Positions 1 through 64,000 of a stretch of DNA of 64,000 bases are shown here, piece after piece (the first letter of the stretch is position 1; each line of letters starts with the position of its first letter). The stretch comes from Bacteroidia bacterium (GTDB taxonomy: Bacteria; Bacteroidota; Bacteroidia; NS11-12g; UBA955): the NCBI GenBank assembly GCA_044357345.1, contig JBIKPR010000002.1, positions 21,914 to 85,913 of the forward strand, read 5' to 3'. The notes beneath the pieces were generated by a model. That model had not been told where the DNA came from. It made no database searches and saw nothing but the letters and a program-made list of their open reading frames with translations. The position numbers were made by a program, and so were the translations under genes.

Positions 1-234
1 GTTAACCAATATGAGATATCTAAATAAGGTACGCTCTTGCTCATCAAAAAACCCATAAATCGAATGGGCATCTTCTTTAATGGATAAATGCGTTAACAAG
101 CGCACCTGTTTAAGGGTCTTGATTTTTTCGAAGGTATTTATACTAATTGATAAATGGTACCCTATGCCGCCCACGTTTATAACTATAAAAGCAGGATTGG
201 CGTGTTCGATGTGTCCTTCTATAAATTCATACAT
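1..234 (-). CDS. ruvA: Holliday junction branch migration protein RuvA, N-terminal 78 codons (CDS runs off the left window edge)
   Basis: Absent from the ORF track because there is no stop in the window. Reverse-strand ATG at 232-234 lies 2 nt after the ilvE stop. It translates to MYEFIEGHIEHANPAFIVINVGGIGYHLSISINTFEKIKTLKQVRLLTHLSIKEDAHSIYGFFDEQERTLFRYLILVN, the typical RuvA domain I pattern (G.GY.L.IS ... V.L.THL...ED...YGF...ER.LF..LI.V). Confidence 0.8.
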   Translation of the reverse strand, partial: MYEFIEGHIEHANPAFIVINVGGIGYHLSISINTFEKIKTLKQVRLLTHLSIKEDAHSIYGFFDEQERTLFRYLILVN

Positions 235-236
235 AT

Positions 237-1316
237 TTATGGTGTTATTAGCTCCGATGCTTTAACCACCGTGATCCAATTGAACGGATCTGGCAATACC
301 AAAGTTTTCATTTGGTTAAAAGTTTTAATGATATCGGTGCTTAGTAAGTTTTCGCTTGCGTTTACTTCGTAGGATTGACCTTTGTAGCTAAACAGTTCTA
401 TATTGGTAACAGTTGCAGCGGTTCCAGAAACAAACATTTCTTTAACCAATCCTTTGTTGTGCCATTCTACCAAATCGTTGACAGATACTTTGGTTTCAAT
501 AACGTTTTTTCCTTGGCTGCGCAATAGTTTAATAATTGAATCGCGGGTTATTCCGGCCAACAAACTGTCGCTGAGTTCTGGGGTGTATATGGCATCATCG
601 GTAATAACGAAGACGTTGCTTGTTCCTGTTTCTTCAAGGTAGGAGTGGGTTTCGCCATCGGTCCATAACACTTGGTCAAAACCTTCATCTTGTGCCAATT
701 TTGTAGGGTACATAGAGGCAGCGTAATTTCCTGCACATTTTGCTGCACCTACACCACCCTGAGAAGCACGGGTATAATGTTCTTCAACCTTTACTTTAAG
801 TGCATGGCTGTAGTAAGAGCTAACGGGGCATGCATACACCATAAAACGGTAGCTTTCGCTTGGTTTAACACCTAAGTAATCGTCGGTTGCAAACATGAAG
901 GGGCGAATGTACAATGAACTGCCTTCCTTTGTTGGAATCCAAGCAGAATCAACAATTACCAATTGTTTAAGCGCTTCCATAAAAACCTCTTCAGGGAGGG
1001 CTGGCATACACATTCTTTCAGCAGAACGGTTAAGACGTGCTAAATTGTCTAAGGGTCTAAACAAAGTAATGACACCATCTGTATTTTTGACGGCCTTCAT
1101 GCCTTCAAATATGGCTTGTCCGTAGTGCAAAGCAGAAAGGGTAGGACTTAATGAAATATTATCAAAGGGTTCTAATCTAAAATTTTGCCATTCATTATTT
1201 CTGAAATCGCAAGAAAACATATGATCGGTAAATACATGACCAAACACAATATTTTCTGAATCGAAAGAAGATATTTTTGATTCTTCTACCAGTTTTGTCG
1301 TAATTTTGAGGCTCAT
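237..1316 (-). CDS. ilvE: branched-chain amino acid aminotransferase (class IV PLP enzyme)
   Basis: 359-aa ORF with FGHVFTDHMF, ALHYGQAIFEGMKA and GVGAAKCAGNYAAS motifs typical of the eukaryote-like BCAT subgroup. Confidence 0.9.
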   Translation of the reverse strand: MSLKITTKLVEESKISSFDSENIVFGHVFTDHMFSCDFRNNEWQNFRLEPFDNISLSPTLSALHYGQAIFEGMKAVKNTDGVITLFRPLDNLARLNRSAERMCMPALPEEVFMEALKQLVIVDSAWIPTKEGSSLYIRPFMFATDDYLGVKPSESYRFMVYACPVSSYYSHALKVKVEEHYTRASQGGVGAAKCAGNYAASMYPTKLAQDEGFDQVLWTDGETHSYLEETGTSNVFVITDDAIYTPELSDSLLAGITRDSIIKLLRSQGKNVIETKVSVNDLVEWHNKGLVKEMFVSGTAATVTNIELFSYKGQSYEVNASENLLSTDIIKTFNQMKTLVLPDPFNWITVVKASELITP

Positions 1317-1341
1317 TTGAAATGCAAATTAAATCAATTCC

Positions 1342-1842
1342 ATGTATCAAAACCTAATTATTTCAGAAAATAATCCCGAGCAGGTCAATATGCTAATGGG
1401 AGATGAATTGTACGTGATAGATGAGATTCAATGGTTTGAAGAGATGAAATCTGAGGGCGGGAATAAATTTCGCTTCTTAAATATCGTCGACCATGGAAAC
1501 GAACACATCATACCGGAGACTGAGCGCGACTTCTTTTTCAGAATTATTACTTCGATTAAGAACGACAAATTTTCAATGGATGCAGATGGTTTTTCAATCG
1601 TTAATATCAGTGATTACAAAGGAGTTAAATGGAGCAATTTAGAGCAATTGTTCAGTCCTGTGTATTGTGTTTTTTGGGGTGCCAATCCTGAAAAAGTAGG
1701 CATACATTGCAAATTATGGGGTGGTGCCTTACAAGGCAATTGCCGCATATTGTATGTCGATTCAATAAAAGACATCTCTGAGAACCAAGAAAAGAAGAAA
1801 CAGTTGTGGAGTTTGGTGAAAAGGATGTTTCAAATTCAATAA
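1342..1842 (+). CDS. hypothetical protein
   Basis: 166-aa ORF tightly packed between ilvE and rdgB. No motif recognised. Confidence 0.45.
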   Translation: MYQNLIISENNPEQVNMLMGDELYVIDEIQWFEEMKSEGGNKFRFLNIVDHGNEHIIPETERDFFFRIITSIKNDKFSMDADGFSIVNISDYKGVKWSNLEQLFSPVYCVFWGANPEKVGIHCKLWGGALQGNCRILYVDSIKDISENQEKKKQLWSLVKRMFQIQ

Positions 1843-1844
1843 TT

Positions 1845-2432
1845 ATGTCAGTTAAAATTGTATTTGCTTCGAGCAATCAACACAAGATAGATGAAATAAA
1901 GGCTTTGTTGCCAGAAGGATTTGAACTTTTGTCTTCTGCTGAAGCAGGCTTTACGGAAGACGTAGAAGAGACCGGGAAAACATTTGAAGAAAACGCAGCA
2001 CTCAAGGCAAATGCATTGTTTGATGCCTGTGGGATGATTTGTTTTTCAGACGACAGTGGTTTGGAAGTAGAAGCCCTTAAAAAAGCCCCAGGTGTTCGCA
2101 GCGCACGATATGCTGGAGAGCCTGCCGATACGTCAAAGAACAATGCATTGTTGTTGGAAAATTTAAAGGACAAAACAAATAGGAAAGCTAGATTTGTTAC
2201 AGTAATTTGTTTGCGCATGCCACATAAGACTTTCTTTTTTGAAGGATTTATTGAAGGAGAAATTGCTAATGAAGCTAGGGGGAATAACGGGTTCGGTTAC
2301 GATCCACTGTTTATTCCCAAAGGCAGCGATAAAACATTTGCAGAGATGGATTCAGAAACTAAAAATTCAATGAGTCATAGGCATAATGCCCTTGTGAAGA
2401 TGTTGCCATTCTTGGCTTTTTTGCGTGAATAA
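1845..2432 (+). CDS. rdgB: dITP/XTP pyrophosphatase (RdgB/HAM1 family)
   Basis: Internal ATG chosen (MSVKIVFASSNQHKIDEI...). FASSNQHK, EETG.TFEENA, DSGLEV and FGYDPLF are HAM1 hallmarks. The track ORF start at 1806 would overlap the upstream gene. Confidence 0.9.
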   Translation: MSVKIVFASSNQHKIDEIKALLPEGFELLSSAEAGFTEDVEETGKTFEENAALKANALFDACGMICFSDDSGLEVEALKKAPGVRSARYAGEPADTSKNNALLLENLKDKTNRKARFVTVICLRMPHKTFFFEGFIEGEIANEARGNNGFGYDPLFIPKGSDKTFAEMDSETKNSMSHRHNALVKMLPFLAFLRE

Positions 2433-2436
2433 TACA

Positions 2437-3606
2437 ATGGGTGAATCAGTTTTAATAAAAGATTTCGATTACAATCTTACAGAAGATAGAATTGCTCAAT
2501 CAGCGGCAGAACCGCGCGACAGCAGTAAGTTGTTGGTGTATAAGAATGGGCAAATTTCGGATGCTTATTTTTCGAATTTACCAGAACATTTAGATGTAAA
2601 TTTCAGTTTGTTTTTTAACAATGCCAAGGTTATACCTGCAAGGATATTTTTAAAGAACAGCCATGGAGCAAACATAGAAGTGTTTTTGCTTCAGCCATAT
2701 AAGACCGAGCATGTCCAAGCGCTCAATGCGAAAGAGAATTGTTCTTGGTCTTGTTTGATAGGAAACAAAAAGAAATGGAAGCTTGATGAAGTCTTAGAAA
2801 TAGATATTGCAGGAATTGGTGTTCAAGTGAGGCAAATAGAAGACTTAGTTGTTGAATTCACATGGAGGGGTGGAAGCCCTTTTGTTGAGCTTTTAGAGAA
2901 AATCGGCAAATTGCCTTTGCCACCTTATATTAAGCATGAGGCTGATGAACACGATGAAGCAAGTTATCAAACGGTGTATTCAAAAATTCAGGGTTCCGTG
3001 GCTGCCCCAACAGCGGGATTGCATTTTACGGATGCGGTATTGGACGAAATTGAGAAAAGAGGAATTGCTCAAAACTTTGTGACCTTGCACGTTAGTGCAG
3101 GCACCTTTTTGCCGGTAAAAGTTGAAGATGCCAGGGCGCATGATATGCATCAAGAGATATATTCAGCAGACAAGGCGGCGATAGAATCGATATTAAAAAA
3201 CAATCAAATCATTGCAGTTGGAACCACTTCTACTAGGGTGTTGGAAAGTTTGTATTGGGCTGGTGTCAATTTGATTGAAGAAAGGGAGAACCCTTTTCGA
3301 ATAGAGCAATTTGTATATGAGGGAAGGCCAGAATACACAGTAGAGGCATCAATGGAGGCTGTTTTGAGGTTTTTGAATCAAAACAAATTGGAAGCTGTTT
3401 ATGGTGAAACCTCAATTATGGTGGTTCCGGGTTATGAATTCAAAGTGGTAAAAGGATTGATTACGAATTTTCATCAACCTAAATCTACACTCCTATTATT
3501 GATTTCAGCACTTTTGGGGGAAAATTGGAGAACGGTGTATGCCCATGCAATGGACAATGGCTATCGGTTTTTAAGCTATGGCGACAGTTCTTTACTCTTG
3601 CCTTAA
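2437..3606 (+). CDS. queA: S-adenosylmethionine:tRNA ribosyltransferase-isomerase
   Basis: LPLPPYIKH, YQTVYS, APTAGLHFT, VGTTSTRVLES and ITNFHQPKSTLLLLISA motifs. ATG at 2437 preferred over GTG at 2425. Confidence 0.93.
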   Translation: MGESVLIKDFDYNLTEDRIAQSAAEPRDSSKLLVYKNGQISDAYFSNLPEHLDVNFSLFFNNAKVIPARIFLKNSHGANIEVFLLQPYKTEHVQALNAKENCSWSCLIGNKKKWKLDEVLEIDIAGIGVQVRQIEDLVVEFTWRGGSPFVELLEKIGKLPLPPYIKHEADEHDEASYQTVYSKIQGSVAAPTAGLHFTDAVLDEIEKRGIAQNFVTLHVSAGTFLPVKVEDARAHDMHQEIYSADKAAIESILKNNQIIAVGTTSTRVLESLYWAGVNLIEERENPFRIEQFVYEGRPEYTVEASMEAVLRFLNQNKLEAVYGETSIMVVPGYEFKVVKGLITNFHQPKSTLLLLISALLGENWRTVYAHAMDNGYRFLSYGDSSLLLP

Positions 3607-3634
3607 AAGAATTTTTTAAAAAGGTAAAAATCAT

Positions 3635-3642
3635 TATTTTTG
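3635..3642 (+). promoter_or_regulatory. Bacteroidota -7 promoter box (TAnnTTTG) upstream of the skp pair
   Basis: tatttttg matches the TAnnTTTG consensus, 62 nt upstream of the ATG at 3704. Confidence 0.4.
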
Positions 3643-3703
3643 CGAACCTATAACATTTTGGCACATTATTCGTTTAAGCAATCGTATAAACATTTTTAAA
3701 TTC

Positions 3704-4237
3704 ATGAAGACAAAACTTTTTTTACTCATTGCAGCTTTTGGATTTTTTGTTTTTGGAGCCAAAGCCCAAAAGTTTGGCTACGTTGACACTGAATACATAT
3801 TAGGTCAAATGACCGAGTATAAAGCTGCGCAAAAACAATTAAATGAATTGTCGAGCAAATGGGAGGCTGATTTGAAAATATTAAAAGAAGAAGTTGACAA
3901 AATGTATAAGGACTACAAGGCCGAAGAAATTTTGTTAAGTGCTACTCAAAAGAAAGAAAGAGAAGATGCCATCGTTGCAAAAGAAGATGCAATGAAAAAG
4001 TTTGAACAAGAAAAGTTTGGCGTTAATGGTGAATTGTTCAAAAAGCGTTTAGAGTTAATCAGACCAATACAAGAAAAGATTTCTGTTGCAATTATTGCGG
4101 TTGCAAAGAAGAACGGCTTAGATTTTATTTTTGACAAATCAGCCAATATGAATATTTTGTTCAGCAATGCTAAGTTTGACCGCAGTGATGACGTGCTTGA
4201 TGAACTAGGTGTTACCCCAATTGATACAGATAAATAA
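3704..4237 (+). CDS. OmpH/Skp family periplasmic chaperone
   Basis: Signal peptide, then QKFGYVD and a long K/E-rich coiled-coil region, as in Skp/OmpH. Confidence 0.8.
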   Translation: MKTKLFLLIAAFGFFVFGAKAQKFGYVDTEYILGQMTEYKAAQKQLNELSSKWEADLKILKEEVDKMYKDYKAEEILLSATQKKEREDAIVAKEDAMKKFEQEKFGVNGELFKKRLELIRPIQEKISVAIIAVAKKNGLDFIFDKSANMNILFSNAKFDRSDDVLDELGVTPIDTDK

Positions 4238-4252
4238 ACCAATAAACCAATA

Positions 4253-4825
4253 ATGAATAGATCCATTTTTACCGCAGCGCTTTTATGGCTGTGTGCCTTT
4301 TCTCCAAGTGTTGCTCAAGCTCAAAAAATTGGGCATTTAAATTTTCAGAATATTATTCAAGCAATGCCAGATTATACCAAAGCATCTAACGAGTATGAAT
4401 TGTACAAACAATCATTGGAAGATGAGTTGAAAGCGATCGAAGCAGAAGCAATGGCAGTCAATAAAAAATACGAACTAGAATCTAAGAAGCCTCAACCTAG
4501 TCAAACCAGATTGAAGCTTTATGCTCAAAATATTGAGACCATGCAGTTGATGTATCAAGAGAAGCAACAATCTATTCAAGATAGTTTGTCCGCTAAAATG
4601 ACTGAATTGGTAGCACCAATCAAAAAGAAAGTTGAAGAAGCTGTAGCTGAGGTAGCGAAAGCACAAGGTTATTCTCATGTCATCGACAACAGTTATGGTA
4701 TGCTGATATACGCAGCAGAAGAGAATAATATTGAAGCAGCTGTAAAAACCAAATTAGGCATCAAAGACAAGCCTGCGGCAAATCCAGGAGCTGGAAAGCC
4801 AGTTGGTATGCCAGGAGCAAGATAG
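4253..4825 (+). CDS. OmpH/Skp family periplasmic chaperone (second paralog)
   Basis: Signal peptide, QKIGHLNFQ start and coiled-coil body. Tandem with the previous gene. Confidence 0.8.
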   Translation: MNRSIFTAALLWLCAFSPSVAQAQKIGHLNFQNIIQAMPDYTKASNEYELYKQSLEDELKAIEAEAMAVNKKYELESKKPQPSQTRLKLYAQNIETMQLMYQEKQQSIQDSLSAKMTELVAPIKKKVEEAVAEVAKAQGYSHVIDNSYGMLIYAAEENNIEAAVKTKLGIKDKPAANPGAGKPVGMPGAR

Positions 4826-4827
4826 TT

Positions 4828-5664
4828 TTGTCAACAGGCAAGTTTTCACCCAAGGCATCTTATCCAATCGGGGTCTTTGACTCTGGGATTGGCGGATTGA
4901 CGGTTGCTAAAGCGATCAACGATTTGCTGCCCTATGAGCAATTGGTTTATTTTGGAGACACCGCCCACATGCCTTATGGTGAAAAATCGCCCCATGCGAT
5001 TAAAGACTATTCAGTTAAAATTGCTGAGTTTCTAATTCAGCAGCCGTGTAAGTTGATTGTTATAGCATGCAATTCAGCATCAGCTACAGCATTTAAGCAA
5101 GTTCAATCGATTTTGCCTGATAAACAATTTGTAATCAATGTAATCGACCCAGTTGTCGAATACATTGTAAACCAAGATCAATACAAAAAAATTGGACTGA
5201 TTGGAACCAAGCGGACGGTAAGCAGCGCGGTTTACAAAAAGAAATTTGAAAAGGCCAATCCTAAAATGCAGTTAAAATCATTGGCCACACCTTTGTTGGC
5301 GCCAATGATCGAAGAAGGCTTTTTTAACAACAAAATTTCTAAAACCATTGTTCATTCTTATTTAGACAATCCCCATTTGGCGGGCATTGAAAGTATTATA
5401 TTGGCTTGTACCCACTACCCTTTAATCATCAATGAAATAAGTTCTTACTACAAGGGCAAATTGAATATTATCAATTCAGCCGAGATTGTCTCTCATGCTG
5501 TTGAAAGGTTTTTGAACGATAAGGGCTTGTTGAATACAAAAACAACAGAACCTAAGCACAAATTTTTTGTGTCTGACTATACGGCCTCTTTTGAGGAAAC
5601 GGCTAAGATTTTCTTTGGGGCTTCCTTGAAGCTAAGGGAAAATAACCTTTGGAAAGACAAATAA
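4828..5664 (+). CDS. murI: glutamate racemase
   Basis: GVFDSGIGGLTV, IACNSASA and ACTHYPL catalytic-Cys motifs. TTG start. Confidence 0.92.
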   Translation: MSTGKFSPKASYPIGVFDSGIGGLTVAKAINDLLPYEQLVYFGDTAHMPYGEKSPHAIKDYSVKIAEFLIQQPCKLIVIACNSASATAFKQVQSILPDKQFVINVIDPVVEYIVNQDQYKKIGLIGTKRTVSSAVYKKKFEKANPKMQLKSLATPLLAPMIEEGFFNNKISKTIVHSYLDNPHLAGIESIILACTHYPLIINEISSYYKGKLNIINSAEIVSHAVERFLNDKGLLNTKTTEPKHKFFVSDYTASFEETAKIFFGASLKLRENNLWKDK

Positions 5665-5747
5665 GCTTGCTTTTGCTGTGAATTATGGCTTGAATCAGCC
5701 TTGTTCAAAAACTCCAAGAGCGGTTTGAGTATTTGAGTTTAATTTCA

Positions 5748-5755
5748 TAAATTTG
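5748..5755 (+). promoter_or_regulatory. Bacteroidota -7 promoter box upstream of aconitase
   Basis: taaatttg, 18 nt upstream of the ATG at 5773. Confidence 0.45.
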
Positions 5756-5772
5756 CGACACATTTTATTACC

Positions 5773-8040
5773 ATGGCATTCGATATAAACATGATCAAAA
5801 GAGTGTATGCCAATATGCCTGAACGCATAGAAGCTGCACGCAGAATTCTGCAAAAACCATTAACCCTTACTGAAAAGATTTTGTATACCCACTTAAGCGC
5901 TGGGACTGCAGAGCATGTTTACGAAAGAGGAAACAGCTATGTTGACTTTGCGCCAGACCGTGTGGCGATGCAAGACGCAACTGCACAAATGGCTTTGTTG
6001 CAATTTATGCAAGCTGGTCGCCCACAAGCGGCTGTTCCTAGCACAGTGCATTGCGACCACTTGATTAACGCTAAGGTTGGAGCAACAAAAGATTTGGAAT
6101 TTGCAAATTCAGAGAGCAAAGAAGTTTTTGACTTCTTGTCATCGGTTAGTAATAAGTACGGAATTGGATTTTGGAAGCCAGGTGCTGGTATCATCCACCA
6201 AGTGGTTTTAGAAAATTATGCATTTCCAGGTGGAATGATGATTGGAACCGATTCACACACCGTTAATGCGGGTGGATTGGGTATGGTTGCCATTGGTGTT
6301 GGTGGAGCTGATGCTTGTGATGTTATGGCAGGATTGCCTTGGGAGTTAAAGTTTCCAAAAATCATCGGTATCAAATTAACAGGAAAATTAAGCGGATGGG
6401 CATCTCCAAAAGATGTGATATTAAAGGTTGCCGGTATTTTAACCGTAAAAGGTGGAACTGGAGCAATTGTTGAATATTTTGGTGAAGGAGCAAATTCAAT
6501 GAGTTGCACAGGTAAAGGTACCATTTGCAATATGGGTGCTGAGATTGGAGCTACCACTTCAACTTTTGGATATGACGACAGCATGGAGCGTTATTTGAGA
6601 TCAACTGGCAGAGCAGATGTTGCTGATTTGGCAAATGAAGTACGTGCACACTTAACAGCAGATCCTGAATGTTATGCCAATCCTGAAATGTATTTCGATC
6701 AAGTTATTGAATTGAACCTTTCTGAATTGGAGCCTTACATCAACGGACCATTTACGCCAGATTTGGCTACACCTATTTCTAAAATGAAAGAAACTGCAGC
6801 AGCAAACGGTTGGCCAATGAATATTGAAGTTGGTTTGATTGGTAGTTGTACCAACAGCAGTTATGAAGATATTTCTCGTGCTGCTAGTTTGGCAAAACAA
6901 GTTGCAGATAAGAACTTAAAAACCAAAGCTGAGTTTACCATTACTCCAGGTAGCGAATTGGTGAGATACACCATTGAGCGCGATGGTTTTATTGAAACGT
7001 TTAATAAAATTGGTGCCACGGTATTTGCAAATGCATGTGGACCATGTATTGGTATGTGGACCAGGATGGGTGCTGAGAAAAAAGAAAAGAACTCAATTGT
7101 TCACTCGTTTAATAGAAACTTTGCGGCAAGACAAGATGGTAATCCAAATACGCATGCCTTTGTTGCTAGTCCAGAAATAACAACTGCATTAGCTATTGCA
7201 GGTCGCTTGGATTTCAATCCATTGACTGATACCTTGGTGAACGAAAATGGAGAAACAGTGAAATTGGATGAACCTACAGGTGTTGAATTGCCTTCTAAAG
7301 GATTTGCTGCAGAAGACGCAGGTTATCAAGCGCCGGCAGAAGACGGATCAAGTGTGGTGGTAGCAGTATCGCCTACAAGTAGCCGTTTGCAATTGTTAGC
7401 TCCATTTGCGGCTTGGGAAGGTAGCGACTTGAAAGGCTTGAAATTGTTAATCAAAGCAAAAGGAAAATGCACAACCGACCATATTTCAATGGCTGGTCCA
7501 TGGTTGAAGTTTAGAGGTCACCTAGACAATATTTCAAACAATATGCTGATAGGTGCGGTGAATATTTTCAATGAGAAGACCAATTCAGTTAAAAACCAAT
7601 TGACTGGTGCTTACGATGAAGTTCCACAAGTTCAAAGGGCATACAAGGCAGATGGTATAGGCAGTATTGTGGTGGGAGATGAGAATTATGGTGAAGGCTC
7701 GAGCAGAGAGCATGCGGCTATGGAACCAAGGCACCTAGGTGTTCGTGTGGTTTTAACCAAATCGTTCGCTAGGATCCACGAAACCAACCTTAAAAAGCAA
7801 GGTATGTTGGCATTGACATTTGAGGATAAAGCAGATTACGACAAAATTCAAGAAGACGATTCAATTGATTTGAGCGGTTTGATGGAGTTTGCCCCAGGCA
7901 AAGCATTAACATTAACTTTAAACCATAAAGATGGTTCAGTTGATACGGTAATTTGCAACCATACATACAACGAACAGCAAATTGAATGGTTCAAAGCAGG
8001 TGGTGCATTAAACATCATTCGCAAGAACGCAGCTCAATAG
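5773..8040 (+). CDS. acn: aconitate hydratase (mitochondrial-type, about 755 aa)
   Basis: [37 protein letters not shown] and [10 protein letters not shown] Fe-S ligand/substrate motifs. Confidence 0.95.
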
Positions 8041-8061
8041 TTAAGAGAATAAATCATAAAA

Positions 8062-8097
8062 ACCAGGTTTGAGTGTACATTCAAGCCTGGTTTTTTT
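8062..8097 (+). terminator. Rho-independent terminator of aconitase
   Basis: aaccaggtttga...tcaagcctgg stem followed by T7. Confidence 0.6.
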
Positions 8098-8269
8098 AGT
8101 TAAATGGCACAGTTTGGCTTGAATTGAGACAAATACTTTGTTAATTTAAAGATAATGTAAAGCTCTGACTATCTGGTTTATGCCTCCGATTTATTAACAT
8201 TTAGGGTCGATATTGGATTTATTAGACAGAAGAAAGATAAAAAAGGTTTGTATTTTAAAGTTTTATAGC

Positions 8270-8277
8270 TATTTTTG
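8270..8277 (+). promoter_or_regulatory. Bacteroidota -7 promoter box upstream of rplS
   Basis: tatttttg, 24 nt upstream of the ATG at 8301. Confidence 0.45.
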
Positions 8278-8300
8278 CAATCCCAAAATTTATACTCACC

Positions 8301-8642
8301 ATGGATTTAATCAAGTTTGTAGAAAAAGAATATTTAAAAGCTGAGCTTCCTTCATTTAAAGCAGGAGATAAAGTAACAGTTCATTACAAAATCAAAGAAG
8401 GAAACAAAGAGAGAATCCAGTTGTTTCAAGGTGATGTAATTCAACGCAGAAATGCAGGATTGAGCGCAACTTTTACAGTGCGTAAAATTTCCAACGGCGT
8501 AGGTGTTGAAAGAATTTTCCCTTTGCATTCACCAAACATCGATAAGATCGAAGTGAACAAAATTGGTAAAGTACGCAGATCAAGAATCTTCTATCTAAGA
8601 GGATTGAGTGGTAAAGCGGCAAGAATTGCAGAGAAGCGCTAA
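8301..8642 (+). CDS. rplS: 50S ribosomal protein L19
   Basis: 113 aa with PSFKAGD.V.VHYKI.EG.KERIQ.F.G.VI...N and [19 protein letters not shown]. Confidence 0.95.
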
Positions 8643-8682
8643 TCTTTAAAGAGAGGTTAATAGTTTTCATAGGTTTAAGAAA

Positions 8683-8707
8683 GGTCGGTTTTTACCGGCC
8701 TTTTTTT
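8683..8707 (+). terminator. Rho-independent terminator of rplS
   Basis: ggtcggt-tttt-accggcc hairpin followed by T7. Its right arm starts the 49-bp tandem repeat. Confidence 0.6.
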
Positions 8708-8837
8708 ATGCCCCCCAAAGGGCATGAAAAAATATATAGTTTACCGGCCTTTTTTTATGCCCCCCAAAGGGCATGAAAAAATATATAGTTTACCGGCCTT
8801 TTTTTATGGGCGATGAATTAAGCCCATGAAAAAATTG
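8691..8837 (+). repeat. 49-bp tandem repeat, three copies (third diverged), each carrying a T-run/hairpin/A-run palindrome
   Basis: The unit tttaccggcctttttttatgccccccaaagggcatgaaaaaatatatag starts at 8691, 8740 and 8789. Copy 3 replaces atgccc..gggcat with atgggc..gcccat, so a hairpin is retained. Confidence 0.85.
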
Positions 8838-8979
8838 CTTTGCAACTTTAGTATTGCCATCAAATATGGCCATAGTAAAATCTATTGTTTGGTTCACTGA
8901 ATTTATTAGCGAAAGAACATACTCAATCTTGGGTATGGGTTAAATCGCTGCCTGGAAAGTTGTTGAAACTCTTGGGCAT

Positions 8980-9008
8980 AAAAAAAGACCGATCTATTGA
9001 CCGGTCTC
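8980..9008 (-). terminator. Rho-independent terminator of the peroxiredoxin gene
   Basis: The minus strand reads agaccggtc-aata-gatcggtct followed by a T-run. Confidence 0.6.
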
Positions 9009-9031
9009 TTAGCATATTAAATATTATACGT

Positions 9032-9664
9032 TTAGTGTTTGCTTAAATAATCAGCAACACCTTTGAAGGTCGCATTCATTGCATCATCGCCTTTTTCCCA
9101 GTTAGCTGGACAAACTTCACCATGGTTTTCTACGTGTTGTAGAGCATCAACCATACGCAAGGTTTCATCAACGCTACGGCCTAGTGGGAGGTGGTTAACT
9201 ACTTGGTGCATTACAATACCTGTTTTGTCAATTAAGAACAAGCCACGGAAAGCGATCATTGGACCATTAGCAATTAGTTCACCTTGCTCGTTGTAGTCGT
9301 AGTTACCGAACAACACACCATAATTGGTGGCGATAGATTTGGTGGTGTCAGCAACAACTGTGTAAGTTACGCCTTGGATACCGCCATTGTCTTTAGGCAT
9401 TTGTAGCCAGTTGTAGTGGCTTTCTTCTGTATCGGTGCTGCAAGCAACAACTTTAACACCTCTTTTTTCGAACTCTTCAAGTTTTTCTTGGAAAGCATGC
9501 AATTCAGTTGGGCAAACAAACGTAAAGTCTTTAGGGTAAAAGAACAATACCACATGGTTTTTGCCGATGTATTGGTCTAAACTGAAATTTTCTACGATTT
9601 CTTCGCCGTTGATCACAGCTGATGCACTAAAGTGCGGGGCTTTTTTTCCTACTAATACTGACAT
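9032..9664 (-). CDS. typical 2-Cys peroxiredoxin (AhpC/TSA family)
   Basis: FFYPKDFTFVCPTE (peroxidatic Cys) and EVCPANW (resolving Cys). Confidence 0.92.
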   Translation of the reverse strand: MSVLVGKKAPHFSASAVINGEEIVENFSLDQYIGKNHVVLFFYPKDFTFVCPTELHAFQEKLEEFEKRGVKVVACSTDTEESHYNWLQMPKDNGGIQGVTYTVVADTTKSIATNYGVLFGNYDYNEQGELIANGPMIAFRGLFLIDKTGIVMHQVVNHLPLGRSVDETLRMVDALQHVENHGEVCPANWEKGDDAMNATFKGVADYLSKH

Positions 9665-9810
9665 AATGGTTGCAAAATTGAGACTTTATTTTTGATAAAA
9701 AAATAGAAACTTACAATTAGTCTATATATCTTGTCTATATGACTACAAAAAAATATAGGCAAGCATAATTGCTTGCCTATATTTAGTTTAGATGTATTTT
9801 TTGTTGATTC

Positions 9811-10881
9811 TTATTTTCTGCCCATTTCTCTTAAGTGTGCAACGTGCGATGCTACAGCTAAGCGAACTTTAGGGTATTCGATGTATTTGATGTTGTATTC
9901 TTTACAAACATCTTTAACGATTTCACTGATCGCTGGATAGTGAATATGTGAAATGTGTGGGAACAAGTGGTGTTCGATTTGGAAGTTTAATCCGCCTGTA
10001 AACCAAGAAACGAATTTGCTTTTGGTTGCAAAGTTGGCAGTAGTTTTTAATTGGTGAACAGCCCATTCGTCTTCAACTTTACCAGTTTGAACATCTGGAA
10101 CAGGGAAGTGGGTATCAGAAACTGTATGGGCCAATTGGAACACCAAACTAAGAACGATACCAGCGAATAAACCATAAGTTAAGAAACCGATTAACCAAGC
10201 TTGGAAACCTACCACAGCAATTGGAACAATAACGAACAATACCAAGTGCAATGCTTTAAAGCCCCAAAAAGTAAAGTGCTCGCTTAAGCTCATTTTTTTA
10301 ATTGGCATTTCTCCTACACGCTTTAAGAAATACTTCTTGTAGTCGGTAAAGAAAATCCAATAGATGTACAACAACGAGTAAGCCATTAAGAAGTAGATGT
10401 GTTGGAAACGGTGGATTTTATATCTTTTTTGGGTTTCGCAAAGTCTTAAGAAAGGTTTTGCGTTGATGTCATCATCCATCCCTTCGATGTTGGTAAATGT
10501 GTGGTGAACAACATTGTGCTTAGTCTTCCACATGAACACGTTCGCGCCCAAGACGTTTAATGATAAGCCAGCCAATTCGTTTAACCATTTCTTTTGGCTA
10601 AAACTACCATGCGCGCCATCGTGCATGATGTTAAAACCTATTGCCGAAGTTAAAGCGCCTAACAACATGCATTCAATAAGGCTGATTGCAAGGATTGGGG
10701 AGGTGAAAAATATTAAGTGAACGTATACAGCAATGAAACTGGTAACTAGGATAATTGCTTTTGAGTATAATTTAGCATTACCGGTTGGTTTTGATTTGAT
10801 CTCAACGAAATAATCGTTTATGCGTTTTCTAAGCTCAGCATGGAACGAATTTGTTGGATTTAAAAATTTAGGGACAATCAT
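9811..10881 (-). CDS. membrane fatty-acid desaturase
   Basis: Three His boxes (HDGAHGS, HNVVHH, QIEHHLFP) plus TM segments. The internal ATG (MIVPKF...) is preferred over the track start at 10911. Confidence 0.85.
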   Translation of the reverse strand: MIVPKFLNPTNSFHAELRKRINDYFVEIKSKPTGNAKLYSKAIILVTSFIAVYVHLIFFTSPILAISLIECMLLGALTSAIGFNIMHDGAHGSFSQKKWLNELAGLSLNVLGANVFMWKTKHNVVHHTFTNIEGMDDDINAKPFLRLCETQKRYKIHRFQHIYFLMAYSLLYIYWIFFTDYKKYFLKRVGEMPIKKMSLSEHFTFWGFKALHLVLFVIVPIAVVGFQAWLIGFLTYGLFAGIVLSLVFQLAHTVSDTHFPVPDVQTGKVEDEWAVHQLKTTANFATKSKFVSWFTGGLNFQIEHHLFPHISHIHYPAISEIVKDVCKEYNIKYIEYPKVRLAVASHVAHLREMGRK

Positions 10882-11069
10882 GAATAATTTATTTTGATTA
10901 TAAAGATACAAAGTTAATGCAATTAAGTTTAAATACTTGAATGATTATGCTCATAAAAATGCAGGTATTTGCGATGTGATTGATAAATAAGGTATTAAAT
11001 ATACGGGAATAGCACAGAAATTGATGAAGATTTGTGTTGTATTGTTGCGATAAGGGTTGTATAAAGTAT

Positions 11070-11077
11070 TATCTTTG
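11070..11077 (+). promoter_or_regulatory. Bacteroidota -7 promoter box upstream of the rluB-like gene
   Basis: tatctttg, 8 nt before the ATG at 11086. This implies a very short or absent leader. Confidence 0.4.
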
Positions 11078-11085
11078 CAAGTTCA

Positions 11086-13077
11086 ATGCCTTTACGTAAA
11101 AATAACTCGGGAAAGTCTTCAGGACCCTTTAAGAAATCAGATGGTAGAAAGCCAGCTGATTCTTATAAAAAATCTGCGGGTCGTTCAGATTCAAATTCGA
11201 AATTTGGAGGAAGAGATTCTTCATTCAAAAAACCAAGAACCAATGACGATTCAAATGAATTAGCACCTCCTCGTTTCTTGCCGCCACGTGATGGCAACAA
11301 ATCATACGGACGCAAAGGTCCAGATAGCCGCGGTGGAAAACCAGCAGGTAGAGGCTACGGCAGCGACCGTGAAGACAGAGGATTCAATTCGGATTCGCGC
11401 AAACCAAGTTACCCAAGATCAGAAGAAGGTGGAAGCAGACCTCCTTACAAAAAACGCGAAGGCGGGTATGGCGATTCTGACTTTAAAAAACCAAGTTACC
11501 CAAGATCAGAAGAAGGTGGAAGCAGACCTCCTTACAAAAAACGCGAAGGCGGGTATGGCGATTCTGACTTTAAAAAACCAAGTTACCCAAGATCAGAAGA
11601 AGGTGGAAGCAGACCTCCTTACAAAAAACGCGAAGGCGGGTATGGCGATTCTGACTTTAAAAAACCTAGTTACCCAAGATCAGAAGAAGGTGGAAGCAGA
11701 CCTCCTTACAAAAAACGCGAAGGCGGGTATGGCGATTCTGACTTTAAAAAACCTAGTTATCCTAGAAATTCAGAAGAAGGTGGTAGCAGACCCCCATACA
11801 AAAAACGCGAAGGCGGATATGGTGATTCTGACTTTAAAAAACCTAGTTACCCTAGAAATTCAGAAGAAGGAAGCGGTAGAGCGCCATATAAGAAAAGAGA
11901 AGATAGCGCTAGAGATGGCGGATATAAGAAACCAGGATACAACAATGGATCTAACGATGCTGGTGGATACTCTCCATACAAAAAGCGCGAAGGTGCATCC
12001 GATGAAGGTGGCTACAAAAAATCAGCTTACTCCAAATCAGGTGATCAAGGTGGTGGATATTCTCCATACAAGAAAAGAGAATCAAGCGAGGGCGGGTATA
12101 AAAAGCCAGGGTTCGACCGCAATGCCGATGGCAAAGCACCTTATAAAAATAGAGAAGGCGATGGCCGCGATGGCGGATATGCTGGTAAATCAAATAACTA
12201 CCGCAGAAATGCAGATGACCAAGGTCCAAAAAGGCCTTTTAAACCAGAAGGCGAGGCTGATAAACCATTCAGACCGAAATACGATCCACAGGTTCAGATT
12301 AGAAAATCATATTCAGATAGAAAGAAGGAATTAACTGGAACACAAGACAGTCCAGATGATATTCGTTTAAATAAATACATCGCCAATTCTGGTGTTTGCA
12401 GTAGAAGAGAGGCGGATGATGTAATCAAACAAGGTTTAGTAAACATCAATGGAACTGTGGTAACAGAAATGGGACACCGCGTAAAGAAAGGTGATGTAGT
12501 TAAATTTGACGGAAGAAAAATTCTACCAGAACCATTCGTTTATATTTTAATGAATAAGCCAAAAGATTTTATAACGACCACAGACGATGAAAAAGGTCGT
12601 AAAACTGTTGTTGATTTATTGGCTGATAAAATACCTCAAAGGGTATATCCAATTGGTCGTTTGGACAGAAACACAACTGGTGTTTTGTTGTTGACCAACG
12701 ATGGCGATGTTGCCCAAGCGTTAACACACCCATCATTCCAAATTAAAAAAATTTACCATGCTGTCTTGGATAAAAAAGTAAGTGGCACCGATTTGGACAA
12801 ATTGGTTGAAGGTATAGAACTAGAAGACGGTGTGGTGCATGCAGATGCAGTGGCATTCGTCGACAATGAAGACAAACGCAATGTAGGTGTTGAAATCCAC
12901 AGTGGAAAAAACCGAGTTGTGAGAAGAATGTTTGAGCATTTGGGTTACGAAGTTGAGAAACTCGACCGCGTAAGCATGGGTATATTTACAAAGAAAGATT
13001 TGCCAAGAGGTAAGTGGAGATTTCTTAAGGAAAGCGAAATTGGTTTCTTAATGAAGCTAAAGGCCAACATGCCTTAA
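11086..13077 (+). CDS. rluB: RluB/RsuA-family 23S rRNA pseudouridine synthase with a roughly 400-aa repetitive low-complexity N-terminal extension
   Basis: The C-terminal 250 aa has an S4 domain (IRLNKYIANSGVCSRREAD) and the catalytic motif GRLDRNTTGVLLLTNDG. The N-terminus is a K/R/G/S/Y/P/E/D-rich tandem repeat. Confidence 0.85.
   Translation: MPLRKNNSGKSSGPFKKSDGRKPADSYKKSAGRSDSNSKFGGRDSSFKKPRTNDDSNELAPPRFLPPRDGNKSYGRKGPDSRGGKPAGRGYGSDREDRGFNSDSRKPSYPRSEEGGSRPPYKKREGGYGDSDFKKPSYPRSEEGGSRPPYKKREGGYGDSDFKKPSYPRSEEGGSRPPYKKREGGYGDSDFKKPSYPRSEEGGSRPPYKKREGGYGDSDFKKPSYPRNSEEGGSRPPYKKREGGYGDSDFKKPSYPRNSEEGSGRAPYKKREDSARDGGYKKPGYNNGSNDAGGYSPYKKREGASDEGGYKKSAYSKSGDQGGGYSPYKKRESSEGGYKKPGFDRNADGKAPYKNREGDGRDGGYAGKSNNYRRNADDQGPKRPFKPEGEADKPFRPKYDPQVQIRKSYSDRKKELTGTQDSPDDIRLNKYIANSGVCSRREADDVIKQGLVNINGTVVTEMGHRVKKGDVVKFDGRKILPEPFVYILMNKPKDFITTTDDEKGRKTVVDLLADKIPQRVYPIGRLDRNTTGVLLLTNDGDVAQALTHPSFQIKKIYHAVLDKKVSGTDLDKLVEGIELEDGVVHADAVAFVDNEDKRNVGVEIHSGKNRVVRRMFEHLGYEVEKLDRVSMGIFTKKDLPRGKWRFLKESEIGFLMKLKANMP
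11401..11925 (+). repeat. in-frame 87-bp (29-codon) tandem repeat, six copies
   Basis: Copies at 11401, 11488 and 11575 are identical. The copy at 11662 has 1 substitution. The copy at 11749 has a 3-nt insertion plus synonymous changes. The copy at 11839 is diverging. The unit encodes KPSYPRSEEGGSRPPYKKREGGYGDSDFK, and a degenerate YKKRE periodicity continues to about 12230. Confidence 0.9.
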
Positions 13078-13140
13078 GTCATTTTTTTGTAAAAAAAACG
13101 ATTTTTTGCCTTCATAGTTTTTTGTAACTTTACATAAACT

Positions 13141-13839
13141 ATGAAGGCATTTTTATTGTTACATGATGTTTTGGATTTGTTTTATCCAAACATTTGTCCA
13201 GGCTGTGATAAACCCAAACAGTCGAGCGAAAAATACTTTTGCATATACTGCGAGTTGCAGTTGCCAAAGACAAATTTTGTCTCTATGCACGACAATTCGG
13301 TTTACAAACTTTTTGCTGGTCGAGTGCCTATAGATTCTGCGGATGCATGGTTGTATTTTGTCAAAAAGGGCATGGTTCAGAAGTTGATGCACAGTTTGAA
13401 GTATAAGGGAAATGAAGCGTTAGGGGAGCATTTGGGGTATTTATACGGGCTTGATCTAAAGTCCAATCGCTTATTGAACTTGCCTCAATGTATTTGTGCG
13501 GTGCCTTTGCATCCCGACAAACTTAAGACTAGAGGATTTAATCAAGCAGCAGCAATAGCTAGGGGTATGGCGAAGGCACTGGAAATTCCATTTCTAGATC
13601 ATTTCATTATAAGGAAAGAAAACGCAAAGTCACAGACCCGAAAAAAGCGTTTTGACCGCTGGGCTTCATCTGTGCTATCCTACCAAATAAATACTGAATT
13701 GTCTTGTCCTTTTCAGAGGGTAGCCTTGGTAGATGATGTAATTACCACTGGTTCGACATTGGAAATTTGTGCCACCTTGTTAAATGAAATTGGCATTGAT
13801 AAAGTTCAGGTTTTTGCGCTGTGCCAAGCAATCAATTAA
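13141..13839 (+). CDS. comF: ComF family protein (phosphoribosyltransferase domain)
   Basis: N-terminal CPGC...C..C zinc-finger-like Cys pairs and a C-terminal PRTase motif VALVDDVITTGSTL. Confidence 0.8.
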   Translation: MKAFLLLHDVLDLFYPNICPGCDKPKQSSEKYFCIYCELQLPKTNFVSMHDNSVYKLFAGRVPIDSADAWLYFVKKGMVQKLMHSLKYKGNEALGEHLGYLYGLDLKSNRLLNLPQCICAVPLHPDKLKTRGFNQAAAIARGMAKALEIPFLDHFIIRKENAKSQTRKKRFDRWASSVLSYQINTELSCPFQRVALVDDVITTGSTLEICATLLNEIGIDKVQVFALCQAIN

Positions 13840-13844
13840 TTTAG

Positions 13845-13852
13845 TATATTTG
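13845..13852 (+). promoter_or_regulatory. Bacteroidota -7 promoter box
   Basis: tatatttg, 20 nt upstream of the ATG at 13872. Confidence 0.4.
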
Positions 13853-13871
13853 CAAAAAAAGCATCGTACTA

Positions 13872-16800
13872 ATGAAAAAAAATATTGCTACTATTTTAAT
13901 GATGAGCTGCTTAGTTGCAGTAAGTTCATTTGCGCAAAAACCCGTATCAGGTCAGGTTCAAGGAGAGAAAATTCCTTTGTATTGTGGCTCTACTGGATCG
14001 TCTTCAGCTGACTCTACCAGATTGCCTATTATGTTCCAAGCTAAAATAAATGGATTAACACCCGGTGCAAGATATAAATATTTCGCCCGTTTCATTTCTT
14101 TGAGTGATACCTCTAGTTCAACGACCACAGGAGTAGGAACGCCAATAGTTTTAAAGAAGAATGGATCATGGACTACCATTTCTAATCCTAGTATTTCAAC
14201 TGCAGGTGGGCATGATACCATATCATTGGCCTTGTCTCAGAACGAATATACTGGATGGTTTGGGGCGTTTTATACCAACGATAGCCGTTTTGCCGCAGGT
14301 AAATTTGTGTATCCGATAATTGTTTTTGAAGAAATTGGAACAGGTTCTCCTCAAACAGAAAAGGTATATTTAACCGATTCAATTGAAGTTTTGCAATTTT
14401 CAACAGCGCAAACAGCATCAAAAGGAACGGCTATATTTGGATCTTCATTTGTAAAGGCAAAGAGTATGGTTTTGTTGTATGACAACATCAATGGAACAAC
14501 TAGCAGACCTATAACTATTGCAAATACTGAGAATGACGGAATTTCTTATTCCAATATGCAAACTTGGTATAACAACAAAGTAAATACAGTTTCTGGCTCA
14601 TGGGGAAGCATTATTCCCAATAACTTATCATCTGGGATTACCAGAATTGAAAGCCGTGATGCCTTTTTCGATACCATTATTTATGCAAACACAGAAACCG
14701 ATGGAATTTGGGGAAATGATTCAACCAAAAACAGAAAAGGTGGAGCGATTAAGCCAGTTAGCATTAAAAGTGATTTCGCTCCTTTGTTAAAACCAGAATT
14801 CGAATTTGTTTCAAACTTAACCACTTTGGTGGAAGCAAATGCCACCGTTAATATGGTTGTCAGAAGAAGATATGGAAACGGTGATACCAGTAAAGTTAGC
14901 GCATTCATTGCCGCTGGAACTGCCACCAACAATGTAGACTATAGTATTTTGACATCATATCCTCTGGTATTTAAGCCATATGGAGAAGCTCTAGATACCA
15001 TTCAAGTTAAAATTAACGATGATTTTGCAAGCGAATCCACAGAGAATGTTGCCATTCGTTTGACCAATCCAATAAATGGAAGAATTGGATTCCAAACCAC
15101 CAGTTCAATAAATATTACTGACAATGATATTCCAGTAATAACATTTGCTAAAAAAACAGAAACAGTTTCAGAAGCAAAGGGTATACTTAAAGTTAGATTA
15201 AAAATTAATTCAGGTTCTAGCACTGCCACCAATGTAAGGGTGTTGGTTAAATCTAAGACCGATAGCACATTTATTCCTAGTGAATTCAAATTGGGGTCAA
15301 GCAATAAAGATACCACCGTTCAATTTGCGGGGGGTAAGGTTGTGGATAGTTTAGATTTTAACATAGCCATTATCAACGATTTATTTAAAGAAGACAGAAG
15401 CGATACCTTGATTTTGGTTTTGCGCAATCCAACAGCTCCAGCCACAATTGGCAAGGATTCATTGTTTACTTTAATTATTGTAGACAATGATGCACCCCCA
15501 ATTTACAGTTTTTCAACCAAAACAATTACCGTTAAAGAGAATGTAGGAAGTGTGAAAATAAGAATTAACAAGTTGGGTGGAAACAGCAACCAAAGTGATA
15601 TCGTTCTGTCAACTTTTGCAGATCCTAAGAATGCAAAAGCGGGTTCGGATTTTACCTTTACTGGTAGTCAATTTATTACTTTTACATCAGCAGATCCAGA
15701 TAGTTTTATTTACACTTTGCCAATTTTGGATGACAACATTAGCGAACCAAAAGAAGATGCTGTGTTTCTTATTAGAACTGCATTTAATGCTAAAATTGGA
15801 AAACCAGACACTTTAAGAATTAGCATTTTAGACAATGACCTTCCGGAATATAAAATCAATAAATTGAATTTTGGAAAAGCACCTAACTTTGTATTGGACA
15901 GTTTAAATGTTCATTGTGCTATTAGAGGTGTTGTATATGGTGTAAACATGGGACCAGTTGGCACGCCTAACGGAACTTCATTCACTGTAGTTGACAACAC
16001 AGGTGGCATACAAGTATTTAAAGGTTCAGGAGGAAACAAAGGTTATACAGTAACTGAAGGTGACAGCGTTCAAGTCTATGGTCGCGTTGCTCAAGTAAAC
16101 GGCATGGCTCAATTGACTCAATTGGACACCATTTTGTTGCTGGGTAGTGGAAGAACATTGCGCAATGCAAAAGTTGTCAGCATTCTAAACGAAACTACTG
16201 AATCAATCTTGGTTAAATACAATTTGGTGAAGTTATCAAATCCTTCAAAATGGCCAAGCACCGCTTTGGCAGCAAATACTTCAATTACTTTAAAGGTTTT
16301 AACGGCTAACGATTCGTTTGATGTGGTCATTGACAGCGAAACCGATATTGATGGCAAAGCTGCTCCAAGTGGTTTCTTTAATATTGCCGGTCTTGGCGCT
16401 CAAAACGATGCTACTAGTCCTTTTACTTCAGGTTACCAATTGTTCCCCAGAAGAATGAGTGATTTCATCAATTTAGTAGTTCCTATCTTTGGCTTCTCTA
16501 CCCCAACATCAATAGGAAAAGAAAACAGAGACTCAACAGAAGGATTTATTTTACAGTGTGCTAACTTAACCACTAACCAACAAATCAATATTGTTATAAA
16601 AGGTGGCACTGCTAATAGAAACGAAGATTACCAATCGTTGCCAAACAGATTGTTTATTTTAACTCAAGCAAATCCAAGTATCAATGTAAAATCTAAAATC
16701 AATGATGATGCAAAAATCGAGTTGAATGAGACCATCAATTGGGTAATCAGAGACAATGCATGGGGAACTTTGATTGGACCAGATAGTATACATACGGTGA

Positions 16801-17084
16801 CTTTATTGGATGATGAAACACCAAACAGTATTTTGGAATCAACTTTGGAGGCAAGAACAAAAATGTATCCTAACCCTGCAAAGCAAAATGTTACTTTGCA
16901 TTGTGAAGAAGCATTAATCAATGAGGTTGTTGTTTATGATGTTAATGGCCGTGAAGTAAAGCGCTTTGCAATGGATGCTGTAAATAAAACAGTCTTGAAT
17001 ATTGAAGGTCTTAACAATGGTATGTATACCCTTTCAATCCAAACCGATAAAGGAACAGTTGTAAAGTCATTGAGTGTTTTGTAA
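13872..17084 (+). CDS. T9SS-secreted cell-surface protein with Calx-beta-like repeats
   Basis: Signal peptide. Repeated modules end in (I/L)xDDxxxExxE (INDDFASESTE, ILDDNISEPKED, IINDLFKEDRSD). The C-terminal Por sorting domain is MYPNPAKQNVTL...GMYTLSIQTDKGTVVKSLSVL. Confidence 0.7.
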   Translation: MKKNIATILMMSCLVAVSSFAQKPVSGQVQGEKIPLYCGSTGSSSADSTRLPIMFQAKINGLTPGARYKYFARFISLSDTSSSTTTGVGTPIVLKKNGSWTTISNPSISTAGGHDTISLALSQNEYTGWFGAFYTNDSRFAAGKFVYPIIVFEEIGTGSPQTEKVYLTDSIEVLQFSTAQTASKGTAIFGSSFVKAKSMVLLYDNINGTTSRPITIANTENDGISYSNMQTWYNNKVNTVSGSWGSIIPNNLSSGITRIESRDAFFDTIIYANTETDGIWGNDSTKNRKGGAIKPVSIKSDFAPLLKPEFEFVSNLTTLVEANATVNMVVRRRYGNGDTSKVSAFIAAGTATNNVDYSILTSYPLVFKPYGEALDTIQVKINDDFASESTENVAIRLTNPINGRIGFQTTSSINITDNDIPVITFAKKTETVSEAKGILKVRLKINSGSSTATNVRVLVKSKTDSTFIPSEFKLGSSNKDTTVQFAGGKVVDSLDFNIAIINDLFKEDRSDTLILVLRNPTAPATIGKDSLFTLIIVDNDAPPIYSFSTKTITVKENVGSVKIRINKLGGNSNQSDIVLSTFADPKNAKAGSDFTFTGSQFITFTSADPDSFIYTLPILDDNISEPKEDAVFLIRTAFNAKIGKPDTLRISILDNDLPEYKINKLNFGKAPNFVLDSLNVHCAIRGVVYGVNMGPVGTPNGTSFTVVDNTGGIQVFKGSGGNKGYTVTEGDSVQVYGRVAQVNGMAQLTQLDTILLLGSGRTLRNAKVVSILNETTESILVKYNLVKLSNPSKWPSTALAANTSITLKVLTANDSFDVVIDSETDIDGKAAPSGFFNIAGLGAQNDATSPFTSGYQLFPRRMSDFINLVVPIFGFSTPTSIGKENRDSTEGFILQCANLTTNQQINIVIKGGTANRNEDYQSLPNRLFILTQANPSINVKSKINDDAKIELNETINWVIRDNAWGTLIGPDSIHTVTLLDDETPNSILESTLEARTKMYPNPAKQNVTLHCEEALINEVVVYDVNGREVKRFAMDAVNKTVLNIEGLNNGMYTLSIQTDKGTVVKSLSVL

Positions 17085-17102
17085 ACTAAAAAATAATTTT
17101 AA

Positions 17103-17129
17103 AAGCGCCTTGAAAAAGGCGCTTTTTTT
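17103..17129 (+). terminator. Rho-independent terminator
   Basis: aagcgcctt-gaaa-aaggcgctt followed by T6. Confidence 0.65.
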
Positions 17130-17140
17130 ATGTTAATCAA

Positions 17141-17800
17141 ATGAAAAAACAATATTTCACAGACGCTTATTTGCATTTCTTTATGGACTTAGCGTCAAAC
17201 AACCATAAAGATTGGTTTGATCAAAACCGCAGCCGCTATCAAACAGAAGTTAAAGCTAAGTTTGAGATTTTAGTGGGCGACCTCATCGAGGCATTGAAAA
17301 AAGATGCCGAATTGGGCGATTTAAAGGCCGGTGACTGTATTTTCAGAATCAACAAAGACATTCGCTTTAGTAAGGATAAATCGCCTTACAAATTGCAAAT
17401 GTCAGCGCTTATTGTAAAAGGTGGGAAAAAACAAATGCATGATCCTGGTTTATACATCGAACTTGGCCCCGAATTTTTAAATATTTATACTGGTTTTTAC
17501 ATGCCAGATAAAGAACAGCTCTTAAATATTCGAGAAAAAATTGCAGCAGATCCAAAAGGGTTTAGCAAAGTAATTAACGACAAAGGATTTAAGCAGTCTT
17601 TTGGTGAAGTGAGGGGCGATAAGTCTAAGATAATTCCAAAAGAATTAAAGGAAGCAGCTAAGGAGCAGGAATTGATCTTTAACAAACGGTTTTACTTGGT
17701 ACACCAGGTGGATGCCGATAAAATATTGGAAGATGATTTGTTGGGATACATAGTGAAACATTTCAAAGCAGCAGCCCAATTTAACCGCTTTCTTAATTAA
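17141..17800 (+). CDS. DUF2461 (TIGR02453) family protein
   Basis: FF.DL..NN.KDWF..N...Y and INKDIRFSKDKSPYK signature. Confidence 0.75.
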   Translation: MKKQYFTDAYLHFFMDLASNNHKDWFDQNRSRYQTEVKAKFEILVGDLIEALKKDAELGDLKAGDCIFRINKDIRFSKDKSPYKLQMSALIVKGGKKQMHDPGLYIELGPEFLNIYTGFYMPDKEQLLNIREKIAADPKGFSKVINDKGFKQSFGEVRGDKSKIIPKELKEAAKEQELIFNKRFYLVHQVDADKILEDDLLGYIVKHFKAAAQFNRFLN

Positions 17801-17839
17801 TATAGGGTGAATGCCGAAATTGGCATGTAATTTTGTTGC

Positions 17840-18409
17840 ATGCTTAATTTCCAAGAAATCTTAACTGTTTCGTTTACGCTTTTTGCTGTAATTGATATCA
17901 TTGGTTCTATTCCAGTGGTTATCGACTTGCGCACTAAGATAGGTCATATTCAGTCTGAGGTTGCCACGCTAACTGCGGGTTTGCTCATGACTTTGTTCTT
18001 CTTTGTGGGTGAGAATTTCTTGAATTTATTGGGAATCGATATCCATTCATTTGCCTTAGCTGGTTCAATTGTGATTTTTATTATTGGATTAGAAATGGTT
18101 TTAGGAAGAGATTTATTTAAGGTAGATCCAGATCCAAAATCGGGTAGTATAGTTCCTATAGCATTTCCAATTATTGCAGGAAGTGGAACTTTAACCACCA
18201 TTATGTCTTTAAAATCTGAATTTGAAGCAGTGAATATTTATATTGGAATAATCATCAACTTGATAGTTGTTTATTTGGTTTTGAAATCGACCAATCGAAT
18301 CGAAAAAATATTAGGCAAAGGCGGCTTATTGGTTATTCGTAAATTCTTTGGCGTAATACTTATCGCTATTGCCGTTAAGATATTTAAAGGGAATTTGATG
18401 GCGGTGTAA
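17840..18409 (+). CDS. MarC family (UPF0056) integral membrane protein
   Basis: 189 aa, six predicted TM segments, N-terminal FTLFAVIDIIGSIPV pattern. Confidence 0.75.
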   Translation: MLNFQEILTVSFTLFAVIDIIGSIPVVIDLRTKIGHIQSEVATLTAGLLMTLFFFVGENFLNLLGIDIHSFALAGSIVIFIIGLEMVLGRDLFKVDPDPKSGSIVPIAFPIIAGSGTLTTIMSLKSEFEAVNIYIGIIINLIVVYLVLKSTNRIEKILGKGGLLVIRKFFGVILIAIAVKIFKGNLMAV

Positions 18410-18414
18410 TTTTT

Positions 18415-18672
18415 GGGCGCCTTCCCGTGCCCTTTGTCTGCGCTTTGCTCCGGCTTTGTGGCCAAAGCGCCACAAGAGCTGCACATCGGTCATCGGGGCG
18501 CAAAAAGAGAGTGAGAATGAAAGCGAATGCGGATTAGGTTGACGAGGAGCATGTCATTCAAAATGAAGTAAACAACTACTGCATCATCTCGCTGATGGCG
18601 TTTTTGGCAGGAACTAAGCGCAACGAAGTGTATCGTTCTCACGAGCTTGCGAGTACTCCAACAACATGTTTC
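18415..18672. repeat. GC-richer mosaic intergenic repeat cluster containing a REP unit with an expanded loop
   Basis: 18568-18669 reads gtaaacaactac...ggcgtttttggcagg[about 48-nt block]ctccaacaacatgt. The arms match the RAYT-flanking REPs, and the inserted block matches 41199-41233 in the inverse orientation. 18506-18530 carries the gagagtgagaatgaaagcgaat module also seen at 48.66, 48.77 and 52.54 kb. Confidence 0.75.
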
Positions 18673-18740
18673 AATTTTTTAAATTTCACGTTGAAAGGTC
18701 TTTCATAAAGAAATTCCTTTGGGTTTTCCTTAATTAAAAA

Positions 18741-21488
18741 TTAAAGAGAATCTAATTTTCTAGCGATTGAAGTTTCTTCAAATATTTCTAAGTTGTCACC
18801 AACTTCTATATTTTGGAAATTCTTGATAGAGATACCACACTCAAAGCCTTTAACCACATCTTTCACATCGTCTTTGAAACGTTTTAAAGAGTCGAGAGAA
18901 CCTTGGTGAATAACCACACCATCACGTATTAAGCGGATTTTAGCACTTCTGGTAACTTTACCATCTGTAACCATACAACCTGCGATTGTACCAACTTTAG
19001 TGATTTTGAACACATCGCGGACTTCAACGTTACCAATAATGGTTTCTTTGATTTCAGGACTTAACATACCTTCGATAGCCGATTTGATTTCGTCGATGGC
19101 TTGGTAAATAACTGAATAGTGTCTGATATCAATTTGTTCGGTTTCAGCAATTTTCTTGGCACTAGAGCTTGGTCTAACTTGGAAACCGATGATGATGGCA
19201 TCTGAAGCAGACGCTAACAATACATCACTTTCTGTGATTTGACCCACACCACGGTGAATTACTTTAACCAAAACCTCTTTATTTGATAGGTTCAACAACG
19301 AATCGCTCAATGCTTCAACAGAACCGTTCACGTCACCTTTGATGATTAAGTTAAGTTCTTTGAAGTTGCCAATAGCAAGACGTCTTCCAATCTCGTCGAG
19401 CGTTATATGTTTGGTTGTTCTGATGCCTTGCTCGCGCATCAATTGTTCGCGTTTGTTCGCTAAATCTTTTGCTTCATCTTCACTTGGCAATACGTTTAAC
19501 GGGTCACCAGCTGAAGGGGTTTCAGAGAATCCAAGCATACTAACAGGCGTTGATGGTCCTGCGAATTCCACTCTTTGGTTTCTTTCGTTAAACAAAGCTT
19601 TCACTTTTGCATAATGAGAACCTGCTACTAGGTGGTCGCCTACCCTTAATGTTCCCGTTTGAATCAATACACTTGCTACCACACCACGGCCTTTATCAAG
19701 ACGGGCTTCAACAATTGTACCTTTCGCTTTTCTTTCTGGATCTGCTTTCAACTCAAGGAGTTCAGCTTCTAATAGTATTTTTTCCAAAAGTTTGTCGATG
19801 TTCAAACCTTTTTTGGCTGAAATCTCTTGGCTTTGGAATTTACCGCCCCATTCTTCTACAAGAATGTTCATGGCAGAAAGTTCTTCTCTAATTTTCTCAG
19901 GGTTAGCACCTTCTTTATCCATTTTATTAATGGCAAATATCATTGGTACGTTTGCTGCTTGTGCGTGGGAGATTGCTTCACGCGTTTGTGGCATGAGGCT
20001 GTCGTCTGCCGCAATCACAATAACTGCTATATCGGTAACTTTAGCACCACGGGCACGCATAGCTGTAAAAGCTTCGTGACCAGGAGTATCTAAGAAAGTT
20101 ATTTTTTGTCCTTTTGCCAATTGAACTTCATAGGCACCGATGTGTTGGGTGATGCCACCTGCTTCACCAGCAATTACATTGGCATTGCGCACATAGTCCA
20201 ACAGAGATGTTTTACCATGGTCAACGTGACCCATTACGGTTACGATTGGAGGACGAGAGATTGTTTTTGTTGGGTCATCTTGTTCCTCATCAATTGCGAT
20301 GGTGTCTTGTGCATCAACGAATTCAACTTCAAAGCCGAATTCATCTGCTACTAGAGTAATGGTTTCAGCATCCAAACGTTGGTTAATGGACACCATTAGA
20401 CCCAATGAGAAACAGGTTGAAATAACTTGCGTTACTTGAACGTCCATCATTTTCGCCAAATCGTTCGCAGTTAAGAATTCTGTTACTTTCAGAATTAAGT
20501 CTTCCTGCTCCATTCTTTCCCTCTCTACGTTTCTAGCTTGATAGTGGTCGTCTCTCTTTTGTCTTTTAAACTTAGATTTATTTGTTTTACCACGTCCTGA
20601 AGAGTCAATTTTATTTAATGTCTTCTTCAGTTTATCTTGAATTTCCTTTTGGGTAATTTCTTTTTTAGGCTCGTTAGGTCTTTGTCCTATATTGGTTCTG
20701 TTAACTTTAATTTCTTGTTGAATGTTAACTTTTTGCGGACCTGACTTGCGTTTGCGTTTTTCTCTGTTTAGTTTCTCAGCTGGGGTAAGGAATTTAGATT
20801 TCATTACCGGATCAGGTCTCAACTCAATTTTACCTTTGATGGTTAGACCGTCCAATTCAACCAAATTGGCTTTTACCAATTCTCTTTCGTCAATTTCTGG
20901 AACAACAGTTTCTGTAACTGGTACAAGAACTGGTTTCACTTCTGTTATTGGCTCAGGTGCTTTTACCACAATAATTGGTTTAGCTTCTGGTGCTTTATTT
21001 TCTTTTCTTTTCCTGCCGCCTGGACCAGGTAATTCGATCTTGCCCATAACAGTTAAACCTGTTTTTTCAATTTTTTCTTCTTGAATAGGTTCAATAACAG
21101 GCGTTTCAACTACAACTATTGGTTCTGGAATTGGAGCTGGCTTCTCTTTAACGACCGGCGCAATTACCTCTGGCGTCATATTTTTGATAAACAATTCAGG
21201 CTCAGGTTCTGGCTCAATTTGTTTTTCCTCCTCTTTCTTTTTGTTAACTACTTCTTCAACCTTAACAACATCTTCGCGTTTTTTTAATTTAAGGCCTGCT
21301 GATTTAGACTCTTCTTTTGCTTCTTTATCTGAAGAGAAAATGCCTGCAATGTAGCCGTACATTTCTTCCGTAAGCTTCGCCGTTGGTTTGTTGTCAATGG
21401 CAAAACCTTTCTTCTGCAAACTTTCTATAATTGTTTGCGTACTTACATTGAATTCCGATGCCGCTTTTCCTAATCTTATTTCTGCCAT
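18741..21488 (-). CDS. infB: translation initiation factor IF-2
   Basis: 915 aa with the G-domain motifs [13 protein letters not shown] and NKMD, and a K/E/P-rich N-terminal region. Confidence 0.97.
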
Positions 21489-21528
21489 TCAGTCTTTGTT
21501 GTCTATGACAAGTATTTGTCAAAAAATG

Positions 21529-21536
21529 CAAAGGTA
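21529..21536 (-). promoter_or_regulatory. Bacteroidota -7 promoter box for infB
   Basis: The minus strand reads tacctttg, 41 nt upstream of the infB ATG. Confidence 0.4.
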
Positions 21537-21592
21537 GGGCAATATTCCTATTAATGCAAATTAATAACTTGATTCACGAGTCAACCACAAAT

Positions 21593-22090
21593 TTAACGTA
21601 AACACTTGAAATAATCAAATGGTTCGAGGCAATCTTTGCATTTGTATAATGCCTTGCAGGCTGTGCTGCCAAATTGGCTGATTAAAACGGTGTTTTTGCT
21701 GTTGCATTGAGGGCATTCAACCGCATGTGATTTGCCAAATAGTGCATTGATGTCTATGTTTTCTTCCTCTGGTGGTGCAATGCCATAGGCTTTTAATTTT
21801 TGTTTGCCTTTTTCACTCATCCAGTCAGTGGTCCATGCAGGCGATAAAATTAATTTTACTTTCGATGGGATGCCCATCTCACTGAGGGTGGCAATAATTT
21901 CTGTCTCAATCATACTCATGGCTGGACAGCCACTGTAAGTTGGCGTAATGAGAATTTCAAAGCCATCTTCTAATTCGTTCACTTCGCGCACCACACCAAG
22001 GTCGACCACCGACAAGACCGGTATTTCAGGGTCGCTGATGCGTTCTAATATGGCCCAAATATCTAATATGCTGTATTTTGTAGTGCTCAT
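21593..22090 (-). CDS. PaaD-like protein (DUF59/MIP18 domain plus C-terminal zinc ribbon)
   Basis: DPEIPVLSVVDLGVVREV and TPTYSGCPAM (DUF59), followed by CPQCNS...CKDC. No other paa genes are nearby. Confidence 0.65.
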   Translation of the reverse strand: MSTTKYSILDIWAILERISDPEIPVLSVVDLGVVREVNELEDGFEILITPTYSGCPAMSMIETEIIATLSEMGIPSKVKLILSPAWTTDWMSEKGKQKLKAYGIAPPEEENIDINALFGKSHAVECPQCNSKNTVLISQFGSTACKALYKCKDCLEPFDYFKCLR

Positions 22091-22110
22091 GCTTCTGCAA
22101 ATTTAAGGGT

Positions 22111-22593
22111 TTAATTTTCGAATTCTAATTTCATAATGGACTGACATTCCTCATATCCATATCCTCTTCCCACCAAGTATTTAACGGTTTTTAATTTCTT
22201 TTCAAACAATGATCCTGACTTAATGTTTTTGAGATATTTTTCGGCAATGCGTTGGATGTTTTTTTTATAATCGTCTGGGTCAATTTCCTTCATGGCTTTT
22301 TCGATGCAGTAGTCGCTTATTTGTTTGTTTTTTAGTTCCCGTATGATTTTGTTTTTACCCCATTTTTTTTGCCTGAATTTTCCACCTGCAAATGCTTTCG
22401 CAAAGCGCTCTTCATTGATCATCCCTTTTTGCACCACATTGGCCATAATTTCCTCTACGTCTTGGGTGATTAATCCAAAGGTGTACAATTTGTCGCGCAC
22501 CTCTTTATGGCAACGTTCTTGGTAATTGCAGAATATCTCTATTTTTAATTTGGCCTCATTAGGCGTATAGTTTTTTTTATTTTTCTCAAGCAT
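22111..22593 (-). CDS. recX: regulatory protein RecX
   Basis: FCNYQERCHKEVRDKLYTFGL, NEERFAKAFAGGKFRQKKWGKNKI and SDYCIEKA fit Bacteroidota RecX. Confidence 0.8.
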   Translation of the reverse strand: MLEKNKKNYTPNEAKLKIEIFCNYQERCHKEVRDKLYTFGLITQDVEEIMANVVQKGMINEERFAKAFAGGKFRQKKWGKNKIIRELKNKQISDYCIEKAMKEIDPDDYKKNIQRIAEKYLKNIKSGSLFEKKLKTVKYLVGRGYGYEECQSIMKLEFEN

Positions 22594-22594
22594 G

Positions 22595-23764
22595 TTATTC
22601 TACTATAAATTCTGAAATTTCGCTATACACCGTGGATGAAATTTTAACAAAATATACGCCTTTTGGAAAACCTGAAATATCAATATTGCTTGTGAAATTT
22701 TCCCTTATTTCCATAACCACCTGGCCTATGCTGTTGTAAATTATTACATGGCTATTTTGGATTTGATTTTCAATCGAAATTGTATTAGTCGCCGGATTCG
22801 GATACAAGCATGCACGCGCATTTTTTTTGAAAGAATAGATGTTTTGTCTATAGGTGTTGAATGTTGAATACACTGGATAATGGTCGCTGCAGGTTGTAGA
22901 ATAGTTGCTAATGTATTGCTCGAGATGCCATATGAAAGAAGAGTCGGTTTTGTGTTTTGAAGTTAATGCGGCGGATGCCAATTGGTGGTCAATTGCATCA
23001 GGGTAATTTGTGGTGGTTCCCTGTCCCTTATCGCTGAATTTTTTACTCAAGAATTGGTAGCGAAATCCTTGGTCTAGTAAGCGGATAAATGGAGATGGTA
23101 AATTGTTGAAAATAGACAAATCGATATCGTCGTTCCAATCGCCCAATACCATGGTGTAATTGTTCTGAGGCAATTTATTGAGATACATTTTTAGCCATTC
23201 TGCAGAGCGTTTACGGCTGTTATAGGCAAGCATTTTTGCACTGTCAGTTCCAGTGTTTGCTTTAAGGTGTACAACGATTAATCGCAAAGTGTCAATGCCG
23301 ATGTCGTTTTTTGGTATAAGCCTAATTTCTAATGGGAACCTAAGGGTTGAAAAACTGTCTTTGTTTTCAGTGCCTAATAGTTTTGAATCCAGAAGTGAAA
23401 ACAGATTGGTATTGAAAATGAGAGCGGTTTTTTGTTCAGGAAAATAGGGGGCTAATACGGCTTGGTAATTGGGCAATTTAAGCATCATAGAATCAAATGC
23501 TTTTTTTTCTGAAACTTCACATAAACCCCATACATCAAGCTCTGCATTTTGAATGGTTTTTAGAATCAATGCTTGTTGTTTTGCATCGTCACTAGGTCCA
23601 AATCCAGAGGCTGTTTTGCCGAACCATTCAAGGTTCCAATTGGCAATTTCTAAAGTGTAGTTTTGTCCAATTTTTGGTATGTTTTGAGCATGCGTTTTTA
23701 TATGTACCGATAGGGAACAAAGGATGAAAAAAAGTTTAAAGAATAAGGGTCTATTTTTTTGCAA
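22595..23764 (-). CDS. endonuclease/exonuclease/phosphatase (EEP) family protein with T9SS C-terminal sorting domain
   Basis: Signal peptide, ANWNLEWFG, GDWNDD, CSDHYPV, and the C-terminal LYPNPATNTISI...GVYFVKISS. Confidence 0.78.
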   Translation of the reverse strand: MQKNRPLFFKLFFILCSLSVHIKTHAQNIPKIGQNYTLEIANWNLEWFGKTASGFGPSDDAKQQALILKTIQNAELDVWGLCEVSEKKAFDSMMLKLPNYQAVLAPYFPEQKTALIFNTNLFSLLDSKLLGTENKDSFSTLRFPLEIRLIPKNDIGIDTLRLIVVHLKANTGTDSAKMLAYNSRKRSAEWLKMYLNKLPQNNYTMVLGDWNDDIDLSIFNNLPSPFIRLLDQGFRYQFLSKKFSDKGQGTTTNYPDAIDHQLASAALTSKHKTDSSFIWHLEQYISNYSTTCSDHYPVYSTFNTYRQNIYSFKKNARACLYPNPATNTISIENQIQNSHVIIYNSIGQVVMEIRENFTSNIDISGFPKGVYFVKISSTVYSEISEFIVE

Positions 23765-24647
23765 GCTTAATTGACGCAGTTTTAATCATCCAGGCAAAAA
23801 CCAAGGTAGAAAAGAAAGTGATCATAGCATAGACCATTGCAGGTTTTTGCATGTCAGAATTTTTCAAGATATTTCCAGAAACCAGTAAGGCTAAGGCTGT
23901 ATTTTGTAAACCTACTTCCACCATTATGGTGACTTTGTTTTGTAAACTAATGGTGTAAATTGAACCTAAAATATACCCTAAGAACATGCCTGAAAAATTC
24001 AATAGTAATACCCAAAGACCTTGCTGCCATAATTCGCTTGAGCTGATATGGATTCCACCTTTATCGACAGGGGCTAAAAACTTAATAGCAAAAATCAAAA
24101 GCAATAACGCGGGTAATAGATATTTTAATATAGGTCTAATTTTTTCAGCTATAGCAGGCAATTTACTGTTAATTAAAACACCAATTAAAGCTGGCACAAT
24201 TGTTACCAAGGCAATGTGTTCAATGGTTCGTAAAACGGGTAGTTCAATAACAGTAGATTTGTTGATGAAAAAATCGAGGGCTAAGTTTACCAAGAATGGC
24301 AAAGTAAACATGCACAATATTCCGTTTACAACGGTCAATGAAATACTGAGGGCAACATTCCCTTTAAGCAAGAAACTGACCAAATTGGACGTTACACCAC
24401 CAGGACAGAGGGAGATGATTATAAATCCCACTTTTATAGCAGGTGCTAAATCCGACATCATCATTAATAATAAAGCTGAAAGTGGCAATAAAACCATTTG
24501 GGCAATTAGGCCAATGGTTAATGAGCCAGGAAAAGAGATGATGTTTACAAAATCTTTGTTACTTAGGCTAAGCCCCAAACTCATGGTAATAAATGCAAGG
24601 ACAACATCTATTAGAAAATCAATGTTTTGAAACAATAGGTCCAACAT
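23751..24647 (-). CDS. bile acid:sodium symporter (BASS) family transporter
   Basis: Polytopic membrane protein with the SLCPGGVTSN signature. Confidence 0.8.
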   Translation of the reverse strand: MLDLLFQNIDFLIDVVLAFITMSLGLSLSNKDFVNIISFPGSLTIGLIAQMVLLPLSALLLMMMSDLAPAIKVGFIIISLCPGGVTSNLVSFLLKGNVALSISLTVVNGILCMFTLPFLVNLALDFFINKSTVIELPVLRTIEHIALVTIVPALIGVLINSKLPAIAEKIRPILKYLLPALLLLIFAIKFLAPVDKGGIHISSSELWQQGLWVLLLNFSGMFLGYILGSIYTISLQNKVTIMVEVGLQNTALALLVSGNILKNSDMQKPAMVYAMITFFSTLVFAWMIKTASIKLAKK

Positions 24648-24794
24648 CTGTTTTGTGGCGGCTTAAATTTTGAACAAACTTAAAGTTTTTTTTTGAGTTT
24701 TATGTTTTTTTTAATTCAATACAGACAGAAATCATAAATTAAAATTTATGTGCTTAAGACGTAAGTGAAGTTTTAATATGTTGAATGCATTGTG

Positions 24795-24802
24795 TAAATT
24801 TG
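24795..24802 (+). promoter_or_regulatory. Bacteroidota -7 promoter box upstream of gldH
   Basis: taaatttg, 4 nt before the ATG at 24807. Confidence 0.4.
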
Positions 24803-24806
24803 CAAG

Positions 24807-25277
24807 ATGAAGAATTCCCTATTCGTTTTGTTCCTTGTTCTGCTTTATTCTTGCTCTGAAAAGGGTAAGATTGTGGACCAGACCATAGATATACCTGAAG
24901 CAAAATGGAGTTATGATCAAATTCCAGAATTGCCGTTCACCATCAATAATAAAGGTATCTATTATGATTTCTTTTTAAAGTTGCGCATGCAAAAATCATA
25001 TCCCTATGAAAATTTATATTTATTGGCTAAGGTAAAAGGCCCTGATGGGAAATTTGTTGTACAAAGAATTAACTTTACATTAACCGATGAAATGGGCAAG
25101 CCTTTGGGGCGTTCAACGGGTTCGTCTGTTGATTACGAATTGCCAATGTTTAAAAACAAACGTTTTTCCAGCATAGGCGAATACACCATCTCTATTGAGC
25201 AGAATATGCGCGATAGTTTGGTTAATGGCATTGAGAGTATTGGTTTGAAAATTAAACAAGGCGATCCAATTTTTTAA
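24807..25277 (+). CDS. gldH: gliding motility lipoprotein GldH
   Basis: 156 aa with lipobox LLYSC. YPYENLYLLAKV...PDG and ISIEQNMRD...GIESIGLKI resemble F. johnsoniae GldH. Confidence 0.72.
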   Translation: MKNSLFVLFLVLLYSCSEKGKIVDQTIDIPEAKWSYDQIPELPFTINNKGIYYDFFLKLRMQKSYPYENLYLLAKVKGPDGKFVVQRINFTLTDEMGKPLGRSTGSSVDYELPMFKNKRFSSIGEYTISIEQNMRDSLVNGIESIGLKIKQGDPIF

Positions 25278-25669
25278 TGAATCAAAACATAGTCTTTTTT
25301 GATGGTGTTTGTAACCTCTGCAGCGGTGTTGTGCAATGGTTGATTAAACGCGACAAGAAAAATATTTTGTTCTATGCACCCTTGCAAGGTTCAACAGCTG
25401 CTTCACTATTGCCAAATTCTCAATTTCAAAAAATGGATTCCATCGTGTTTTTTCACCAAGGTAAATTTTACCACAAAAGTACAGCCGTTTTGAAGATTTT
25501 ACAGGTGCTTTCTTTCCCTTACACATTGTCTTTTGTCCTATTTGTTTTCCCGCGTTTTATTAGAGATTTCGTGTACGACTGGGTGGCTAAAAACCGTTAC
25601 CAATGGTATGGTAAAAAAGCAGAATGTTGGTTGCCAGATCAAGATTTATTGTCCAAGTTTAAACCATGA
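25277..25669 (+). CDS. DCC1-like thiol-disulfide oxidoreductase (DUF393)
   Basis: FFDGVCNLCSGVVQWLIKRD motif. Its start overlaps the gldH stop (TAATG). Confidence 0.8.
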   Translation: MNQNIVFFDGVCNLCSGVVQWLIKRDKKNILFYAPLQGSTAASLLPNSQFQKMDSIVFFHQGKFYHKSTAVLKILQVLSFPYTLSFVLFVFPRFIRDFVYDWVAKNRYQWYGKKAECWLPDQDLLSKFKP

Positions 25670-26919
25670 AAAAGACTCTTTTTTTAGTTTTATTGTTCCC
25701 TTTTTTTTTGACACAAGGCCAAGTGGTGTTGCATCTCGACAGTATGTTAAAGGTGGCCTATGAAAAAAAGTACCATTTTAGTGAAGATTTAATGTGTTTG
25801 CCTTTTTATTGCGATCCTTTTTGCGAAATATTTTATAAGAATGGGGATACCAATGGTTTGTGTGGTAAATATGTGTTTGTAAACCGAAATTATGAACTTA
25901 AGATTCGACCGGGATTTTCATTGCCTTGCAGTTTTGAACCTCGCTTTGGCGAAGGTTTGTGCGCTGTTAATATTGACAATAGGATAAGTTTTATTGATAC
26001 TCTTGGAAAGCTGCAATTTAGCACCAATTTATTGGCTTGTTCACCACAAAGGAATAAGGTCTTGCCATTTAAGAATGGAAAAGCAAAAGTGTACAAAGGC
26101 GGGAATACCTTAAAGCATTATTACGAGGTTTATTATATAGACAAAAAGGGAAAAAGAGTTCCTGAGCGTATATCGCTGCATGTTGTGCCGAAGAAAGTGA
26201 AGCAAGATCCAACAATTGTTGCTGTAGCGTCTAGGCCTGGTGCCGTTAAACCAAAAACGGCGGCTCCACCTGTGTTTCAATTACCTGATCTTCCTAGAGC
26301 TTATGCCCGCTCTACTTATCCTATTGATTCTGTTAATGCCCAACGGTTTTTAAACGAGAACAAACACCAAGACAACCGCATGTTGTTGTATTTTGATTGT
26401 GGCTCTTATCAAATAGAAAACATGGATATTCGCGATACGATATATTGTGGTAAGTTTGTGTTTACAGACAGCAGTTTTCGTGTAGAAATTGCGGGTGGAT
26501 TTAACCTGCCTTGTGGTTTTCAACCAGAATTTTCTGAAGGATTATGTGCTGTAGCAATAGACAGCTTAATTGACTATATTGATACTTTGGGTAGAGTTGT
26601 TATTCAAACGGGATTAAAGTCATGTGGCCCCAACAGCAACAAAGCGTCTACGTTTAGAAATGGCATAGCCACTTTGTATGTAGCCGACCCTTTGGTTAAG
26701 GGTTTATACACCACGCTAGCCATTAATACCAAAGGGGAGAGGGTTCGCTTTTTGGAGTTTGACGATTTGGATTTGGCTGAAAAAAAACTAGACAAGTTTA
26801 GGAACTTAACTGCCGAAGAGGCTGTGAATTGTTTTGTAGGCAGGGGAAAAACCAACGGCATTTGGTTCTTAGTTGAGAAGAGTGGGAAAGTGCGTAAAAA
26901 ACTCGAAATAAAGCCTTAA
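25666..26919 (+). CDS. WG-repeat-like secreted protein (internally duplicated)
   Basis: Signal peptide, then two copies of CGKYVFxxxxFxxxIxxGFxLPCxFxPxFxEGLCAVxIDxxIxxIDTLGK. ATGA overlap with the previous gene. Confidence 0.5.
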   Translation: MKKTLFLVLLFPFFLTQGQVVLHLDSMLKVAYEKKYHFSEDLMCLPFYCDPFCEIFYKNGDTNGLCGKYVFVNRNYELKIRPGFSLPCSFEPRFGEGLCAVNIDNRISFIDTLGKLQFSTNLLACSPQRNKVLPFKNGKAKVYKGGNTLKHYYEVYYIDKKGKRVPERISLHVVPKKVKQDPTIVAVASRPGAVKPKTAAPPVFQLPDLPRAYARSTYPIDSVNAQRFLNENKHQDNRMLLYFDCGSYQIENMDIRDTIYCGKFVFTDSSFRVEIAGGFNLPCGFQPEFSEGLCAVAIDSLIDYIDTLGRVVIQTGLKSCGPNSNKASTFRNGIATLYVADPLVKGLYTTLAINTKGERVRFLEFDDLDLAEKKLDKFRNLTAEEAVNCFVGRGKTNGIWFLVEKSGKVRKKLEIKP

Positions 26920-28148
26920 ACTGTTATTGTTTTCTTGTTCTCATAAGCCAAAGCAAGCGCCATGAATACGCTGAAGGCTACCACACTCGCTTGTCGTTCA
27001 AGTATGCTTTCAAAACAAGAAGCAATAAATAAAAGCAAGGATATTGACGCTAATGCATAGTTTTTATTTGATTGTCCAAATATGGCAAAGAGCAAGATTA
27101 ATAGGTATAAACTGGCTGAAATCAATCCACTTTGCGCAGCGGTTTCGAAAAATTGAAAATGCGGGTTTTTGCGGTTTGCAGATGTTATAGTGCTGTTCAT
27201 CTGCGCAAAGTTATCTTGTAGTTCTTTGTCCGCATCTCCTATGCCCACACCTAAGATGGGGTTTTTCTTAATCACTTGAATGGCGTTTTTCCATGCTTGT
27301 ACCCGCATGGCAAAAGAATAGTCGTTGGCGTCTTTGCCGTTCCACGCGACTTCGAAATCAGCAATCGTATTGCTCACTCTGTTGCGCAATGAGCTGCTCA
27401 TTGAGAACATAATTAATGGAAGGGCAATACCCATTCCTATAGCGATTATTTTGTTGCGCAAAGGCAGTTTGATAAGAACAGGTAAAAGGATAATTAGGAG
27501 TCCAATATACATGGCTAATAGACCTGTTCTAGCCGATAATATGTGCAGAAATACAAAGTTGGAAATACCAACAATAGAAATGACTATCTTGTCTATTTTG
27601 CTCAAATTTAAGGTTCGTCTTTGCAGTAAAAGATAAACACCTAATACGACTGAAATTGCCAATAAAATTGAAAATTGTATATGGTAAATACCATAGCCAA
27701 ATTCTATAGGAAGTGGTTTCGATTCAAGTATCAATTGATCGAATAGGGTTTTGTTTGACAAATAATTGTAAACGCTAATTATTGCCGGGAGGTACATGGC
27801 ATACAAACCAATAAGCACAAGGCTTGTATGGTGTTTGCTGTCTATTTTTTTGAGCGCATTATAAACAAGAGGAAAGCAGAGTATGGGTAGTTTGAGTATT
27901 AGTTTTCTGCTGGCTTCATCCGAGTTTTCGGAGTATAAAAATGAAAAGGCTGAACCTGCAAAAAACAAAACAAACAGAGATGAAAGAATCGCTTCAAACT
28001 TTGAAAAATCTTCGGGTTTGAATTGTAAGAGGCCTAAAATTGAAAGGCCAATAAAGGACATGCTGATAAGTGCAGGAGATAGTGTGAATGAAAATGCAAG
28101 TATAGCCCAAACTAACACCGTTGCTATTTGCATCCATTCTTTGCGCAT
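26916..28148 (-). CDS. O-antigen ligase/Wzy-like polytopic membrane protein
   Basis: About 10 TM segments and a periplasmic loop with NPHFQFFETAAQSGL, as in the Wzy_C domain. Confidence 0.65.
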   Translation of the reverse strand: MRKEWMQIATVLVWAILAFSFTLSPALISMSFIGLSILGLLQFKPEDFSKFEAILSSLFVLFFAGSAFSFLYSENSDEASRKLILKLPILCFPLVYNALKKIDSKHHTSLVLIGLYAMYLPAIISVYNYLSNKTLFDQLILESKPLPIEFGYGIYHIQFSILLAISVVLGVYLLLQRRTLNLSKIDKIVISIVGISNFVFLHILSARTGLLAMYIGLLIILLPVLIKLPLRNKIIAIGMGIALPLIMFSMSSSLRNRVSNTIADFEVAWNGKDANDYSFAMRVQAWKNAIQVIKKNPILGVGIGDADKELQDNFAQMNSTITSANRKNPHFQFFETAAQSGLISASLYLLILLFAIFGQSNKNYALASISLLLFIASCFESILERQASVVAFSVFMALALAYENKKTITV

Positions 28149-28163
28149 AGAAATGTTTGAAAA

Positions 28164-29072
28164 TTATTTTGCGTAGCTAACTTTAACTTCAGTGTTTTCA
28201 GATACACCTAGTTTGGCTGCAACTGTTTTGCTCATTTTCAAGATGACACCATCTTCTGGCTTGCAGTTGCCAACGACACGTGCAAAGACCGTATTGTTGT
28301 TGCTGGTATTGGTAATCATTACAATGGTGCCAATTTTAGCCGTTGGGTGTAAAATAAAGCTTCTTTCCTGACTTAACTCACCTTCACTGGAAATTGTAGC
28401 GGTTCCTTTTTCAGAAACTTCATCACCATCGTCGGTGTTGTAAGTTGTGTTAACCGTTCCGGGATTGTCTGCAAGTGGTGACTCTGCAATGATTGGTGTG
28501 TTTACCACCACATTGTTTTGCCCCACTTGTTTTGCTGCTGGTGTTTCAAGCACTGGTGCTGGTTTGACGACCGGCTTAACTGGCTCAGCAGGTTTTGGTT
28601 TAGCCGTTGTAGCCACTGTGATTTTTTTTTCGCCTACGATCAATTTTTGACCCAATTGGATATTGTCCGATTTGAGTTTATTCATTTCTTTAATTTTTGC
28701 AATGGTGGTGTTGTGCATTTTAGCAATTAAAGAAAGTGTTTGGCCTTTGTTAACGGTATGGTAAATTTTTTCGGTTTTTGCGGTGGTACTTGTAACTTCT
28801 GCCGTGCTGTTTGAAGATGATGAAGATTCGCCTTTTGGAATCATCAACACTTGTCCAATTTGAATAGACTGTTGAGAACCTTCATTGGCTGCAAAAATTT
28901 CTGCAGCAGGAACGCCGTATTTTTTTCCAATTCCGTAAACACCTTCACCCTTACTCACCTTATGCAAGATGTAGCGTTTGCCGTCAACTGTTTTAGTTCC
29001 GATAGAATCATTGGGCATTGCAGATGCTGCAAATGTCATGGCGAAGAAGCAGAAAATAATTAGATGTTTCAT
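28164..29072 (-). CDS. LysM domain-containing secreted protein
   Basis: Internal ATG (MKHLIIFCFFAMTFAASA signal peptide) preferred. Two LysM repeats (YILHKVSKGEGVYGIGKKYGV...; YHTVNKGQTLSLIAKMHNT...). Confidence 0.8.
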   Translation of the reverse strand: MKHLIIFCFFAMTFAASAMPNDSIGTKTVDGKRYILHKVSKGEGVYGIGKKYGVPAAEIFAANEGSQQSIQIGQVLMIPKGESSSSSNSTAEVTSTTAKTEKIYHTVNKGQTLSLIAKMHNTTIAKIKEMNKLKSDNIQLGQKLIVGEKKITVATTAKPKPAEPVKPVVKPAPVLETPAAKQVGQNNVVVNTPIIAESPLADNPGTVNTTYNTDDGDEVSEKGTATISSEGELSQERSFILHPTAKIGTIVMITNTSNNNTVFARVVGNCKPEDGVILKMSKTVAAKLGVSENTEVKVSYAK

Positions 29073-29222
29073 CTTGCGTGTATATCTACAAAGTAAGTTT
29101 ATAATCTTCTTCTTTCTTGCGATTGGGGTTATTACTTGTCGACAGGTGACAATAATTTTGGACAAGAAAAAGGGTGGATATTTTGATATGGGTTTTGACA
29201 GGAATTAGGGCCAAATTACTTG

Positions 29223-30614
29223 TTAAATCTTACACTGCATTTTAACTTCTTCAATCAGGTTTTTCATGTCTGTATCAGGGTTGTTTATGCGGATAAAATT
29301 ACCATGTCCATGTTTGGCTAATTTTTGTAAAAATTCAATTGCTTTAAGGTCTTGTCCAAACCCTATGCTCGATAAAATAACCTTATCTTGACGGTAAGCT
29401 TTAGAAGCCAATTTATACAAGTCTTCGTTGCTCATTTTGCTGCTGTTTAGTAAGCCATCGGTAGCAATAAAAACTTGGTTGTTCCCATTTTGTATAAAAT
29501 ATTTTCTGGCAATTTCGTAGGCGATTACCAAACTTTGAGAACCATTGCTGCCTCCACCTGCTTTAAGTGTATCGATGGCACGGTCGATTGCACGGCGGTC
29601 GAGTCCACTTAGATTCTCAAACACCACCCGCACTTTGTTGGTGTAAGTAATAAGCGTTATGAAGTCGCCAGGTCGGATAACGGAGGTTAATTCTTTAATC
29701 GATTTTTTGAGGTAATTTAATTTGCCCGAATCGCGCATACTGCCGCTGATGTCGACGATAAATATTAAATGGTTTGGTTTGTATTTAAATGAATTAAACC
29801 CAGAATCTTTATAGGCCACTGGCACATACGCAGGGGTTTCTGGGACAATAAGACTGTCTTTGTCCTTATGCTTTTCGACATGCTTTTTCTCTGTAATTAA
29901 AACCGGTTTCTTATCTGGAATTAAAACTGGCTTTTTCTCAGTACTATCAATTATTGGAGTTAAGAAAATCACACAGTCGTGGTTTTTTTCTGAATAATTA
30001 AAGTCAATTGCGTTGCTGGCATAGCCTTTTTTAGATGCAAGAACACTTACTATTCCATAATCGACTTTGCATTTGTAGTTCCAAGATTCAAAGCCAGGCA
30101 CACAGCTGTAGTCTATGTAGTTTCTCTGAACTTTTACTTGGGCTATTTTTATAATTTCAGAGGTGTTGACATCCCGCACGGTAATGCTCAAAGGAATTTG
30201 ATCGTTCTTTATCGGACGGCTATTTTCAATTGAAGGACAAATACTGAAAGCTGTTTCTCGAATTGATTTGATATTGCCTTTTATTTTTAAAACAGTGGGC
30301 GTGTTGCTGTTGCTGAAATACAATTGGATGTCTTGGTTAAAACTTCCTTTTTTGTCCGTGTAATACACAATACCAATGAGCATGATGCTGCCGGGAGCTA
30401 TGGTTTTACTGCTGCAAAGCACAGCGTAATTGTCTTTGGGTTGAGTAGACAAAAGGTAAACGTTTTTGCCTCCTGTGTTGCTGAATGTAAAGTAAGCTGT
30501 ATCGTTGTTAAAATAGGTGATGTTGCCAAAATCGTGCACCGTTTTGTCTGCTTGCAATTGTGCATGGACAAAAATGGGCAATGAAAAGATTAGAAATAAA
30601 AACGACTTGAACAT
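29223..30614 (-). CDS. secreted von Willebrand factor A domain protein with DUF1573-like N-terminus
   Basis: Signal peptide, HDFGNI..., and the MIDAS motif FIVDISGSM. Confidence 0.72.
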   Translation of the reverse strand: MFKSFLFLIFSLPIFVHAQLQADKTVHDFGNITYFNNDTAYFTFSNTGGKNVYLLSTQPKDNYAVLCSSKTIAPGSIMLIGIVYYTDKKGSFNQDIQLYFSNSNTPTVLKIKGNIKSIRETAFSICPSIENSRPIKNDQIPLSITVRDVNTSEIIKIAQVKVQRNYIDYSCVPGFESWNYKCKVDYGIVSVLASKKGYASNAIDFNYSEKNHDCVIFLTPIIDSTEKKPVLIPDKKPVLITEKKHVEKHKDKDSLIVPETPAYVPVAYKDSGFNSFKYKPNHLIFIVDISGSMRDSGKLNYLKKSIKELTSVIRPGDFITLITYTNKVRVVFENLSGLDRRAIDRAIDTLKAGGGSNGSQSLVIAYEIARKYFIQNGNNQVFIATDGLLNSSKMSNEDLYKLASKAYRQDKVILSSIGFGQDLKAIEFLQKLAKHGHGNFIRINNPDTDMKNLIEEVKMQCKI

Positions 30615-30835
30615 ATAGGATTTTAAACGAAAACCGTACCAAATAATTGTTAGGTAACAAAACTAGCTTTAATTGTGTTCTTTTCAAGAACAACAGCGCA
30701 TAAAAGTAAATATTTGTAACACAATTTTAATATATTTGTCATCTTATTCATTTAGTCAAACGGCTATATCCAAACCTAAAGCAGTTTTAAATGTTTAAGT
30801 TGTTTGCGCTGTAAAATAACTGTATTCCACATGCG

Positions 30836-31723
30836 TTGTTAAAGTTTCACAGTTTAGAAAGAAATAATTTGGTCGAGCACAACTATTACCGCCTCATGGA
30901 AATTGAATCGTTTTCTGACATAGAAACGGTTAAGAAACGTTACCGCGAATTGGCGAAGTTGTACCATCCCGACCGCAATCCAAACAACAAGCACGCCGAG
31001 GAATATTTTAAAATTCTTACCCAGGGTTATAATATATTGTCTGAGCCCGATGATAAAATATTATACGACAATGCCCTCAAAGGTTATTACACCATTAAGC
31101 CAAACGAAGCGCCAAAGCCGAGCAAGGATGAGATAACCCGAGCGAAAGTTAGGGCCCACAAAGAGAACAAACGCAAGCGGTTTATCGAAGAGTTTTTAAA
31201 AGCAGAGAATGACTTTCCGCACAAGTATAGATTTTTGGTGTCCATGATGTTGTTCTTCAGTGGCATATTAATGTGTTACAACCATTGGTTTATTAACTTG
31301 CTCAACTATAAAATTCTGTACATTGTACTCGGTGGATTTGTTTTCGGTCTTGGCGCTTATCAAAGTGCAGAAAACATTTACAAACGCAGAACCTTTAAGA
31401 AAGCCATGCGCATAGAGCCTTATAACAGCGATGGTGGTTCGATTCGAATATTTCTGTTTTTGTTTTTTGCAACGCCTATTTTGTTTTTGGGCTTAATGAA
31501 AATTACCAAGACGGTTCACCTCACCTATTTTTATGAGACCTGCGACATTGATCGGATAAAGTTTTTCGCCAACGAACTCGAATATTATTACATTGTTAAC
31601 GGCGAGTTAATTGCTAGAAGAGCAGATAAAATTCCGGTTGAAGCGTATTACGATTTGAAAAAAGTAAAGGTGCGTTTTTCTAGAATCAATCCTGTGATAA
31701 GTGAATTGTTTACTGAGCCTTAA
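30836..31723 (+). CDS. J-domain (DnaJ-like) membrane protein
   Basis: YYRLMEI...VKKRYRELAKLYHPDRNP (HPD motif) followed by three TM segments. The start is uncertain (TTG at 30836 or 30869). Confidence 0.72.
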   Translation: MLKFHSLERNNLVEHNYYRLMEIESFSDIETVKKRYRELAKLYHPDRNPNNKHAEEYFKILTQGYNILSEPDDKILYDNALKGYYTIKPNEAPKPSKDEITRAKVRAHKENKRKRFIEEFLKAENDFPHKYRFLVSMMLFFSGILMCYNHWFINLLNYKILYIVLGGFVFGLGAYQSAENIYKRRTFKKAMRIEPYNSDGGSIRIFLFLFFATPILFLGLMKITKTVHLTYFYETCDIDRIKFFANELEYYYIVNGELIARRADKIPVEAYYDLKKVKVRFSRINPVISELFTEP

Positions 31724-32913
31724 TACACCAAAATATTTTTACAGTAAACAGAGTTTTTGCTTTGTATTTGAATTATGAAAAGACCCTTGGCATCAATGCG
31801 AATTTGAGATAAATCAGCATTCATTTCAAATTGAATTTCTTCGCCAAGCGCATTATAAACTTTAATATTTTCTATTTCTGCAGAATTGCCGATTGCGCAT
31901 ACACCGTTGCTTGGATTTGGGTAGACTGAAAATGGGGTTTCCTTATTGCTGATCAAACTTAATCCATAACCACCTCTATTTGTTGTTCTGTAAATACTTC
32001 CTCCATCGCCAACACTCAAACCAATGTTTTTGCTGAAAAATATAGAATTTAACGAGGAAGCTGATCCAGTAATTTGCAAACCTCTGTTGTTTATTGGCTG
32101 GTATGATTTTGAAATTAAACCATTGCTGCCGCAGATAAATCCGGTATCAGCATTTAAGAAATGCAAACTGTTGGGGATTTTCATTTCTGGTAGGCTGCTT
32201 TGAGAAAAACTGCTTCCTCCATTTGCGCTCAATAAAATAATGTTTTGAAACTTTCCAGCCGTGGCACTATCGGGCATTCCACCACAAATGATGAGTATAG
32301 AATCGCCAATAGATGTGATGCTGGTCAAATTGATTTTGCTGTTAAATTTTTTATTTTCCCAAAGCCTCCTGCTTATATGCTTGTTGAGGATATAGCCACT
32401 GTCGCCAACCGCCCAGCACTGTCCGTTTGGTAATATACACACACTGTTTAAGCGTTTGTTTGAAATAAATGTTGTGTCAACGGCCCATGATTCACCTAGG
32501 TTGTTGCTGCTCAACGCCAACATGTCTTTACCAACCGAAATCCCATATTGACCGCGAAAGTGTATGTCGTAACCATACGCAGCGGTGCGCACATATTTTT
32601 GTGTCCAGGTGCTGCCACCATTGCTTGTTTTTTGAATGCGTGCATTTTCGCCAATGAAAAAACCGGTGTCCTTGTTTAAGAAAAATACGGCACGCATATT
32701 TTCAGGTATGCTAAGGTTGAGCTTGCTCCATGTTTTGCCGGTATCGACAGATTTTAGCAATGCACTGTTTTGCCCCACCACATATGCCGTGGCGCCTATC
32801 ATGTGCACATCAAAAAGGTCTTTGTTGTTGGAAGGATTGTTGATTTTTTTCCATTGAGCCGATAAAGAGGCCGGTAAACAAAAAGCAATAAGAATAAATA
32901 AATAAGGTTTCAT
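31720..32913 (-). CDS. BNR/Asp-box repeat (Ycf48-like beta-propeller) protein with T9SS C-terminal sorting domain
   Basis: Start set at MKPYLFILIAFCLPASLSAQ (signal peptide). Asp-box repeats SVDTGKTWS, SNGGSTWT and NNLGESWA. C-terminal VYPNPSNGVCAI... Confidence 0.72.
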   Translation of the reverse strand: MKPYLFILIAFCLPASLSAQWKKINNPSNNKDLFDVHMIGATAYVVGQNSALLKSVDTGKTWSKLNLSIPENMRAVFFLNKDTGFFIGENARIQKTSNGGSTWTQKYVRTAAYGYDIHFRGQYGISVGKDMLALSSNNLGESWAVDTTFISNKRLNSVCILPNGQCWAVGDSGYILNKHISRRLWENKKFNSKINLTSITSIGDSILIICGGMPDSATAGKFQNIILLSANGGSSFSQSSLPEMKIPNSLHFLNADTGFICGSNGLISKSYQPINNRGLQITGSASSLNSIFFSKNIGLSVGDGGSIYRTTNRGGYGLSLISNKETPFSVYPNPSNGVCAIGNSAEIENIKVYNALGEEIQFEMNADLSQIRIDAKGLFIIQIQSKNSVYCKNILVY

Positions 32914-33033
32914 GTGCACACACAAAGGTAATAAAAATAAATTTCTATGAAATTTGTTTTCTGCATCGAGTGGATAAATTGAGGTATAGAATTTTGCAAT
33001 AAATAAATCTCTAAGGCTTAGTATATTTGTGGG

Positions 33034-33210
33034 GTGAAACAGGCGTTGGTAAACGAGGATTATTACTTTGATAAAAATGGCTTTATGGTTTTTACGAAAG
33101 CCTACCATTTGAAGCGGGGAGATTGCTGCGGCTGTGCTTGTAAGCATTGCCCCTACGAACACAAAAATGTGCCTTTAAGCAAACGCAATTCAAATGGAAG
33201 AACAACTTGA
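33034..33210 (+). CDS. small Cys-rich DUF5522-like protein (below the ORF-track size cut-off)
   Basis: Translates to VKQALVNEDYYFDKNGFMVFTKAYHLKRGDCCGCACKHCPYEHKNVPLSKRNSNGRTT. YHL.RG.CCG..C.HCPY is the family signature. The start (GTG at 33034 or TTG at 33046) is uncertain. Confidence 0.6.
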   Translation: MKQALVNEDYYFDKNGFMVFTKAYHLKRGDCCGCACKHCPYEHKNVPLSKRNSNGRTT

Positions 33211-33475
33211 CCCGCTGGCAGAACAAATATTATCGCTCTTGGTTTTTGAAGAAACCTTCGAGCAATTGCTTTCAGAATTGCCGCAATTCAGCTATTACGC
33301 TATCGCTGATGAACTGAAAACTTTAATCGTAAAAGATTACGCACGCCCTTGCCGGGATATTGAAAGCGATATCACCTCAGGTATTTTATATGATTCTGAT
33401 CATTTAAATGCTTATAGTTTTACACTTACAGCTTGCGGAATCACATATCTAGAAAATAACTTAAAACTAAAGTAA
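33194..33475 (+). CDS. hypothetical protein
   Basis: 93-aa ORF overlapping the end of the small Cys-rich ORF by 17 nt. No motif recognised. Confidence 0.4.
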   Translation: MEEQLDPLAEQILSLLVFEETFEQLLSELPQFSYYAIADELKTLIVKDYARPCRDIESDITSGILYDSDHLNAYSFTLTACGITYLENNLKLK

Positions 33476-33509
33476 AAGTCACTTTATTCTTTGGAAAATA
33501 GGTGTATTA

Positions 33510-34409
33510 TTGCAAGTAATGAAATTCGGTGCAATAGACATTGGTTCCAACGGAGTAAGGCTTTTGATATCAAGGCCTTTACAAGAAGATACATTAAAGC
33601 CTGAATGGAAAAAGGTTGAATTTACCCGCTTGCCAATTCGTTTGGGCGACGATGTGTTTAGCACCAAAGAAATTGGAAAAAAGAAAACTGAATTACTGAC
33701 CAAAGCGGTTAAAGCCTTTAGTTTGTTGTTGGATATTTACAATGTCGACTTTTACAGAGCATGCGCAACCAGTGCCATGCGCGATGCCAAGAATTCAGAT
33801 AAGATTGTTAAACTCATTAAAAAGGAAACTGGTATCACAATAGATATCATTACAGGTAATGCCGAGAGCAAACTGATAATGAATGCCTTCCTGCATATGT
33901 TACCAAAAACAGAAACTTTCTTACACGTTGATGTTGGCGGTGGAAGTACCGAGTTGACCTTAATTCAAGAAAACAAAGCCTTGGTGGGGAAAAGTTTTAA
34001 CATTGGAACAGTAAGGGCAAGAGAGAATAAAATTAAGCCGGAAGAGTACGATAAAATGCATGCCTGGATTAAAGAACATGTAACCTGGGTGCCCAAATTA
34101 AAAGGGGTAGGAACGGGAGGTAATATCCATAAATTTGGAGAGTTGGCCGGAGTTTCCCAAGGCAATTATATGAAATTGCAAAAGTTGATAGAATTAACGG
34201 AAGATATTGAAGCCATCGATTTGTATGAGAGGGTTTACCATTTAAAATTAAATCCAGATAGGGCAGAAGTTATCGATGTGGCAGGTCGAATTTATATGGA
34301 CATTTTTGCACGCACCAATATTTCTGATATTCTAACTCCATACCATGGTTTGAAAGATGGAATTATCCAAGATTTGTGGGAACGTTTTTACACCAAACAA
34401 AAGGATTAA
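33510..34409 (+). CDS. ppx: Ppx/GppA family phosphatase (exopolyphosphatase-like)
   Basis: FGAIDIGSNGVRLLI and DVGGGSTE (ASKHA fold phosphate motifs). Confidence 0.82.
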   Translation: MQVMKFGAIDIGSNGVRLLISRPLQEDTLKPEWKKVEFTRLPIRLGDDVFSTKEIGKKKTELLTKAVKAFSLLLDIYNVDFYRACATSAMRDAKNSDKIVKLIKKETGITIDIITGNAESKLIMNAFLHMLPKTETFLHVDVGGGSTELTLIQENKALVGKSFNIGTVRARENKIKPEEYDKMHAWIKEHVTWVPKLKGVGTGGNIHKFGELAGVSQGNYMKLQKLIELTEDIEAIDLYERVYHLKLNPDRAEVIDVAGRIYMDIFARTNISDILTPYHGLKDGIIQDLWERFYTKQKD

Positions 34410-34559
34410 TTCAAAAAGCCAGGACTTTCTTTTATCCGCATATAAATCGTTTGAATTTATGCGTTTGTCGTTTTCTTCCATTTTCTTCTCTAATTTTCTT
34501 CGGTTTTAGTCAATAAATGCTTAAATTCGCACCCGTTTTAAAAGACCAATAAGAGAAAA

Positions 34560-34976
34560 ATGACCAACAAAACCTTCACCATGATTAAGCCTGATGCAGT
34601 AGCAAACGGCCACACTGGAAAAATCATCGACGATATTTTAGCTGCAGGCTTCAAAATCGAAGCAATGAAATATTTACAATTAACACAAGCGCAAGCTGAA
34701 GCATTTTATGGTGTTCACAGCGAGCGTCCATTCTTCAGAGATTTGGTTAACTTTATGATCAGCGGTCCTATCGTTGCTGCAATTTTAGAAGGTGACAATG
34801 CGATTGAAAATTTCAGAAATTTAATCGGTGCAACCAACCCTGCAAACGCAGCAGAAGGAACCATCCGTAAAAAATATGCGGTGAGCATTGATGCAAACGC
34901 AATCCATGGTAGCGACAGCGACGAGAATGCAGCAATTGAAGGCAACTTCTTTTTCTCATCATTCGAACGTTTCTAA
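34560..34976 (+). CDS. ndk: nucleoside-diphosphate kinase
   Basis: [15 protein letters not shown] and NAIHGSDS (active-site His). Confidence 0.95.
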
Positions 34977-35037
34977 GCTTTAATACAAAAATAATTCAAG
35001 AGAAGCATCTACGAAAGTGGGTGCTTTTCTTTTTGTT

Positions 35038-35080
35038 CCCGAGAAGGATTCAGCCGCAGGGCGGCTGAATCCTTCTCGGG
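35038..35080. repeat. perfect 20-bp-stem/3-nt-loop hairpin element
   Basis: cccgagaaggattcagccgc-agg-gcggctgaatccttctcggg. It lies after a separate ndk terminator-like hairpin, and its leading ttgttcccgag matches the 107-bp repeat unit at 42.2 kb. Confidence 0.8.
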
Positions 35081-35104
35081 TTTGCTTCCTTCCTCCCAAT
35101 TCCG

Positions 35105-35112
35105 TAAATTTG
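35105..35112 (+). promoter_or_regulatory. Bacteroidota -7 promoter box upstream of nadK
   Basis: taaatttg, 51 nt upstream of the ATG at 35163. Confidence 0.35.
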
Positions 35113-35162
35113 TATTTTTATAAGGCATATCAGGGTTTTGTAAAAGTTAAAATTGCCAGCGT

Positions 35163-36029
35163 ATGAAAATCGGGTTGTACACCAAAGTCGTTAACACGCC
35201 TAGACAAGTAAAGTTGATGGATGACATTATTGGTTTCTTGCTTTCTGAGCAGGTTGATCTGTATTTGCACAGCTATTTGGCTTCTTGTCTTGAAAATAAA
35301 TATGGATTACCAGAGTTTGAATACCTCTGCAAGAAATCGGCTGAACTCGATTTTTTAATTAGTGTGGGTGGAGATGGTACCATACTCAGTGCTGTAGAAA
35401 TAACAGGCGATAGTCAAGTGCCAATTATCGGGGTTAATACTGGTCGTTTGGGTTTCTTAGCCAATGTATCAACCGACGGATTTATTCAAGCATTCAAAGA
35501 ACTTAAAGTCGGGAATTATTCCTTAGACAAACGAACGCTTTTGCAATTGGAAAGCAATGCCGATTTGTTCCGTTTTAACTATGCACTCAACGATTTTGTT
35601 TTGCATAAAAAAGAAACCAGCAGCATGATCACTGTGCATGCGTTTTTAAATGGTGAACCATTGAATTCCTATTGGGCTGATGGACTTATTGTTTCTACAC
35701 CTACAGGTTCTTCAGGGTATTCCTTGAGCTGCGGTGGTCCAATATTGTTCCCAAAATCTTCCAGTTTGGTTGTTACGCCCATTGCCCCGCACAATTTAAA
35801 TGTAAGGCCGGTTATTATTCCGGATGATCAAGTTTTGAGTTTTGAAATTGAAGGCAGAAGTGCCAATTTTTTAGCCTCTTTAGACAGCCGTTCGGTAACC
35901 ATCGATCAGACCATACAAATAGCAATTCGCAAAGCTGATTTTCACATCAATTTGGTGCGTTTCGAAGGCGATACCTTCTTGAAAACATTGCGCCAAAAAA
36001 TGCTGTGGGGTATGGACAATAGAAATTAA
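35163..36029 (+). CDS. nadK: NAD+ kinase
   Basis: VGGDGT, NTGRLGFL and STPTGSSGYSLS motifs. Confidence 0.9.
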   Translation: MKIGLYTKVVNTPRQVKLMDDIIGFLLSEQVDLYLHSYLASCLENKYGLPEFEYLCKKSAELDFLISVGGDGTILSAVEITGDSQVPIIGVNTGRLGFLANVSTDGFIQAFKELKVGNYSLDKRTLLQLESNADLFRFNYALNDFVLHKKETSSMITVHAFLNGEPLNSYWADGLIVSTPTGSSGYSLSCGGPILFPKSSSLVVTPIAPHNLNVRPVIIPDDQVLSFEIEGRSANFLASLDSRSVTIDQTIQIAIRKADFHINLVRFEGDTFLKTLRQKMLWGMDNRN

Positions 36030-36076
36030 TTCTCGGGCTTTTACAAGCTCGAAAAATATCTTAAGTTTGTTGTCTA

Positions 36077-36835
36077 ATGAAAATCATTTCATACAACGTA
36101 AACGGCATTCGTTCTGCCATGAGTAAAGGTTTTGTTGATTTTTTAAAACAGGAAAATCCCGATACCGTTTGTCTCCAAGAAATTAAAGCCCAAGAACAAG
36201 ACATTGACCAAGCTGCTTTGGAAGCTTTGGGTTACCATTGCTATTGGTTTCCTGCCGAGAAGAAAGGCTATAGTGGGGTAGGTATACTGAGTAAAGAAAA
36301 AGCAAAATCAGTGCATAAAGGCATGGGCCATTATTTGTTTGACTCAGAGGGTCGTGTGATCAAAGCAGTGTTTGAAAACTGTGAAGTTATCAGTGCCTAT
36401 TTTCCTTCCGGTACTACTGGTGATATACGTCAACAAGTGAAGTATGAGTTTTTAGAAGCCTTTCATCAGTTTATCCAAAACGATCCGAACAGAGATAAAT
36501 TGTTGGTGTGCGGCGATTATAATATTTGCCATAAAGAAATAGATATACACGATCCCGTAGGCAATAAAAATTCAAGTGGTTTTTTACCTGAAGAACGGGT
36601 GTGGATGGACCAATGGTTTGGAAGTGGTATGCACGATAGCTTTAGGTTAATTAATCAGGAGCCTCACCATTACACATGGTGGAGTTTTAGAACTGCTGCC
36701 CGAGCGCGCAACAAGGGTTGGAGAATCGACTACATTTCAATTGGAGATAGCATCCGCGAAAGGCTAAGTGCTGCGGGCGTTTTGAGTGCTTATGTGCACA
36801 GCGACCATTGCGGATTATACGCTGAGATAAAATGA
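36077..36835 (+). CDS. xth: exodeoxyribonuclease III
   Basis: MKIISYNVNGIRS, CLQE, GDYN and SDHC motifs of the Xth/APE1 family. Confidence 0.92.
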   Translation: MKIISYNVNGIRSAMSKGFVDFLKQENPDTVCLQEIKAQEQDIDQAALEALGYHCYWFPAEKKGYSGVGILSKEKAKSVHKGMGHYLFDSEGRVIKAVFENCEVISAYFPSGTTGDIRQQVKYEFLEAFHQFIQNDPNRDKLLVCGDYNICHKEIDIHDPVGNKNSSGFLPEERVWMDQWFGSGMHDSFRLINQEPHHYTWWSFRTAARARNKGWRIDYISIGDSIRERLSAAGVLSAYVHSDHCGLYAEIK

Positions 36836-37584
36836 ACTTTTTAAAACGTTTATTGCCTAAATCATTCAAACAATTTTTGTGGTTTGTGTTCAAATCCCCA
36901 CAAAGAAAATGGATTGGATTTTTGTCGGTAATAAGCGATTTAAAGGCATGGTTTTCCACTAGAAAAAGACCAAATAATTTACAAGCAATTAGTGTCTGTG
37001 TCGGGATTAAAAACCGCAGCCATAATTTATTAAATTACGTCATCCCATCGCTTAATTTATGTCATGGTTTAGAAATGATTGAGCTGTCTGTATTCGACTG
37101 TGGCAGCGATGATATGCATGATTTGGAATCAGAAATTCGCAAGCTTTGGAAGGGTAAATTGGTTTACAAGCAAGCGCCTCAAAAATTTGCACGAAGCATT
37201 AGTTTTAATGCAGCAGTTAAACAAAGTACAAACAACTTAATATTAATTTGCGATGCTGACATGTCCTTGCCTCAAGATGTTCTTGAAAAAGTAAACCGTT
37301 ACATTGGGAAATATTCTGCTTGGTTTCCGCAAATTTGGTTTTGCCACGAAGATGGTACTGGTCATTTTATGTCTGAGGGCACAGGAATTATGGCAAGCCA
37401 ACGTCAGCAGTTTTTAGATCTTGGGGGTTATGATGAAAGCATCACCGAATGGGGCAAGGAAGATTGGCTTTTGTTTTTTGAATTTTATAAAAAAGGCATA
37501 GGCTGTATGCGCAGCAATGAACCGAATTTTATACACCATTACCACGAGAGCTTGAAGCCGGAGGGATTTATACCCTTATTTTGA
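36832..37584 (+). CDS. GT-A fold glycosyltransferase (galactosyltransferase-like)
   Basis: ICDADMSLP (DxD) and LGGYDESITEWGKEDWLLF. ATGA overlap with xth. Confidence 0.55.
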   Translation: MNFLKRLLPKSFKQFLWFVFKSPQRKWIGFLSVISDLKAWFSTRKRPNNLQAISVCVGIKNRSHNLLNYVIPSLNLCHGLEMIELSVFDCGSDDMHDLESEIRKLWKGKLVYKQAPQKFARSISFNAAVKQSTNNLILICDADMSLPQDVLEKVNRYIGKYSAWFPQIWFCHEDGTGHFMSEGTGIMASQRQQFLDLGGYDESITEWGKEDWLLFFEFYKKGIGCMRSNEPNFIHHYHESLKPEGFIPLF

Positions 37585-37673
37585 GCAGAGCTTAAAATAA
37601 GCAACAGCAAGAGGGCTGAGTGGAGTTGGAAATACGAGGAGATCTCGAAATAAGTGAAAATAAAAATACGATT

Positions 37674-37733
37674 ACATGTTGTTGGAATCCCTGCCAACAA
37701 CGCCGCCAGTGCGATGACATAGTAGTTGTTTAC
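37674..37733 (+). repeat. REP unit (hairpin plus tail), left flank of RAYT
   Basis: acatgttgttggaatccctgccaacaacgcc followed by gccagtgcgatgacatagtagttgtttac. Confidence 0.8.
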
Positions 37734-37770
37734 GCTTGTAAGTAGTTCTAATTTTTTGTATCTTTAAGAT

Positions 37771-38304
37771 ATGAAAGCTAAATTTAATGAAACACTATTC
37801 TTCACTGCAACCGATCTAAATTGGATGCCTCTATTACAAAGTAAAACAAATAAGAATGATATTTTAGATTGTTTGAGTTATCTATCTAAGAATGACAAAT
37901 GTAGAATATATGCATTCGTTATTATGCCGAATCACATTCACTTAATTCTCGATTTAATTTCTATAAACAAATCTTCATTTCAAAACAGTTTTTTAGCTTA
38001 TACTGCTAAGCAATGTTTAAATCACTTGAAAAATACGAACTCTATATACCTGCCAAATTTAAAATCTACACAAGGTGATCGTCAATTTCAATTTTGGGAA
38101 CGTAACCCTTTTTGGACTTACATTCAAAATGAAGAATTAATGATTCAGAAAATTGGATACATTCATTTAAATCCAGTTCGCAAAGGCTATTTGAAATGTA
38201 AAACTGGTAGAGATTACTTTTACAGTTCCGCAAAGTCTTATGCAGATAAAACGGCTTATTTCGATTTTTTGAACTTAACCTGTCTTAATTATGAATGGGG
38301 TTAG
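37771..38304 (+). CDS. REP-associated tyrosine transposase (RAYT; IS200/IS605-like Y1 HUH transposase)
   Basis: HUH motif in FVIMPNHIHLIL and the catalytic-Tyr helix GYIHLNPVRKGY. 177 aa, and no tnpB partner. Confidence 0.85.
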   Translation: MKAKFNETLFFTATDLNWMPLLQSKTNKNDILDCLSYLSKNDKCRIYAFVIMPNHIHLILDLISINKSSFQNSFLAYTAKQCLNHLKNTNSIYLPNLKSTQGDRQFQFWERNPFWTYIQNEELMIQKIGYIHLNPVRKGYLKCKTGRDYFYSSAKSYADKTAYFDFLNLTCLNYEWG

Positions 38305-38319
38305 CGCGCCTGAAGAGAC

Positions 38320-38379
38320 GTTAACAACTATATTAACATTTTTTTTATGGCGTTGTTGGCAGGGATTCCAACAACATGT
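38320..38379 (-). repeat. REP unit, right flank of RAYT (inverted)
   Basis: gttaacaactat...ggcgttgttggcagggattccaacaacatgt. The last 31 nt are the exact reverse complement of 37674-37704. Confidence 0.8.
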
Positions 38380-38408
38380 TTTAGGAAGTCTTGTCCTAAC
38401 TGTTTCCC

Positions 38409-38888
38409 CTACTGTGCGTTCAAAAATGACAACTGTGCCATTTCTTTTTCTTGCTCGGAGCGCATGCCTATGCCTAGGTCGCCAGCATTGCTAACGTAGA
38501 AGGCAAGTTCTTTTAAACTGGTATATAAATCGTGGGCGAAAGTAGAATCTAGTTTTGGGAAAATATCGTTTAAGCCTTTCAACATAGAGATCAACATGTC
38601 GTTTCTTTCTGTGGTTGATTCGGGCAAAGAGCTAATTAACATTTCTATGCTTTCTTCAGTGTGTCCATCAACGGTTTTGTAAACGCCACTTACATCGCGG
38701 GTTTCAGAATACGTTTTGATGTGGATGATTTTAACGGCTTGTTCGATTTCGCTAGGGGTGAATTCACCATCAGAACCAGACACCAAGGCTGAAATTAATA
38801 CTGGTGCATTAACGATTAAATTTTTTTCGGCTGACGATAAATGTTCTATTTTGCTGAGCATACAAATGTTTATATTACTTTTGCGCAA
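38409..38888 (-). CDS. hypothetical protein (weak TerB-like DGxxxxxE pattern)
   Basis: 159-aa ORF with SGSDGEFTPSEIEQA. The true start may be the internal MLSKIEH (38861). Confidence 0.4.
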   Translation of the reverse strand: MRKSNINICMLSKIEHLSSAEKNLIVNAPVLISALVSGSDGEFTPSEIEQAVKIIHIKTYSETRDVSGVYKTVDGHTEESIEMLISSLPESTTERNDMLISMLKGLNDIFPKLDSTFAHDLYTSLKELAFYVSNAGDLGIGMRSEQEKEMAQLSFLNAQ

Positions 38889-38914
38889 AAGTACAATTTT
38901 TTAGCTTTGACACA

Positions 38915-39556
38915 ATGGTAGAAATGGTGAAATTTTTTTTAAGGGAGGAATGGAAAGGCAAATACGCTATTGTCGGGGCTTTTCTGTACATTTTTACCGC
39001 GGTTCTCATCACGTTTTTAAGTCTCCCAGGCATGGACAAGCCCCATTTTAGTGCCATCTTCTGGATTGTTATTGTATTTACCACCTTGCAAGGCATCTCA
39101 AAAGCCTTTATACAAATGCGCAAAAACAATTTCGTTTTTTGGCATCAAATCTGTTCCCCTCAACATTTTTTAGCCGCCCGTTTAATCACCTCAGCGCTTT
39201 TAATGATGGTCTTTACCTTATTCGCGTATGCCGTGTTTACCCTCATGCACGGTCAAGTGAGCGAAGGTGGTCCTAGTTTCTTATTGGTCTGCCTTGTTAC
39301 GGGCATAGGCATATCGTCTATCTTTACCATTAGCAGCAGCATAGCTACCAAAACAGATAATCCAGGTGTCTTATTGCCGGTATTGACTTTCCCTGTTATT
39401 CTGCCCTTAATCTTAATAGGTTCCAAAGCAGGCAAAAAGGCCATCGATGAACTAGGTTTCTCGGTCCTGCTTCCCGACCTATTGGTGCTTATGGCATTTA
39501 ATGTTTTGATTGTGGTAATGGGCTTGGTGTTGATTAAGTTTATATGGAAGGAGTAG
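38915..39556 (+). CDS. CcmB-like (heme exporter B / ABC-2 type) integral membrane protein
   Basis: 213 aa, six TM segments, N-terminal REEWKGKYAIVGAFLYIFTAVLITFLS resembling Bacteroidota CcmB. No ccmA or ccmC adjacent. Confidence 0.45.
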   Translation: MVEMVKFFLREEWKGKYAIVGAFLYIFTAVLITFLSLPGMDKPHFSAIFWIVIVFTTLQGISKAFIQMRKNNFVFWHQICSPQHFLAARLITSALLMMVFTLFAYAVFTLMHGQVSEGGPSFLLVCLVTGIGISSIFTISSSIATKTDNPGVLLPVLTFPVILPLILIGSKAGKKAIDELGFSVLLPDLLVLMAFNVLIVVMGLVLIKFIWKE

Positions 39557-39868
39557 CTCTTCGCCTTGCGAAGAGCTACTCCACAACAGCAAGAGGGCTG
39601 AGTGGAGTGGGAAATACGACGAGATTTCGAAAATATTATAGATCAAAAAATACGATTACATGTTGTAATGGCGTTTTTTTTAAGTGTAACACTTTGAAGG
39701 GCGAAGAGCTATTCCACAACAGCAAGAGGGATGAGTGGAGTAGGAAATACGACTAGATTTCAATTCAATAACAATTGACGAAATTGCATAGAAACTCGAG
39801 CTCGAAATTTATAGGGATACTAGAATCTCCAAACTACATCGACTAAACTCAGCCCTGTTGCTGTTGTT
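39550..39868. repeat. mosaic intergenic repeat cluster
   Basis: A 14-15-bp-stem hairpin (39550-39582) spans the upstream stop codon. The block caacagcaagaggg(c/a)tgagtggagt.ggaaatacga occurs at 39584-39632 and 39717-39761, inverted at 39846-39868, and also at 37602-37650. A truncated REP arm (acatgttgtaatggcg) lies at 39658-39673. Confidence 0.8.
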
Positions 39869-39886
39869 CCTTATTGAGCCGGAGGC

Positions 39887-41086
39887 TCAATAAGCATAGT
39901 CCGTCAAATACTCATACTCATGTGTCAACTTACCGTCTTTGCAAATGCATGCATTGTCGATGACTGTGCTTTCGGTTTTGAGTAGTTCAGGTATTACGTA
40001 TTCGATGAGCATTGCACCGAAGCCTTCGCTGGCATCGCGGGGTAGTTCAGTTGGTAAATTGCCTACCGCCATAATGTCGATGGTGTTGTCTAAATACGGC
40101 TCACACATGCTCATTGACATAGGATCGTAACCAAATACAGGGTCAAATATCTTGGTGTCTTTTAAAGTAATGGGAACACCACCATTTACATCGCAACTGA
40201 TATCGGCAATCACTTTGGTTTTGAAGGTACTTAATCGGGTGTCGTTTTCAGAAAACAAACGGTCCATACGCTCGTCCCAGTAAATGCCATTAATCAATAA
40301 ATCGCAATGCGGTAAATAGTACCTAAACACACAACGGTAACGGGTAGGGTCGTGGTGAAAATCGCTTCTATCATAAGCCTTGCCATCAATACGCTCGTAT
40401 AGGTTTTCACTTAACAAAACTGCAAACACCGGTTCTGCAAATATCTTGGTTAAAATATCCGCTGGTGTTACCTGTTTGATGCCTACTTCGTTTAATAACT
40501 CAAGGGCACCTAGTGACACACGCCCATTGCCGGTAAGAATGATTTTTATATTTGGTAAAATTGCTTTTTTTAGCTCGCGTTTTAGCTCAGCATAATCCCC
40601 ACATTGGTAGGCCGGTTTGAGATCGAAAGTCTTGTATTTCTTACCCCAAGCGATCAGTCCGTTGTAAGCACCAACCACACCAGCAAAGCGACCAAAACCA
40701 AGTATACGGTCGCCGTTTTTCCAACGCAAGGTTTCGTAATCAATGAGTTTAATTTTCTTTTCAATCAATGCATGCATCAAGCCTTTGTTGTGTGCTTGTT
40801 TTTTGATGGTATGCGAAAAGAATAAATAGGTTTTATTGGCTATCAATTTATCGGACGGAACTTCCTTAATTCCGAATAAAAAATCGCAGGCACTCAGGTC
40901 TTCTTTTACTTCAACGCCCACTTTCGTGTATAATTCATCAGAAAAGCAACGATCGTTCGACGATTGGATCAAGAGTTGCAATTGTGGGTAACGCGACTTC
41001 AATTCAACACACTGTGCAGGGGTAAAGGCTACACGTTTATCAGCGGGTTGTTTTTCTTCTCGAATAATACCGATTGAGATGGACAT
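39887..41086 (-). CDS. AlaDH/PNT-family NAD(P)-dependent oxidoreductase (saccharopine dehydrogenase-like)
   Basis: GIIREEK..ADKRVAFTP start, a central GNGRVSLGA Rossmann motif, about 400 aa. Confidence 0.6.
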   Translation of the reverse strand: MSISIGIIREEKQPADKRVAFTPAQCVELKSRYPQLQLLIQSSNDRCFSDELYTKVGVEVKEDLSACDFLFGIKEVPSDKLIANKTYLFFSHTIKKQAHNKGLMHALIEKKIKLIDYETLRWKNGDRILGFGRFAGVVGAYNGLIAWGKKYKTFDLKPAYQCGDYAELKRELKKAILPNIKIILTGNGRVSLGALELLNEVGIKQVTPADILTKIFAEPVFAVLLSENLYERIDGKAYDRSDFHHDPTRYRCVFRYYLPHCDLLINGIYWDERMDRLFSENDTRLSTFKTKVIADISCDVNGGVPITLKDTKIFDPVFGYDPMSMSMCEPYLDNTIDIMAVGNLPTELPRDASEGFGAMLIEYVIPELLKTESTVIDNACICKDGKLTHEYEYLTDYAY

Positions 41087-41186
41087 GGGGCAAAGGTAAT
41101 GGAAACGGATGTATTAGGGGATAAGGTCTAGTGTTTAGGGTATAGTTTTTTGATATTGCTTGATTATAGCCAATGCTAAAATTGAT

Positions 41187-41233
41187 ACATGTTGTTGGTA
41201 TACTCGCGAGCTCGTGAGAACGCTTCACTTCGT
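41187..41233 (+). repeat. half REP unit with expanded-loop block
   Basis: acatgttgttggtatactcgcgagctcgtgagaacgcttcacttcgttgcgc matches the reverse complement of 18623-18669 with a few mismatches. The closing ccaacaac arm is missing. Confidence 0.7.
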
Positions 41234-41404
41234 TGCGCATTTGCAACTTTGCACGAATTCTGCCGCGGGGAGTGGAGTCTCTGGTACATTGATCAATTCA
41301 TCAATATTTCAATTCCTAATTTTCTCACTTTATCACTTGCTTTGCTTACAAAAGAAGCCATGCCTTAAGTAAGTGTACTATTGATAAAAATGAAATGTAT
41401 TTAG

Positions 41405-41412
41405 TATATTTG
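41405..41412 (+). promoter_or_regulatory. Bacteroidota -7 promoter box upstream of the TA pair
   Basis: tatatttg, 4 nt before the GTG start at 41417. Confidence 0.4.
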
Positions 41413-41416
41413 CTTT

Positions 41417-41707
41417 GTGAAAAATCTCACAGTGATATTAGAAACATTAAAAGTTAATAAGCATAGACTTACTGAAAAATACGGTCTAAGTTTTTTGGCT
41501 GTTTTTGGTTCATATAGTCGTGAGCAGCAGCAATCAAAAAGCGATGTAGATATTCTTGTCGATTTCAAAAAGCCAATCGGTATAGAGTTTATAGATCTTG
41601 CGGATGAGCTTGAATCGATTTTAAAACTTAAAGTTGACCTTGTTTCTAAAAATGGTCTAAAACCTCAATATTTTGCAGTCATTGAAAAAGATTTGAAATA
41701 TGTCTAA
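41417..41707 (+). CDS. mntA: MNT-type nucleotidyltransferase antitoxin
   Basis: FGSYSRE...SDVDILVDF (GS...DxD polymerase-beta NTase motif). 96 aa, with an 8-nt overlap to the partner gene. Confidence 0.85.
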   Translation: MKNLTVILETLKVNKHRLTEKYGLSFLAVFGSYSREQQQSKSDVDILVDFKKPIGIEFIDLADELESILKLKVDLVSKNGLKPQYFAVIEKDLKYV

Positions 41708-42035
41708 TAGAGAGCCAATTTTGTTGATTTCAGATATATTAAGTTCTATTGCTAAAATAAAAACTTATATTATAGGATACACATTTGAAGGCTTTGTTAA
41801 TGATTCTAAAACATGCGATGCAGTTATAAGGAATTTTGAGATTATTGGGGAAGCTGCCAATAGAATTCCAGATGAAATGAGAGAACAATATCCGGAAATT
41901 AATTGGTTTAGAATACGTGGATTCAGGAATAGAATAGTACACGATTATATGGGGATTGATTACAGTATTGTTTGGGTCATTATTAAAAATGATTTGGATG
42001 CTTTAGAAAGTGAAATTTCTAAGATTATAATTTAA
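41700..42035 (+). CDS. hepT: HEPN (DUF86) toxin HepT
   Basis: RNRIVHDY (R-x4-H HEPN RNase motif). 111 aa. Confidence 0.87.
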   Translation: MSNREPILLISDILSSIAKIKTYIIGYTFEGFVNDSKTCDAVIRNFEIIGEAANRIPDEMREQYPEINWFRIRGFRNRIVHDYMGIDYSIVWVIIKNDLDALESEISKIII

Positions 42036-42226
42036 ATTTATCTATTGATATTCAATGATCTTTTATAGGCATCTCAGCTTCTTTTTGGGGTTATAGCAAA
42101 TTTATGGTTATTAAGTGAATGTGAATCCATTACCAGAGACTACACTTCATTTAGTCACGGTAAGCGTTTCAGAATTTAACCCCATCGGGGTGTAACATTT
42201 GTAGAGATTGTGGTTAAAATTCAAAG

Positions 42227-42500
42227 GGGAATAACTTTGTTGTTCCCGAGGTGGGGGCCTTACAAGGACATTCATTTCAATGCGCTTTTATTCAAAAGCT
42301 TTTTTTTAGAGTGAATGAGAATGTGAAATATTAGGGAATAACTTTGTTGTTCCCGAGGTGGGGGACTTACAAGAACATTCATTTCAATGCGCTTTTATTC
42401 AAAAGCTTTTTTTTAGAGTGAATGAGAATGTGAAATATTAGGGAATAACTTTGTTGTTCCCGACGTGGGGGCCTTACAAGGACAAACAATTGAATGCGCT
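42227..42500 (+). repeat. 107-bp tandem repeat, 2.5 copies
   Basis: Unit starts (gggaataactttgttgttcccga...) at 42227, 42334 and 42441. Each unit has a 9-bp-stem hairpin gggaataac-ttt-gttgttccc and the agagtgaatgagaatgtgaaat module. Confidence 0.85.
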
Positions 42501-42566
42501 TTTTCAAAGCTTTTTTTAATTCCATCTCTGCTTTTGAAAGTGAACTTTCAACGCATTAATAGAATT

Positions 42567-42595
42567 AAAAATGCCAACACTGTCGTGTTGGCATT
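42567..42595 (-). terminator. Rho-independent terminator of ssrA
   Basis: The minus strand reads aatgccaacac-gaca-gtgttggcatt followed by tttaatt, 17 nt after the tmRNA 3' end. Confidence 0.55.
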
Positions 42596-42611
42596 CAATT
42601 GTTTGTTCTTG

Positions 42612-42979
42612 TGGAGCTGGAGGGAATCGAACCCTCGTCCGAACTAGGAAATGATGGCGCTTTCTACATGTTTAGAAACCATTATTTTTCGAGTTGTGAA
42701 AGCTTGGTTTCAGACCTTGCCACAACCTTATGCTACTTGTAATGCAAACAGCCGCTGCAACACTGCTTACATACCCGGGTATGTCGAACACCGTAACCCG
42801 TTACCGACCCAGACAAGGGCAACGACAGTGTATGGAAATTTACCTAATCACTGATTAAGCAGCCATTGCGAAGTTATTTTCGCCTCTTGAAGTTTTGAGT
42901 GTTGAGATTAAAGAGCCAGCAAACAAAGCTCTACATGCTTACACCCCATTCGCTCTACCCGTCAATTCCGGTCAGCCCC
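42612..42979 (-). ncRNA. ssrA: transfer-messenger RNA (tmRNA)
   Basis: The minus strand starts ggggctgaccggaattgacgg and ends ggacgagggttcgattccctccagctcca (T-arm plus acceptor). The internal tag ORF ggc gaa aat aac ttc gca atg gct gct taa (42855-42884) encodes GENNFAMAA. The two track ORFs here are spurious. Confidence 0.9.
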
Positions 42980-43154
42980 ATGTGGTTTTTACGAACTGCA
43001 AAGATACGGACAATTGAAAATAAATTAATGTAAATTTGTTGTGCTATTAAGTCCTGATATTCTGTCAAAATTTTCGAACAACTCTGACTCATGTTTTTTC
43101 ATTTTGTCTGAACGTCCATTTGTATAATTTTTTCAATTCATCTACAATTTCAAT

Positions 43155-43184
43155 CTCCACTCCCGATAGCTATCGGGAGTGGAG
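43155..43184. repeat. 30-nt perfect palindrome
   Basis: ctccactcccgatag|ctatcgggagtggag. It lies between the nrdA 3' end and the ssrA promoter side and shares the gagtggag motif with the dispersed repeat family. Confidence 0.75.
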
Positions 43185-43338
43185 CTGTGTTACTCCCACA
43201 GTTCTAGGTGGGATCTAATGTTGGGTTGTGAAACTAGGTGAAGTCTTATGGTATGGGGTCAACCCAATCTCATCACGGACCATCCAAAACGTCGGTTTCT
43301 TTTAAGATTTATTATTTGTCAAATGCTTTTGTTTTTTC

Positions 43339-45741
43339 TTAAGAACCGCAGCTGATGCATCCTTCTTCCATGGAGCATGCAGCACCTTCACTGAATACGG
43401 GTTGTATGTCTTTGCTCGGGTTTGTTAAATCGTTTGTGGGTGCAGCAGTGGGGATTACTGGACTTACCTCATTATTGCCTTGCTTTTCTACTGTAAATTG
43501 GACTGCTTGCGATGCGGCTTGTGTACGCAAATAATACATACCTGTTTTTAAGCCACTTTTCCAAGCGTGAAAGTGCATTGAAGTTAATTTAGACGTATTA
43601 GGATTGTCGATAAATAAGTTTAATGATTGCGATTGACAAACAAAGGCACCCCTATCGGCTGACATATCGATGATGTTACGTTGCTTTATTTCCCAAACTG
43701 TTTTGTATAGCTCTTTAATATCACCTGGTATTTCATCTATATTTTGTATACTGCCATTGGCGGCTACAATTTTGTTTTTCATGCTGTTGTCCCATAAACC
43801 TAAGCTTACTAAGTCTTTCAACAAATGTTTGTTAACGATGATGAATTCGCCACTCAAAACCCTTCGTGTATAAATGTTGGATGTATAGGGTTCAAAACAT
43901 TCGTTGTTTCCGAAAATTTGAGAAGTAGAAGCTGTGGGCATTGGCGCTAGTAAAAGCGAATTTCGTACACCGTGCTTTAGTACTTCTTCTTTTAATGTTT
44001 TCCAATCCCATTTTTCAGATGGGATTACATTCCACATGTCAAATTGAAATATTCCTTTAGAAACTGGGGAGCCTTCATATGTTTGGTAGGGTCCTTGTGT
44101 TTTTGCCAAATCTTTACTAGCGGTCATAGCTGCAAAGTATATGGTTTCAAAAATATTTTTATTCAATGCTTTGGCCGATTCACTCTCAAAAGGCAAACGC
44201 AATAAAATAAAAACATCTGCCAATCCTTGCACACCAATACCAATTGGCCTGTGTTTCATATTGGAGTTTTTGGCCTCGATTACTGGATAATAATTGTTAT
44301 CAATAATTTTGTTCAGATTTTTTGCAACCTGGTACGTTACATCGTACAATTTTTGGTGATCAAATTTCCCTTCAAGTACAAATTTCGGCAACGCAATAGA
44401 GGCCAAATTGCATACAGCAACTTCGTCGGGACTGGTATATTCCATAATCTCAGTGCAAAGATTGCTGCTTTTAATGGTTCCAATATTTTGTTGATTGCTT
44501 TTGCTGTTTGCCGCATCTTTATAAAGCATATAAGGTGTTCCTGTTTCTATTTGCGATTGCAAAATGGCGAACCACAAATCTTGCGCTTTTATTGTTTTTC
44601 TTGCTTTGCCTTCCGATTCATATTTGGTGTACAAGGCTTCAAATTCGTTGCCCCAACATTCGCTTAAACCAGGGCATTCATTTGGACAAAACAAACTCCA
44701 TTCTCCATTGGCTTCAACACGTTTCATAAATAAATCGCAAATCCATAAGGCAAAAAACAAATCTCTGGCACGCATTTCTTCTTTTCCGTGGTTTTTTCTC
44801 AAATCTAAGAAATCAAAAATATCGGCATGCCAAGGTTCAATGTAAATGGCAAAAGCACCTTTTCTTTTTCCTCCACCTTGGTCCACATATCGCGCAGTAT
44901 CGTTAAACACCCTCAGCATTGGAACAATGCCATTGCTTGTGCCGTTTGTGCCACCAATGTAACTGCCTGTGGCTCTAACATTGTGAATGGCCAAGCCAAT
45001 GCCGCCAGCACTTTGCGATATTTTTGCTGTTTGTTTTAATGTGTCGTATATTCCATCTATGCTATCCTCTTTAACGGTTAATAAAAAGCAAGAACTCATT
45101 TGAGGCTTTGGTGTTCCTGCATTGAACAAAGTAGGTGTGGCATGTGTCATCCATTTTTCGCTCATTAAATGGTAAGTAGCAATTGCATTTTCAATATCTT
45201 CTTTGTGTATGCCCAAGGCCACCCTCATATACATATGTTGTGGGCGTTCAACTATTTTTCCATTTACTTTTAAGAGGTACGATTTTTCTAGGGTTTTAAA
45301 ACCAAAATAGTCGAATCCAAAGTCTCTGTCATAAATGATTGTACTATCCAATAATTCTTCGTTTTCGTCAATAATCTTCATCACATCATCTGCTATCAAT
45401 GGAAGTGTTTTATTGGTGTTTTCATCCACATAATTGTACAAACTACGCATTGTTGCTGAAAAGCTTTTAGTGGTGTTTTTGTGCAAATTGCTTACTGCAA
45501 TTCTTGAAGCAAGAATGGCATAATCAGGATGGGCAATGGTTAATGAAGCAGCGGTTTCAGCCGCCAAGTTGTCCAGTTCTGTTGTTGGTACACCTGCATA
45601 TATTCCTTCAATGGTTTTTTTTGCAACCTCTATCACATTCACAATAGGGCTAAGGCTATAACTTAACTTCTCTAAACGGGCAGTTACTTTGTCAAATTTT
45701 ACCGCTTCTTGTTTGCCATTTCTTTTTATTACGAAACTCAT
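43339..45741 (-). CDS. nrdA: class Ia ribonucleoside-diphosphate reductase alpha subunit
   Basis: N-terminal ATP cone ([16 protein letters not shown]), [17 protein letters not shown], and a C-terminal Cys pair. Confidence 0.96.
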
Positions 45742-45761
45742 ATTACTAAATATCTTTGTTG

Positions 45762-46739
45762 TTAAAAATCTTCTTCTGTCGAAAATACTTGACTGTCTTT
45801 CTCAGCCATTACACCTGCTTTTTGATAATCACCAACTCTCTTTTCGAAAAAATTGGTTTTACCTTGCAATGAAATCATTTCCATGAAATCGAAAGGATTG
45901 GTTGTGTTGTACACTTTTGAGTAACCCAGTTCGTTTAACCATCTATCGGCTACAAACTCAATGTATTGTTGCATGAGCTTTGCATTCATACCGATTAAAT
46001 CGACAGGTAAGGATTCGCTTACAAACTCTTTCTCAATCTCAACAGCTTCTAGAATAATTTTTTGTACTTCTTCCTCTGTCATTTTGTTTTCCAACATGCT
46101 GTACATAAGACAAGCAAATTCGCAATGTAATCCCTCATCACGGCTTATCAATTCATTGCTGAAAGTCAATCCTGGCATCAAACCTCTTTTTTTCATCCAA
46201 AAAATCGAACAAAAACTGCCACTAAAGAAAATGCCTTCAACGGCTGCAAACGCGACCAATCTTTGGGCGAAATTTCCGTTCTCAATCCATTTCAAAGCCC
46301 ACTCTGCTTTTCTCTTTACGGCTGGAATGGTGTCTATGCCATGAAAAAGTTTGTCTTTTTCAACGTTATCTTTTATATAGGTGTCTATCAGCAAAGCATA
46401 TGTTTCGCTGTGTATGTTTTCCATCATAATTTGAAAACCATAAAAGCAACGTGCTTCTGGCAACTGAACTTCACGCATAAAGTTAACCGCCAAGTTTTCA
46501 TTTACGATGCCATCGCTTGCAGCAAAAAATGCCAAAATGTGGGAAATGAAATGGCGCTCTCCATCATTTAAGTTGTTCCAATCTTTTGTGTCCCCAGTTA
46601 GGTCAATTTCTTCAGCCGTCCAAAAGCTCGCTTCATGACGTTTGTAGTGCTCCCAAATTTTAGGGTAGTTAATTGGTAGAATAACAAAACGGTCTTTGTT
46701 TTCTTTAAGTAGTAATTCTGTTTGGTTTACAGTATTCAT
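45762..46739 (-). CDS. nrdB: class Ia ribonucleoside-diphosphate reductase beta subunit
   Basis: [17 protein letters not shown] and ISRDEGLH di-iron/tyrosyl radical motifs. Confidence 0.96.
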
Positions 46740-47279
46740 TTATCGTTGTTTATTGGCTATTAAAAGGTCGCAAAGAAGAAACGTACAACGATAATTTACC
46801 CAAATGGGTAATTAATGGAGTGCATTTACCTTTGTTGCGAAGGCTCGGCACAAAATTATTTTGTAAGGCAATCTGACTTTTCCATTTCTGGAATTACAGT
46901 TACGCAATAGTTCATGATTTTCACATGATTTCCCTTATTTTCTGTAACAGAAGCAAAATAATGATGTAAAGAACTGATGCAAATTTAGTAAGTTTTCTGC
47001 CTCAAAATTTTATATTTAGACACACTCTTTAAACAATATTTTTTGCTGTTCGCTTAAACCGAATGCTTGTTTTTACTGTTTTACATGGTGCTAAAAATTA
47101 CCCAAAGTGGCGTTAATACTTAAAACGGAAATCGAGCTAAACAGTTAAGTCAATAAAATGTTTGCTGCTTACACTTGCTTTTTTTCAATTCCTTGTCTAC
47201 AATTTAATGCGCTTAAAAATCGATTCACAATCCTTTCTTTCTTTTTTGTAAAATAAGCATGGATTTCATGAAATGCGAG

Positions 47280-47302
47280 ATCATGCGAGAATCTCGCATG
47301 AT
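47280..47302. promoter_or_regulatory. 23-nt perfect palindrome, candidate operator upstream of the orphan gene
   Basis: atcatgcgaga-a-tctcgcatgat. It is preceded by a partial direct copy atgcgaga and lies 104 nt upstream of the ATG at 47406. The loop is too small for an RNA hairpin. Confidence 0.35.
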
Positions 47303-47405
47303 TTGTTTTTAAGGCTATTTAAAACTATTCGGCTAAATTAATTGTTTTGGTAAAAGACTTTATCGATTTATAAAAATTTAGAGAATTAAAAGCAAAAGCA
47401 ATAGC

Positions 47406-48314
47406 ATGAACAACAACGTAAATACAGAATCAATGAATCAAATCTTGCATGGCATTTTTGCGGAGCAAAGTTTTAGACAAATGGATTGGCAAAAACTGCC
47501 AACAAAATACAGAAAGGATACCGAAATATTTAATGCCCTGAGCCTCGATGAGGTATTGTTTTCAGTCACTGTAAGCCGCTGGCCTTGGGATGAAAACAGG
47601 GCTTTAATAGCTGACCTAAGTAACTATCCAATAGAGGTTCAAAAATGCTTGGCAAGAAGCAATAACTATTTAATGTTTAACGAGCAATTCGAAACCTTGT
47701 TTTGCCTGGCTGGGGGTAAGAAAAAAGATGCTTGTAAGTTTCGCCGCGATTGGAACATAAAGCACAATGAGATAAGAAATGAATTGGCGAGTCAAATGAT
47801 GATAGGGGCGCAATCTTTAAAAACCGTTATTGAAGCTTTGTGTTATGATCAAGAGAATTATTTTGCTTGTGGAGAAAATTACGAGCTGGCAAATGAATTT
47901 CTAAATACCGTTAGGTCTTGGTCATCCGATGACGCAAGTAGGTCTAAATTATTAGGACTAGGATTCATACATTACCAAGGCGGTGTCAGCAGTGAGAGAA
48001 GACCTGATATTACTCCTGATTTGCGCAGCATTCTTAACTTAATCATAAAAGACGAGGGCAATTTATGGGTAGAGTTTATGCTTGAAAAAGATGGAATTTT
48101 AGCAACGCATAAATACAACCTTTTGGGCAGTTTGAAAATTCAAGACGACATCTATTTTATGGACCCAAGTTTTTACCAAATGCGCGACAGAAACAGCTTT
48201 GTTTTCAGCAGCCAAATTGTTTGGCTCATAGACGAAGAACCCGAGCATTTTGAATTCTCTGTGCGCTATTGTGGAGATTTACCGGAGTATTTGAACGTGG
48301 GGGAAATGTATTAG
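47406..48314 (+). CDS. hypothetical protein (orphan, cytoplasmic)
   Basis: 302-aa ORF with no signal peptide, no TM segment and no motif I recognise. Confidence 0.5.
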   Translation: MNNNVNTESMNQILHGIFAEQSFRQMDWQKLPTKYRKDTEIFNALSLDEVLFSVTVSRWPWDENRALIADLSNYPIEVQKCLARSNNYLMFNEQFETLFCLAGGKKKDACKFRRDWNIKHNEIRNELASQMMIGAQSLKTVIEALCYDQENYFACGENYELANEFLNTVRSWSSDDASRSKLLGLGFIHYQGGVSSERRPDITPDLRSILNLIIKDEGNLWVEFMLEKDGILATHKYNLLGSLKIQDDIYFMDPSFYQMRDRNSFVFSSQIVWLIDEEPEHFEFSVRYCGDLPEYLNVGEMY

Positions 48315-48349
48315 GGGAGCGATAAATTGATTTACATATCGTTAAATTA

Positions 48350-48378
48350 CCATTGGGGTGGAAAACACCCCAATGACA
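48350..48378 (+). repeat. 29-nt hairpin repeat module, copy 1
   Basis: ccattggggtggaaaacaccccaatgaca (10-bp stem), identical to 52244-52272. Confidence 0.85.
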
Positions 48379-48618
48379 GCATTTCGGTCACGAGCTCAGG
48401 GTAATCCCATTATATATGGTTTTGTAAAAACTTCAAAGCCCTGAAAGGGCAACATTTCTCTAGCCATGGGAATGCCCATGGTATATTACGGAATGCACAA
48501 ACAAATTATCGAATTTTCGCCCAAGGTTTATTACGTGAAGTACAAATGAGCGCATCGTTCAAAAGGCCCCTGAGACATCATTCTGTTTACGAGGCTTATT
48601 GGAGATGATGATCTTAAT

Positions 48619-48875
48619 CGAAATCACATCGAATTTCCTACCGCCCCCTTAAGGAGAGTGAGAGTGAATGTGAAAGCGAACACAGCAACAGAACTACTTA
48701 CATTGATAAGGAACAGGATTTAAGATTATTACCCGAAATTACATCGCATTTCCTACTGCCCCCTTAAGGAGAGTGAGTGTGAATGTGAAAGCGAACACAG
48801 CAACAGAACTACTTACATTGATAAGGAACAGGATTTAAGATTATTACCCGAAATTACATCGAATTTCCTACTGCC
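48619..48875 (+). repeat. 115-bp tandem repeat, 2.2 copies
   Basis: Unit starts (cgaaat.acatcg.atttcctac.gcc...) at 48619, 48734 and 48849. The unit contains gcccccttaaggagagtgag.gtgaatgtgaaagcgaacacagcaacag. Confidence 0.85.
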
Positions 48876-48879
48876 TCGC

Positions 48880-50979
48880 TCAACCCTGTTGTTTCACCCT
48901 ATGGTGTGTTTTCGGCCTTGAGAAAACTCTACCATGGGGCTCTTGCGCAAGCCCGCCGGGCTTGCTCCACAAAATCACATGCGGTAGACTGATGCAGGAA
49001 AGGAAAATGAAAAAATTGCTCCAAATGTTTTGAAGGAGAAATTCGGAAATTGAGTTGAAGCTGAGTATACAAATAAAAAAAAGGATTGCACCAAGTAAGT
49101 ATGGCAAGGCTTTTTTGTACAATTGAATGGAGCTCAAGGCTAAGCCCTTTTTTAAATCTTGCCAGGCATTAAAGCTGTGTTGGCAAATAAAGTATAATGA
49201 GAATGCCAATGCCAATGGTACGAAAAAACCTATAAGTAATATAAGGGCTAAATTGACAAAGTGTTTTTTGTTTTGATACAAACAAAGAAATAGACCTATG
49301 AATGCAAATGAAAGTGAGGTATAAAATGTGTTGGGATTTACTTGAATTTCAATGGTGTTTTTTGGCCATAAACCATCAATGTGTTTTAATATGTTGATTG
49401 ATTCTTGCCAATGTCCAAAAACGATGATAAATAAAATTAGTGCACCGATTAATGTGCCTTTTAATGCGGATTTCATAGTGTGTGTAGTTTCATCCAAACA
49501 CCCTAGTTCTGATTCGCCAAAATGATAGGATGAATAAATGAGAAACAGGGTCAGAGCCAATATTGGAGAGATGATCCACAAAGCAAAATTGAGGACAATG
49601 ATCAGAAGGTATTTTGCAATAAAATGTATAAGAGGCCTTGAGTCTTTTTTGTGCAAGTGGTCGACTGCACCATGCGGTATGCCAATGAGCAATAAGCCGA
49701 TGACAATCAGTGAATACATATAGGTTTCGGTATATGGACTGCCTTGTGAAAATATCAGAAAATAAATTGAAAGGGCTAATGCTATAATCAGGTTTTTAAA
49801 ACTTACATTTTTAAAAAGTTGTATGCATGCAGCTTTTATGAATGGTTGAAAGGGGAGGGAAGCAAAGATTTTAATTTCTTGTAACAAGGAAGTCTTTTCA
49901 TCGAGAAAAGAAAATATGGTAGAAATTTTCTGTGCCTTAAACAATTTGCTAAAAATTTCTTTGCCCAAATAAGGCCATCTTAATAAAATTATAAGAAGCA
50001 GGGAGTCGTAGAATTTGAATCTGTTTTTAGAGTTTAAAGCAGTTTTATCAAACTTGTTTTTGGAAATGTTTTCTGAAATTTCCTCAGCGTATAAAAACAT
50101 GTTTTTAAATCCATATCCCGTGCTTGGCTTGATGAGGTTGGCTCGTGCACCGGTATTGAAAACTCCCTTTAATTGGCTTGCCGGATGTATGTAATTGGTC
50201 ATCGGAATGCAACCTGTTTCATCGCTTAGAACTTGATAAGTTCCGAATAGGGCATCAATTTTTTTCGATAGAACATCTTTGGCGTAATCTATATTTATTT
50301 TTTCCGCACCAAAACGTGTCAGCTCGATTAATGCCTCTTTGTTTGAAAAAGGCAAGACATAAAAGAACTGCGTGAAATTGTCTTGCTCAACATCAAAATT
50401 CATCATCTCAAAAGTATTTGAGTTGAATACATCTTTTTCGAATTTTACATGCAGTCCGTAAAAGCTTTGATGAAGGTGTATATGGTTTGATGTTTCTATT
50501 CGCGGTGCTCTACTATCAAATACTTTTTTTGAATAAAATATGCCTTTGTCTGTATACAAGGTGTTAAAGCCATTGGCACTTTTAATGTCCTCACATCTGG
50601 CTTTGTAGGTTGTTATATTGTTTTGCTTAATCAGATCGGCAGTGTATTGGTACAAATCAATACTCCTAATATAATAATAAGGATGTAAATTGATGTCTTG
50701 TGCATTTGCTTTATTGATTTCAATTTGATTGTAGGAATGGCTGATAATGCCATTTAGTTCTTGTGCGATAGAGTCTTTGGGAGAAGCCCAAAAGCAATAG
50801 GTCTTGTCGTTTTCGTTTTTGTTTTCAGCTTCAATGACTGCTACTTTTTTGTCATTAAAGAAATTAGTTTCGATGAGTTTTTTAAAGATTAAGCTGTTGC
50901 TTGCACCCATGCCAATAAATACATAATCATAAACCAATTCTTGATCTATGTTTTCGTTGTATTTATGGATTTTACTCAT
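48880..50979 (-). CDS. fusion protein: lycopene beta-cyclase (CrtY) N-terminal domain plus Brp/Blh beta-carotene 15,15'-dioxygenase C-terminal domain
   Basis: The N-terminal ~390 aa has YDYVFIGMGASNSL (FAD fold), ETGCIPMT and KPSTGYGF. The C-terminal ~300 aa is polytopic, with GIPHGAVDH, SYHFGESE and further conserved His residues. ATG at 50979 is preferred over the TTG at 51003, which sits in the upstream terminator. Domain junction is near 49818. Confidence 0.8.
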   Translation of the reverse strand: MSKIHKYNENIDQELVYDYVFIGMGASNSLIFKKLIETNFFNDKKVAVIEAENKNENDKTYCFWASPKDSIAQELNGIISHSYNQIEINKANAQDINLHPYYYIRSIDLYQYTADLIKQNNITTYKARCEDIKSANGFNTLYTDKGIFYSKKVFDSRAPRIETSNHIHLHQSFYGLHVKFEKDVFNSNTFEMMNFDVEQDNFTQFFYVLPFSNKEALIELTRFGAEKINIDYAKDVLSKKIDALFGTYQVLSDETGCIPMTNYIHPASQLKGVFNTGARANLIKPSTGYGFKNMFLYAEEISENISKNKFDKTALNSKNRFKFYDSLLLIILLRWPYLGKEIFSKLFKAQKISTIFSFLDEKTSLLQEIKIFASLPFQPFIKAACIQLFKNVSFKNLIIALALSIYFLIFSQGSPYTETYMYSLIVIGLLLIGIPHGAVDHLHKKDSRPLIHFIAKYLLIIVLNFALWIISPILALTLFLIYSSYHFGESELGCLDETTHTMKSALKGTLIGALILFIIVFGHWQESINILKHIDGLWPKNTIEIQVNPNTFYTSLSFAFIGLFLCLYQNKKHFVNLALILLIGFFVPLALAFSLYFICQHSFNAWQDLKKGLALSSIQLYKKALPYLLGAILFFICILSFNSISEFLLQNIWSNFFIFLSCISLPHVILWSKPGGLAQEPHGRVFSRPKTHHRVKQQG

Positions 50980-51001
50980 GCATTTTTTAAAAATAAAGTT
51001 C

Positions 51002-51041
51002 AAAAAAGAAGGCTATCTAGAAAATTCCAAATAGCCTTCTT
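51002..51041 (-). terminator. hairpin plus T-run between the rhodopsin and crtY-blh genes (terminator/attenuator)
   Basis: The minus strand reads aagaaggctat-N14-atagccttctt followed by tttttg. Confidence 0.55.
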
Positions 51042-51067
51042 ACAGTATAAATGTTTTTTATTTTAAA

Positions 51068-51787
51068 TTAATCTTCAGAAGAACGGCTTAAAGAATAGAT
51101 AACCAAACCAAAACCGATTTTGTTTATTGCATCAGCAATGTTGTATACAATATCCATAGCATGAGCTGCTGCAGCTGGATCAGATACCAATTGGATACCT
51201 AACAATCCACCTGGAGTACCTAGGATGTAACCTAGAGGGTAGATAGCCCAACCAACTAAAACGAACCAAGCCAATACTCTTGTAGCTTTTGCAACTTGAG
51301 GGCCTGCTGATTGAGCCAATTTAGCTACATCACCAAACCAAATTAAATACACGATGTAGAAATAAGCAGCACCTGAGATAACACCCCATAATACGCTGTT
51401 TGTTCTGTCGATTGTTTCGCCGAAATAACCAGTAACCAACATCACTAATGATGCTAAGATTAATTTCCATAACAAACCAATTTTCGCACCAGCTTTCTTA
51501 GTGATTAAGTAAAACTCAACACACATCAAAGGCACAGTAAGAATCCAATCCACATAACGGAAAAAAGTTGGAGAATCACCAGTTTCCAAATTGTAACCTC
51601 TCATGTAGTAGTAGTGAACTGCTGCAATGAAGGTAATCAAACCAGAAACCAAAACTGAGGTTCTCCATTTTGGTGAAGTGTTGTTTAGTTCAAAGAAAAA
51701 GAAAACTGAGGCGGCCATCATGGCCATTGTTCCGATAAAAAACGTAAATGCTACGTAGTTATCGCTTGCGATTTTTAAATGTTCCAT
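51068..51787 (-). CDS. proteorhodopsin-type light-driven proton pump (DTE motif, Met at tuning position 105)
   Basis: Seven TM segments. RYVDWILTVPLMCVEFYL gives D97/T101/E108 with M105. His75-equivalent in AAVHYYYMR. Schiff-base Lys in YNIADAINKIGFG. Confidence 0.93.
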   Translation of the reverse strand: MEHLKIASDNYVAFTFFIGTMAMMAASVFFFFELNNTSPKWRTSVLVSGLITFIAAVHYYYMRGYNLETGDSPTFFRYVDWILTVPLMCVEFYLITKKAGAKIGLLWKLILASLVMLVTGYFGETIDRTNSVLWGVISGAAYFYIVYLIWFGDVAKLAQSAGPQVAKATRVLAWFVLVGWAIYPLGYILGTPGGLLGIQLVSDPAAAAHAMDIVYNIADAINKIGFGLVIYSLSRSSED

Positions 51788-52243
51788 CTTGTATTTTTTT
51801 ATTGTTCCCTACTCTTGAGGCCTTTCGGATTTCGCCAATTTTTAAGTGTTTTTTCACTTTACGGTTCAATAATAACATAATCTTTTATAATTTGTTTTTT
51901 AATACGGGTAAAAAAAAATAAGTTATTGAAAATAAGGGCAATAAATTTTTTTAAATCTCTTTATTTTTGGCTTTCATCGAATTTTTATCTATTATAACTG
52001 CACTTTAAAATCCAGACTTGTTTATTTTATGTTAAACAAAGCTGGTTTGTGGGGGGGGTATAAATAGATCCCAGTAGTAGAGATTTTACTCCCCATGTCA
52101 GAATTCGCTCAAAGCTGCGAATACCCTGCACTAGAATTTTTTTTCACAAAATACACAGCAGGGCAAAGCGACACCGGGCAGGTTGTTGCGTCACGTAACG
52201 GGATGGATAAATTGATAAATTGTTTTATTATTTCGTTAAAGAA

Positions 52244-52272
52244 CCATTGGGGTGGAAAACACCCCAATGACA
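52244..52272 (+). repeat. 29-nt hairpin repeat module, copy 2
   Basis: Identical to 48350-48378 and in the same orientation. The flanking cgttaaa..accattgg is also similar. Confidence 0.85.
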
Positions 52273-52416
52273 CATTTCGTGTAGGACTCAGGGGGGCACT
52301 CCTGAGACAATATGTTTCACTTATTTGAAATTTTGATGTAAATGAGAAATTGATCCCTGCACAAGATCCTTCTAAGAGTTGCGGGAAATCTACAGGAAGC
52401 ATAAATTTATAATATC

Positions 52417-52476
52417 GTAAACAACTACACCATCATCGCACTCGTGGCGTTGTTGGCGAGGACTCCATCAACATGT
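52417..52476 (-). repeat. REP unit (dispersed copy)
   Basis: gtaaacaactacaccatcatcgcactcgt followed by ggcgttgttggcgaggactccatcaacatgt, which matches the RAYT right-flank hairpin at 27 of 31 positions. Confidence 0.75.
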
Positions 52477-52515
52477 TTCAATTATTTTAAAAAACGATAT
52501 TAGTTGAAATAACCA

Positions 52516-52662
52516 AGCAATTCCGATTGCCCCGCCCCTGAATGAGAGTGAATGTTAGAGTGAATGTTAGAGTGAATGTGATATTTTAAAATAACGAAAT
52601 AATGAAGCATTTCCGATTGCCCCACTCTTGCCTCTTGCTCTTGCTGAAGCCCTATGGGCTTC
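52516..52662 (+). repeat. mosaic repeat cluster with a 12-nt minisatellite
   Basis: gca(a/t)ttccgattgcccc occurs at 52516 and 52606. agagtgaatgt(t/g) occurs three times at 52545-52580. The hairpin gaagccc-tat-gggcttc at 52646-52662 lies 3 nt after the histidine-kinase stop. Confidence 0.75.
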
Positions 52663-52664
52663 CT

Positions 52665-54380
52665 CTACTGATTCACAAACTCCACAAAAAACGTACTGCC
52701 TGCATCAGGTGTACTTTCTACCCAAATGCGACCGTTCATTGATTCGATTTGTGTTTTGGTCATATGCAAACCAAATCCTTTTGAGGATGGGTGTTTATGG
52801 AAGACTTTACCAATTTTAAACACATTGTTTTGATGCCTGTCTAGGTCAATACCTAAACCATTGTCTTTTATACTAAGAACAATATTGTCGTTGAATTTTT
52901 CGGTTTTGATTTCTATGCGCGGGCTGCGGTTGGGTGAATGGTATTTGAGTGCATTGCTGATAAGGTTATGCAATATGCTTTTCAAATATTTTGAAGGGAA
53001 GCGGATTTCTGGAGCTTCTTCACAATGAACAATGATTTCAGCTTTTAATTTTTCGATTTCAATGTCTAGACCTTGGCAAATGGATTGGACTTTTTTGCTG
53101 ATATCATTAATTTCCAATTTGACATCGATGTCTTGTTTCACTTGCAGTGATTCGACTAACTCGTTAAACATTTCATTTAAGCTTTGGACAACAGGATCAA
53201 TTTTGTCTATCATTTCCTTTTTCTCTGCTTCATCTTGCGCATCTTGAATGAATTTTATAAGCATTGAAATGTTAACCAACGGGCCTCTTAAATTATGGGA
53301 TACAATGTTGCAAAAATCGTTTAGTTGGGTATTTTGATATGACAACTGTTGCGTGAGTATAACTTGTTTGTTTTCCATTTCTATTCGCTCCGTGATGTCG
53401 ATGCCATAACCTATTACAATTTCAACATTGTTGTTAACGTCTAATATTGGAACCAGGTGTTTGAGTATCGACTTTTTTTCTCCATTTTTAGAGATTATGG
53501 TTTCTTCCCACTGAATCTCTTTTTTGAGGGTAATGGCATCATAGAATTTGTTTTGAGTATGAATGGCTTGTGTTATGTCTAGGCCAGTAATGTCGATACA
53601 ATCAAAATAGTTTTTGCCAATTATTTGTTTTCTTATTGACTCATCTGGAATGGAAGTGGGATTGATGAACAAATAGTTTTGTTTTCGATCAAAAACCAAG
53701 ATGTTTGGTGGCAGACTGTTTAGGATGTTTTCGTAAAAAGCTTTGAGTTCATTGTTTTTTTGTTCAGCAATAACAATGTTGCTTATGTCTTGAAATATGC
53801 CAATGATAAGCGCTCCATCTGTGTTTGAATCAAGAACGCGTCCCTCGATATGAAAATACGCATTGGTGTTTGAAAGTTTTGCTCTGTCAAATACAAAGCT
53901 GCTTTTGTTTTTAACTGAATTTACAATTATTTTTGTTGATTCAACTGCGTTGTCGAAATGTTTTATGATGTGTTTTATTCCCTTACTGAAGTCAACATGG
54001 TGTTCATCAAACATTCGGATCAGTTGATCTGATAATTCTAGTTGGCGGGTATTGATGTCCCAAGTAAAGTTGCCCAAATTGGCAATTTTTTCTGCATTTT
54101 TAAGGTTGTAACTGGCTTTGGTTAGATGTGCAGTTTTCTTTTCAACGGTTCCACTAAGGGTGTTGTTTAATTTGTTGAGTTCATTGTTCTTTTTGAACAG
54201 TTCTTGTGAACTTTGAGAAAGAATGTTCTCAATGTGGGCAATGTCTTGGTCGTAGTTATAATAGGCAGAATTAACCACCTCGAGAAAAGCGTCAAGGTCG
54301 TCCTTAGTAATTTCTTGCAAAGAACCTAGATGGTCATTTACTTGTCTTTTTAGCAGTCTATGAAAATTGCTTTTAATCAT
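52665..54380 (-). CDS. cytoplasmic PAS-domain sensor histidine kinase
   Basis: H-box FCNIVSHNLRGPL. N, G1 and G2 boxes NLISNALKY, DNGLGID and GFGLHMTK. Coiled coil plus two PAS-like regions, no TM segments. Confidence 0.88.
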   Translation of the reverse strand: MIKSNFHRLLKRQVNDHLGSLQEITKDDLDAFLEVVNSAYYNYDQDIAHIENILSQSSQELFKKNNELNKLNNTLSGTVEKKTAHLTKASYNLKNAEKIANLGNFTWDINTRQLELSDQLIRMFDEHHVDFSKGIKHIIKHFDNAVESTKIIVNSVKNKSSFVFDRAKLSNTNAYFHIEGRVLDSNTDGALIIGIFQDISNIVIAEQKNNELKAFYENILNSLPPNILVFDRKQNYLFINPTSIPDESIRKQIIGKNYFDCIDITGLDITQAIHTQNKFYDAITLKKEIQWEETIISKNGEKKSILKHLVPILDVNNNVEIVIGYGIDITERIEMENKQVILTQQLSYQNTQLNDFCNIVSHNLRGPLVNISMLIKFIQDAQDEAEKKEMIDKIDPVVQSLNEMFNELVESLQVKQDIDVKLEINDISKKVQSICQGLDIEIEKLKAEIIVHCEEAPEIRFPSKYLKSILHNLISNALKYHSPNRSPRIEIKTEKFNDNIVLSIKDNGLGIDLDRHQNNVFKIGKVFHKHPSSKGFGLHMTKTQIESMNGRIWVESTPDAGSTFFVEFVNQ

Positions 54381-55513
54381 TTTTCAGAGAAAGACGTCAA
54401 AGTCATGGTTTGGTTGTGCAATTTACAATTTTGTTCGCCTTTCGATTTGAGCAATTCGCCATAGGAGTAAAATCCAGCAAAGTGTGTATGCTTATCGAAC
54501 TGGTCTGTAACGGCTTCGATCTCGTCTTGGGTTAATTGTTTTAGGACGAGTTTTCTTCCGACGCAACTTACCATTAACATAAGTTCAGGTTCAGAAGCGA
54601 TGTTCTCGCGAATAATGTTGGCTGCTTTTTCCGCGCCGTCGATTATTCGGTTGACATTGGCTTTCATCAAACGCACCGAAGCTCCTTTGGGGATATTCCC
54701 AGCAAAGGTCATGCTTTTATCGGCTTCGTTAATGCCTAATATCGTTCTTACCAACACTTCTGAATCTTCCGATTCGCGCATTTCTAAAGGGAAGAACAGT
54801 GCTGAGCCAGGCAGATCTTTAGACAATTCTCCAAGGTAAGATTTGTAGAGGTCTAGCGCAGGTTGATTGTCTATTTCATACACCACATTGTCTATGCTTT
54901 TGGTGACGAAACGGTCCATTCCAAAACTATCCCAACCACCGAATGAAGCGGTATGGGTTTGGATGTCGCCATAAAAACCGACAGCAGAAATACAGTTAGG
55001 GACAAATTGATTGCTTCGGTCGCATACCAAGGTTTCTTGGAAAGCTGCGCCGTCTCCTGCCAAACCGCCAGAGACATTTACATTTGCATCGAGCAATGAA
55101 TTGATGCCGTCCAACAAATGTGTGCCATTAACGGCAATGCCGTCAGACAAAATGAATACATGTTTCAAACTATCGGCTTTGAGCGATTTGGCAATGCTTT
55201 GTCCAACATCAAAAGAATTGCCCACTTCATTGAAATTGTAACTGCATTTTTTATACCGTGCTTTTTCTAATTTAACCGAGCATATTGAAAAAGAATGCTC
55301 CGAGAATTTTTTATTTGAAATTTCACCAGCTGTGCTACAACCCATGATATCAGAATCATGAAAGCAGGTGCTAATCTGTGATTTGATTTCTGGGTCAATT
55401 AGGAACATTTTATCTGAAAAAATAAAATGCAGGTCAAATTCTTTGGCCTGGAAATTCAATAAATGTTCAATTATTTGAATTTTGTTGTTGAAAATGAATT
55501 GAGTAATCTTCAT
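54377..55513 (-). CDS. FIST (N plus C) sensory domain protein
   Basis: 378 aa. The C-terminal FAGFYSYGE is typical of FIST_C. ATGA overlap with the kinase gene. Confidence 0.8.
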   Translation of the reverse strand: MKITQFIFNNKIQIIEHLLNFQAKEFDLHFIFSDKMFLIDPEIKSQISTCFHDSDIMGCSTAGEISNKKFSEHSFSICSVKLEKARYKKCSYNFNEVGNSFDVGQSIAKSLKADSLKHVFILSDGIAVNGTHLLDGINSLLDANVNVSGGLAGDGAAFQETLVCDRSNQFVPNCISAVGFYGDIQTHTASFGGWDSFGMDRFVTKSIDNVVYEIDNQPALDLYKSYLGELSKDLPGSALFFPLEMRESEDSEVLVRTILGINEADKSMTFAGNIPKGASVRLMKANVNRIIDGAEKAANIIRENIASEPELMLMVSCVGRKLVLKQLTQDEIEAVTDQFDKHTHFAGFYSYGELLKSKGEQNCKLHNQTMTLTSFSEK

Positions 55514-55554
55514 CTAATGTATTAATCGGTTATACTTTTGATCTATATGTCTTT

Positions 55555-55562
55555 CAAAAGTA
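55555..55562 (-). promoter_or_regulatory. Bacteroidota -7 promoter box for the FIST-kinase operon
   Basis: The minus strand reads tacttttg, 42 nt upstream of the ATG at 55513. Confidence 0.35.
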
Positions 55563-55983
55563 ACGATTTAGATGGTGTTTATCAAGAAAACACCTCTGAT
55601 TTTTGACTGTTGTAATACATTGTTTTTTTTCAAGGTGTTGAAAGTTAGAATTTAATGTCATTAGTTTAGAAATAATAACTTGTATTTCTTTTTGGTTTGA
55701 CCACTTGTCTTGGATTTTCTTTTTTTTGCCATATAAAATTGAGTATAACTACTCAGTTGTTTATGGCTTTATTTACTTATTATCTTTAATTCATTAAAAG
55801 ACATAGCTTTATAATTAAACATATAACAGCATGGAACTCATATTTGATAAATGGCATTTTCTTTTAAATCACAATTGAGTAAAAATACTTATTTTTTGTG
55901 CCGAATTATTTTTTTATCCCTTACAAGATTCCTATTTTTCCCTTTTATTTGGCTTTAAAGCCAAAATTAAAATTTATATAAAT

Positions 55984-56328
55984 ATGTCAAAAAACAAAGC
56001 AAAATTAAGCATTGTAAGCAGTTTAGTTGCCGCATCAGTGCTTGTCTTTGCTTCATGTAGTAAAGAGAAAATTGCAGTAAATGCAGTGAACGAATCTAGC
56101 AACAGTGCTTTAACCGAAGTTTCGGTTTTAGCATCTAACATGGTGGCTAAGCAAGCCTTGGTTAAATTCAGAAAAGGAACTCCAGTTAACGCAAAGAATG
56201 ATGCTTTTGCAAGAGTTTCTGCCAAAACTGAAGAATTTATCTTCACCAAATCTATGGAAGTATCTGGTGAAACAGAGGGGTTGTATTTAATCAGTTTTCC
56301 AGCAGAGAAAGTGTTACCGTTCAGTTAG
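55984..56328 (+). CDS. small putative lipoprotein
   Basis: 114 aa, lipobox VFASC. The central ALVKFRKGTP...EGLYLISFP loosely resembles a subtilase I9 propeptide. Confidence 0.4.
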   Translation: MSKNKAKLSIVSSLVAASVLVFASCSKEKIAVNAVNESSNSALTEVSVLASNMVAKQALVKFRKGTPVNAKNDAFARVSAKTEEFIFTKSMEVSGETEGLYLISFPAEKVLPFS

Positions 56329-56624
56329 AAAAAGGAAGGTATATTTTAGAAGTATTGTTAATGAAGGTGCATGGAAGCAAGTCTTGGTCATTCAATAAGG
56401 AAAAAACATACATTTTTGAAGCTCTTAGATCTATAGATCTTAGAACTTTTTCTTTTTGTAATACTTCAGATCAATGAAATTAAGTCCAATATGATTCGCA
56501 TACGCGTTTCTTAAAAAACCACTTGCATAATTCGATTATAGTTCTATATTTGTTTTTCGAAGTGAGGGAAAGTTCAAAATAAAATCGAGTTTAATGATGC
56601 CAATATATATATCTACAAACACTT

Positions 56625-59600
56625 ATGAAAAGAAACTTACTTATTCTATTATGGAAACGCTGTGGCGTTTTGTTTTTAACCCTGCTGCCTTTTTTAGGTC
56701 ACGCACAGTTAAGCGGTAATTATACCATTAATCCGACTATTTCAGCCAGCAATACCAATTACCAAAATTGGGCTTCTGCAGTTGGTGACTTGATAAGTGG
56801 CTCGCGTAGCGATGGTGGAAACGCACAAGGTTCTGGTGTTAGTGGTGCTGTTGTGTTTTCTGTTTACGACACCGTTTACAACAATGTGGCCGTTGAGATT
56901 ACTGCAATTACAGGGGCTTCGTCTACCAACAGCATTACCTTTAAATCATCTAGGGGTGACAGCTCGAAATGTATTTTGAAAAACGCTTCTTCATCTTCGA
57001 GCACCAACGATTTTGTTTTGTCTTTGTATGGTGCCGATTACATCAATTTTAAACAAATTGGTTTTGAACGCACGGGAACTCAAACCTATTGCACCGTGGT
57101 GCAAATTTGGAACGATGCCGACTACAATACCTTTACACGTTGTTATTTGCGGGGTAGAAAAATGCCCAGCAATTCGAGTTTAGGTTTTAATTATGGCATT
57201 GGATCTTGTTTCTTTATTTCAGGCAATGCCGATTACACGCAATTGCTTCAAAATAGAATGTTGTACGGCTATAATGGATTGTATTGCGCAACGGCAAATA
57301 CTGGGTTTTTAATAGATAAAAATATTATTGATACCAGTGGTTCTGCAGGAATTTATATGACTGGTCAAACCACTTTGCGCATCACCAACAATCAATTTAG
57401 AATGGGTGACTTTGGCCCCAACCAAGGACACTACACCTCTTATGGTATGCGCATTGAATCGTCGCCAAGCATGGTGATAGCGGGAAATAAAGTTCAAATG
57501 CTTACGGTCAATTCGCAGGTATGCAGAGCTGTTATTTTAGCCGGCACCACCAGCACAGCTTCGGCGCCAACTTTGGTGTACAACAATTGGATATTGAACA
57601 GCGGAGGTACGGGCGATTGTACCGGTTTGGCCGTTTACTTATGCAGTTATTTAAATTTTTATTACAACAATGTCTTGGTTAATTCATCTCTTTCTAGTGG
57701 TGCCGCTTATTACCATTATCCTCAATACTCAAATTCTTACATCCGTTTAGTTAACAACAATTTGATCAACAAAGGGGCAGGGTATGCCATCAATGTTCCT
57801 GGTACCAATACTGCAGATTTCGATTCTGTTGATTACAATAATTTGTTCAGTGCTGGAACGAATTTAGGTCAATGGTCTGCAACCAATTACACCAGCATGT
57901 CTGCCTGGAAATCTAATACCGGTAAAGATGCCAATTCAATGAATTTGGATCCAGGTTATTTGAGTACTTCCGATCTGCATATTTCAAGTATAGGATTAAA
58001 CGGAAAAGCTTTGAAATTGGCTTGGGTAAAAACAGATATAGACAATGAGATGCGCGACACGAGTGCTCCAGATATTGGTGCGGATGAATTTTTCCCAGTA
58101 TCCCGTGATATTGGTATTACTAGTCTCGACAGTCCTATGGTTTTTTGTGCTGGTACACATAAAGTAAAAGTGCGTTTTCAGAATTATGGATCAGACACCA
58201 TTAAGTCCACTCAAATTGTGTGGCAGGTAAATACTGTTGCACAAACTTCCTACAATTGGACAGGTGTATTGGCTCCTGGAGCAACTTCTGCAGCTATCCA
58301 AATTGGAACTTATACCGTAAGTGCCAACACGCCTTACACCTTTAAGATGTGGACACGGATTCCAAATAATTTGAGCGACGGGAAACCCGCCAATGACACC
58401 TTGAAGGTCACGCGTTTGGCGGGCTTAAGTGGAACATACAGTTTGGGTGATACCGCAGGAACCGATTTTAAGTCGTTTAACGATGCCATTAATTCATTGT
58501 CAGCGCGCGGTATTTGTGGTCCAATAACTTTTAATGTTCGACCAGGTGTTTACAACGAACAAATCACTTTCCTGCAATTGCCGGGCATGGGTGTAAGCAA
58601 TCCAATTGTGTTTCAAAACAGAACCAAAGATAGCTCGAATGTTATGATCACCTTGCCCTCGACCACAGCAACTGGCAATAACAATGCGACCTTGCAATTG
58701 AGGGGTGCTGACTATGTTACATTTAAAGGAATTACCTTTACAAGAACGGGGGTTAATCCATATGCGTATGTTATACATATCTTAAATGGGTCTAACCACA
58801 ACACGTTTTCACATTGTCAAATGATAGGTGTTAAAGCGGCATCTTCAACTGCTACGGCGGTGAATGTGTGGTCGGATGCTGGGGTTGATGAATACAATGT
58901 GTTTTCAAACAACAATATTCGATTGGGGACTTACAATTTCTTATATACCTCGGGCAATAATTCTGCTCACGAGCAAGGTACGGTATTGGATGGAAATGTA
59001 TTTGACAGTTCATACAACCAAGCGGTATTGATTAACTACAACGATGGCATGGTGATTAAGAACAATACCTTCTTAAACAACAGCACGGCTTTGTCGGGTA
59101 ATTCGCATATTCAATTAAAGCGCTGTGACAATCTTGTTCGAATAGAAAACAACCGATTTACAGGAACGAATGCTGAATCGGCTGTGTTGTTAAGCAATTG
59201 CACTTCCAACAGCAGCGCGCCAAGTTTGGTGGTTAACAATGTGGTGACTAAAGGAATAGGAAAAGGATTTTCTATTGATACCGCACAAAACTATACTTTC
59301 GGTTTTAACAGCATGTATTTTAGCACCAATGCAAATACCAATGCTGGGATATATTCAATGCACAATGCCAATGGTGGATTGTCTTTCTTGAACAACAATA
59401 TTTATATGGCTGGCGGTGATGCATTTAATGTGATAGCGCCAAGTTCAATAACAACAAGTAACTACAATAATTTAATTTCTAAAGGCACTCAGTTTTCTTA
59501 TTGGGGTGCTGCTACCAGCGATTTGGCGAGTTTGAGATCAGTAAGTGGTAAAGAGCAAAATTCATTGTCTGTTGATCCGTTTTTTACCTCTTCATTAAAC

Positions 59601-61511
59601 TTGCATATCATCAATCCACTGATGAAGAATTCAGGCACACCGATAGTTGGAGTAAAATTGGATTTTGATGGTGAAAAACGCGACAGTTTGAAACCCGATA
59701 TTGGGGCTGACGAATTTAAATTGGCCGCCAACGATGCTGGGGTTTCTGATTTATACAAACCATTGGCGGGTAGTTGTGCAGGTTTATTGCCACTGGAAAT
59801 TGTTTTGAACAATTATGGCGGAGATACCTTGAAGTCTGTGACCATAGAATGGAAGGCAGCAGGCGTTCCGCAAACACCATTTACATGGACAGGGGTTTTG
59901 TTGAGCAAGCAAAGAGATACCTTTGTATTGGGTAATTTCAATTTTGCAAAAACACTAAACCCTAAATTTATAATTTGGAGCAGTTTGCCAAACGGACAAA
60001 CAGATGCCATTCGATTTAACGACACCTTTACAGGCAACCGTTCTACCAGAGCTTTGCCTGCTGCCGATGCGGGTGTTGATCAAACAGCCTGTGCAGGAGT
60101 AGGCGTGGTATTGGGTCCTAATGCGGTTACAGGTAATACCTATGTATGGAATGATATTGACAACCAAGTTCAGGTTGGTACAGCCTCGAAAATTTCAGTG
60201 ACGCCACCAACTAAAACCAGTTATGAATTGATTGTAACCAATAGTGCTTTTGGTTGCAGCAAACGAGATACGGTGGTGGTAAGTATCAACGCTTCGCCAA
60301 TTGCAAATGCAGGTGTCGATAAGTCGGTTTGTTTTGGGTCTTTTGTTTCGATAGGAACCGCAGCGCAGTCAGGATTTACATACTCATGGAGCAGTTCACC
60401 TAGTGGCTATACAAATTCAACAGCCAATCCAAGTATCTTAGCTCTACAAACCACTTTGTATATTGTGCAAAAGACGATTACATCAAGTTCGTGCAGCGAT
60501 TTGGATACCGTATTGGTAACTGTTAATGCTTTGCCATCACCAACTATTTCAGGAACCGCAGCCATGTGTCAAGGCACAGAACAAATTTATAGCACCAAAT
60601 TGAATGTGGGCAGTACCTACAAATGGAGCAATGCAATCGGGCAATTTATCAGCGGGCAAAACAGCAATTCGACCAATATAAAATGGAATAGCGCTGGACT
60701 GGATAATATTAGTGTTGTAGAGACGAATTCAAAGGGTTGTAAGGATACAGTTTATTATTCGATTGAGGTCTATACAAAACCAATTTCGAAATTCACTGCC
60801 ACCGATGCTTGTGTGGGTGCCGCTGTGCAATTTAGCGATTCAAGTAAGGGGGCAACAAGTTGGTCTTGGAACTTTGCAGATGGTAATTTGTCTACGCAAA
60901 GGAATCCTTCCCATACCTTTAACAGTGCAGCTTCTTACAATGTACAACAAATTGTTTCCAGTCAGTATGGCTGTGTGGATACCAGTGTAACTACAACTTA
61001 TGTAAATCCTTCGCCAAAAGCAAAATTCGGAATGAAAAAAGGGCAATCCTTAGATTTTACTTTTACAGATTCTACGCTTAAAAATGGGGGAACGATAGTG
61101 TCTTATATTTGGTATTTTGGGGATGGCGATTCAGTGGTGTATTCTTCGCAAACAAACCCTCAACATACCTATAAGGCTGAGGGGAATTACACAGTACGAT
61201 TGTGTGTGAAGACCAATAGGGATTGTGAAAGTTGCACCACTATGCAGGTGTCAGCAGTGGGATTGAATCAGATTCGAATTTCAAATTTGAAAATTTATCC
61301 AAATCCGAATGCTGGGGTGTTTGAATTAAGTGCCGATGAAGTCATTGAGCAAATAGAAGTAATGAATGTTGCCGGTCAAGTGGTTCGGAAAATTGATGCA
61401 GGAAGTAAGCAAATGGAGATTGATATACGGGCATTGAAAAATGGCATTTACTTTATACGTGTTCAAATAAACGGATACAGCAGTGTGGTAAAAATAATAA
61501 AGCAAGGATAG
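56625..61511 (+). CDS. giant T9SS-secreted surface protein (parallel beta-helix repeats, duplicated CARDB-like modules, PKD domains)
   Basis: Signal peptide. Two beta-helix blocks each end in DIGADEF and are followed by a module with shared residues in the same order. PKD domain (FSDSSKGATSWSWNFADGNLSTQRNPSHTF). C-terminal KIYPNPNAGVFEL...GIYFIRVQ. Confidence 0.75.
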   Translation: MKRNLLILLWKRCGVLFLTLLPFLGHAQLSGNYTINPTISASNTNYQNWASAVGDLISGSRSDGGNAQGSGVSGAVVFSVYDTVYNNVAVEITAITGASSTNSITFKSSRGDSSKCILKNASSSSSTNDFVLSLYGADYINFKQIGFERTGTQTYCTVVQIWNDADYNTFTRCYLRGRKMPSNSSLGFNYGIGSCFFISGNADYTQLLQNRMLYGYNGLYCATANTGFLIDKNIIDTSGSAGIYMTGQTTLRITNNQFRMGDFGPNQGHYTSYGMRIESSPSMVIAGNKVQMLTVNSQVCRAVILAGTTSTASAPTLVYNNWILNSGGTGDCTGLAVYLCSYLNFYYNNVLVNSSLSSGAAYYHYPQYSNSYIRLVNNNLINKGAGYAINVPGTNTADFDSVDYNNLFSAGTNLGQWSATNYTSMSAWKSNTGKDANSMNLDPGYLSTSDLHISSIGLNGKALKLAWVKTDIDNEMRDTSAPDIGADEFFPVSRDIGITSLDSPMVFCAGTHKVKVRFQNYGSDTIKSTQIVWQVNTVAQTSYNWTGVLAPGATSAAIQIGTYTVSANTPYTFKMWTRIPNNLSDGKPANDTLKVTRLAGLSGTYSLGDTAGTDFKSFNDAINSLSARGICGPITFNVRPGVYNEQITFLQLPGMGVSNPIVFQNRTKDSSNVMITLPSTTATGNNNATLQLRGADYVTFKGITFTRTGVNPYAYVIHILNGSNHNTFSHCQMIGVKAASSTATAVNVWSDAGVDEYNVFSNNNIRLGTYNFLYTSGNNSAHEQGTVLDGNVFDSSYNQAVLINYNDGMVIKNNTFLNNSTALSGNSHIQLKRCDNLVRIENNRFTGTNAESAVLLSNCTSNSSAPSLVVNNVVTKGIGKGFSIDTAQNYTFGFNSMYFSTNANTNAGIYSMHNANGGLSFLNNNIYMAGGDAFNVIAPSSITTSNYNNLISKGTQFSYWGAATSDLASLRSVSGKEQNSLSVDPFFTSSLNLHIINPLMKNSGTPIVGVKLDFDGEKRDSLKPDIGADEFKLAANDAGVSDLYKPLAGSCAGLLPLEIVLNNYGGDTLKSVTIEWKAAGVPQTPFTWTGVLLSKQRDTFVLGNFNFAKTLNPKFIIWSSLPNGQTDAIRFNDTFTGNRSTRALPAADAGVDQTACAGVGVVLGPNAVTGNTYVWNDIDNQVQVGTASKISVTPPTKTSYELIVTNSAFGCSKRDTVVVSINASPIANAGVDKSVCFGSFVSIGTAAQSGFTYSWSSSPSGYTNSTANPSILALQTTLYIVQKTITSSSCSDLDTVLVTVNALPSPTISGTAAMCQGTEQIYSTKLNVGSTYKWSNAIGQFISGQNSNSTNIKWNSAGLDNISVVETNSKGCKDTVYYSIEVYTKPISKFTATDACVGAAVQFSDSSKGATSWSWNFADGNLSTQRNPSHTFNSAASYNVQQIVSSQYGCVDTSVTTTYVNPSPKAKFGMKKGQSLDFTFTDSTLKNGGTIVSYIWYFGDGDSVVYSSQTNPQHTYKAEGNYTVRLCVKTNRDCESCTTMQVSAVGLNQIRISNLKIYPNPNAGVFELSADEVIEQIEVMNVAGQVVRKIDAGSKQMEIDIRALKNGIYFIRVQINGYSSVVKIIKQG

Positions 61512-61539
61512 TTTTTAAAATTAAATTGAGACGAGAATG

Positions 61540-61570
61540 CCCGCGCCCTATGGGGTGCGGGTTTCTTTTT
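61540..61570 (+). terminator. Rho-independent terminator
   Basis: cccgcgccc-tatg-gggtgcggg followed by tttcttttt. Confidence 0.65.
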
Positions 61571-61623
61571 AGACAATTATTGACACTAAATTTGGTCGGT
61601 TAAAAACGAATTTTAATCAAATA

Positions 61624-61648
61624 TAGTACTTTGTATTGCATAGTACTA
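61624..61648. promoter_or_regulatory. inverted repeat tagtact-N11-agtacta, candidate PadR operator
   Basis: 7-nt arms around an 11-nt spacer, immediately upstream of the -7 box of the padR-like gene. Confidence 0.3.
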
Positions 61649-61658
61649 AAATATTTTA

Positions 61659-61666
61659 TATGTTTG
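61659..61666 (+). promoter_or_regulatory. Bacteroidota -7 promoter box upstream of the PadR-PspC operon
   Basis: tatgtttg, 4 nt before the ATG at 61671. Confidence 0.4.
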
Positions 61667-61670
61667 CAGC

Positions 61671-62000
61671 ATGGATTTGGAGAATACACAATCGCAAATG
61701 CGGAAAGGGATCTTGGAATATTGCATTATGTGCATTATAGACAAGAAGGAATGCTATGCGTCGGATATAATTGATCGAATGAAGGAAGCCAAATTAATTG
61801 TGGTTGAAGGAACCTTGTATCCTTTGTTGACCCGATTAAAAAATGCTGGCTTATTGAATTATAAGTGGGAAGAATCGAAATCGGGACCACCGAGAAAATA
61901 TTACACTTTAACCACCGAGGGAGAAGAATTTTTAGAAGGCATGCATGCCACTTGGAGTGAGCTGAGCGGCGCAGTAAATAAAATATTAAAAAACAAATAA
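61671..62000 (+). CDS. PadR family transcriptional regulator
   Basis: 109 aa with the winged-helix pattern YASDIIDRM...EGTLYPLLTRLKNAGLL...PPRKYYTLT. Confidence 0.9.
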   Translation: MDLENTQSQMRKGILEYCIMCIIDKKECYASDIIDRMKEAKLIVVEGTLYPLLTRLKNAGLLNYKWEESKSGPPRKYYTLTTEGEEFLEGMHATWSELSGAVNKILKNK

Positions 62001-62016
62001 AAACACCATTGATCTT

Positions 62017-63549
62017 ATGAATAAAATCATTTCAGCCAACATTAACGGATTTGTCTTTCAGATAGACGAATTGGCTTACACCAAATTAAAAGCTTATTTA
62101 GACATGATTAAGCAAAAGGTTGGCAATGCCGAAGTTGCTCAAGACATTGAGAACCGTATTGCAGAACTATTTAGTGAGCGCTTAAAAAATGGAAGCACAG
62201 CCATATTCGACCAAGACGTTGATGAGGTGATGCATCAAATAGGCAAGCCAGAGCAATTTGGCACCGAAGAACAAGAAGAAAAAGCAGATGGAAGTTCATC
62301 TAGCTCTACTTATCAAGAGCCTCTTAAACGCAGATTGTATAGAGATGCTGACGATAAAGTCATCGGTGGTGTGTGTAGTGGTATAGCTACTTATTTCGGA
62401 TTAGATCCTGTGATTATCCGCTTGGCTTTCGCTGGCGCCTTATTCTTTTTTGGTTCAGGCGTGGTCTTGTATATTTTGTTGATGATTGTATTGCCTAAAG
62501 CAGAAACACCTGCGCAAAAATTGGAAATGCGCGGCGAGCCGGTCGACTATAAGAATGTGTCAAAAACAGTTGAGAAAGAATTTAAAGATGCGTTTTCAAA
62601 ATACAAACCTGAGGTAAAAACTGGGGTAGAACGTTTTGTTGAAATAGCGGTTAAAATAGGCATGATCGTCTTGCTCGTCTTTTTAGTAAGCGTACTTATA
62701 CCTGGGGCCTTCGCATTGATAACTGGACTAGGTGTAGCGTCATGGACCTTGCCGACTTTAAGTGCTTTTTTGTTTACCAGCACCACTGAATCGTATTTGA
62801 TTTTATTGGGCTTGGTTTTGTTTACCGTCGTTCCACTGTTTGGCGTCTTGTATGCGATACTTCGAATCTTGTTTAAAGTAAGACCCTTGCACAAAGCCAT
62901 AAGCATAGGCTTGTCTTTAATTTGGTTCACTGGTTTTTGTATATTGGCGTATAGCACCTATAATATTGGCAAGCAGTTTTCGAATGTAAATAAAGTGCTT
63001 GAAATCGATACCTTGCCTACAGTTGGATATCAATCAAATTTAATTGTGAAAGTTGAAAATTCTGATTTGGCTTATTATGAAGATAACACGGTTAAAATTA
63101 ATGGTATTAAAATGAATATTAAATACAAGAACGAGGATGGTGTTGAAAACGAGATTAATTCACCAGAAGAAATGCATGAGTTTTTGGACCGTAAGGTTGG
63201 TGAAAATGTGCATTTGAGAATTGTTCAAGGGTTTACCGATAAGCCAGTTTTGAAAATTCAAAAACAATCAAGGGGCTTAGATAAAAGAAATGCATTTATG
63301 AATGCAGAACAAATTGTTTATGAATATACATTCAAAGATTCGGTATTGAATTTGTCTCCAATTTTTTCGCTTAAAACAGATCAATTGTGGCGCAATCAAA
63401 AAGTAATAATGACTTTAGAAGTTCCAAGAAATTACAATTTGTTGGTGGATCCAAGTTGTGAAGATATATTAGAAGACAACGAACATTTTGAAATGGAATT
63501 TGGCAAGTATTTGCATATTGATAAATTGCAAAAAGGAGAGGAAGAATAG
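62017..63549 (+). CDS. PspC domain-containing membrane protein
   Basis: RDADDKVIGGVCSGIATYFGLDPVIIRLAF followed by TM segments and a long C-terminal domain. Confidence 0.8.
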   Translation: MNKIISANINGFVFQIDELAYTKLKAYLDMIKQKVGNAEVAQDIENRIAELFSERLKNGSTAIFDQDVDEVMHQIGKPEQFGTEEQEEKADGSSSSSTYQEPLKRRLYRDADDKVIGGVCSGIATYFGLDPVIIRLAFAGALFFFGSGVVLYILLMIVLPKAETPAQKLEMRGEPVDYKNVSKTVEKEFKDAFSKYKPEVKTGVERFVEIAVKIGMIVLLVFLVSVLIPGAFALITGLGVASWTLPTLSAFLFTSTTESYLILLGLVLFTVVPLFGVLYAILRILFKVRPLHKAISIGLSLIWFTGFCILAYSTYNIGKQFSNVNKVLEIDTLPTVGYQSNLIVKVENSDLAYYEDNTVKINGIKMNIKYKNEDGVENEINSPEEMHEFLDRKVGENVHLRIVQGFTDKPVLKIQKQSRGLDKRNAFMNAEQIVYEYTFKDSVLNLSPIFSLKTDQLWRNQKVIMTLEVPRNYNLLVDPSCEDILEDNEHFEMEFGKYLHIDKLQKGEEE

Positions 63550-63574
63550 ATATAAATTGGTTTAAAAAATAAAT

Positions 63575-63605
63575 AACCACATTCGGAAACGGGTGTGGTT
63601 TTTTA
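63575..63605. terminator. bidirectional terminator between the convergent PspC-domain and S24 genes
   Basis: aaccacattcgg-aaa-cgggtgtggtt followed by T5, with an A-rich stretch on the other side. Confidence 0.55.
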
Positions 63606-64000
63606 TTGACCTAATTCCACCCGCATGCTGTTAAGCATTTTGATGATGCTGTCTATATTGAGTTCTTCGGTTTTGGTGTCGGAAATATTAAGGGTACAAA
63701 CGAATTCCCAGATTTCTAAAACATCCGCATGTTTAACTTTGTAGGCTTCGTATTGTTTGTTGTCGGAATGCAGTTCGAGGAACTGTGGTTTTTTATAAAC
63801 CCTCTTGTACACGATGCCCTCGTCGCGTGTTATGAGTACATAAGTGCTGCCATCTTTAATGTCTTTAATGGACTCTGAATATTTGCCGATAACAAAACAG
63901 CCGGGTTTAAGTGGAGGCATAGAATCGCCTTTGATCGGGAAGGCGCGGTGTTTGCCAATAATTTTAAACGGCAGGTTCATGTTTGGAAGCTTTTCAAAAT
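63603..64000 (-). CDS. LexA/phage-repressor-like S24 peptidase domain protein (5' end probably beyond the window edge)
   Basis: GDSMPP (catalytic Ser) and VYKRV (Lys). The frame stays open upstream of the ATG at 63980 to the window edge, so the N-terminal HTH domain is probably cut off. Confidence 0.68.
   Translation of the reverse strand, partial: FEKLPNMNLPFKIIGKHRAFPIKGDSMPPLKPGCFVIGKYSESIKDIKDGSTYVLITRDEGIVYKRVYKKPQFLELHSDNKQYEAYKVKHADVLEIWEFVCTLNISDTKTEELNIDSIIKMLNSMRVELGQ

Follow-up and report, generated by a model that had tools for sequence, protein, structure and literature searches.

REP/RAYT systems are the textbook example of a domesticated bacterial transposase, and their biochemistry is all proteobacterial, covering subclasses 2.2 and 2.5. 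The E. coli REPtron, in which TnpA-REP/YafM is associated with REPs and BIMEs, was reportedly described by Ton-Hoang and by Messing in 2012. A Bacteroidetes-dominated TnpA-REP subclass 2.6, corresponding to RAYT group 5 of Bertels et al. 2017, was defined by Quentin, Siguier, Chandler & Fichant (2018, BMC Genomics 19:475; PMC6006769), with flanking hairpins that are repeated at other genomic sites, were located by manual inspection and were called 'atypical'. The signature of this subclass comprises a length of ~179 aa, NH[LIV]H, WQ, YIH[QN]NP, an SS motif and an insertion between alphaC and beta4, and Table S1 of the same study lists the hairpin GCCGTTGTTGGTGTTATCACCAACAACC, with stem GTTGTTGG/CCAACAAC, for Runella slithyformis AEI49282.1 (PMC6006769). 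Subclass 2.1, in which WE and Y[IV]HLNP are present in proteins of 238 aa, was reported without REPs (PMC6006769).

The locus described here lies in a 64-kb window (the whole stretch of DNA analyzed) from a Bacteroidia bacterium, and is centered on a RAYT/TnpA-REP-type gene for a protein of 177 aa (37771..38304, plus strand). The gene is bracketed by a 31-nt perfect inverted repeat, in which 37674-37704 (ACATGTTGTTGGAATCCCTGCCAACAACGCC) matches the reverse complement of 38349-38379 at every position (31/31), with 644 nt between the two arms and a gene-plus-arms cassette of 706 bp. Allowing for up to 3 mismatches, no third site for the 31-nt motif was found within the window, and none of 100 dinucleotide-preserving shuffles of the sequence contained any match to it. 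When single-stranded, each arm can pair into an 8-bp stem, GTTGTTGG/CCAACAAC, closed by an 8-nt loop; stability is modest, with folding energies of -8 to -10 kcal/mol (z -1.4 to -3.3) for 73-nt segments. On its gene-proximal side each arm carries a tail, GTAAACAACTA (reverse complement of 37723-37733) on the left and GTTAACAACTA (38320-38330) on the right, both separated by an identical 18 nt from the GGC plus stem. The gene is flanked by genes for a GT2 glycosyltransferase, two small ORFs with no Pfam match and an AlaDH/PNT-type protein, tnpB being absent; the hairpin ends are directed toward the 3' ends of the adjoining genes, and a short T run lies 3' of the right arm. The perfect inverted pair, the ORF with HUH and catalytic Tyr motifs, the stem and loop of each arm, the related tails and the missing tnpB partner had all been read from the letters in the initial annotation, and each of these readings stood.

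The arms form part of longer units, defined by the inverted repeat, by folding and by covariance-model matches. The left REP unit (37674..37734, minus strand; 83.6 bits, E 9e-16) reads on the minus strand as CGTAAACAACTA, 18 nt, GGC, GTTGTTGG, CAGGGATT, CCAACAAC and ATGT, corresponding on the plus strand to ACAT (37674-37677), stem (37678-37685), loop (37686-37693), stem (37694-37701), GCC foot (37702-37704) and tail (37723-37734), with the gene lying opposite to the direction of the hairpin end. The right REP unit (38319..38381, plus strand; 84.7 bits, E 5e-16) consists of CGTTAACAACTA, 18 nt, GGC (38349-38351), stem (38352-38359), loop (38360-38367), stem (38368-38375) and ATGT (38376-38379). 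The general form is a ~61-nt unit containing (T)CGTAAAC, a ~29-nt variable spacer ending in GGC, GTTGTTGG, the loop, CCAACAAC and ATGT(TTCA). Comparison of more copies places the truly conserved 5' motif at (T)CGTAAAC, the following AACTA differing among copies. Across 9 units from several genomes, the stem, ATGT, CGTAAAC and the foot are invariant, while the loops and spacers vary, loop lengths being either 8 nt or about 40 nt. Neither GTAG nor GTGG is present at the stem foot, which is instead (N)GGC; the GT[AG]G tetranucleotide is also missing in the published subclass 2.6, and is thus not a defining feature for that subclass. A search of Rfam returned no RNA family over the unit, the window matching only tmRNA and the AdoCbl riboswitch.

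The 177-aa protein contains the motifs N54-H55-I56-H57-L58, W109, Y130-IHLNPV and S152-S153. H55-I-H57, W109, Y130 and N134 are invariant among 115 homologs, S152-S153 is invariant in the same family, and the motifs align to 4ER8, the structure of E. coli TnpA-REP (YafM). The invariant residue at Y+4 is Asn, as in TnpA-REP, whereas IS200 TnpA carries Gln at this position (PMC6006769). The initial annotation had proposed an HMM search of the ORF, and had counted a grouping with ordinary IS200 TnpA as evidence against its reading. The search gave 71.3 bits to NCBIfam REP_Tyr_transpos (NF047646; E 8e-20, full model length), 23.5 bits to Pfam Y1_Tnp, slightly over the model cutoff, and 17.5 bits to the IS200 TnpA model (NF033573) against a cutoff of 55. 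The REP_Tyr_transpos score does not reach the equivalog cutoff of 80, but is read as indicating a probable divergent subclass and not as exclusion, because the match at E 8e-20 spans the full model. The family profile matches 4ER8 with E 1.5e-6, compared with 2.6e-3 for the best IS200-type chain. For the AF2 model (pLDDT 93.5), the top Foldseek match is again 4ER8, with a full-length alignment (TM 0.61/0.64), while the IS200, IS608 and ISDra2 TnpAs align over a core of about 125 residues only. By HMM, profile and fold alike the protein is placed apart from IS200 TnpA, and its assignment as a RAYT/TnpA-REP-type Y1 HUH protein, as opposed to an ordinary IS200 TnpA, is supported by sequence and by the predicted structure.

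Set against the published consensus and the Table S1 hairpins, the protein is probably of the subclass 2.6/group 5 type. It resembles this subclass in its length (177 aa here, compared with a mean of 179), NH[LIV]H motif, Ser-Ser after the Tyr, Bacteroidota host, and flanking hairpins that lack a GT[AG]G foot and have further copies elsewhere in the genome. The HuH-to-Tyr distance is 75 aa, compared with a median of 82 in subclass 2.6 and 58-67 in most other subclasses, and the window hairpin GGCGTTGTTGG-N8-CCAACAAC has the same stem as the Runella Table S1 entry. The differences lie in the W-E and YIHLNP motifs, in place of the consensus WQ and YIH[QN]NP; in the hairpin, with an 8-bp stem and a loop of 8 nt or ~40 nt in place of a 10-bp stem and a TTAT/TTGT tetraloop; in an extra conserved (T)CGTAAAC, placed toward the gene and ~29 nt 5' of the stem, which was not seen described for subclass 2.6; and in the host, an uncultured freshwater lineage. 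Within the homolog family these motifs are mixed, with WE in 67 and WQ in 39, and YIHLNP in 49 and YIHNNP in 35. WE and YIHLNP also raise the candidacy of subclass 2.1 (group 1, REP-less), which is less likely given the protein length, the NHIH motif, the hairpins and the Runella-type stem. The novelty implied by the initial annotation for a Bacteroidota example does not hold, since a Bacteroidetes subclass 2.6, with the same stem for Runella, is already present in PMC6006769; the locus is a genuine instance of a system known for Bacteroidetes since 2018, useful but not new. Several features appear to be undescribed, including the distal CGTAAAC motif, the long-loop variants and the tails-in, gene-less doublets, and also the occurrence of the cassette in three chromosomal contexts and its synonymous divergence below that of its neighbors.

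Inverted palindromic arms flank the gene also in the related loci L005, L009, L023, L035 and L036, and in the distant homologs L030-L032. Homologs with 57%, 42%, 39% and 38% identity each have bracketing inverted hairpins, whose stems carry compensatory changes (ATTGTTGGTG/CACCAACAAT, TTTGCAGGTG/CACCTGCAAA, TTGGTTGGTG/CACCAACCAA and GTTGTTGGTG/CACCAACAAC). Hairpin stems covary specifically with the RAYT protein lineage over 38-100% protein identity. The 38%-identical homolog from Mucilaginibacter (L031) itself carries the Runella-type hairpin.

Units are also present away from the gene. A solo REP unit (CGTAAACAACTAC ... GGCGTTGTTGGCGAGGACTCCATCAACATGTTTCA; 52416..52480, plus strand; covariance-model match 79.7 bits, E 6e-15) has 84% identity to the left unit over 61 nt, with one stem mismatch, and lies in an 880-nt extragenic spacer between ORFs 51068..51787 and 52665..54380. 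A second solo unit, of the long-loop type (18567..18675, plus strand; 33.4 bits, E 3e-5), is flanked by the convergent ORFs 17840..18409 and 18741..21488, and has the tail, spacer and stem unchanged, with a loop that holds a conserved ~40-nt module (AAGCGCAACGAAGTG..TTCTCACGAGCTTGCGAGTACT). This module recurs in L024, L026 and L036, and the L005 ortholog has it in each of its two arms. Sequence comparison further identified a partial unit (...GCGCAACGAAGTGAAGCGTTCTCACGAGCTCGCGAGTATACCAACAACATGT; 41183..41238, minus strand) in the intergenic DNA that precedes the AlaDH-like gene. It corresponds to the 3' half of the long-loop type, with the 5' arm and tail missing, and is 90% complementary to 18618-18678 over 61 nt; the full-unit covariance model did not pick it up. 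The window thus contains four significant units and one partial unit, all extragenic, the solo units being 75-84% identical to the arms. GC skew is positive throughout the window and both full solo units lie on the plus strand, two units being too few for an inference on strand bias relative to replication.

In related MAGs and metagenomes, units are found at a minimum of 10 gene-less loci, compared with 3 RAYT contexts, and at some loci single units adjoin gene starts. The hairpin is therefore not confined to the RAYT locus; such confinement is what the initial annotation had regarded as adverse to its reading. Every gene-less doublet is oriented tails-in, with spacers of 70-320 nt that are mutually unrelated. 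An origin of the doublets as MITE-like deletion derivatives of the cassette was considered and rejected, the spacers being unlike the gene and unlike each other. In a collection of genome contigs that did not include the source genome, the strict pattern AACAACTA-N16-20-GGCGTTNTTGGC gave 18 matches, approximately the chance expectation, and the only clusters were in three MAGs of freshwater Bacteroidota; a scan of metagenome contigs matched 7 contigs. Because the strict pattern gave only 2-4 copies per related MAG, the unit family may be low-copy, as distinct from a classical high-copy REP.

The exact protein was found in 5 independent metagenome assemblies, with constant synteny and segment orientation, and syntenic orthologs are present in L005 and L023, the segment orientation being the same in all orthologs. 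The RAYT gene occurs once in the window and once in each of the 5 assemblies; multiple identical copies with conventional IS ends, which the initial annotation had named as a contrary finding, were not found. The gene is intact in every lineage and is under purifying selection (dN/dS 0.08-0.15). Relatives are found in 6 of 72,556 plasmid records, and no match was found among the phage records searched.

Copies of 76-92% identity nevertheless sit in three unrelated chromosomal contexts, and the cassette is, to judge from these sequences, not strictly immobile. A second copy in MAG Jr-16oct17-93 (L009; 91.5% aa identity) adjoins a tRNA gene in another context, and its match to the window spans 37675 to 38382 alone, exactly arm to arm, while L036, a copy with 76% identity, occupies a third context and has tails-in arms as elsewhere. 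The three cassettes are mutually ~10% diverged and equidistant, and are thus not recent copies. The synonymous divergence of the cassette (dS 0.41) is below that of its syntenic neighbors (0.60-2.15), and a Mucilaginibacter cassette has a ~31-bp direct repeat on its flanks. In the related contig L026 the cassette is absent at the tRNA-adjoining site and half a hairpin is kept. This contig was rejected as a clean empty site defining the cassette ends, given the retained half hairpin and the different upstream DNA; the half hairpin could have arisen by REP-mediated recombination or deletion as readily as by transposition. The intergenic DNA around the 41.2-kb partial unit is wholly non-homologous between the window and L005, and so yields no readable filled/empty boundary for that unit. 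MAG chimerism is possible for L005 and L009.

Taken together, the locus is very probably a REPtron, as the initial annotation had proposed, in which a domesticated, chromosomally fixed Y1 HUH RAYT gene is bracketed by inverted cognate REPs; the family assignment, the arms, the dispersed extragenic units and the purifying selection all agree with this reading. Catalysis, the cleavage sites and any host benefit we infer, taking the homologous E. coli TnpA-REP and the TnpAs of IS608 and ISDra2 as models for the mechanism. The protein would bind the folded hairpin in single-stranded DNA, for example on the lagging-strand template, and the HUH-bound metal and Tyr130 would cut in the vicinity, probably at the unit boundaries or close to them, yielding a 5'-phosphotyrosyl intermediate. 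Rejoining of the strands could then copy or move units, and could keep the unit family homogeneous. An improbable alternative is an autonomous IS200-like IS without tnpB, with the units as its ends, a 706-bp cassette that transposes, and solo units and doublets as decayed ends or non-autonomous derivatives. The arm-to-arm homology of L009 in another context, the L026 site without the cassette, the third context of L036 with its tails-in arms, the direct repeat flanking the Mucilaginibacter cassette and the low cassette dS all speak for such an element. However, the window has one copy, at a locus that is identical in 5 assemblies, the three diverged and equidistant cassettes do not represent recent movement, and the protein matches TnpA-REP by HMM, profile and fold and carries the Y+4 Asn. 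Furthermore, the doublet spacers are devoid of any gene sequence, relatives are near-absent on plasmids and absent in phages, the L026 breakpoint fits recombination or deletion equally well, and the copy in L009 and the ortholog in L005 may be affected by chimerism.

Two further explanations, each very unlikely, concern the units themselves. Invertible segments in Bacteroidota are flanked by 20-30 bp inverted repeats, and together with the hairpin ends directed at the neighbors' 3' ends and the T run after the right arm, this would suit repeats that are not transposase substrates, flanking the gene fortuitously as an invertible switch, as terminators or as mRNA-stabilizing palindromes. A switch is at odds with the single segment orientation throughout the 5 assemblies and all orthologs and with the lack of a recombinase gene near the RAYT locus; a terminator, with the modest hairpin stability, the inconsistent T tract and the covariation of stems with RAYT lineage, which is unexpected for a generic terminator; and both, with the occurrence of single units at many loci, some adjoining gene starts. 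Equally remote is a relic, in which the gene and units are genuine, mobilization has ceased and the dispersed units are old fossils. The degree of divergence of the window solo units from the arms, one with a stem mismatch and one truncated, and the low unit counts in related MAGs are consistent with such decay. Against it stand a gene that is unbroken in every lineage, with dN/dS about 0.1 and no variation at the catalytic residues, stem, foot and tail motifs that do not differ among the 9 units, and arms that are 31/31 identical in the window, although intergenic DNA has turned over completely between the window and L005. A possible, if rather doubtful, extension of the REPtron reading is that the clade represents an IS-to-REPtron evolutionary intermediate, in which the cassette is still relocated or exchanged and the cleavage site would be the distal (T)CGTAAAC about 29 nt 5' of the hairpin, as at the IS608 left end, in place of a tetranucleotide at the foot. 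This is suggested by the three contexts, the arm-to-arm homology, the presence/absence breakpoint inside the hairpin, the low cassette dS and the 31-bp direct repeat, and if true, the tails-in doublets would reflect a directional insertion or recombination mechanism. The variety of contexts, the low cassette dS and the uniform doublet orientation bear on the supposed immobility of REPtrons; the classification is unchanged.

The locus is compact and well delimited: the protein has 177 aa, the 61-nt unit divides sharply into conserved and variable parts, and loop variants occur naturally. It would offer a convenient enzyme/substrate pair for studying REP recognition and cleavage-site choice by a TnpA-REP without a GTAG guide. 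Among known systems, it resembles the IS200/IS605 family in its catalytic fold, HUH/Tyr chemistry, hairpins bordering the coding sequence and some evidence of a change in cassette location, and the conserved motif 5' of the hairpin recalls the left-end cleavage site 19 nt upstream of the IS608 hairpin. By contrast, IS200/IS605 TnpAs are about 130-150 aa, contain Y-x3-Q, are multi-copy and common on plasmids, and act on ends formed by two different same-strand hairpins, whereas the gene here is single-copy and syntenic, scores only 17.5 bits to the IS200 HMM and is flanked by identical inverted units. Pseudomonas REPINs (Bertels & Rainey 2011) likewise include frequent inverted doublets and a RAYT gene flanked by units, but in a REPIN doublet the spacer is short and conserved and the whole folds into a single long hairpin, while the mutually unrelated spacers of 70-320 nt found here indicate that the doublet is not a conserved replicating sequence, unlike a REPIN. 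The E. coli REPtron (subclass 2.2, RAYT group 2) shares the single-copy HUH-Y1 gene with inverted REPs on either side, and its TnpA-REP, at about 20% identity, is the best profile and fold match, with the HUH, W and Y-x3-N aligned. In E. coli, a GTAG foot directly adjoins the bulged stem of the REP, which occurs in hundreds of copies and in BIMEs, whereas the unit described here has no GTAG, a perfect 8-bp stem, a distal conserved motif and an apparently much lower copy number.

The RAYT gene (a Y1 HUH gene of TnpA-REP type; 37771..38304, plus strand, 177 aa) sits between two arms, at 37674-37704 and 38349-38379, recovered in a repeat search of the window as 31 nt of 100% complementarity separated by 644 nt. 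In a pattern scan allowing up to 3 mismatches, the 31-mer occurs at just two sites in the 64 kb, namely the arms, and none of 100 dinucleotide-preserving shuffles contained a match, bearing out the initial annotation, which had described a 177-aa ORF bracketed by a perfect 31-nt inverted pair beyond chance. As single-stranded DNA, each arm forms a GTTGTTGG/CCAACAAC stem with an 8-nt loop, of modest stability (-8 to -10 kcal/mol for whole 73-nt segments). The tails lie on the gene-proximal side (GTAAACAACTA on the left, read on the minus strand, and GTTAACAACTA on the right), and are separated from the GGC-plus-stem by 18 nt in both arms, so that the fold and related tails proposed for each arm also stand.

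The HUH and catalytic-Tyr motifs read from the sequence are among the positions that proved invariant in 115 homologs (M52-P-N-H55-x-H57, W109, Y130-I-H-x-N134-P135 and S152-S153-A154; median length 175 aa, HuH-to-Tyr distance 76 aa). The suggested HMM comparison with the Y1_Tnp family gave a Pfam score barely above threshold (23.5 bits against 23), while NCBIfam REP_Tyr_transpos matches the full length with 71.3 bits (E 8e-20; below the curated cutoff of 80) and the NCBIfam IS200 TnpA model gives 17.5 bits. A profile of 41 homologs matches 4ER8, the E. coli TnpA-REP in complex with REP, with an E value of 1.5e-6, better than IS200-type chains. 4ER8 is also the best Foldseek match of the AlphaFold model (pLDDT 93.5), over the full length (TM 0.61/0.64); the alignment with the IS200, IS608 and ISDra2 TnpAs is limited to a core of about 125 residues. 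As originally noted, there is no tnpB near the RAYT locus.

The repeat search of the whole window also found related copies near 18.6 kb, 41.2 kb and 52.4 kb. Nine units, non-redundant and taken from both the window and related MAGs, align to the consensus (C)GTAAACAACTA, 18 nt, GGC, GTTGTTGG, 8 nt, CCAACAAC, ATGT, in which no change is seen in tail, foot, stem or ATG, and loops (CAGGGATT, CGAGGACT, CGGGGACT, TGATGATA, CAGGGATA) and spacers differ. A covariance model of these units, run on the window without filters, detects exactly 4 significant units: the right arm (38320, plus strand, 84.7 bits), the left arm (37733, minus strand, 83.6 bits), and solo units at 52417 (plus strand, 79.7 bits) and 18568 (plus strand, 33.4 bits), the last with a conserved ~40-nt module inside its loop. 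The copy near 41.2 kb consists of the 3' half of such a unit, and all copies in the window, this partial one included, are extragenic. Together, the TnpA-REP-like protein, the arms and the dispersed extragenic units support the REPtron reading (RAYT with inverted cognate REPs). In metagenome units the truly conserved 5' motif is (T)CGTAAAC, with variable bases downstream; the unit is composite, with this motif located ~29 nt to the 5' side of the stem and always gene-proximal in RAYT brackets, and one stem is common to short-loop and long-loop variants. Four gene-less doublets of units (L006, L011, L025, L026), with spacers of 70-320 nt unrelated to one another and to the RAYT gene, all have the tails-in, hairpins-out orientation of every RAYT bracket (p ~0.004 under random orientation). 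One scan each of a genome collection and a metagenome collection for the hairpin gave few loci, so the units may be low in copy number, with a handful to tens per genome. GC skew is positive over the whole window (1-64000), and its plus strand therefore has leading-strand composition; both full solo units are on this strand, a sample (n=2) too small for a test of replication-strand bias.

The window contains several other repeats. A further dispersed repeat (CAACAGCAAGAGGGCTGAGTGGAGT.GGAAATACGA...) adjoins the left arm at its outer end and occurs at 37602-37652, 39584-39640 and 39717-39770 (plus strand) and 39842-39866 (minus strand), as well as in L005 (857-910) and L026 (6140-6165). The similarity of 37602-37682 to 39584-39666 extends into the arm for 9 nt (ACATGTTGT); past this point the hairpin is missing from the 39.6-kb copy. 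A second palindromic repeat (AT.TCGTTAAA..ACCATTGGGGTG-GAAAA-CACCCCAATGACA; two copies, 93% identical, at 48336-48378 and 52230-52272) carries GGTG...CACC at the top of its 10-bp stem, resembling the RAYT-flanking hairpins of L030-L032, three distant homolog loci, and could either be the REP belonging to a different RAYT, encoded at some other place in this genome, or form a terminator family. At 52280-52320, a different hairpin (GGACTCAGG-GGGGCA-CTCCTGAG) precedes the solo unit at 52416 by 100 nt, and the sequence after this hairpin is CAATATGTTTCAC, the 3' motif ending REP units. GAGTGAATG-rich motifs at 18509, 42306, 48656 and 52540 recur in spacers bearing REP units. Intergenic tandem repeats comprise 107 nt x3 (42227-42547), adjoining the tmRNA gene (42609-42979, minus strand, Rfam 118.7 bits), 115 nt x2 (48614-48843) and 49 nt x3 (8691-8837). 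In-frame tandem repeats of 87-90 nt at 11314-12030 give the 663-aa ORF 11086..13077 a repetitive PYKKREGGYGDSDFKKPSY-type segment, and an AdoCbl-II riboswitch lies at 46858-46950 (minus strand, Rfam 40.6 bits).

The RAYT behaves like a gene rather than like an IS. The exact protein is present in 5 independent assemblies, each time with both arms and the same neighbours (NAD kinase, ExoIII-like protein, GT2 glycosyltransferase, RAYT, two small ORFs, AlaDH/PNT-like protein). Syntenic orthologs are found in MAG Jr-16oct17-93 (L005, 87% aa identity) and a metagenome (L023, 88%), and dN/dS is 0.08-0.15. Relatives occur in 6 of 72,556 plasmid records, all at most 34% identical and on large non-mobilizable replicons, and in none of the phage records. 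Hairpins covary with the protein lineages: inverted hairpins likewise surround the genes of distant homologs, and their stems differ through compensatory changes. At 76% protein identity (L036) the unit type is that of the window, with one long-loop arm; at 57% (L035) the hairpins are ATTGTTGGTG-TTAT-CACCAACAAT and GCTGTTGGTG-ATAA-CACCAACAGC, at 42% (L032) TTTGCAGGTG/CACCTGCAAA in several copies per side, at 39% (L030) TTGGTTGGTG/CACCAACCAA, and at 38% (L031, Mucilaginibacter sp. AW1-3) GTTGTTGGTG-TTGT-CACCAACAAC.

Cassettes with at least 76% protein identity occupy three unrelated chromosomal contexts: that of the window, L005 and L023; that of L009, adjoining a tRNA gene; and that of L036. 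The presence of L005 and L009 in one bin could be explained by MAG chimerism, which does not explain the differing contexts. Homology of L009 to the window is confined to 37675-38382, precisely arm to arm. Comparison of L009 (1852-2813) with L026 (6134-6230) shows the whole cassette present or absent at a tRNA-adjacent site in two related organisms; in L026 a long-loop hairpin is reduced to its 3' half, fused to the identical right flank, and the breakpoint therefore lies within a REP. RAYT dS between the window and L005 is 0.41 (standard error ~0.08, because the gene is short), against 0.60, 0.99, 1.46 and 2.15 for four syntenic neighbours (window 36832-41086), and the three cassettes are equidistant (dS 0.41-0.47). 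Upstream of the AlaDH-like gene, the window and L005 lineages share no homology at all in their intergenic DNA. In L031 (CP170601.1), a ~31-bp direct repeat (ATTCTTATCCACATCATTAACGATAATCGCC; 1408-1438 and 2071-2101) flanks the hairpin-RAYT-hairpin cassette; IS200-type elements do not make target duplications. Taken together, the contexts, the arm-to-arm match, the L026 breakpoint, the low dS, the direct repeat and the traits of units and doublets hint that the cassette is relocated or exchanged over evolutionary time. That this clade combines cassette-level mobility with a distal cleavage motif is rather unlikely; if true, the clade would be informative as an intermediate form linking IS200-type elements to domesticated REPtrons.

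To the anatomy, family assignment, constraint on the gene and unit dispersal documented here, homology with TnpA-REP and the IS608/ISDra2 TnpAs adds a putative mechanism, in which the protein would bind the folded hairpin in ssDNA, Tyr130 would cut with metal assistance via a 5'-phosphotyrosyl intermediate, and rejoining of strands would copy or move units. As cut positions, the obvious candidates are (T)CGTAAAC and ATGT, the two sharply conserved ends of the unit.

TnpA-Y1 proteins were classified by Quentin, Siguier, Chandler and Fichant 2018 (PMC6006769), whose subclass 2.6, equivalent to RAYT group 5 of Bertels et al. 2017, is chiefly from Bacteroidetes, with a mean length of 179 aa, the motifs NH[LIV]H, WQ, YIH[QN]NP and Ser-Ser, and an insertion between alphaC and beta4. 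The RAYT of the window very likely belongs to this subclass: Table S1 of that study lists TGATGCCGTTGTTGGTGTTATCACCAACAACC for Runella slithyformis AEI49282.1, the stem of which is that of the window. By contrast with the published WQ and YIH[QN]NP, the window protein has WE and YIHLNP, and its homolog family contains both variants. For group 5, flanking 16-mers were reported at ~31 occurrences per replicon, with no signs of gene duplication (Bertels et al. 2017); biochemistry has so far been limited to proteobacterial systems. Because subclass 2.6 was already published with the same stem, the locus is a further example of a described kind, and its initial portrayal as unusual for lying outside the Proteobacteria has been superseded. 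Beyond the published description, each with its caveats, are the composite unit, loop variants, oriented doublets, three contexts, low dS and the L031 direct repeat.

Follow-up and report, generated by a model that had tools for sequence, protein, structure and literature searches.

Several described systems link a rhodopsin to the enzymes that make its chromophore. The photosystem clusters of marine Proteobacteria, reportedly described by Sabehi in 2005 and Martinez in 2007, have the order PR-crtEIBY-blh. Like the locus analysed here, they connect the rhodopsin genetically to chromophore-making enzymes. However, they comprise six separate genes that cover the whole pathway, whereas our module consists of two genes, with crtE, crtB and crtI unlinked. 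Another close arrangement is the rhodopsin-blh pair typical of flavobacteria, which is present at one of the loci compared below (L094).

Natural fusions of a lycopene cyclase with a neighboring pathway step are known as well. Thecamonas trahens encodes a four-domain CrtI-CrtB-CrtYc/d-Blh protein (PMC10016063) in which, as in the protein described here, the cyclase domain immediately precedes the Blh domain; the fungal CrtYB/CarRA proteins also join a cyclase to an adjacent step. These proteins are eukaryotic and contain the unrelated heterodimeric-type CrtYc/d cyclase, while the protein described here is bacterial, has two domains and belongs to the FAD-dependent CrtY type. Searches of open-access full texts turned up no account of a CrtY-Blh fusion in bacteria, an absence that is not proof.

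Results

One reading frame encodes a CrtY-type cyclase and a Brp/Blh dioxygenase

We analysed a 64-kb stretch of DNA (the window), in which an initial annotation had proposed that a single 699-aa frame fuses a lycopene cyclase to the retinal-forming dioxygenase. The parts of this gene are as follows.

48880..50979, minus strand: crtY::blh fusion ORF, 699 aa (ORF, Pfam and NCBIfam profiles, relatives)
49831..50928, minus strand: predicted CrtY-type lycopene cyclase domain, aa 18-383 (Pfam PF05834, invariant residues, AF2 fold)
49699..49830, minus strand: junction, aa 384-427, with the last CrtY helix, a K/R-rich stretch and the hydrophobic helix TM0 (split-homologue alignment, helix positions, loop charges)
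48967..49698, minus strand: predicted Brp/Blh beta-carotene 15,15'-dioxygenase domain, aa 428-671, with nine further helices (PF15461, TIGR03753)

The fusion is real: a CrtY-type cyclase domain and a Brp/Blh dioxygenase domain are contained in one protein. The ORF begins with ATG at 50979 and is unbroken, with zero internal stops. Relatives align from this ATG; the upstream TTG at 51003 would make a protein of 707 aa. All of the motifs quoted in the initial annotation are in the ORF, namely YDYVFIGMGASN (aa 17-28), GCIPMT (256-261) and PSTGYGF (285-291) in the cyclase half, and GIPHGAVDH (433-441) and YHFGESE (485-491) in the Blh half. The suspected junction near 49818 corresponds to aa ~387 and is a true domain boundary. 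Profile searches, which had been proposed as a check, gave scores above cut-off for Pfam Lycopene_cycl PF05834 (aa 18-383, E 3e-37, 128.9 bits against 23.4, profile positions 1-378 of 380), Pfam BCD PF15461 (aa 428-671, E 2e-35, 123.3 bits against 28, profile positions 2-263 of 267) and NCBIfam TIGR03753 (Brp/Blh, 126.5 bits against 95.25). A sequence search of the PDB with the fusion protein returned zero matches. The AF2 model of the protein (pLDDT 83, pTM 0.67) has a helical bundle as its C-terminal half.

The cyclase half is a divergent member of its family

The N-terminal half carries the features that we take to define these cyclases (an N-terminal dinucleotide/FAD motif, FxYxxPx6LxExT and PxTGY): a FAD-binding GxGxxN at aa 23-28, FxYxLPx6LxExT (F205 to E219, T221) and KPSTGY at aa 284-289. 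Across 49 fused proteins, F205, E219, T221 and T287 are invariant, and conservation is at least 90% for G23 and G25 as well as for Y207, P210, L217, K284, G288 and Y289. In the AF2 model this half adopts a FAD-monooxygenase/geranylgeranyl-reductase fold; its top Foldseek matches are geranylgeranyl reductases, Tet(X)-like destructases and UbiH/UbiI (E 1e-11 to 1e-9), and a fold test found the group-A flavoprotein (FAD monooxygenase-like) fold to be present.

The cyclase half therefore resembles the FAD-dependent, membrane-associated CrtY of the Pantoea type in its PF05834 match, its GxGxxN, FxYxLPx6LxExT and PxTGY motifs and its FAD-monooxygenase-like model fold. In contrast to that enzyme, it is fused to Blh and scores below the NCBIfam cut-offs for TIGR01789 (lycopene beta-cyclase CrtY, equivalog; 43.9 against 215.2) and TIGR01790 (lycopene cyclase family, subfamily; 80.7 against 209.5). 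These scores mark it as a divergent family member, which could be a bi- or a monocyclase. In a rough NJ tree it falls in a rhodopsin-linked clade, apart from the CrtYs of pigment clusters.

The dioxygenase half retains four histidines and a predicted ten-helix topology

The initial annotation had considered that the C-terminal half might lack the conserved Blh histidine ligands. This is not so: H436, H486, H601 and H667 are among 27 residues that are invariant in the 49 fused proteins (25-69% identity). In Blh 66A03, a plane of H21, H78, H188 and H256 has been proposed to hold the iron ligands (bioRxiv 10.64898/2026.08.06.743266). The spacing is 50/115/66 in our protein and 57/110/68 in Blh 66A03, the two sets being matched by spacing and invariance rather than by direct alignment to Q4PNI0. 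Compared to the stand-alone Blh 66A03 (UniProt Q4PNI0) and haloarchaeal Brp, the Blh half belongs to the same Pfam and NCBIfam families and has the same bundle of at least nine helices and four similarly spaced histidines. Unlike them, it forms the second half of a 699-aa protein and has an extra N-terminal helix, TM0, a feature shared with this lineage's own stand-alone Blh proteins. At the position equivalent to H192 it has no histidine.

The AF2 model places helices at aa 417-671 in addition to TM0 at aa 394-411, in agreement with hydropathy and loop charges. The distribution of K and R in the loops fits 10 helices with both termini in the cytoplasm. TM0 belongs to the Blh half; a role as a fusion-specific adaptor was ruled out by the same helix in the stand-alone Blh of L088 and L094. 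Because TM0 would put the Blh N-terminus in the cytoplasm, an end-to-end fusion would be topologically possible.

The fusion follows a proteorhodopsin gene

The features upstream of the fusion gene are listed here.

51068..51787, minus strand: proteorhodopsin, 239 aa (Pfam Bac_rhodopsin, E 8e-43)
51002..51041, minus strand: intrinsic-terminator-like hairpin (16-bp stem) and U-run between the rhodopsin stop and the fusion start (RNA fold)
51806..51838, minus strand: DUF805b-like RNA motif in the rhodopsin 5' UTR, a hairpin followed by AGAGUAGG (Rfam RF02914)

As the initial annotation had stated, the fusion lies directly downstream of a proteorhodopsin gene. Both genes are on the same strand, with an 88-nt spacer between the rhodopsin stop and the fusion start. 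The rhodopsin has the DTE proton-pump motif (D80/T84/E91), the retinal Schiff-base lysine (K223) and the green-type residue M88 at the spectral-tuning site, and its best matches in the PDB are the proteorhodopsins 9jov/9jou and GPR (E 2e-89).

The spacer hairpin has a predicted folding energy of -23.5 kcal/mol (z = -4.1). Among 66 distinct spacers from related loci, 64 gave a hairpin followed by a T-run, differing in sequence between loci, with a looser third version of the detector, which fires on 25% of shuffles (83 of 330); two stricter versions found it in 43 and 33 of the 66 spacers. The RNA motif upstream of the rhodopsin scored 30.2 bits (E 1e-5) in the window, under the gathering score of 35.6. 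At the same pre-rhodopsin position, DUF805 or DUF805b passes its gathering score in 8 of 10 related loci, and 60 of 74 upstream regions contain the motif. A scan for sigma-70 promoters and terminators gave matches no more often than in shuffles, with a promoter model that is unsuited to Bacteroidota.

The two-gene module is widespread in freshwater Bacteroidota

The fusion is conserved in the best 120 clusters at 90% identity; clustering at 50% gives about 100 groups that contain it, with identities as low as ~29%. Of the species-representative genomes scanned, 273 have relatives, and among the matches listed all were fused (80/80). Nearly all carriers are MAGs of freshwater Bacteroidota, and the module is widespread in lake Bacteroidota, including Crocinitomicaceae, Chitinophagaceae, Saprospiraceae and others. 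In a search for a cultured carrier, the protein of a 'Spirosomataceae' MAG (L031) returned uncultured or MAG sequences only. In Aquirufa, a rhodopsin occurs together with a TIGR03753 protein (PMC9163014).

In 68 of 82 loci the rhodopsin gene lies next to the fusion in the same orientation. It mostly precedes the fusion, separated from it by about 80-135 nt, and the order is reversed in 8. Other neighbors are not conserved and the flanking genes are unrelated, and we found no crtB, crtI, crtZ, crtE or other carotenoid gene within the 64-kb window. These observations support the earlier idea of a two-gene module: the rhodopsin and the fusion form the only conserved neighborhood across the 82 loci.

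Both halves are under purifying selection, with dN/dS values of 0.09-0.17 for each half separately. The rhodopsins are 86-99% identical between loci whose fusions share 36-50% identity. Recent horizontal spread of the rhodopsin was rejected as the cause of this gap for distant loci, since rhodopsin pS there is 0.6-0.8, near saturation. The near-saturated synonymous sites point instead to strong purifying selection (dN ~0.05 against ~0.6).

Fused and split forms coexist

Split rhodopsin-crtY-blh operons were found at L091 and at a marine Tara locus (L097), and a split crtY-blh pair at L088. The crtY/blh junctions at these three loci are a 4-nt overlap or a 1-nt gap. At L088, CrtY ends in ...LYIKK followed by the stop and Blh starts with MNKWRYIIAL..., and this boundary aligns exactly with the junction in the window. 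The split loci share the genes, order, strand and post-rhodopsin hairpin of the window (rhodopsin being upstream at L091 and L097); the window differs in having no stop between crtY and blh and so encodes a single polypeptide. Fused and split forms interleave in an NJ tree, which makes it probable that the fusion originated in a rhodopsin-crtY-blh operon whose overlapping stop/start (ATGA) lost its stop codon, and that it has since reverted. The initial annotation held that crtY and blh are normally separate genes. This stands for the characterised systems; in freshwater Bacteroidota, on the other hand, fusions are common and occur alongside split crtY-blh pairs.

A repeat element has replaced the C-terminus of the window copy

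Two further features lie at the 3' end of the gene.

48880..48966, minus strand: C-terminal tail of non-native sequence, aa 672-699, SKPGGLAQEPHGRVFSRPKTHHRVKQQG (coded by the repeat-element insertion)
48850..48967, unstranded: ~119-bp miniature repeat element over the 3' end of the gene (85% identical to L008 4714-4832)

The C-terminal 28 residues are repeat-element sequence and not native protein, which the initial annotation had overlooked. The proteins of relatives end in ...LMHxFYKxK; in the window copy the last ~13 native residues have been displaced by the small repeat element. The L008 copy of the element is at a different site, upstream of the L008 rhodopsin. In the L004 gene (proteins P0007 and P0010), the CrtY loop contains an in-frame insertion of a member of this repeat family.

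The module is also flanked by 82-bp direct repeats (48321-48401 and 52214-52293). A mobile cassette was considered and is unsupported. In L002, an 87% relative, the downstream copy is 8 kb away beside a neighboring 302-aa gene, so these repeats look like ordinary intergenic hairpin elements.

Discussion

We propose that the fusion is a bifunctional membrane enzyme that makes the rhodopsin chromophore from lycopene, within a two-gene module derived from an operon, and we put the probability of this reading at roughly 80%. The N-terminal domain would be a cytoplasmic, membrane-associated, FAD-binding enzyme of the CrtY type that converts lycopene into beta-carotene by cyclising both of its ends. 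The Blh domain, with iron presumably bound by H436, H486, H601 and H667, would then cleave beta-carotene at the 15,15' position with O2 into two molecules of all-trans-retinal. Retinal would attach to K223 of the proteorhodopsin encoded just upstream. The rhodopsin and the fusion may thus form a self-contained photosystem module, supplied with lycopene by crtE, crtB and crtI elsewhere in the genome. The rhodopsin gene ends in a terminator-like hairpin only ~20 nt before the enzyme start, so that production of the enzyme probably depends on read-through and is low.

The explanation that an error of assembly or sequencing joined two genes into a single ORF has a negligible chance of being correct. 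In some lineages the split crtY and blh are about one nucleotide from the fused state at the junction, which would favor it. However, an identical 699-aa protein is encoded on an independent ENA contig, fused proteins occur on contigs of 2.95 Mb and 3.09 Mb, and the frame is continuous, with full-length fusions, in hundreds of independent NCBI, JGI, ENA, Logan and Tara assemblies; this conservation refutes a frameshift artefact. It is also quite improbable that the window copy is functionally impaired because the repeat element displaced the native Blh C-terminus. Although M671 and Y675, which are conserved in at least 90% of sequences, are absent, aa 673-699 are disordered in the AF2 model (pLDDT ~30) and DNA homology with most relatives ends at 48971, the copy keeps H667, which is invariant, and a complete Pfam BCD domain. 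Moreover, the altered end '...LW' is shared with P0002 (87% identity) and P0003 (76%), and a dN/dS of 0.14 for the Blh half against L002 indicates that this half has persisted under selection.

Two other alternatives concern the cyclase half. Bacteroidota have CrtY-family monocyclases, and this half might not be a lycopene beta-bicyclase: it could instead give gamma-carotene, from which cleavage would yield one retinal and one acyclic aldehyde, or act on another carotenoid end group. The scores well under the NCBIfam lycopene-cyclase cut-offs and the fast evolution of the fusion relative to the rhodopsin are consistent with this. Nevertheless, we regard it as unlikely, since the domain has conserved FxYxLPx6LxExT, FAD and PSTGY motifs and greatly exceeds the Pfam cut-off, and strict linkage to Blh and rhodopsin fits the supply of a substrate with beta-ionone rings. 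Divergence from the curated CrtY models is likewise the sole point in favor of a domain without catalytic activity, which would bind carotenoids or act as a scaffold and serve only to feed or regulate Blh. This is very improbable given that proteins of 25-69% identity show little or no variation at the presumed catalytic Glu and Thr and at the glycines that bind FAD, and that dN/dS is as low as 0.09-0.17. The most likely explanation is still a bifunctional enzyme that converts lycopene to retinal.

It could be speculated that this enzyme is a channelling retinal synthase, in which beta-carotene from the CrtY half passes straight to the Blh half and bypasses the membrane pool, and that single-nucleotide changes at the junction toggle between fused and split forms with selection on insulation. 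We consider this possible but doubtful. Zeaxanthin is poorly cleaved by Blh, according to a 2026 preprint. If channelling does occur, the supply of chromophore would be insulated from the xanthophyll and pigment pathway of the same cell.

The NCBI pipeline names the protein only 'Brp/Blh dioxygenase' and the JGI name is only 'lycopene beta-cyclase'. Surveys of the retinal pathway in freshwater Bacteroidota can therefore wrongly score crtY or blh as missing. The fusion may also serve as a ready-made natural protein for microbial retinal production, and the presence of fused and split forms in one clade offers a natural experiment on channelling by fusion of membrane-pathway enzymes. For the bacteria themselves, the module would represent a minimal photosystem, in which a rhodopsin and one enzyme gene could turn any lycopene producer into a phototroph.

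One frame encodes both enzyme domains

The frame is uninterrupted over 699 codons from an ATG at position 50979 and its product matches a Pfam family in each half, which confirmed the initial annotation of a single ORF joining a lycopene cyclase (CrtY) to a retinal-forming dioxygenase (Blh). The motifs cited for each enzyme were all found where that annotation had placed them, as was the gene itself, directly downstream of proteorhodopsin.

Features of the two genes (window positions; aa, fusion protein)
48880..50979 (-): crtY::blh fusion gene
aa 18-383: Lycopene_cycl domain (Pfam, E 3e-37)
aa 428-671: BCD domain, Brp/Blh beta-carotene 15,15'-dioxygenase (Pfam, E 2e-35)
51068..51787 (-): proteorhodopsin, 239 aa, upstream of the fusion on the same strand, 88-nt gap

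In the proposed HMM comparison, these Pfam matches to both families were accompanied by a score above the curated cut-off of the NCBIfam Brp/Blh model TIGR03753 and by matches to the lycopene-cyclase models TIGR01790 and TIGR01789 that were far under both cut-offs. A PDB sequence search returned no solved structure matching the fusion. In an AlphaFold2 model (pLDDT 83, pTM 0.67) the N-terminal half is alpha/beta, with geranylgeranyl reductases and group-A flavin monooxygenases as the closest solved folds, and the C-terminal half is a bundle of helices only.

The fusion is widespread

An identical protein is present on an independent ENA contig. Both Pfam domains occur together in all of the best 120 clusters at 90% identity (45-100% identity). 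HMMER, run exhaustively against 1.84 billion cluster representatives, gave about 100 fused proteins of full length among the matches listed (650-710 aa, a single match spanning aa ~15-670), with identity down to ~29%. When one genome per GTDB species was scanned, relatives were found in 273 genomes, and all 80 of those listed carry the fused form (36-75% identity). The identical ENA protein and the fused form across so many clusters and species genomes rule out a frameshift or assembly artefact.

The listed carriers are nearly all freshwater MAGs, labelled Bacteroidota, Bacteroidia, Crocinitomicaceae, Chitinophagaceae (Sediminibacterium, Ferruginibacter), Saprospiraceae, Flavobacteriales and Sphingobacteriia; the few unexpected labels (Parcubacteria, Rhizobium, Burkholderiales) probably reflect misbinning. 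T9SS sorting domains and GldH encoded in the window show that it, too, is of Bacteroidota origin.

Predicted catalytic residues are conserved in both halves

Only 27 columns are invariant in 49 fused proteins (25-69% identity). In the CrtY half these include F205, E219 and T221; Y207, P210 and L217 reach at least 90% conservation, and all six lie within FxYxLPx6LxExT, the conserved cyclase motif with the presumed catalytic Glu. Conservation extends to the KPSTGY motif and to G23 and G25, the glycines that bind FAD. The putative Blh histidine ligands, on which the annotation had made its claim depend, are in place: H436, H486, H601 and H667 are the sole invariant histidines of the Blh half. By matching spacing they were equated with the H21/H78/H188/H256 plane assigned as the iron site of Blh 66A03, where H256 is kept in all 500 homologues examined (bioRxiv 10.64898/2026.08.06.743266). 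With dN/dS at 0.09-0.17 for each half taken separately (window fusion against five relatives), both halves look catalytically competent from their sequences.

Rhodopsin and fusion form a two-gene module

The proteorhodopsin has D80/T84/E91, M88 at the spectral-tuning site, and K223. According to tblastn on 82 fetched loci, a rhodopsin is adjacent to and co-oriented with the fusion in 68. Usually rhodopsin comes first, with about 80-135 nt between the two genes; 8 loci have the reverse order. Clustering of all flank ORFs gave no further conserved neighbor, with one membrane protein recurring in 12 loci, and gene tables show unrelated surroundings in relatives at 87%, 72% and 49% identity and on a 2.95-Mb contig. 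Among window ORFs of at least 150 aa, Pfam scan or direct reading found no phytoene synthase, desaturase, hydroxylase or GGPP synthase, and the module therefore relies on unlinked lycopene synthesis. The lycopene-dependent two-gene module of the initial annotation is thus supported, as only rhodopsin and fusion are conserved together.

Compared to the window, rhodopsins are 86-99% identical in amino acids in most loci (L002-L086) whose adjoining fusion is 36-50% identical, with rhodopsins of 56-76% in a few. Judged from dN (~0.05 for rhodopsin, ~0.6 for the fusion), constraint within the module differs more than 10-fold; in distant loci both genes approach saturation at synonymous sites. In close relatives rhodopsin dS is lower by a factor of 2-5, suggesting that codon usage is under selection in a highly expressed gene.

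In the spacer, a 16-bp hairpin precedes a U-run (-23.5 kcal/mol, z = -4.1). A hairpin with T-run occurs in 64 of 66 distinct spacers of related loci, compared to 25% of shuffles, and its sequence varies between lineages. Since the U-run lies only about 20 nt from the fusion ATG, we infer that the enzyme mRNA most likely comes from read-through past a leaky terminator; this would yield much opsin and little enzyme.

The orphan Rfam motif DUF805/DUF805b is found in the rhodopsin 5' UTR; it consists of a short hairpin and then AGAGUAGG, ~20 nt 5' of the ATG. It is present in 60 of 74 rhodopsin upstream regions, passes the gathering score in 8 of 10 related loci, and has stem variants GGC/GCC, GGA/UCC and AGC/GCU. 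Its association with rhodopsin genes may be previously unrecorded.

DUF805/DUF805b copies
Window 51806-51838 (-): sub-threshold, 30.2 bits vs 35.6
Related loci: L005 9111-9179; L070 1980-2045; L084 5096-5161; L047 2308-2340
Related loci: L037 5148-5180; L019 5129-5161; L023 5132-5164; L011 5149-5181

Two genes that overlap by 4 nt lie directly upstream of rhodopsin (52665-55513, -): one encodes a 378-aa FIST-domain protein, the other a 571-aa PAS histidine kinase. The kinase is also found there in the close relatives L002 and L008 and is absent there in distant loci.

Split forms and how the fusion probably arose

The closest stand-alone CrtY-like proteins lie outside pigment clusters. P0126, the CrtY of split locus L088 (394 aa, 55% identical to the fusion N-terminal half), is followed by a 296-aa Blh gene with a 4-nt ATGA overlap in three independent samples. 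The homologs P0222 and P0249, the latter a marine Tara protein, are in rhodopsin-crtY-blh operons with a 1-nt gap or 4-nt overlap, and a rhodopsin-blh pair is likewise found. The split CrtY end (...LYIKK*) and split Blh start (MNKWRYIIAL...) align to fusion aa ~388-394, leaving essentially no linker.

In a rough cyclase-domain NJ tree without bootstrap, split and fused forms interleave inside one rhodopsin-linked clade and the remaining stand-alone CrtYs fall outside; of two outsiders checked, one adjoins a carotenoid-synthesis gene and the other is P0249. The simplest reading is that the fusion arose by stop-codon loss at an overlapping crtY/blh junction and would have reverted to the split state at least once. 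The hydrophobic helix TM0 (aa 394-411) is part of Blh, as stand-alone Blh proteins carry it. The K/R distribution fits a cytoplasmic location of both termini; with this topology a cytoplasmic flavoenzyme could therefore be joined directly to the Blh N-terminus.

A repeat element within the coding sequence

DNA homology of the window to most relatives ends at 48971 (aa ~670), where the frame enters a ~119-bp structured miniature repeat element and acquires the tail SKPGGLAQEPHGRVFSRPKTHHRVKQQG in place of the family ending ...LMHxFYKxK. The tail is disordered in the AlphaFold2 model.

Copies of the ~119-bp element
Window 48850-48967
L008 4714-4832, upstream of the L008 rhodopsin (85% identical to the window copy)
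L004 10914-11036

The element occupies different sites in related genomes. A related element lies in-frame within a CrtY surface loop of the homologs P0007 and P0010, reading ...HTRHRVKQER..., making two cases of translation inside the fusion CDS. In this it resembles Rickettsia palindromic elements, which insert in frame. Its internal stem has compensatory changes (CCATGGT/ACCATAGG vs CCGTGGC/GCCACAGG). H667 and the entire BCD domain are intact, the altered end is common to relatives at 87% and 76% identity, and selection is purifying; on these grounds we judge the window copy functional.

Other repeats and genes in the window

Directly 3' of the fusion stop is a tandem repeat (48619-48875; 115 bp, 2.2 copies, 96% identity) that is single-copy in L002 (3958-4041), the 87% relative. 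An 82-bp direct repeat (85% identity) on both sides of the module (48321-48401 and 52214-52293) holds the perfect hairpin CCATTGGGGTG-GAAAA-CACCCCAATG. A role as cassette boundary is disfavored by the downstream copy in L002, which is 8 kb further off, and the repeat is probably an intergenic hairpin element. Between the fusion gene and a 302-aa neighbor gene, L002 (4767-11812) has two genes, one for a T9SS-sorted protein of 2116 aa and one for a TPM_phosphatase; both are missing from the window (48402-48618), and an ~8-kb insertion/deletion polymorphism therefore lies just downstream of the module.

A 177-aa ORF (37771-38304, +) weakly matches IS200-like Y1 transposases (E 6e-5). Short repeats that flank it or recur (37674-37734, 38348-38381, 18568-18683, 52416-52491) are found in other intergenic regions, including upstream of rhodopsin, and together these look like a RAYT with REP-type elements. 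At 41417-42035 (+), a HepT-like RNase toxin ORF (111 aa, E 1e-31) follows a 96-aa ORF overlapping its start, probably a HepT/MNT toxin-antitoxin pair.

Relation to known systems

The CrtY and Blh families and the linkage of rhodopsin and retinal genes are well known, and natural lycopene cyclase fusions (CrtYB) occur in fungi. A four-domain protein of the protist Thecamonas trahens has a CrtYc/d domain ahead of its Blh domain (PMC10016063). We found no description or test of a bacterial CrtY-type::Blh fusion in the full-text open-access literature; domain-architecture databases certainly already contain such sequences, and source names describe one half only ('Brp/Blh family' at NCBI, 'lycopene beta-cyclase' at JGI). 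The fusion would be mechanistically unsurprising to a specialist; it is real, widespread and half-annotated.
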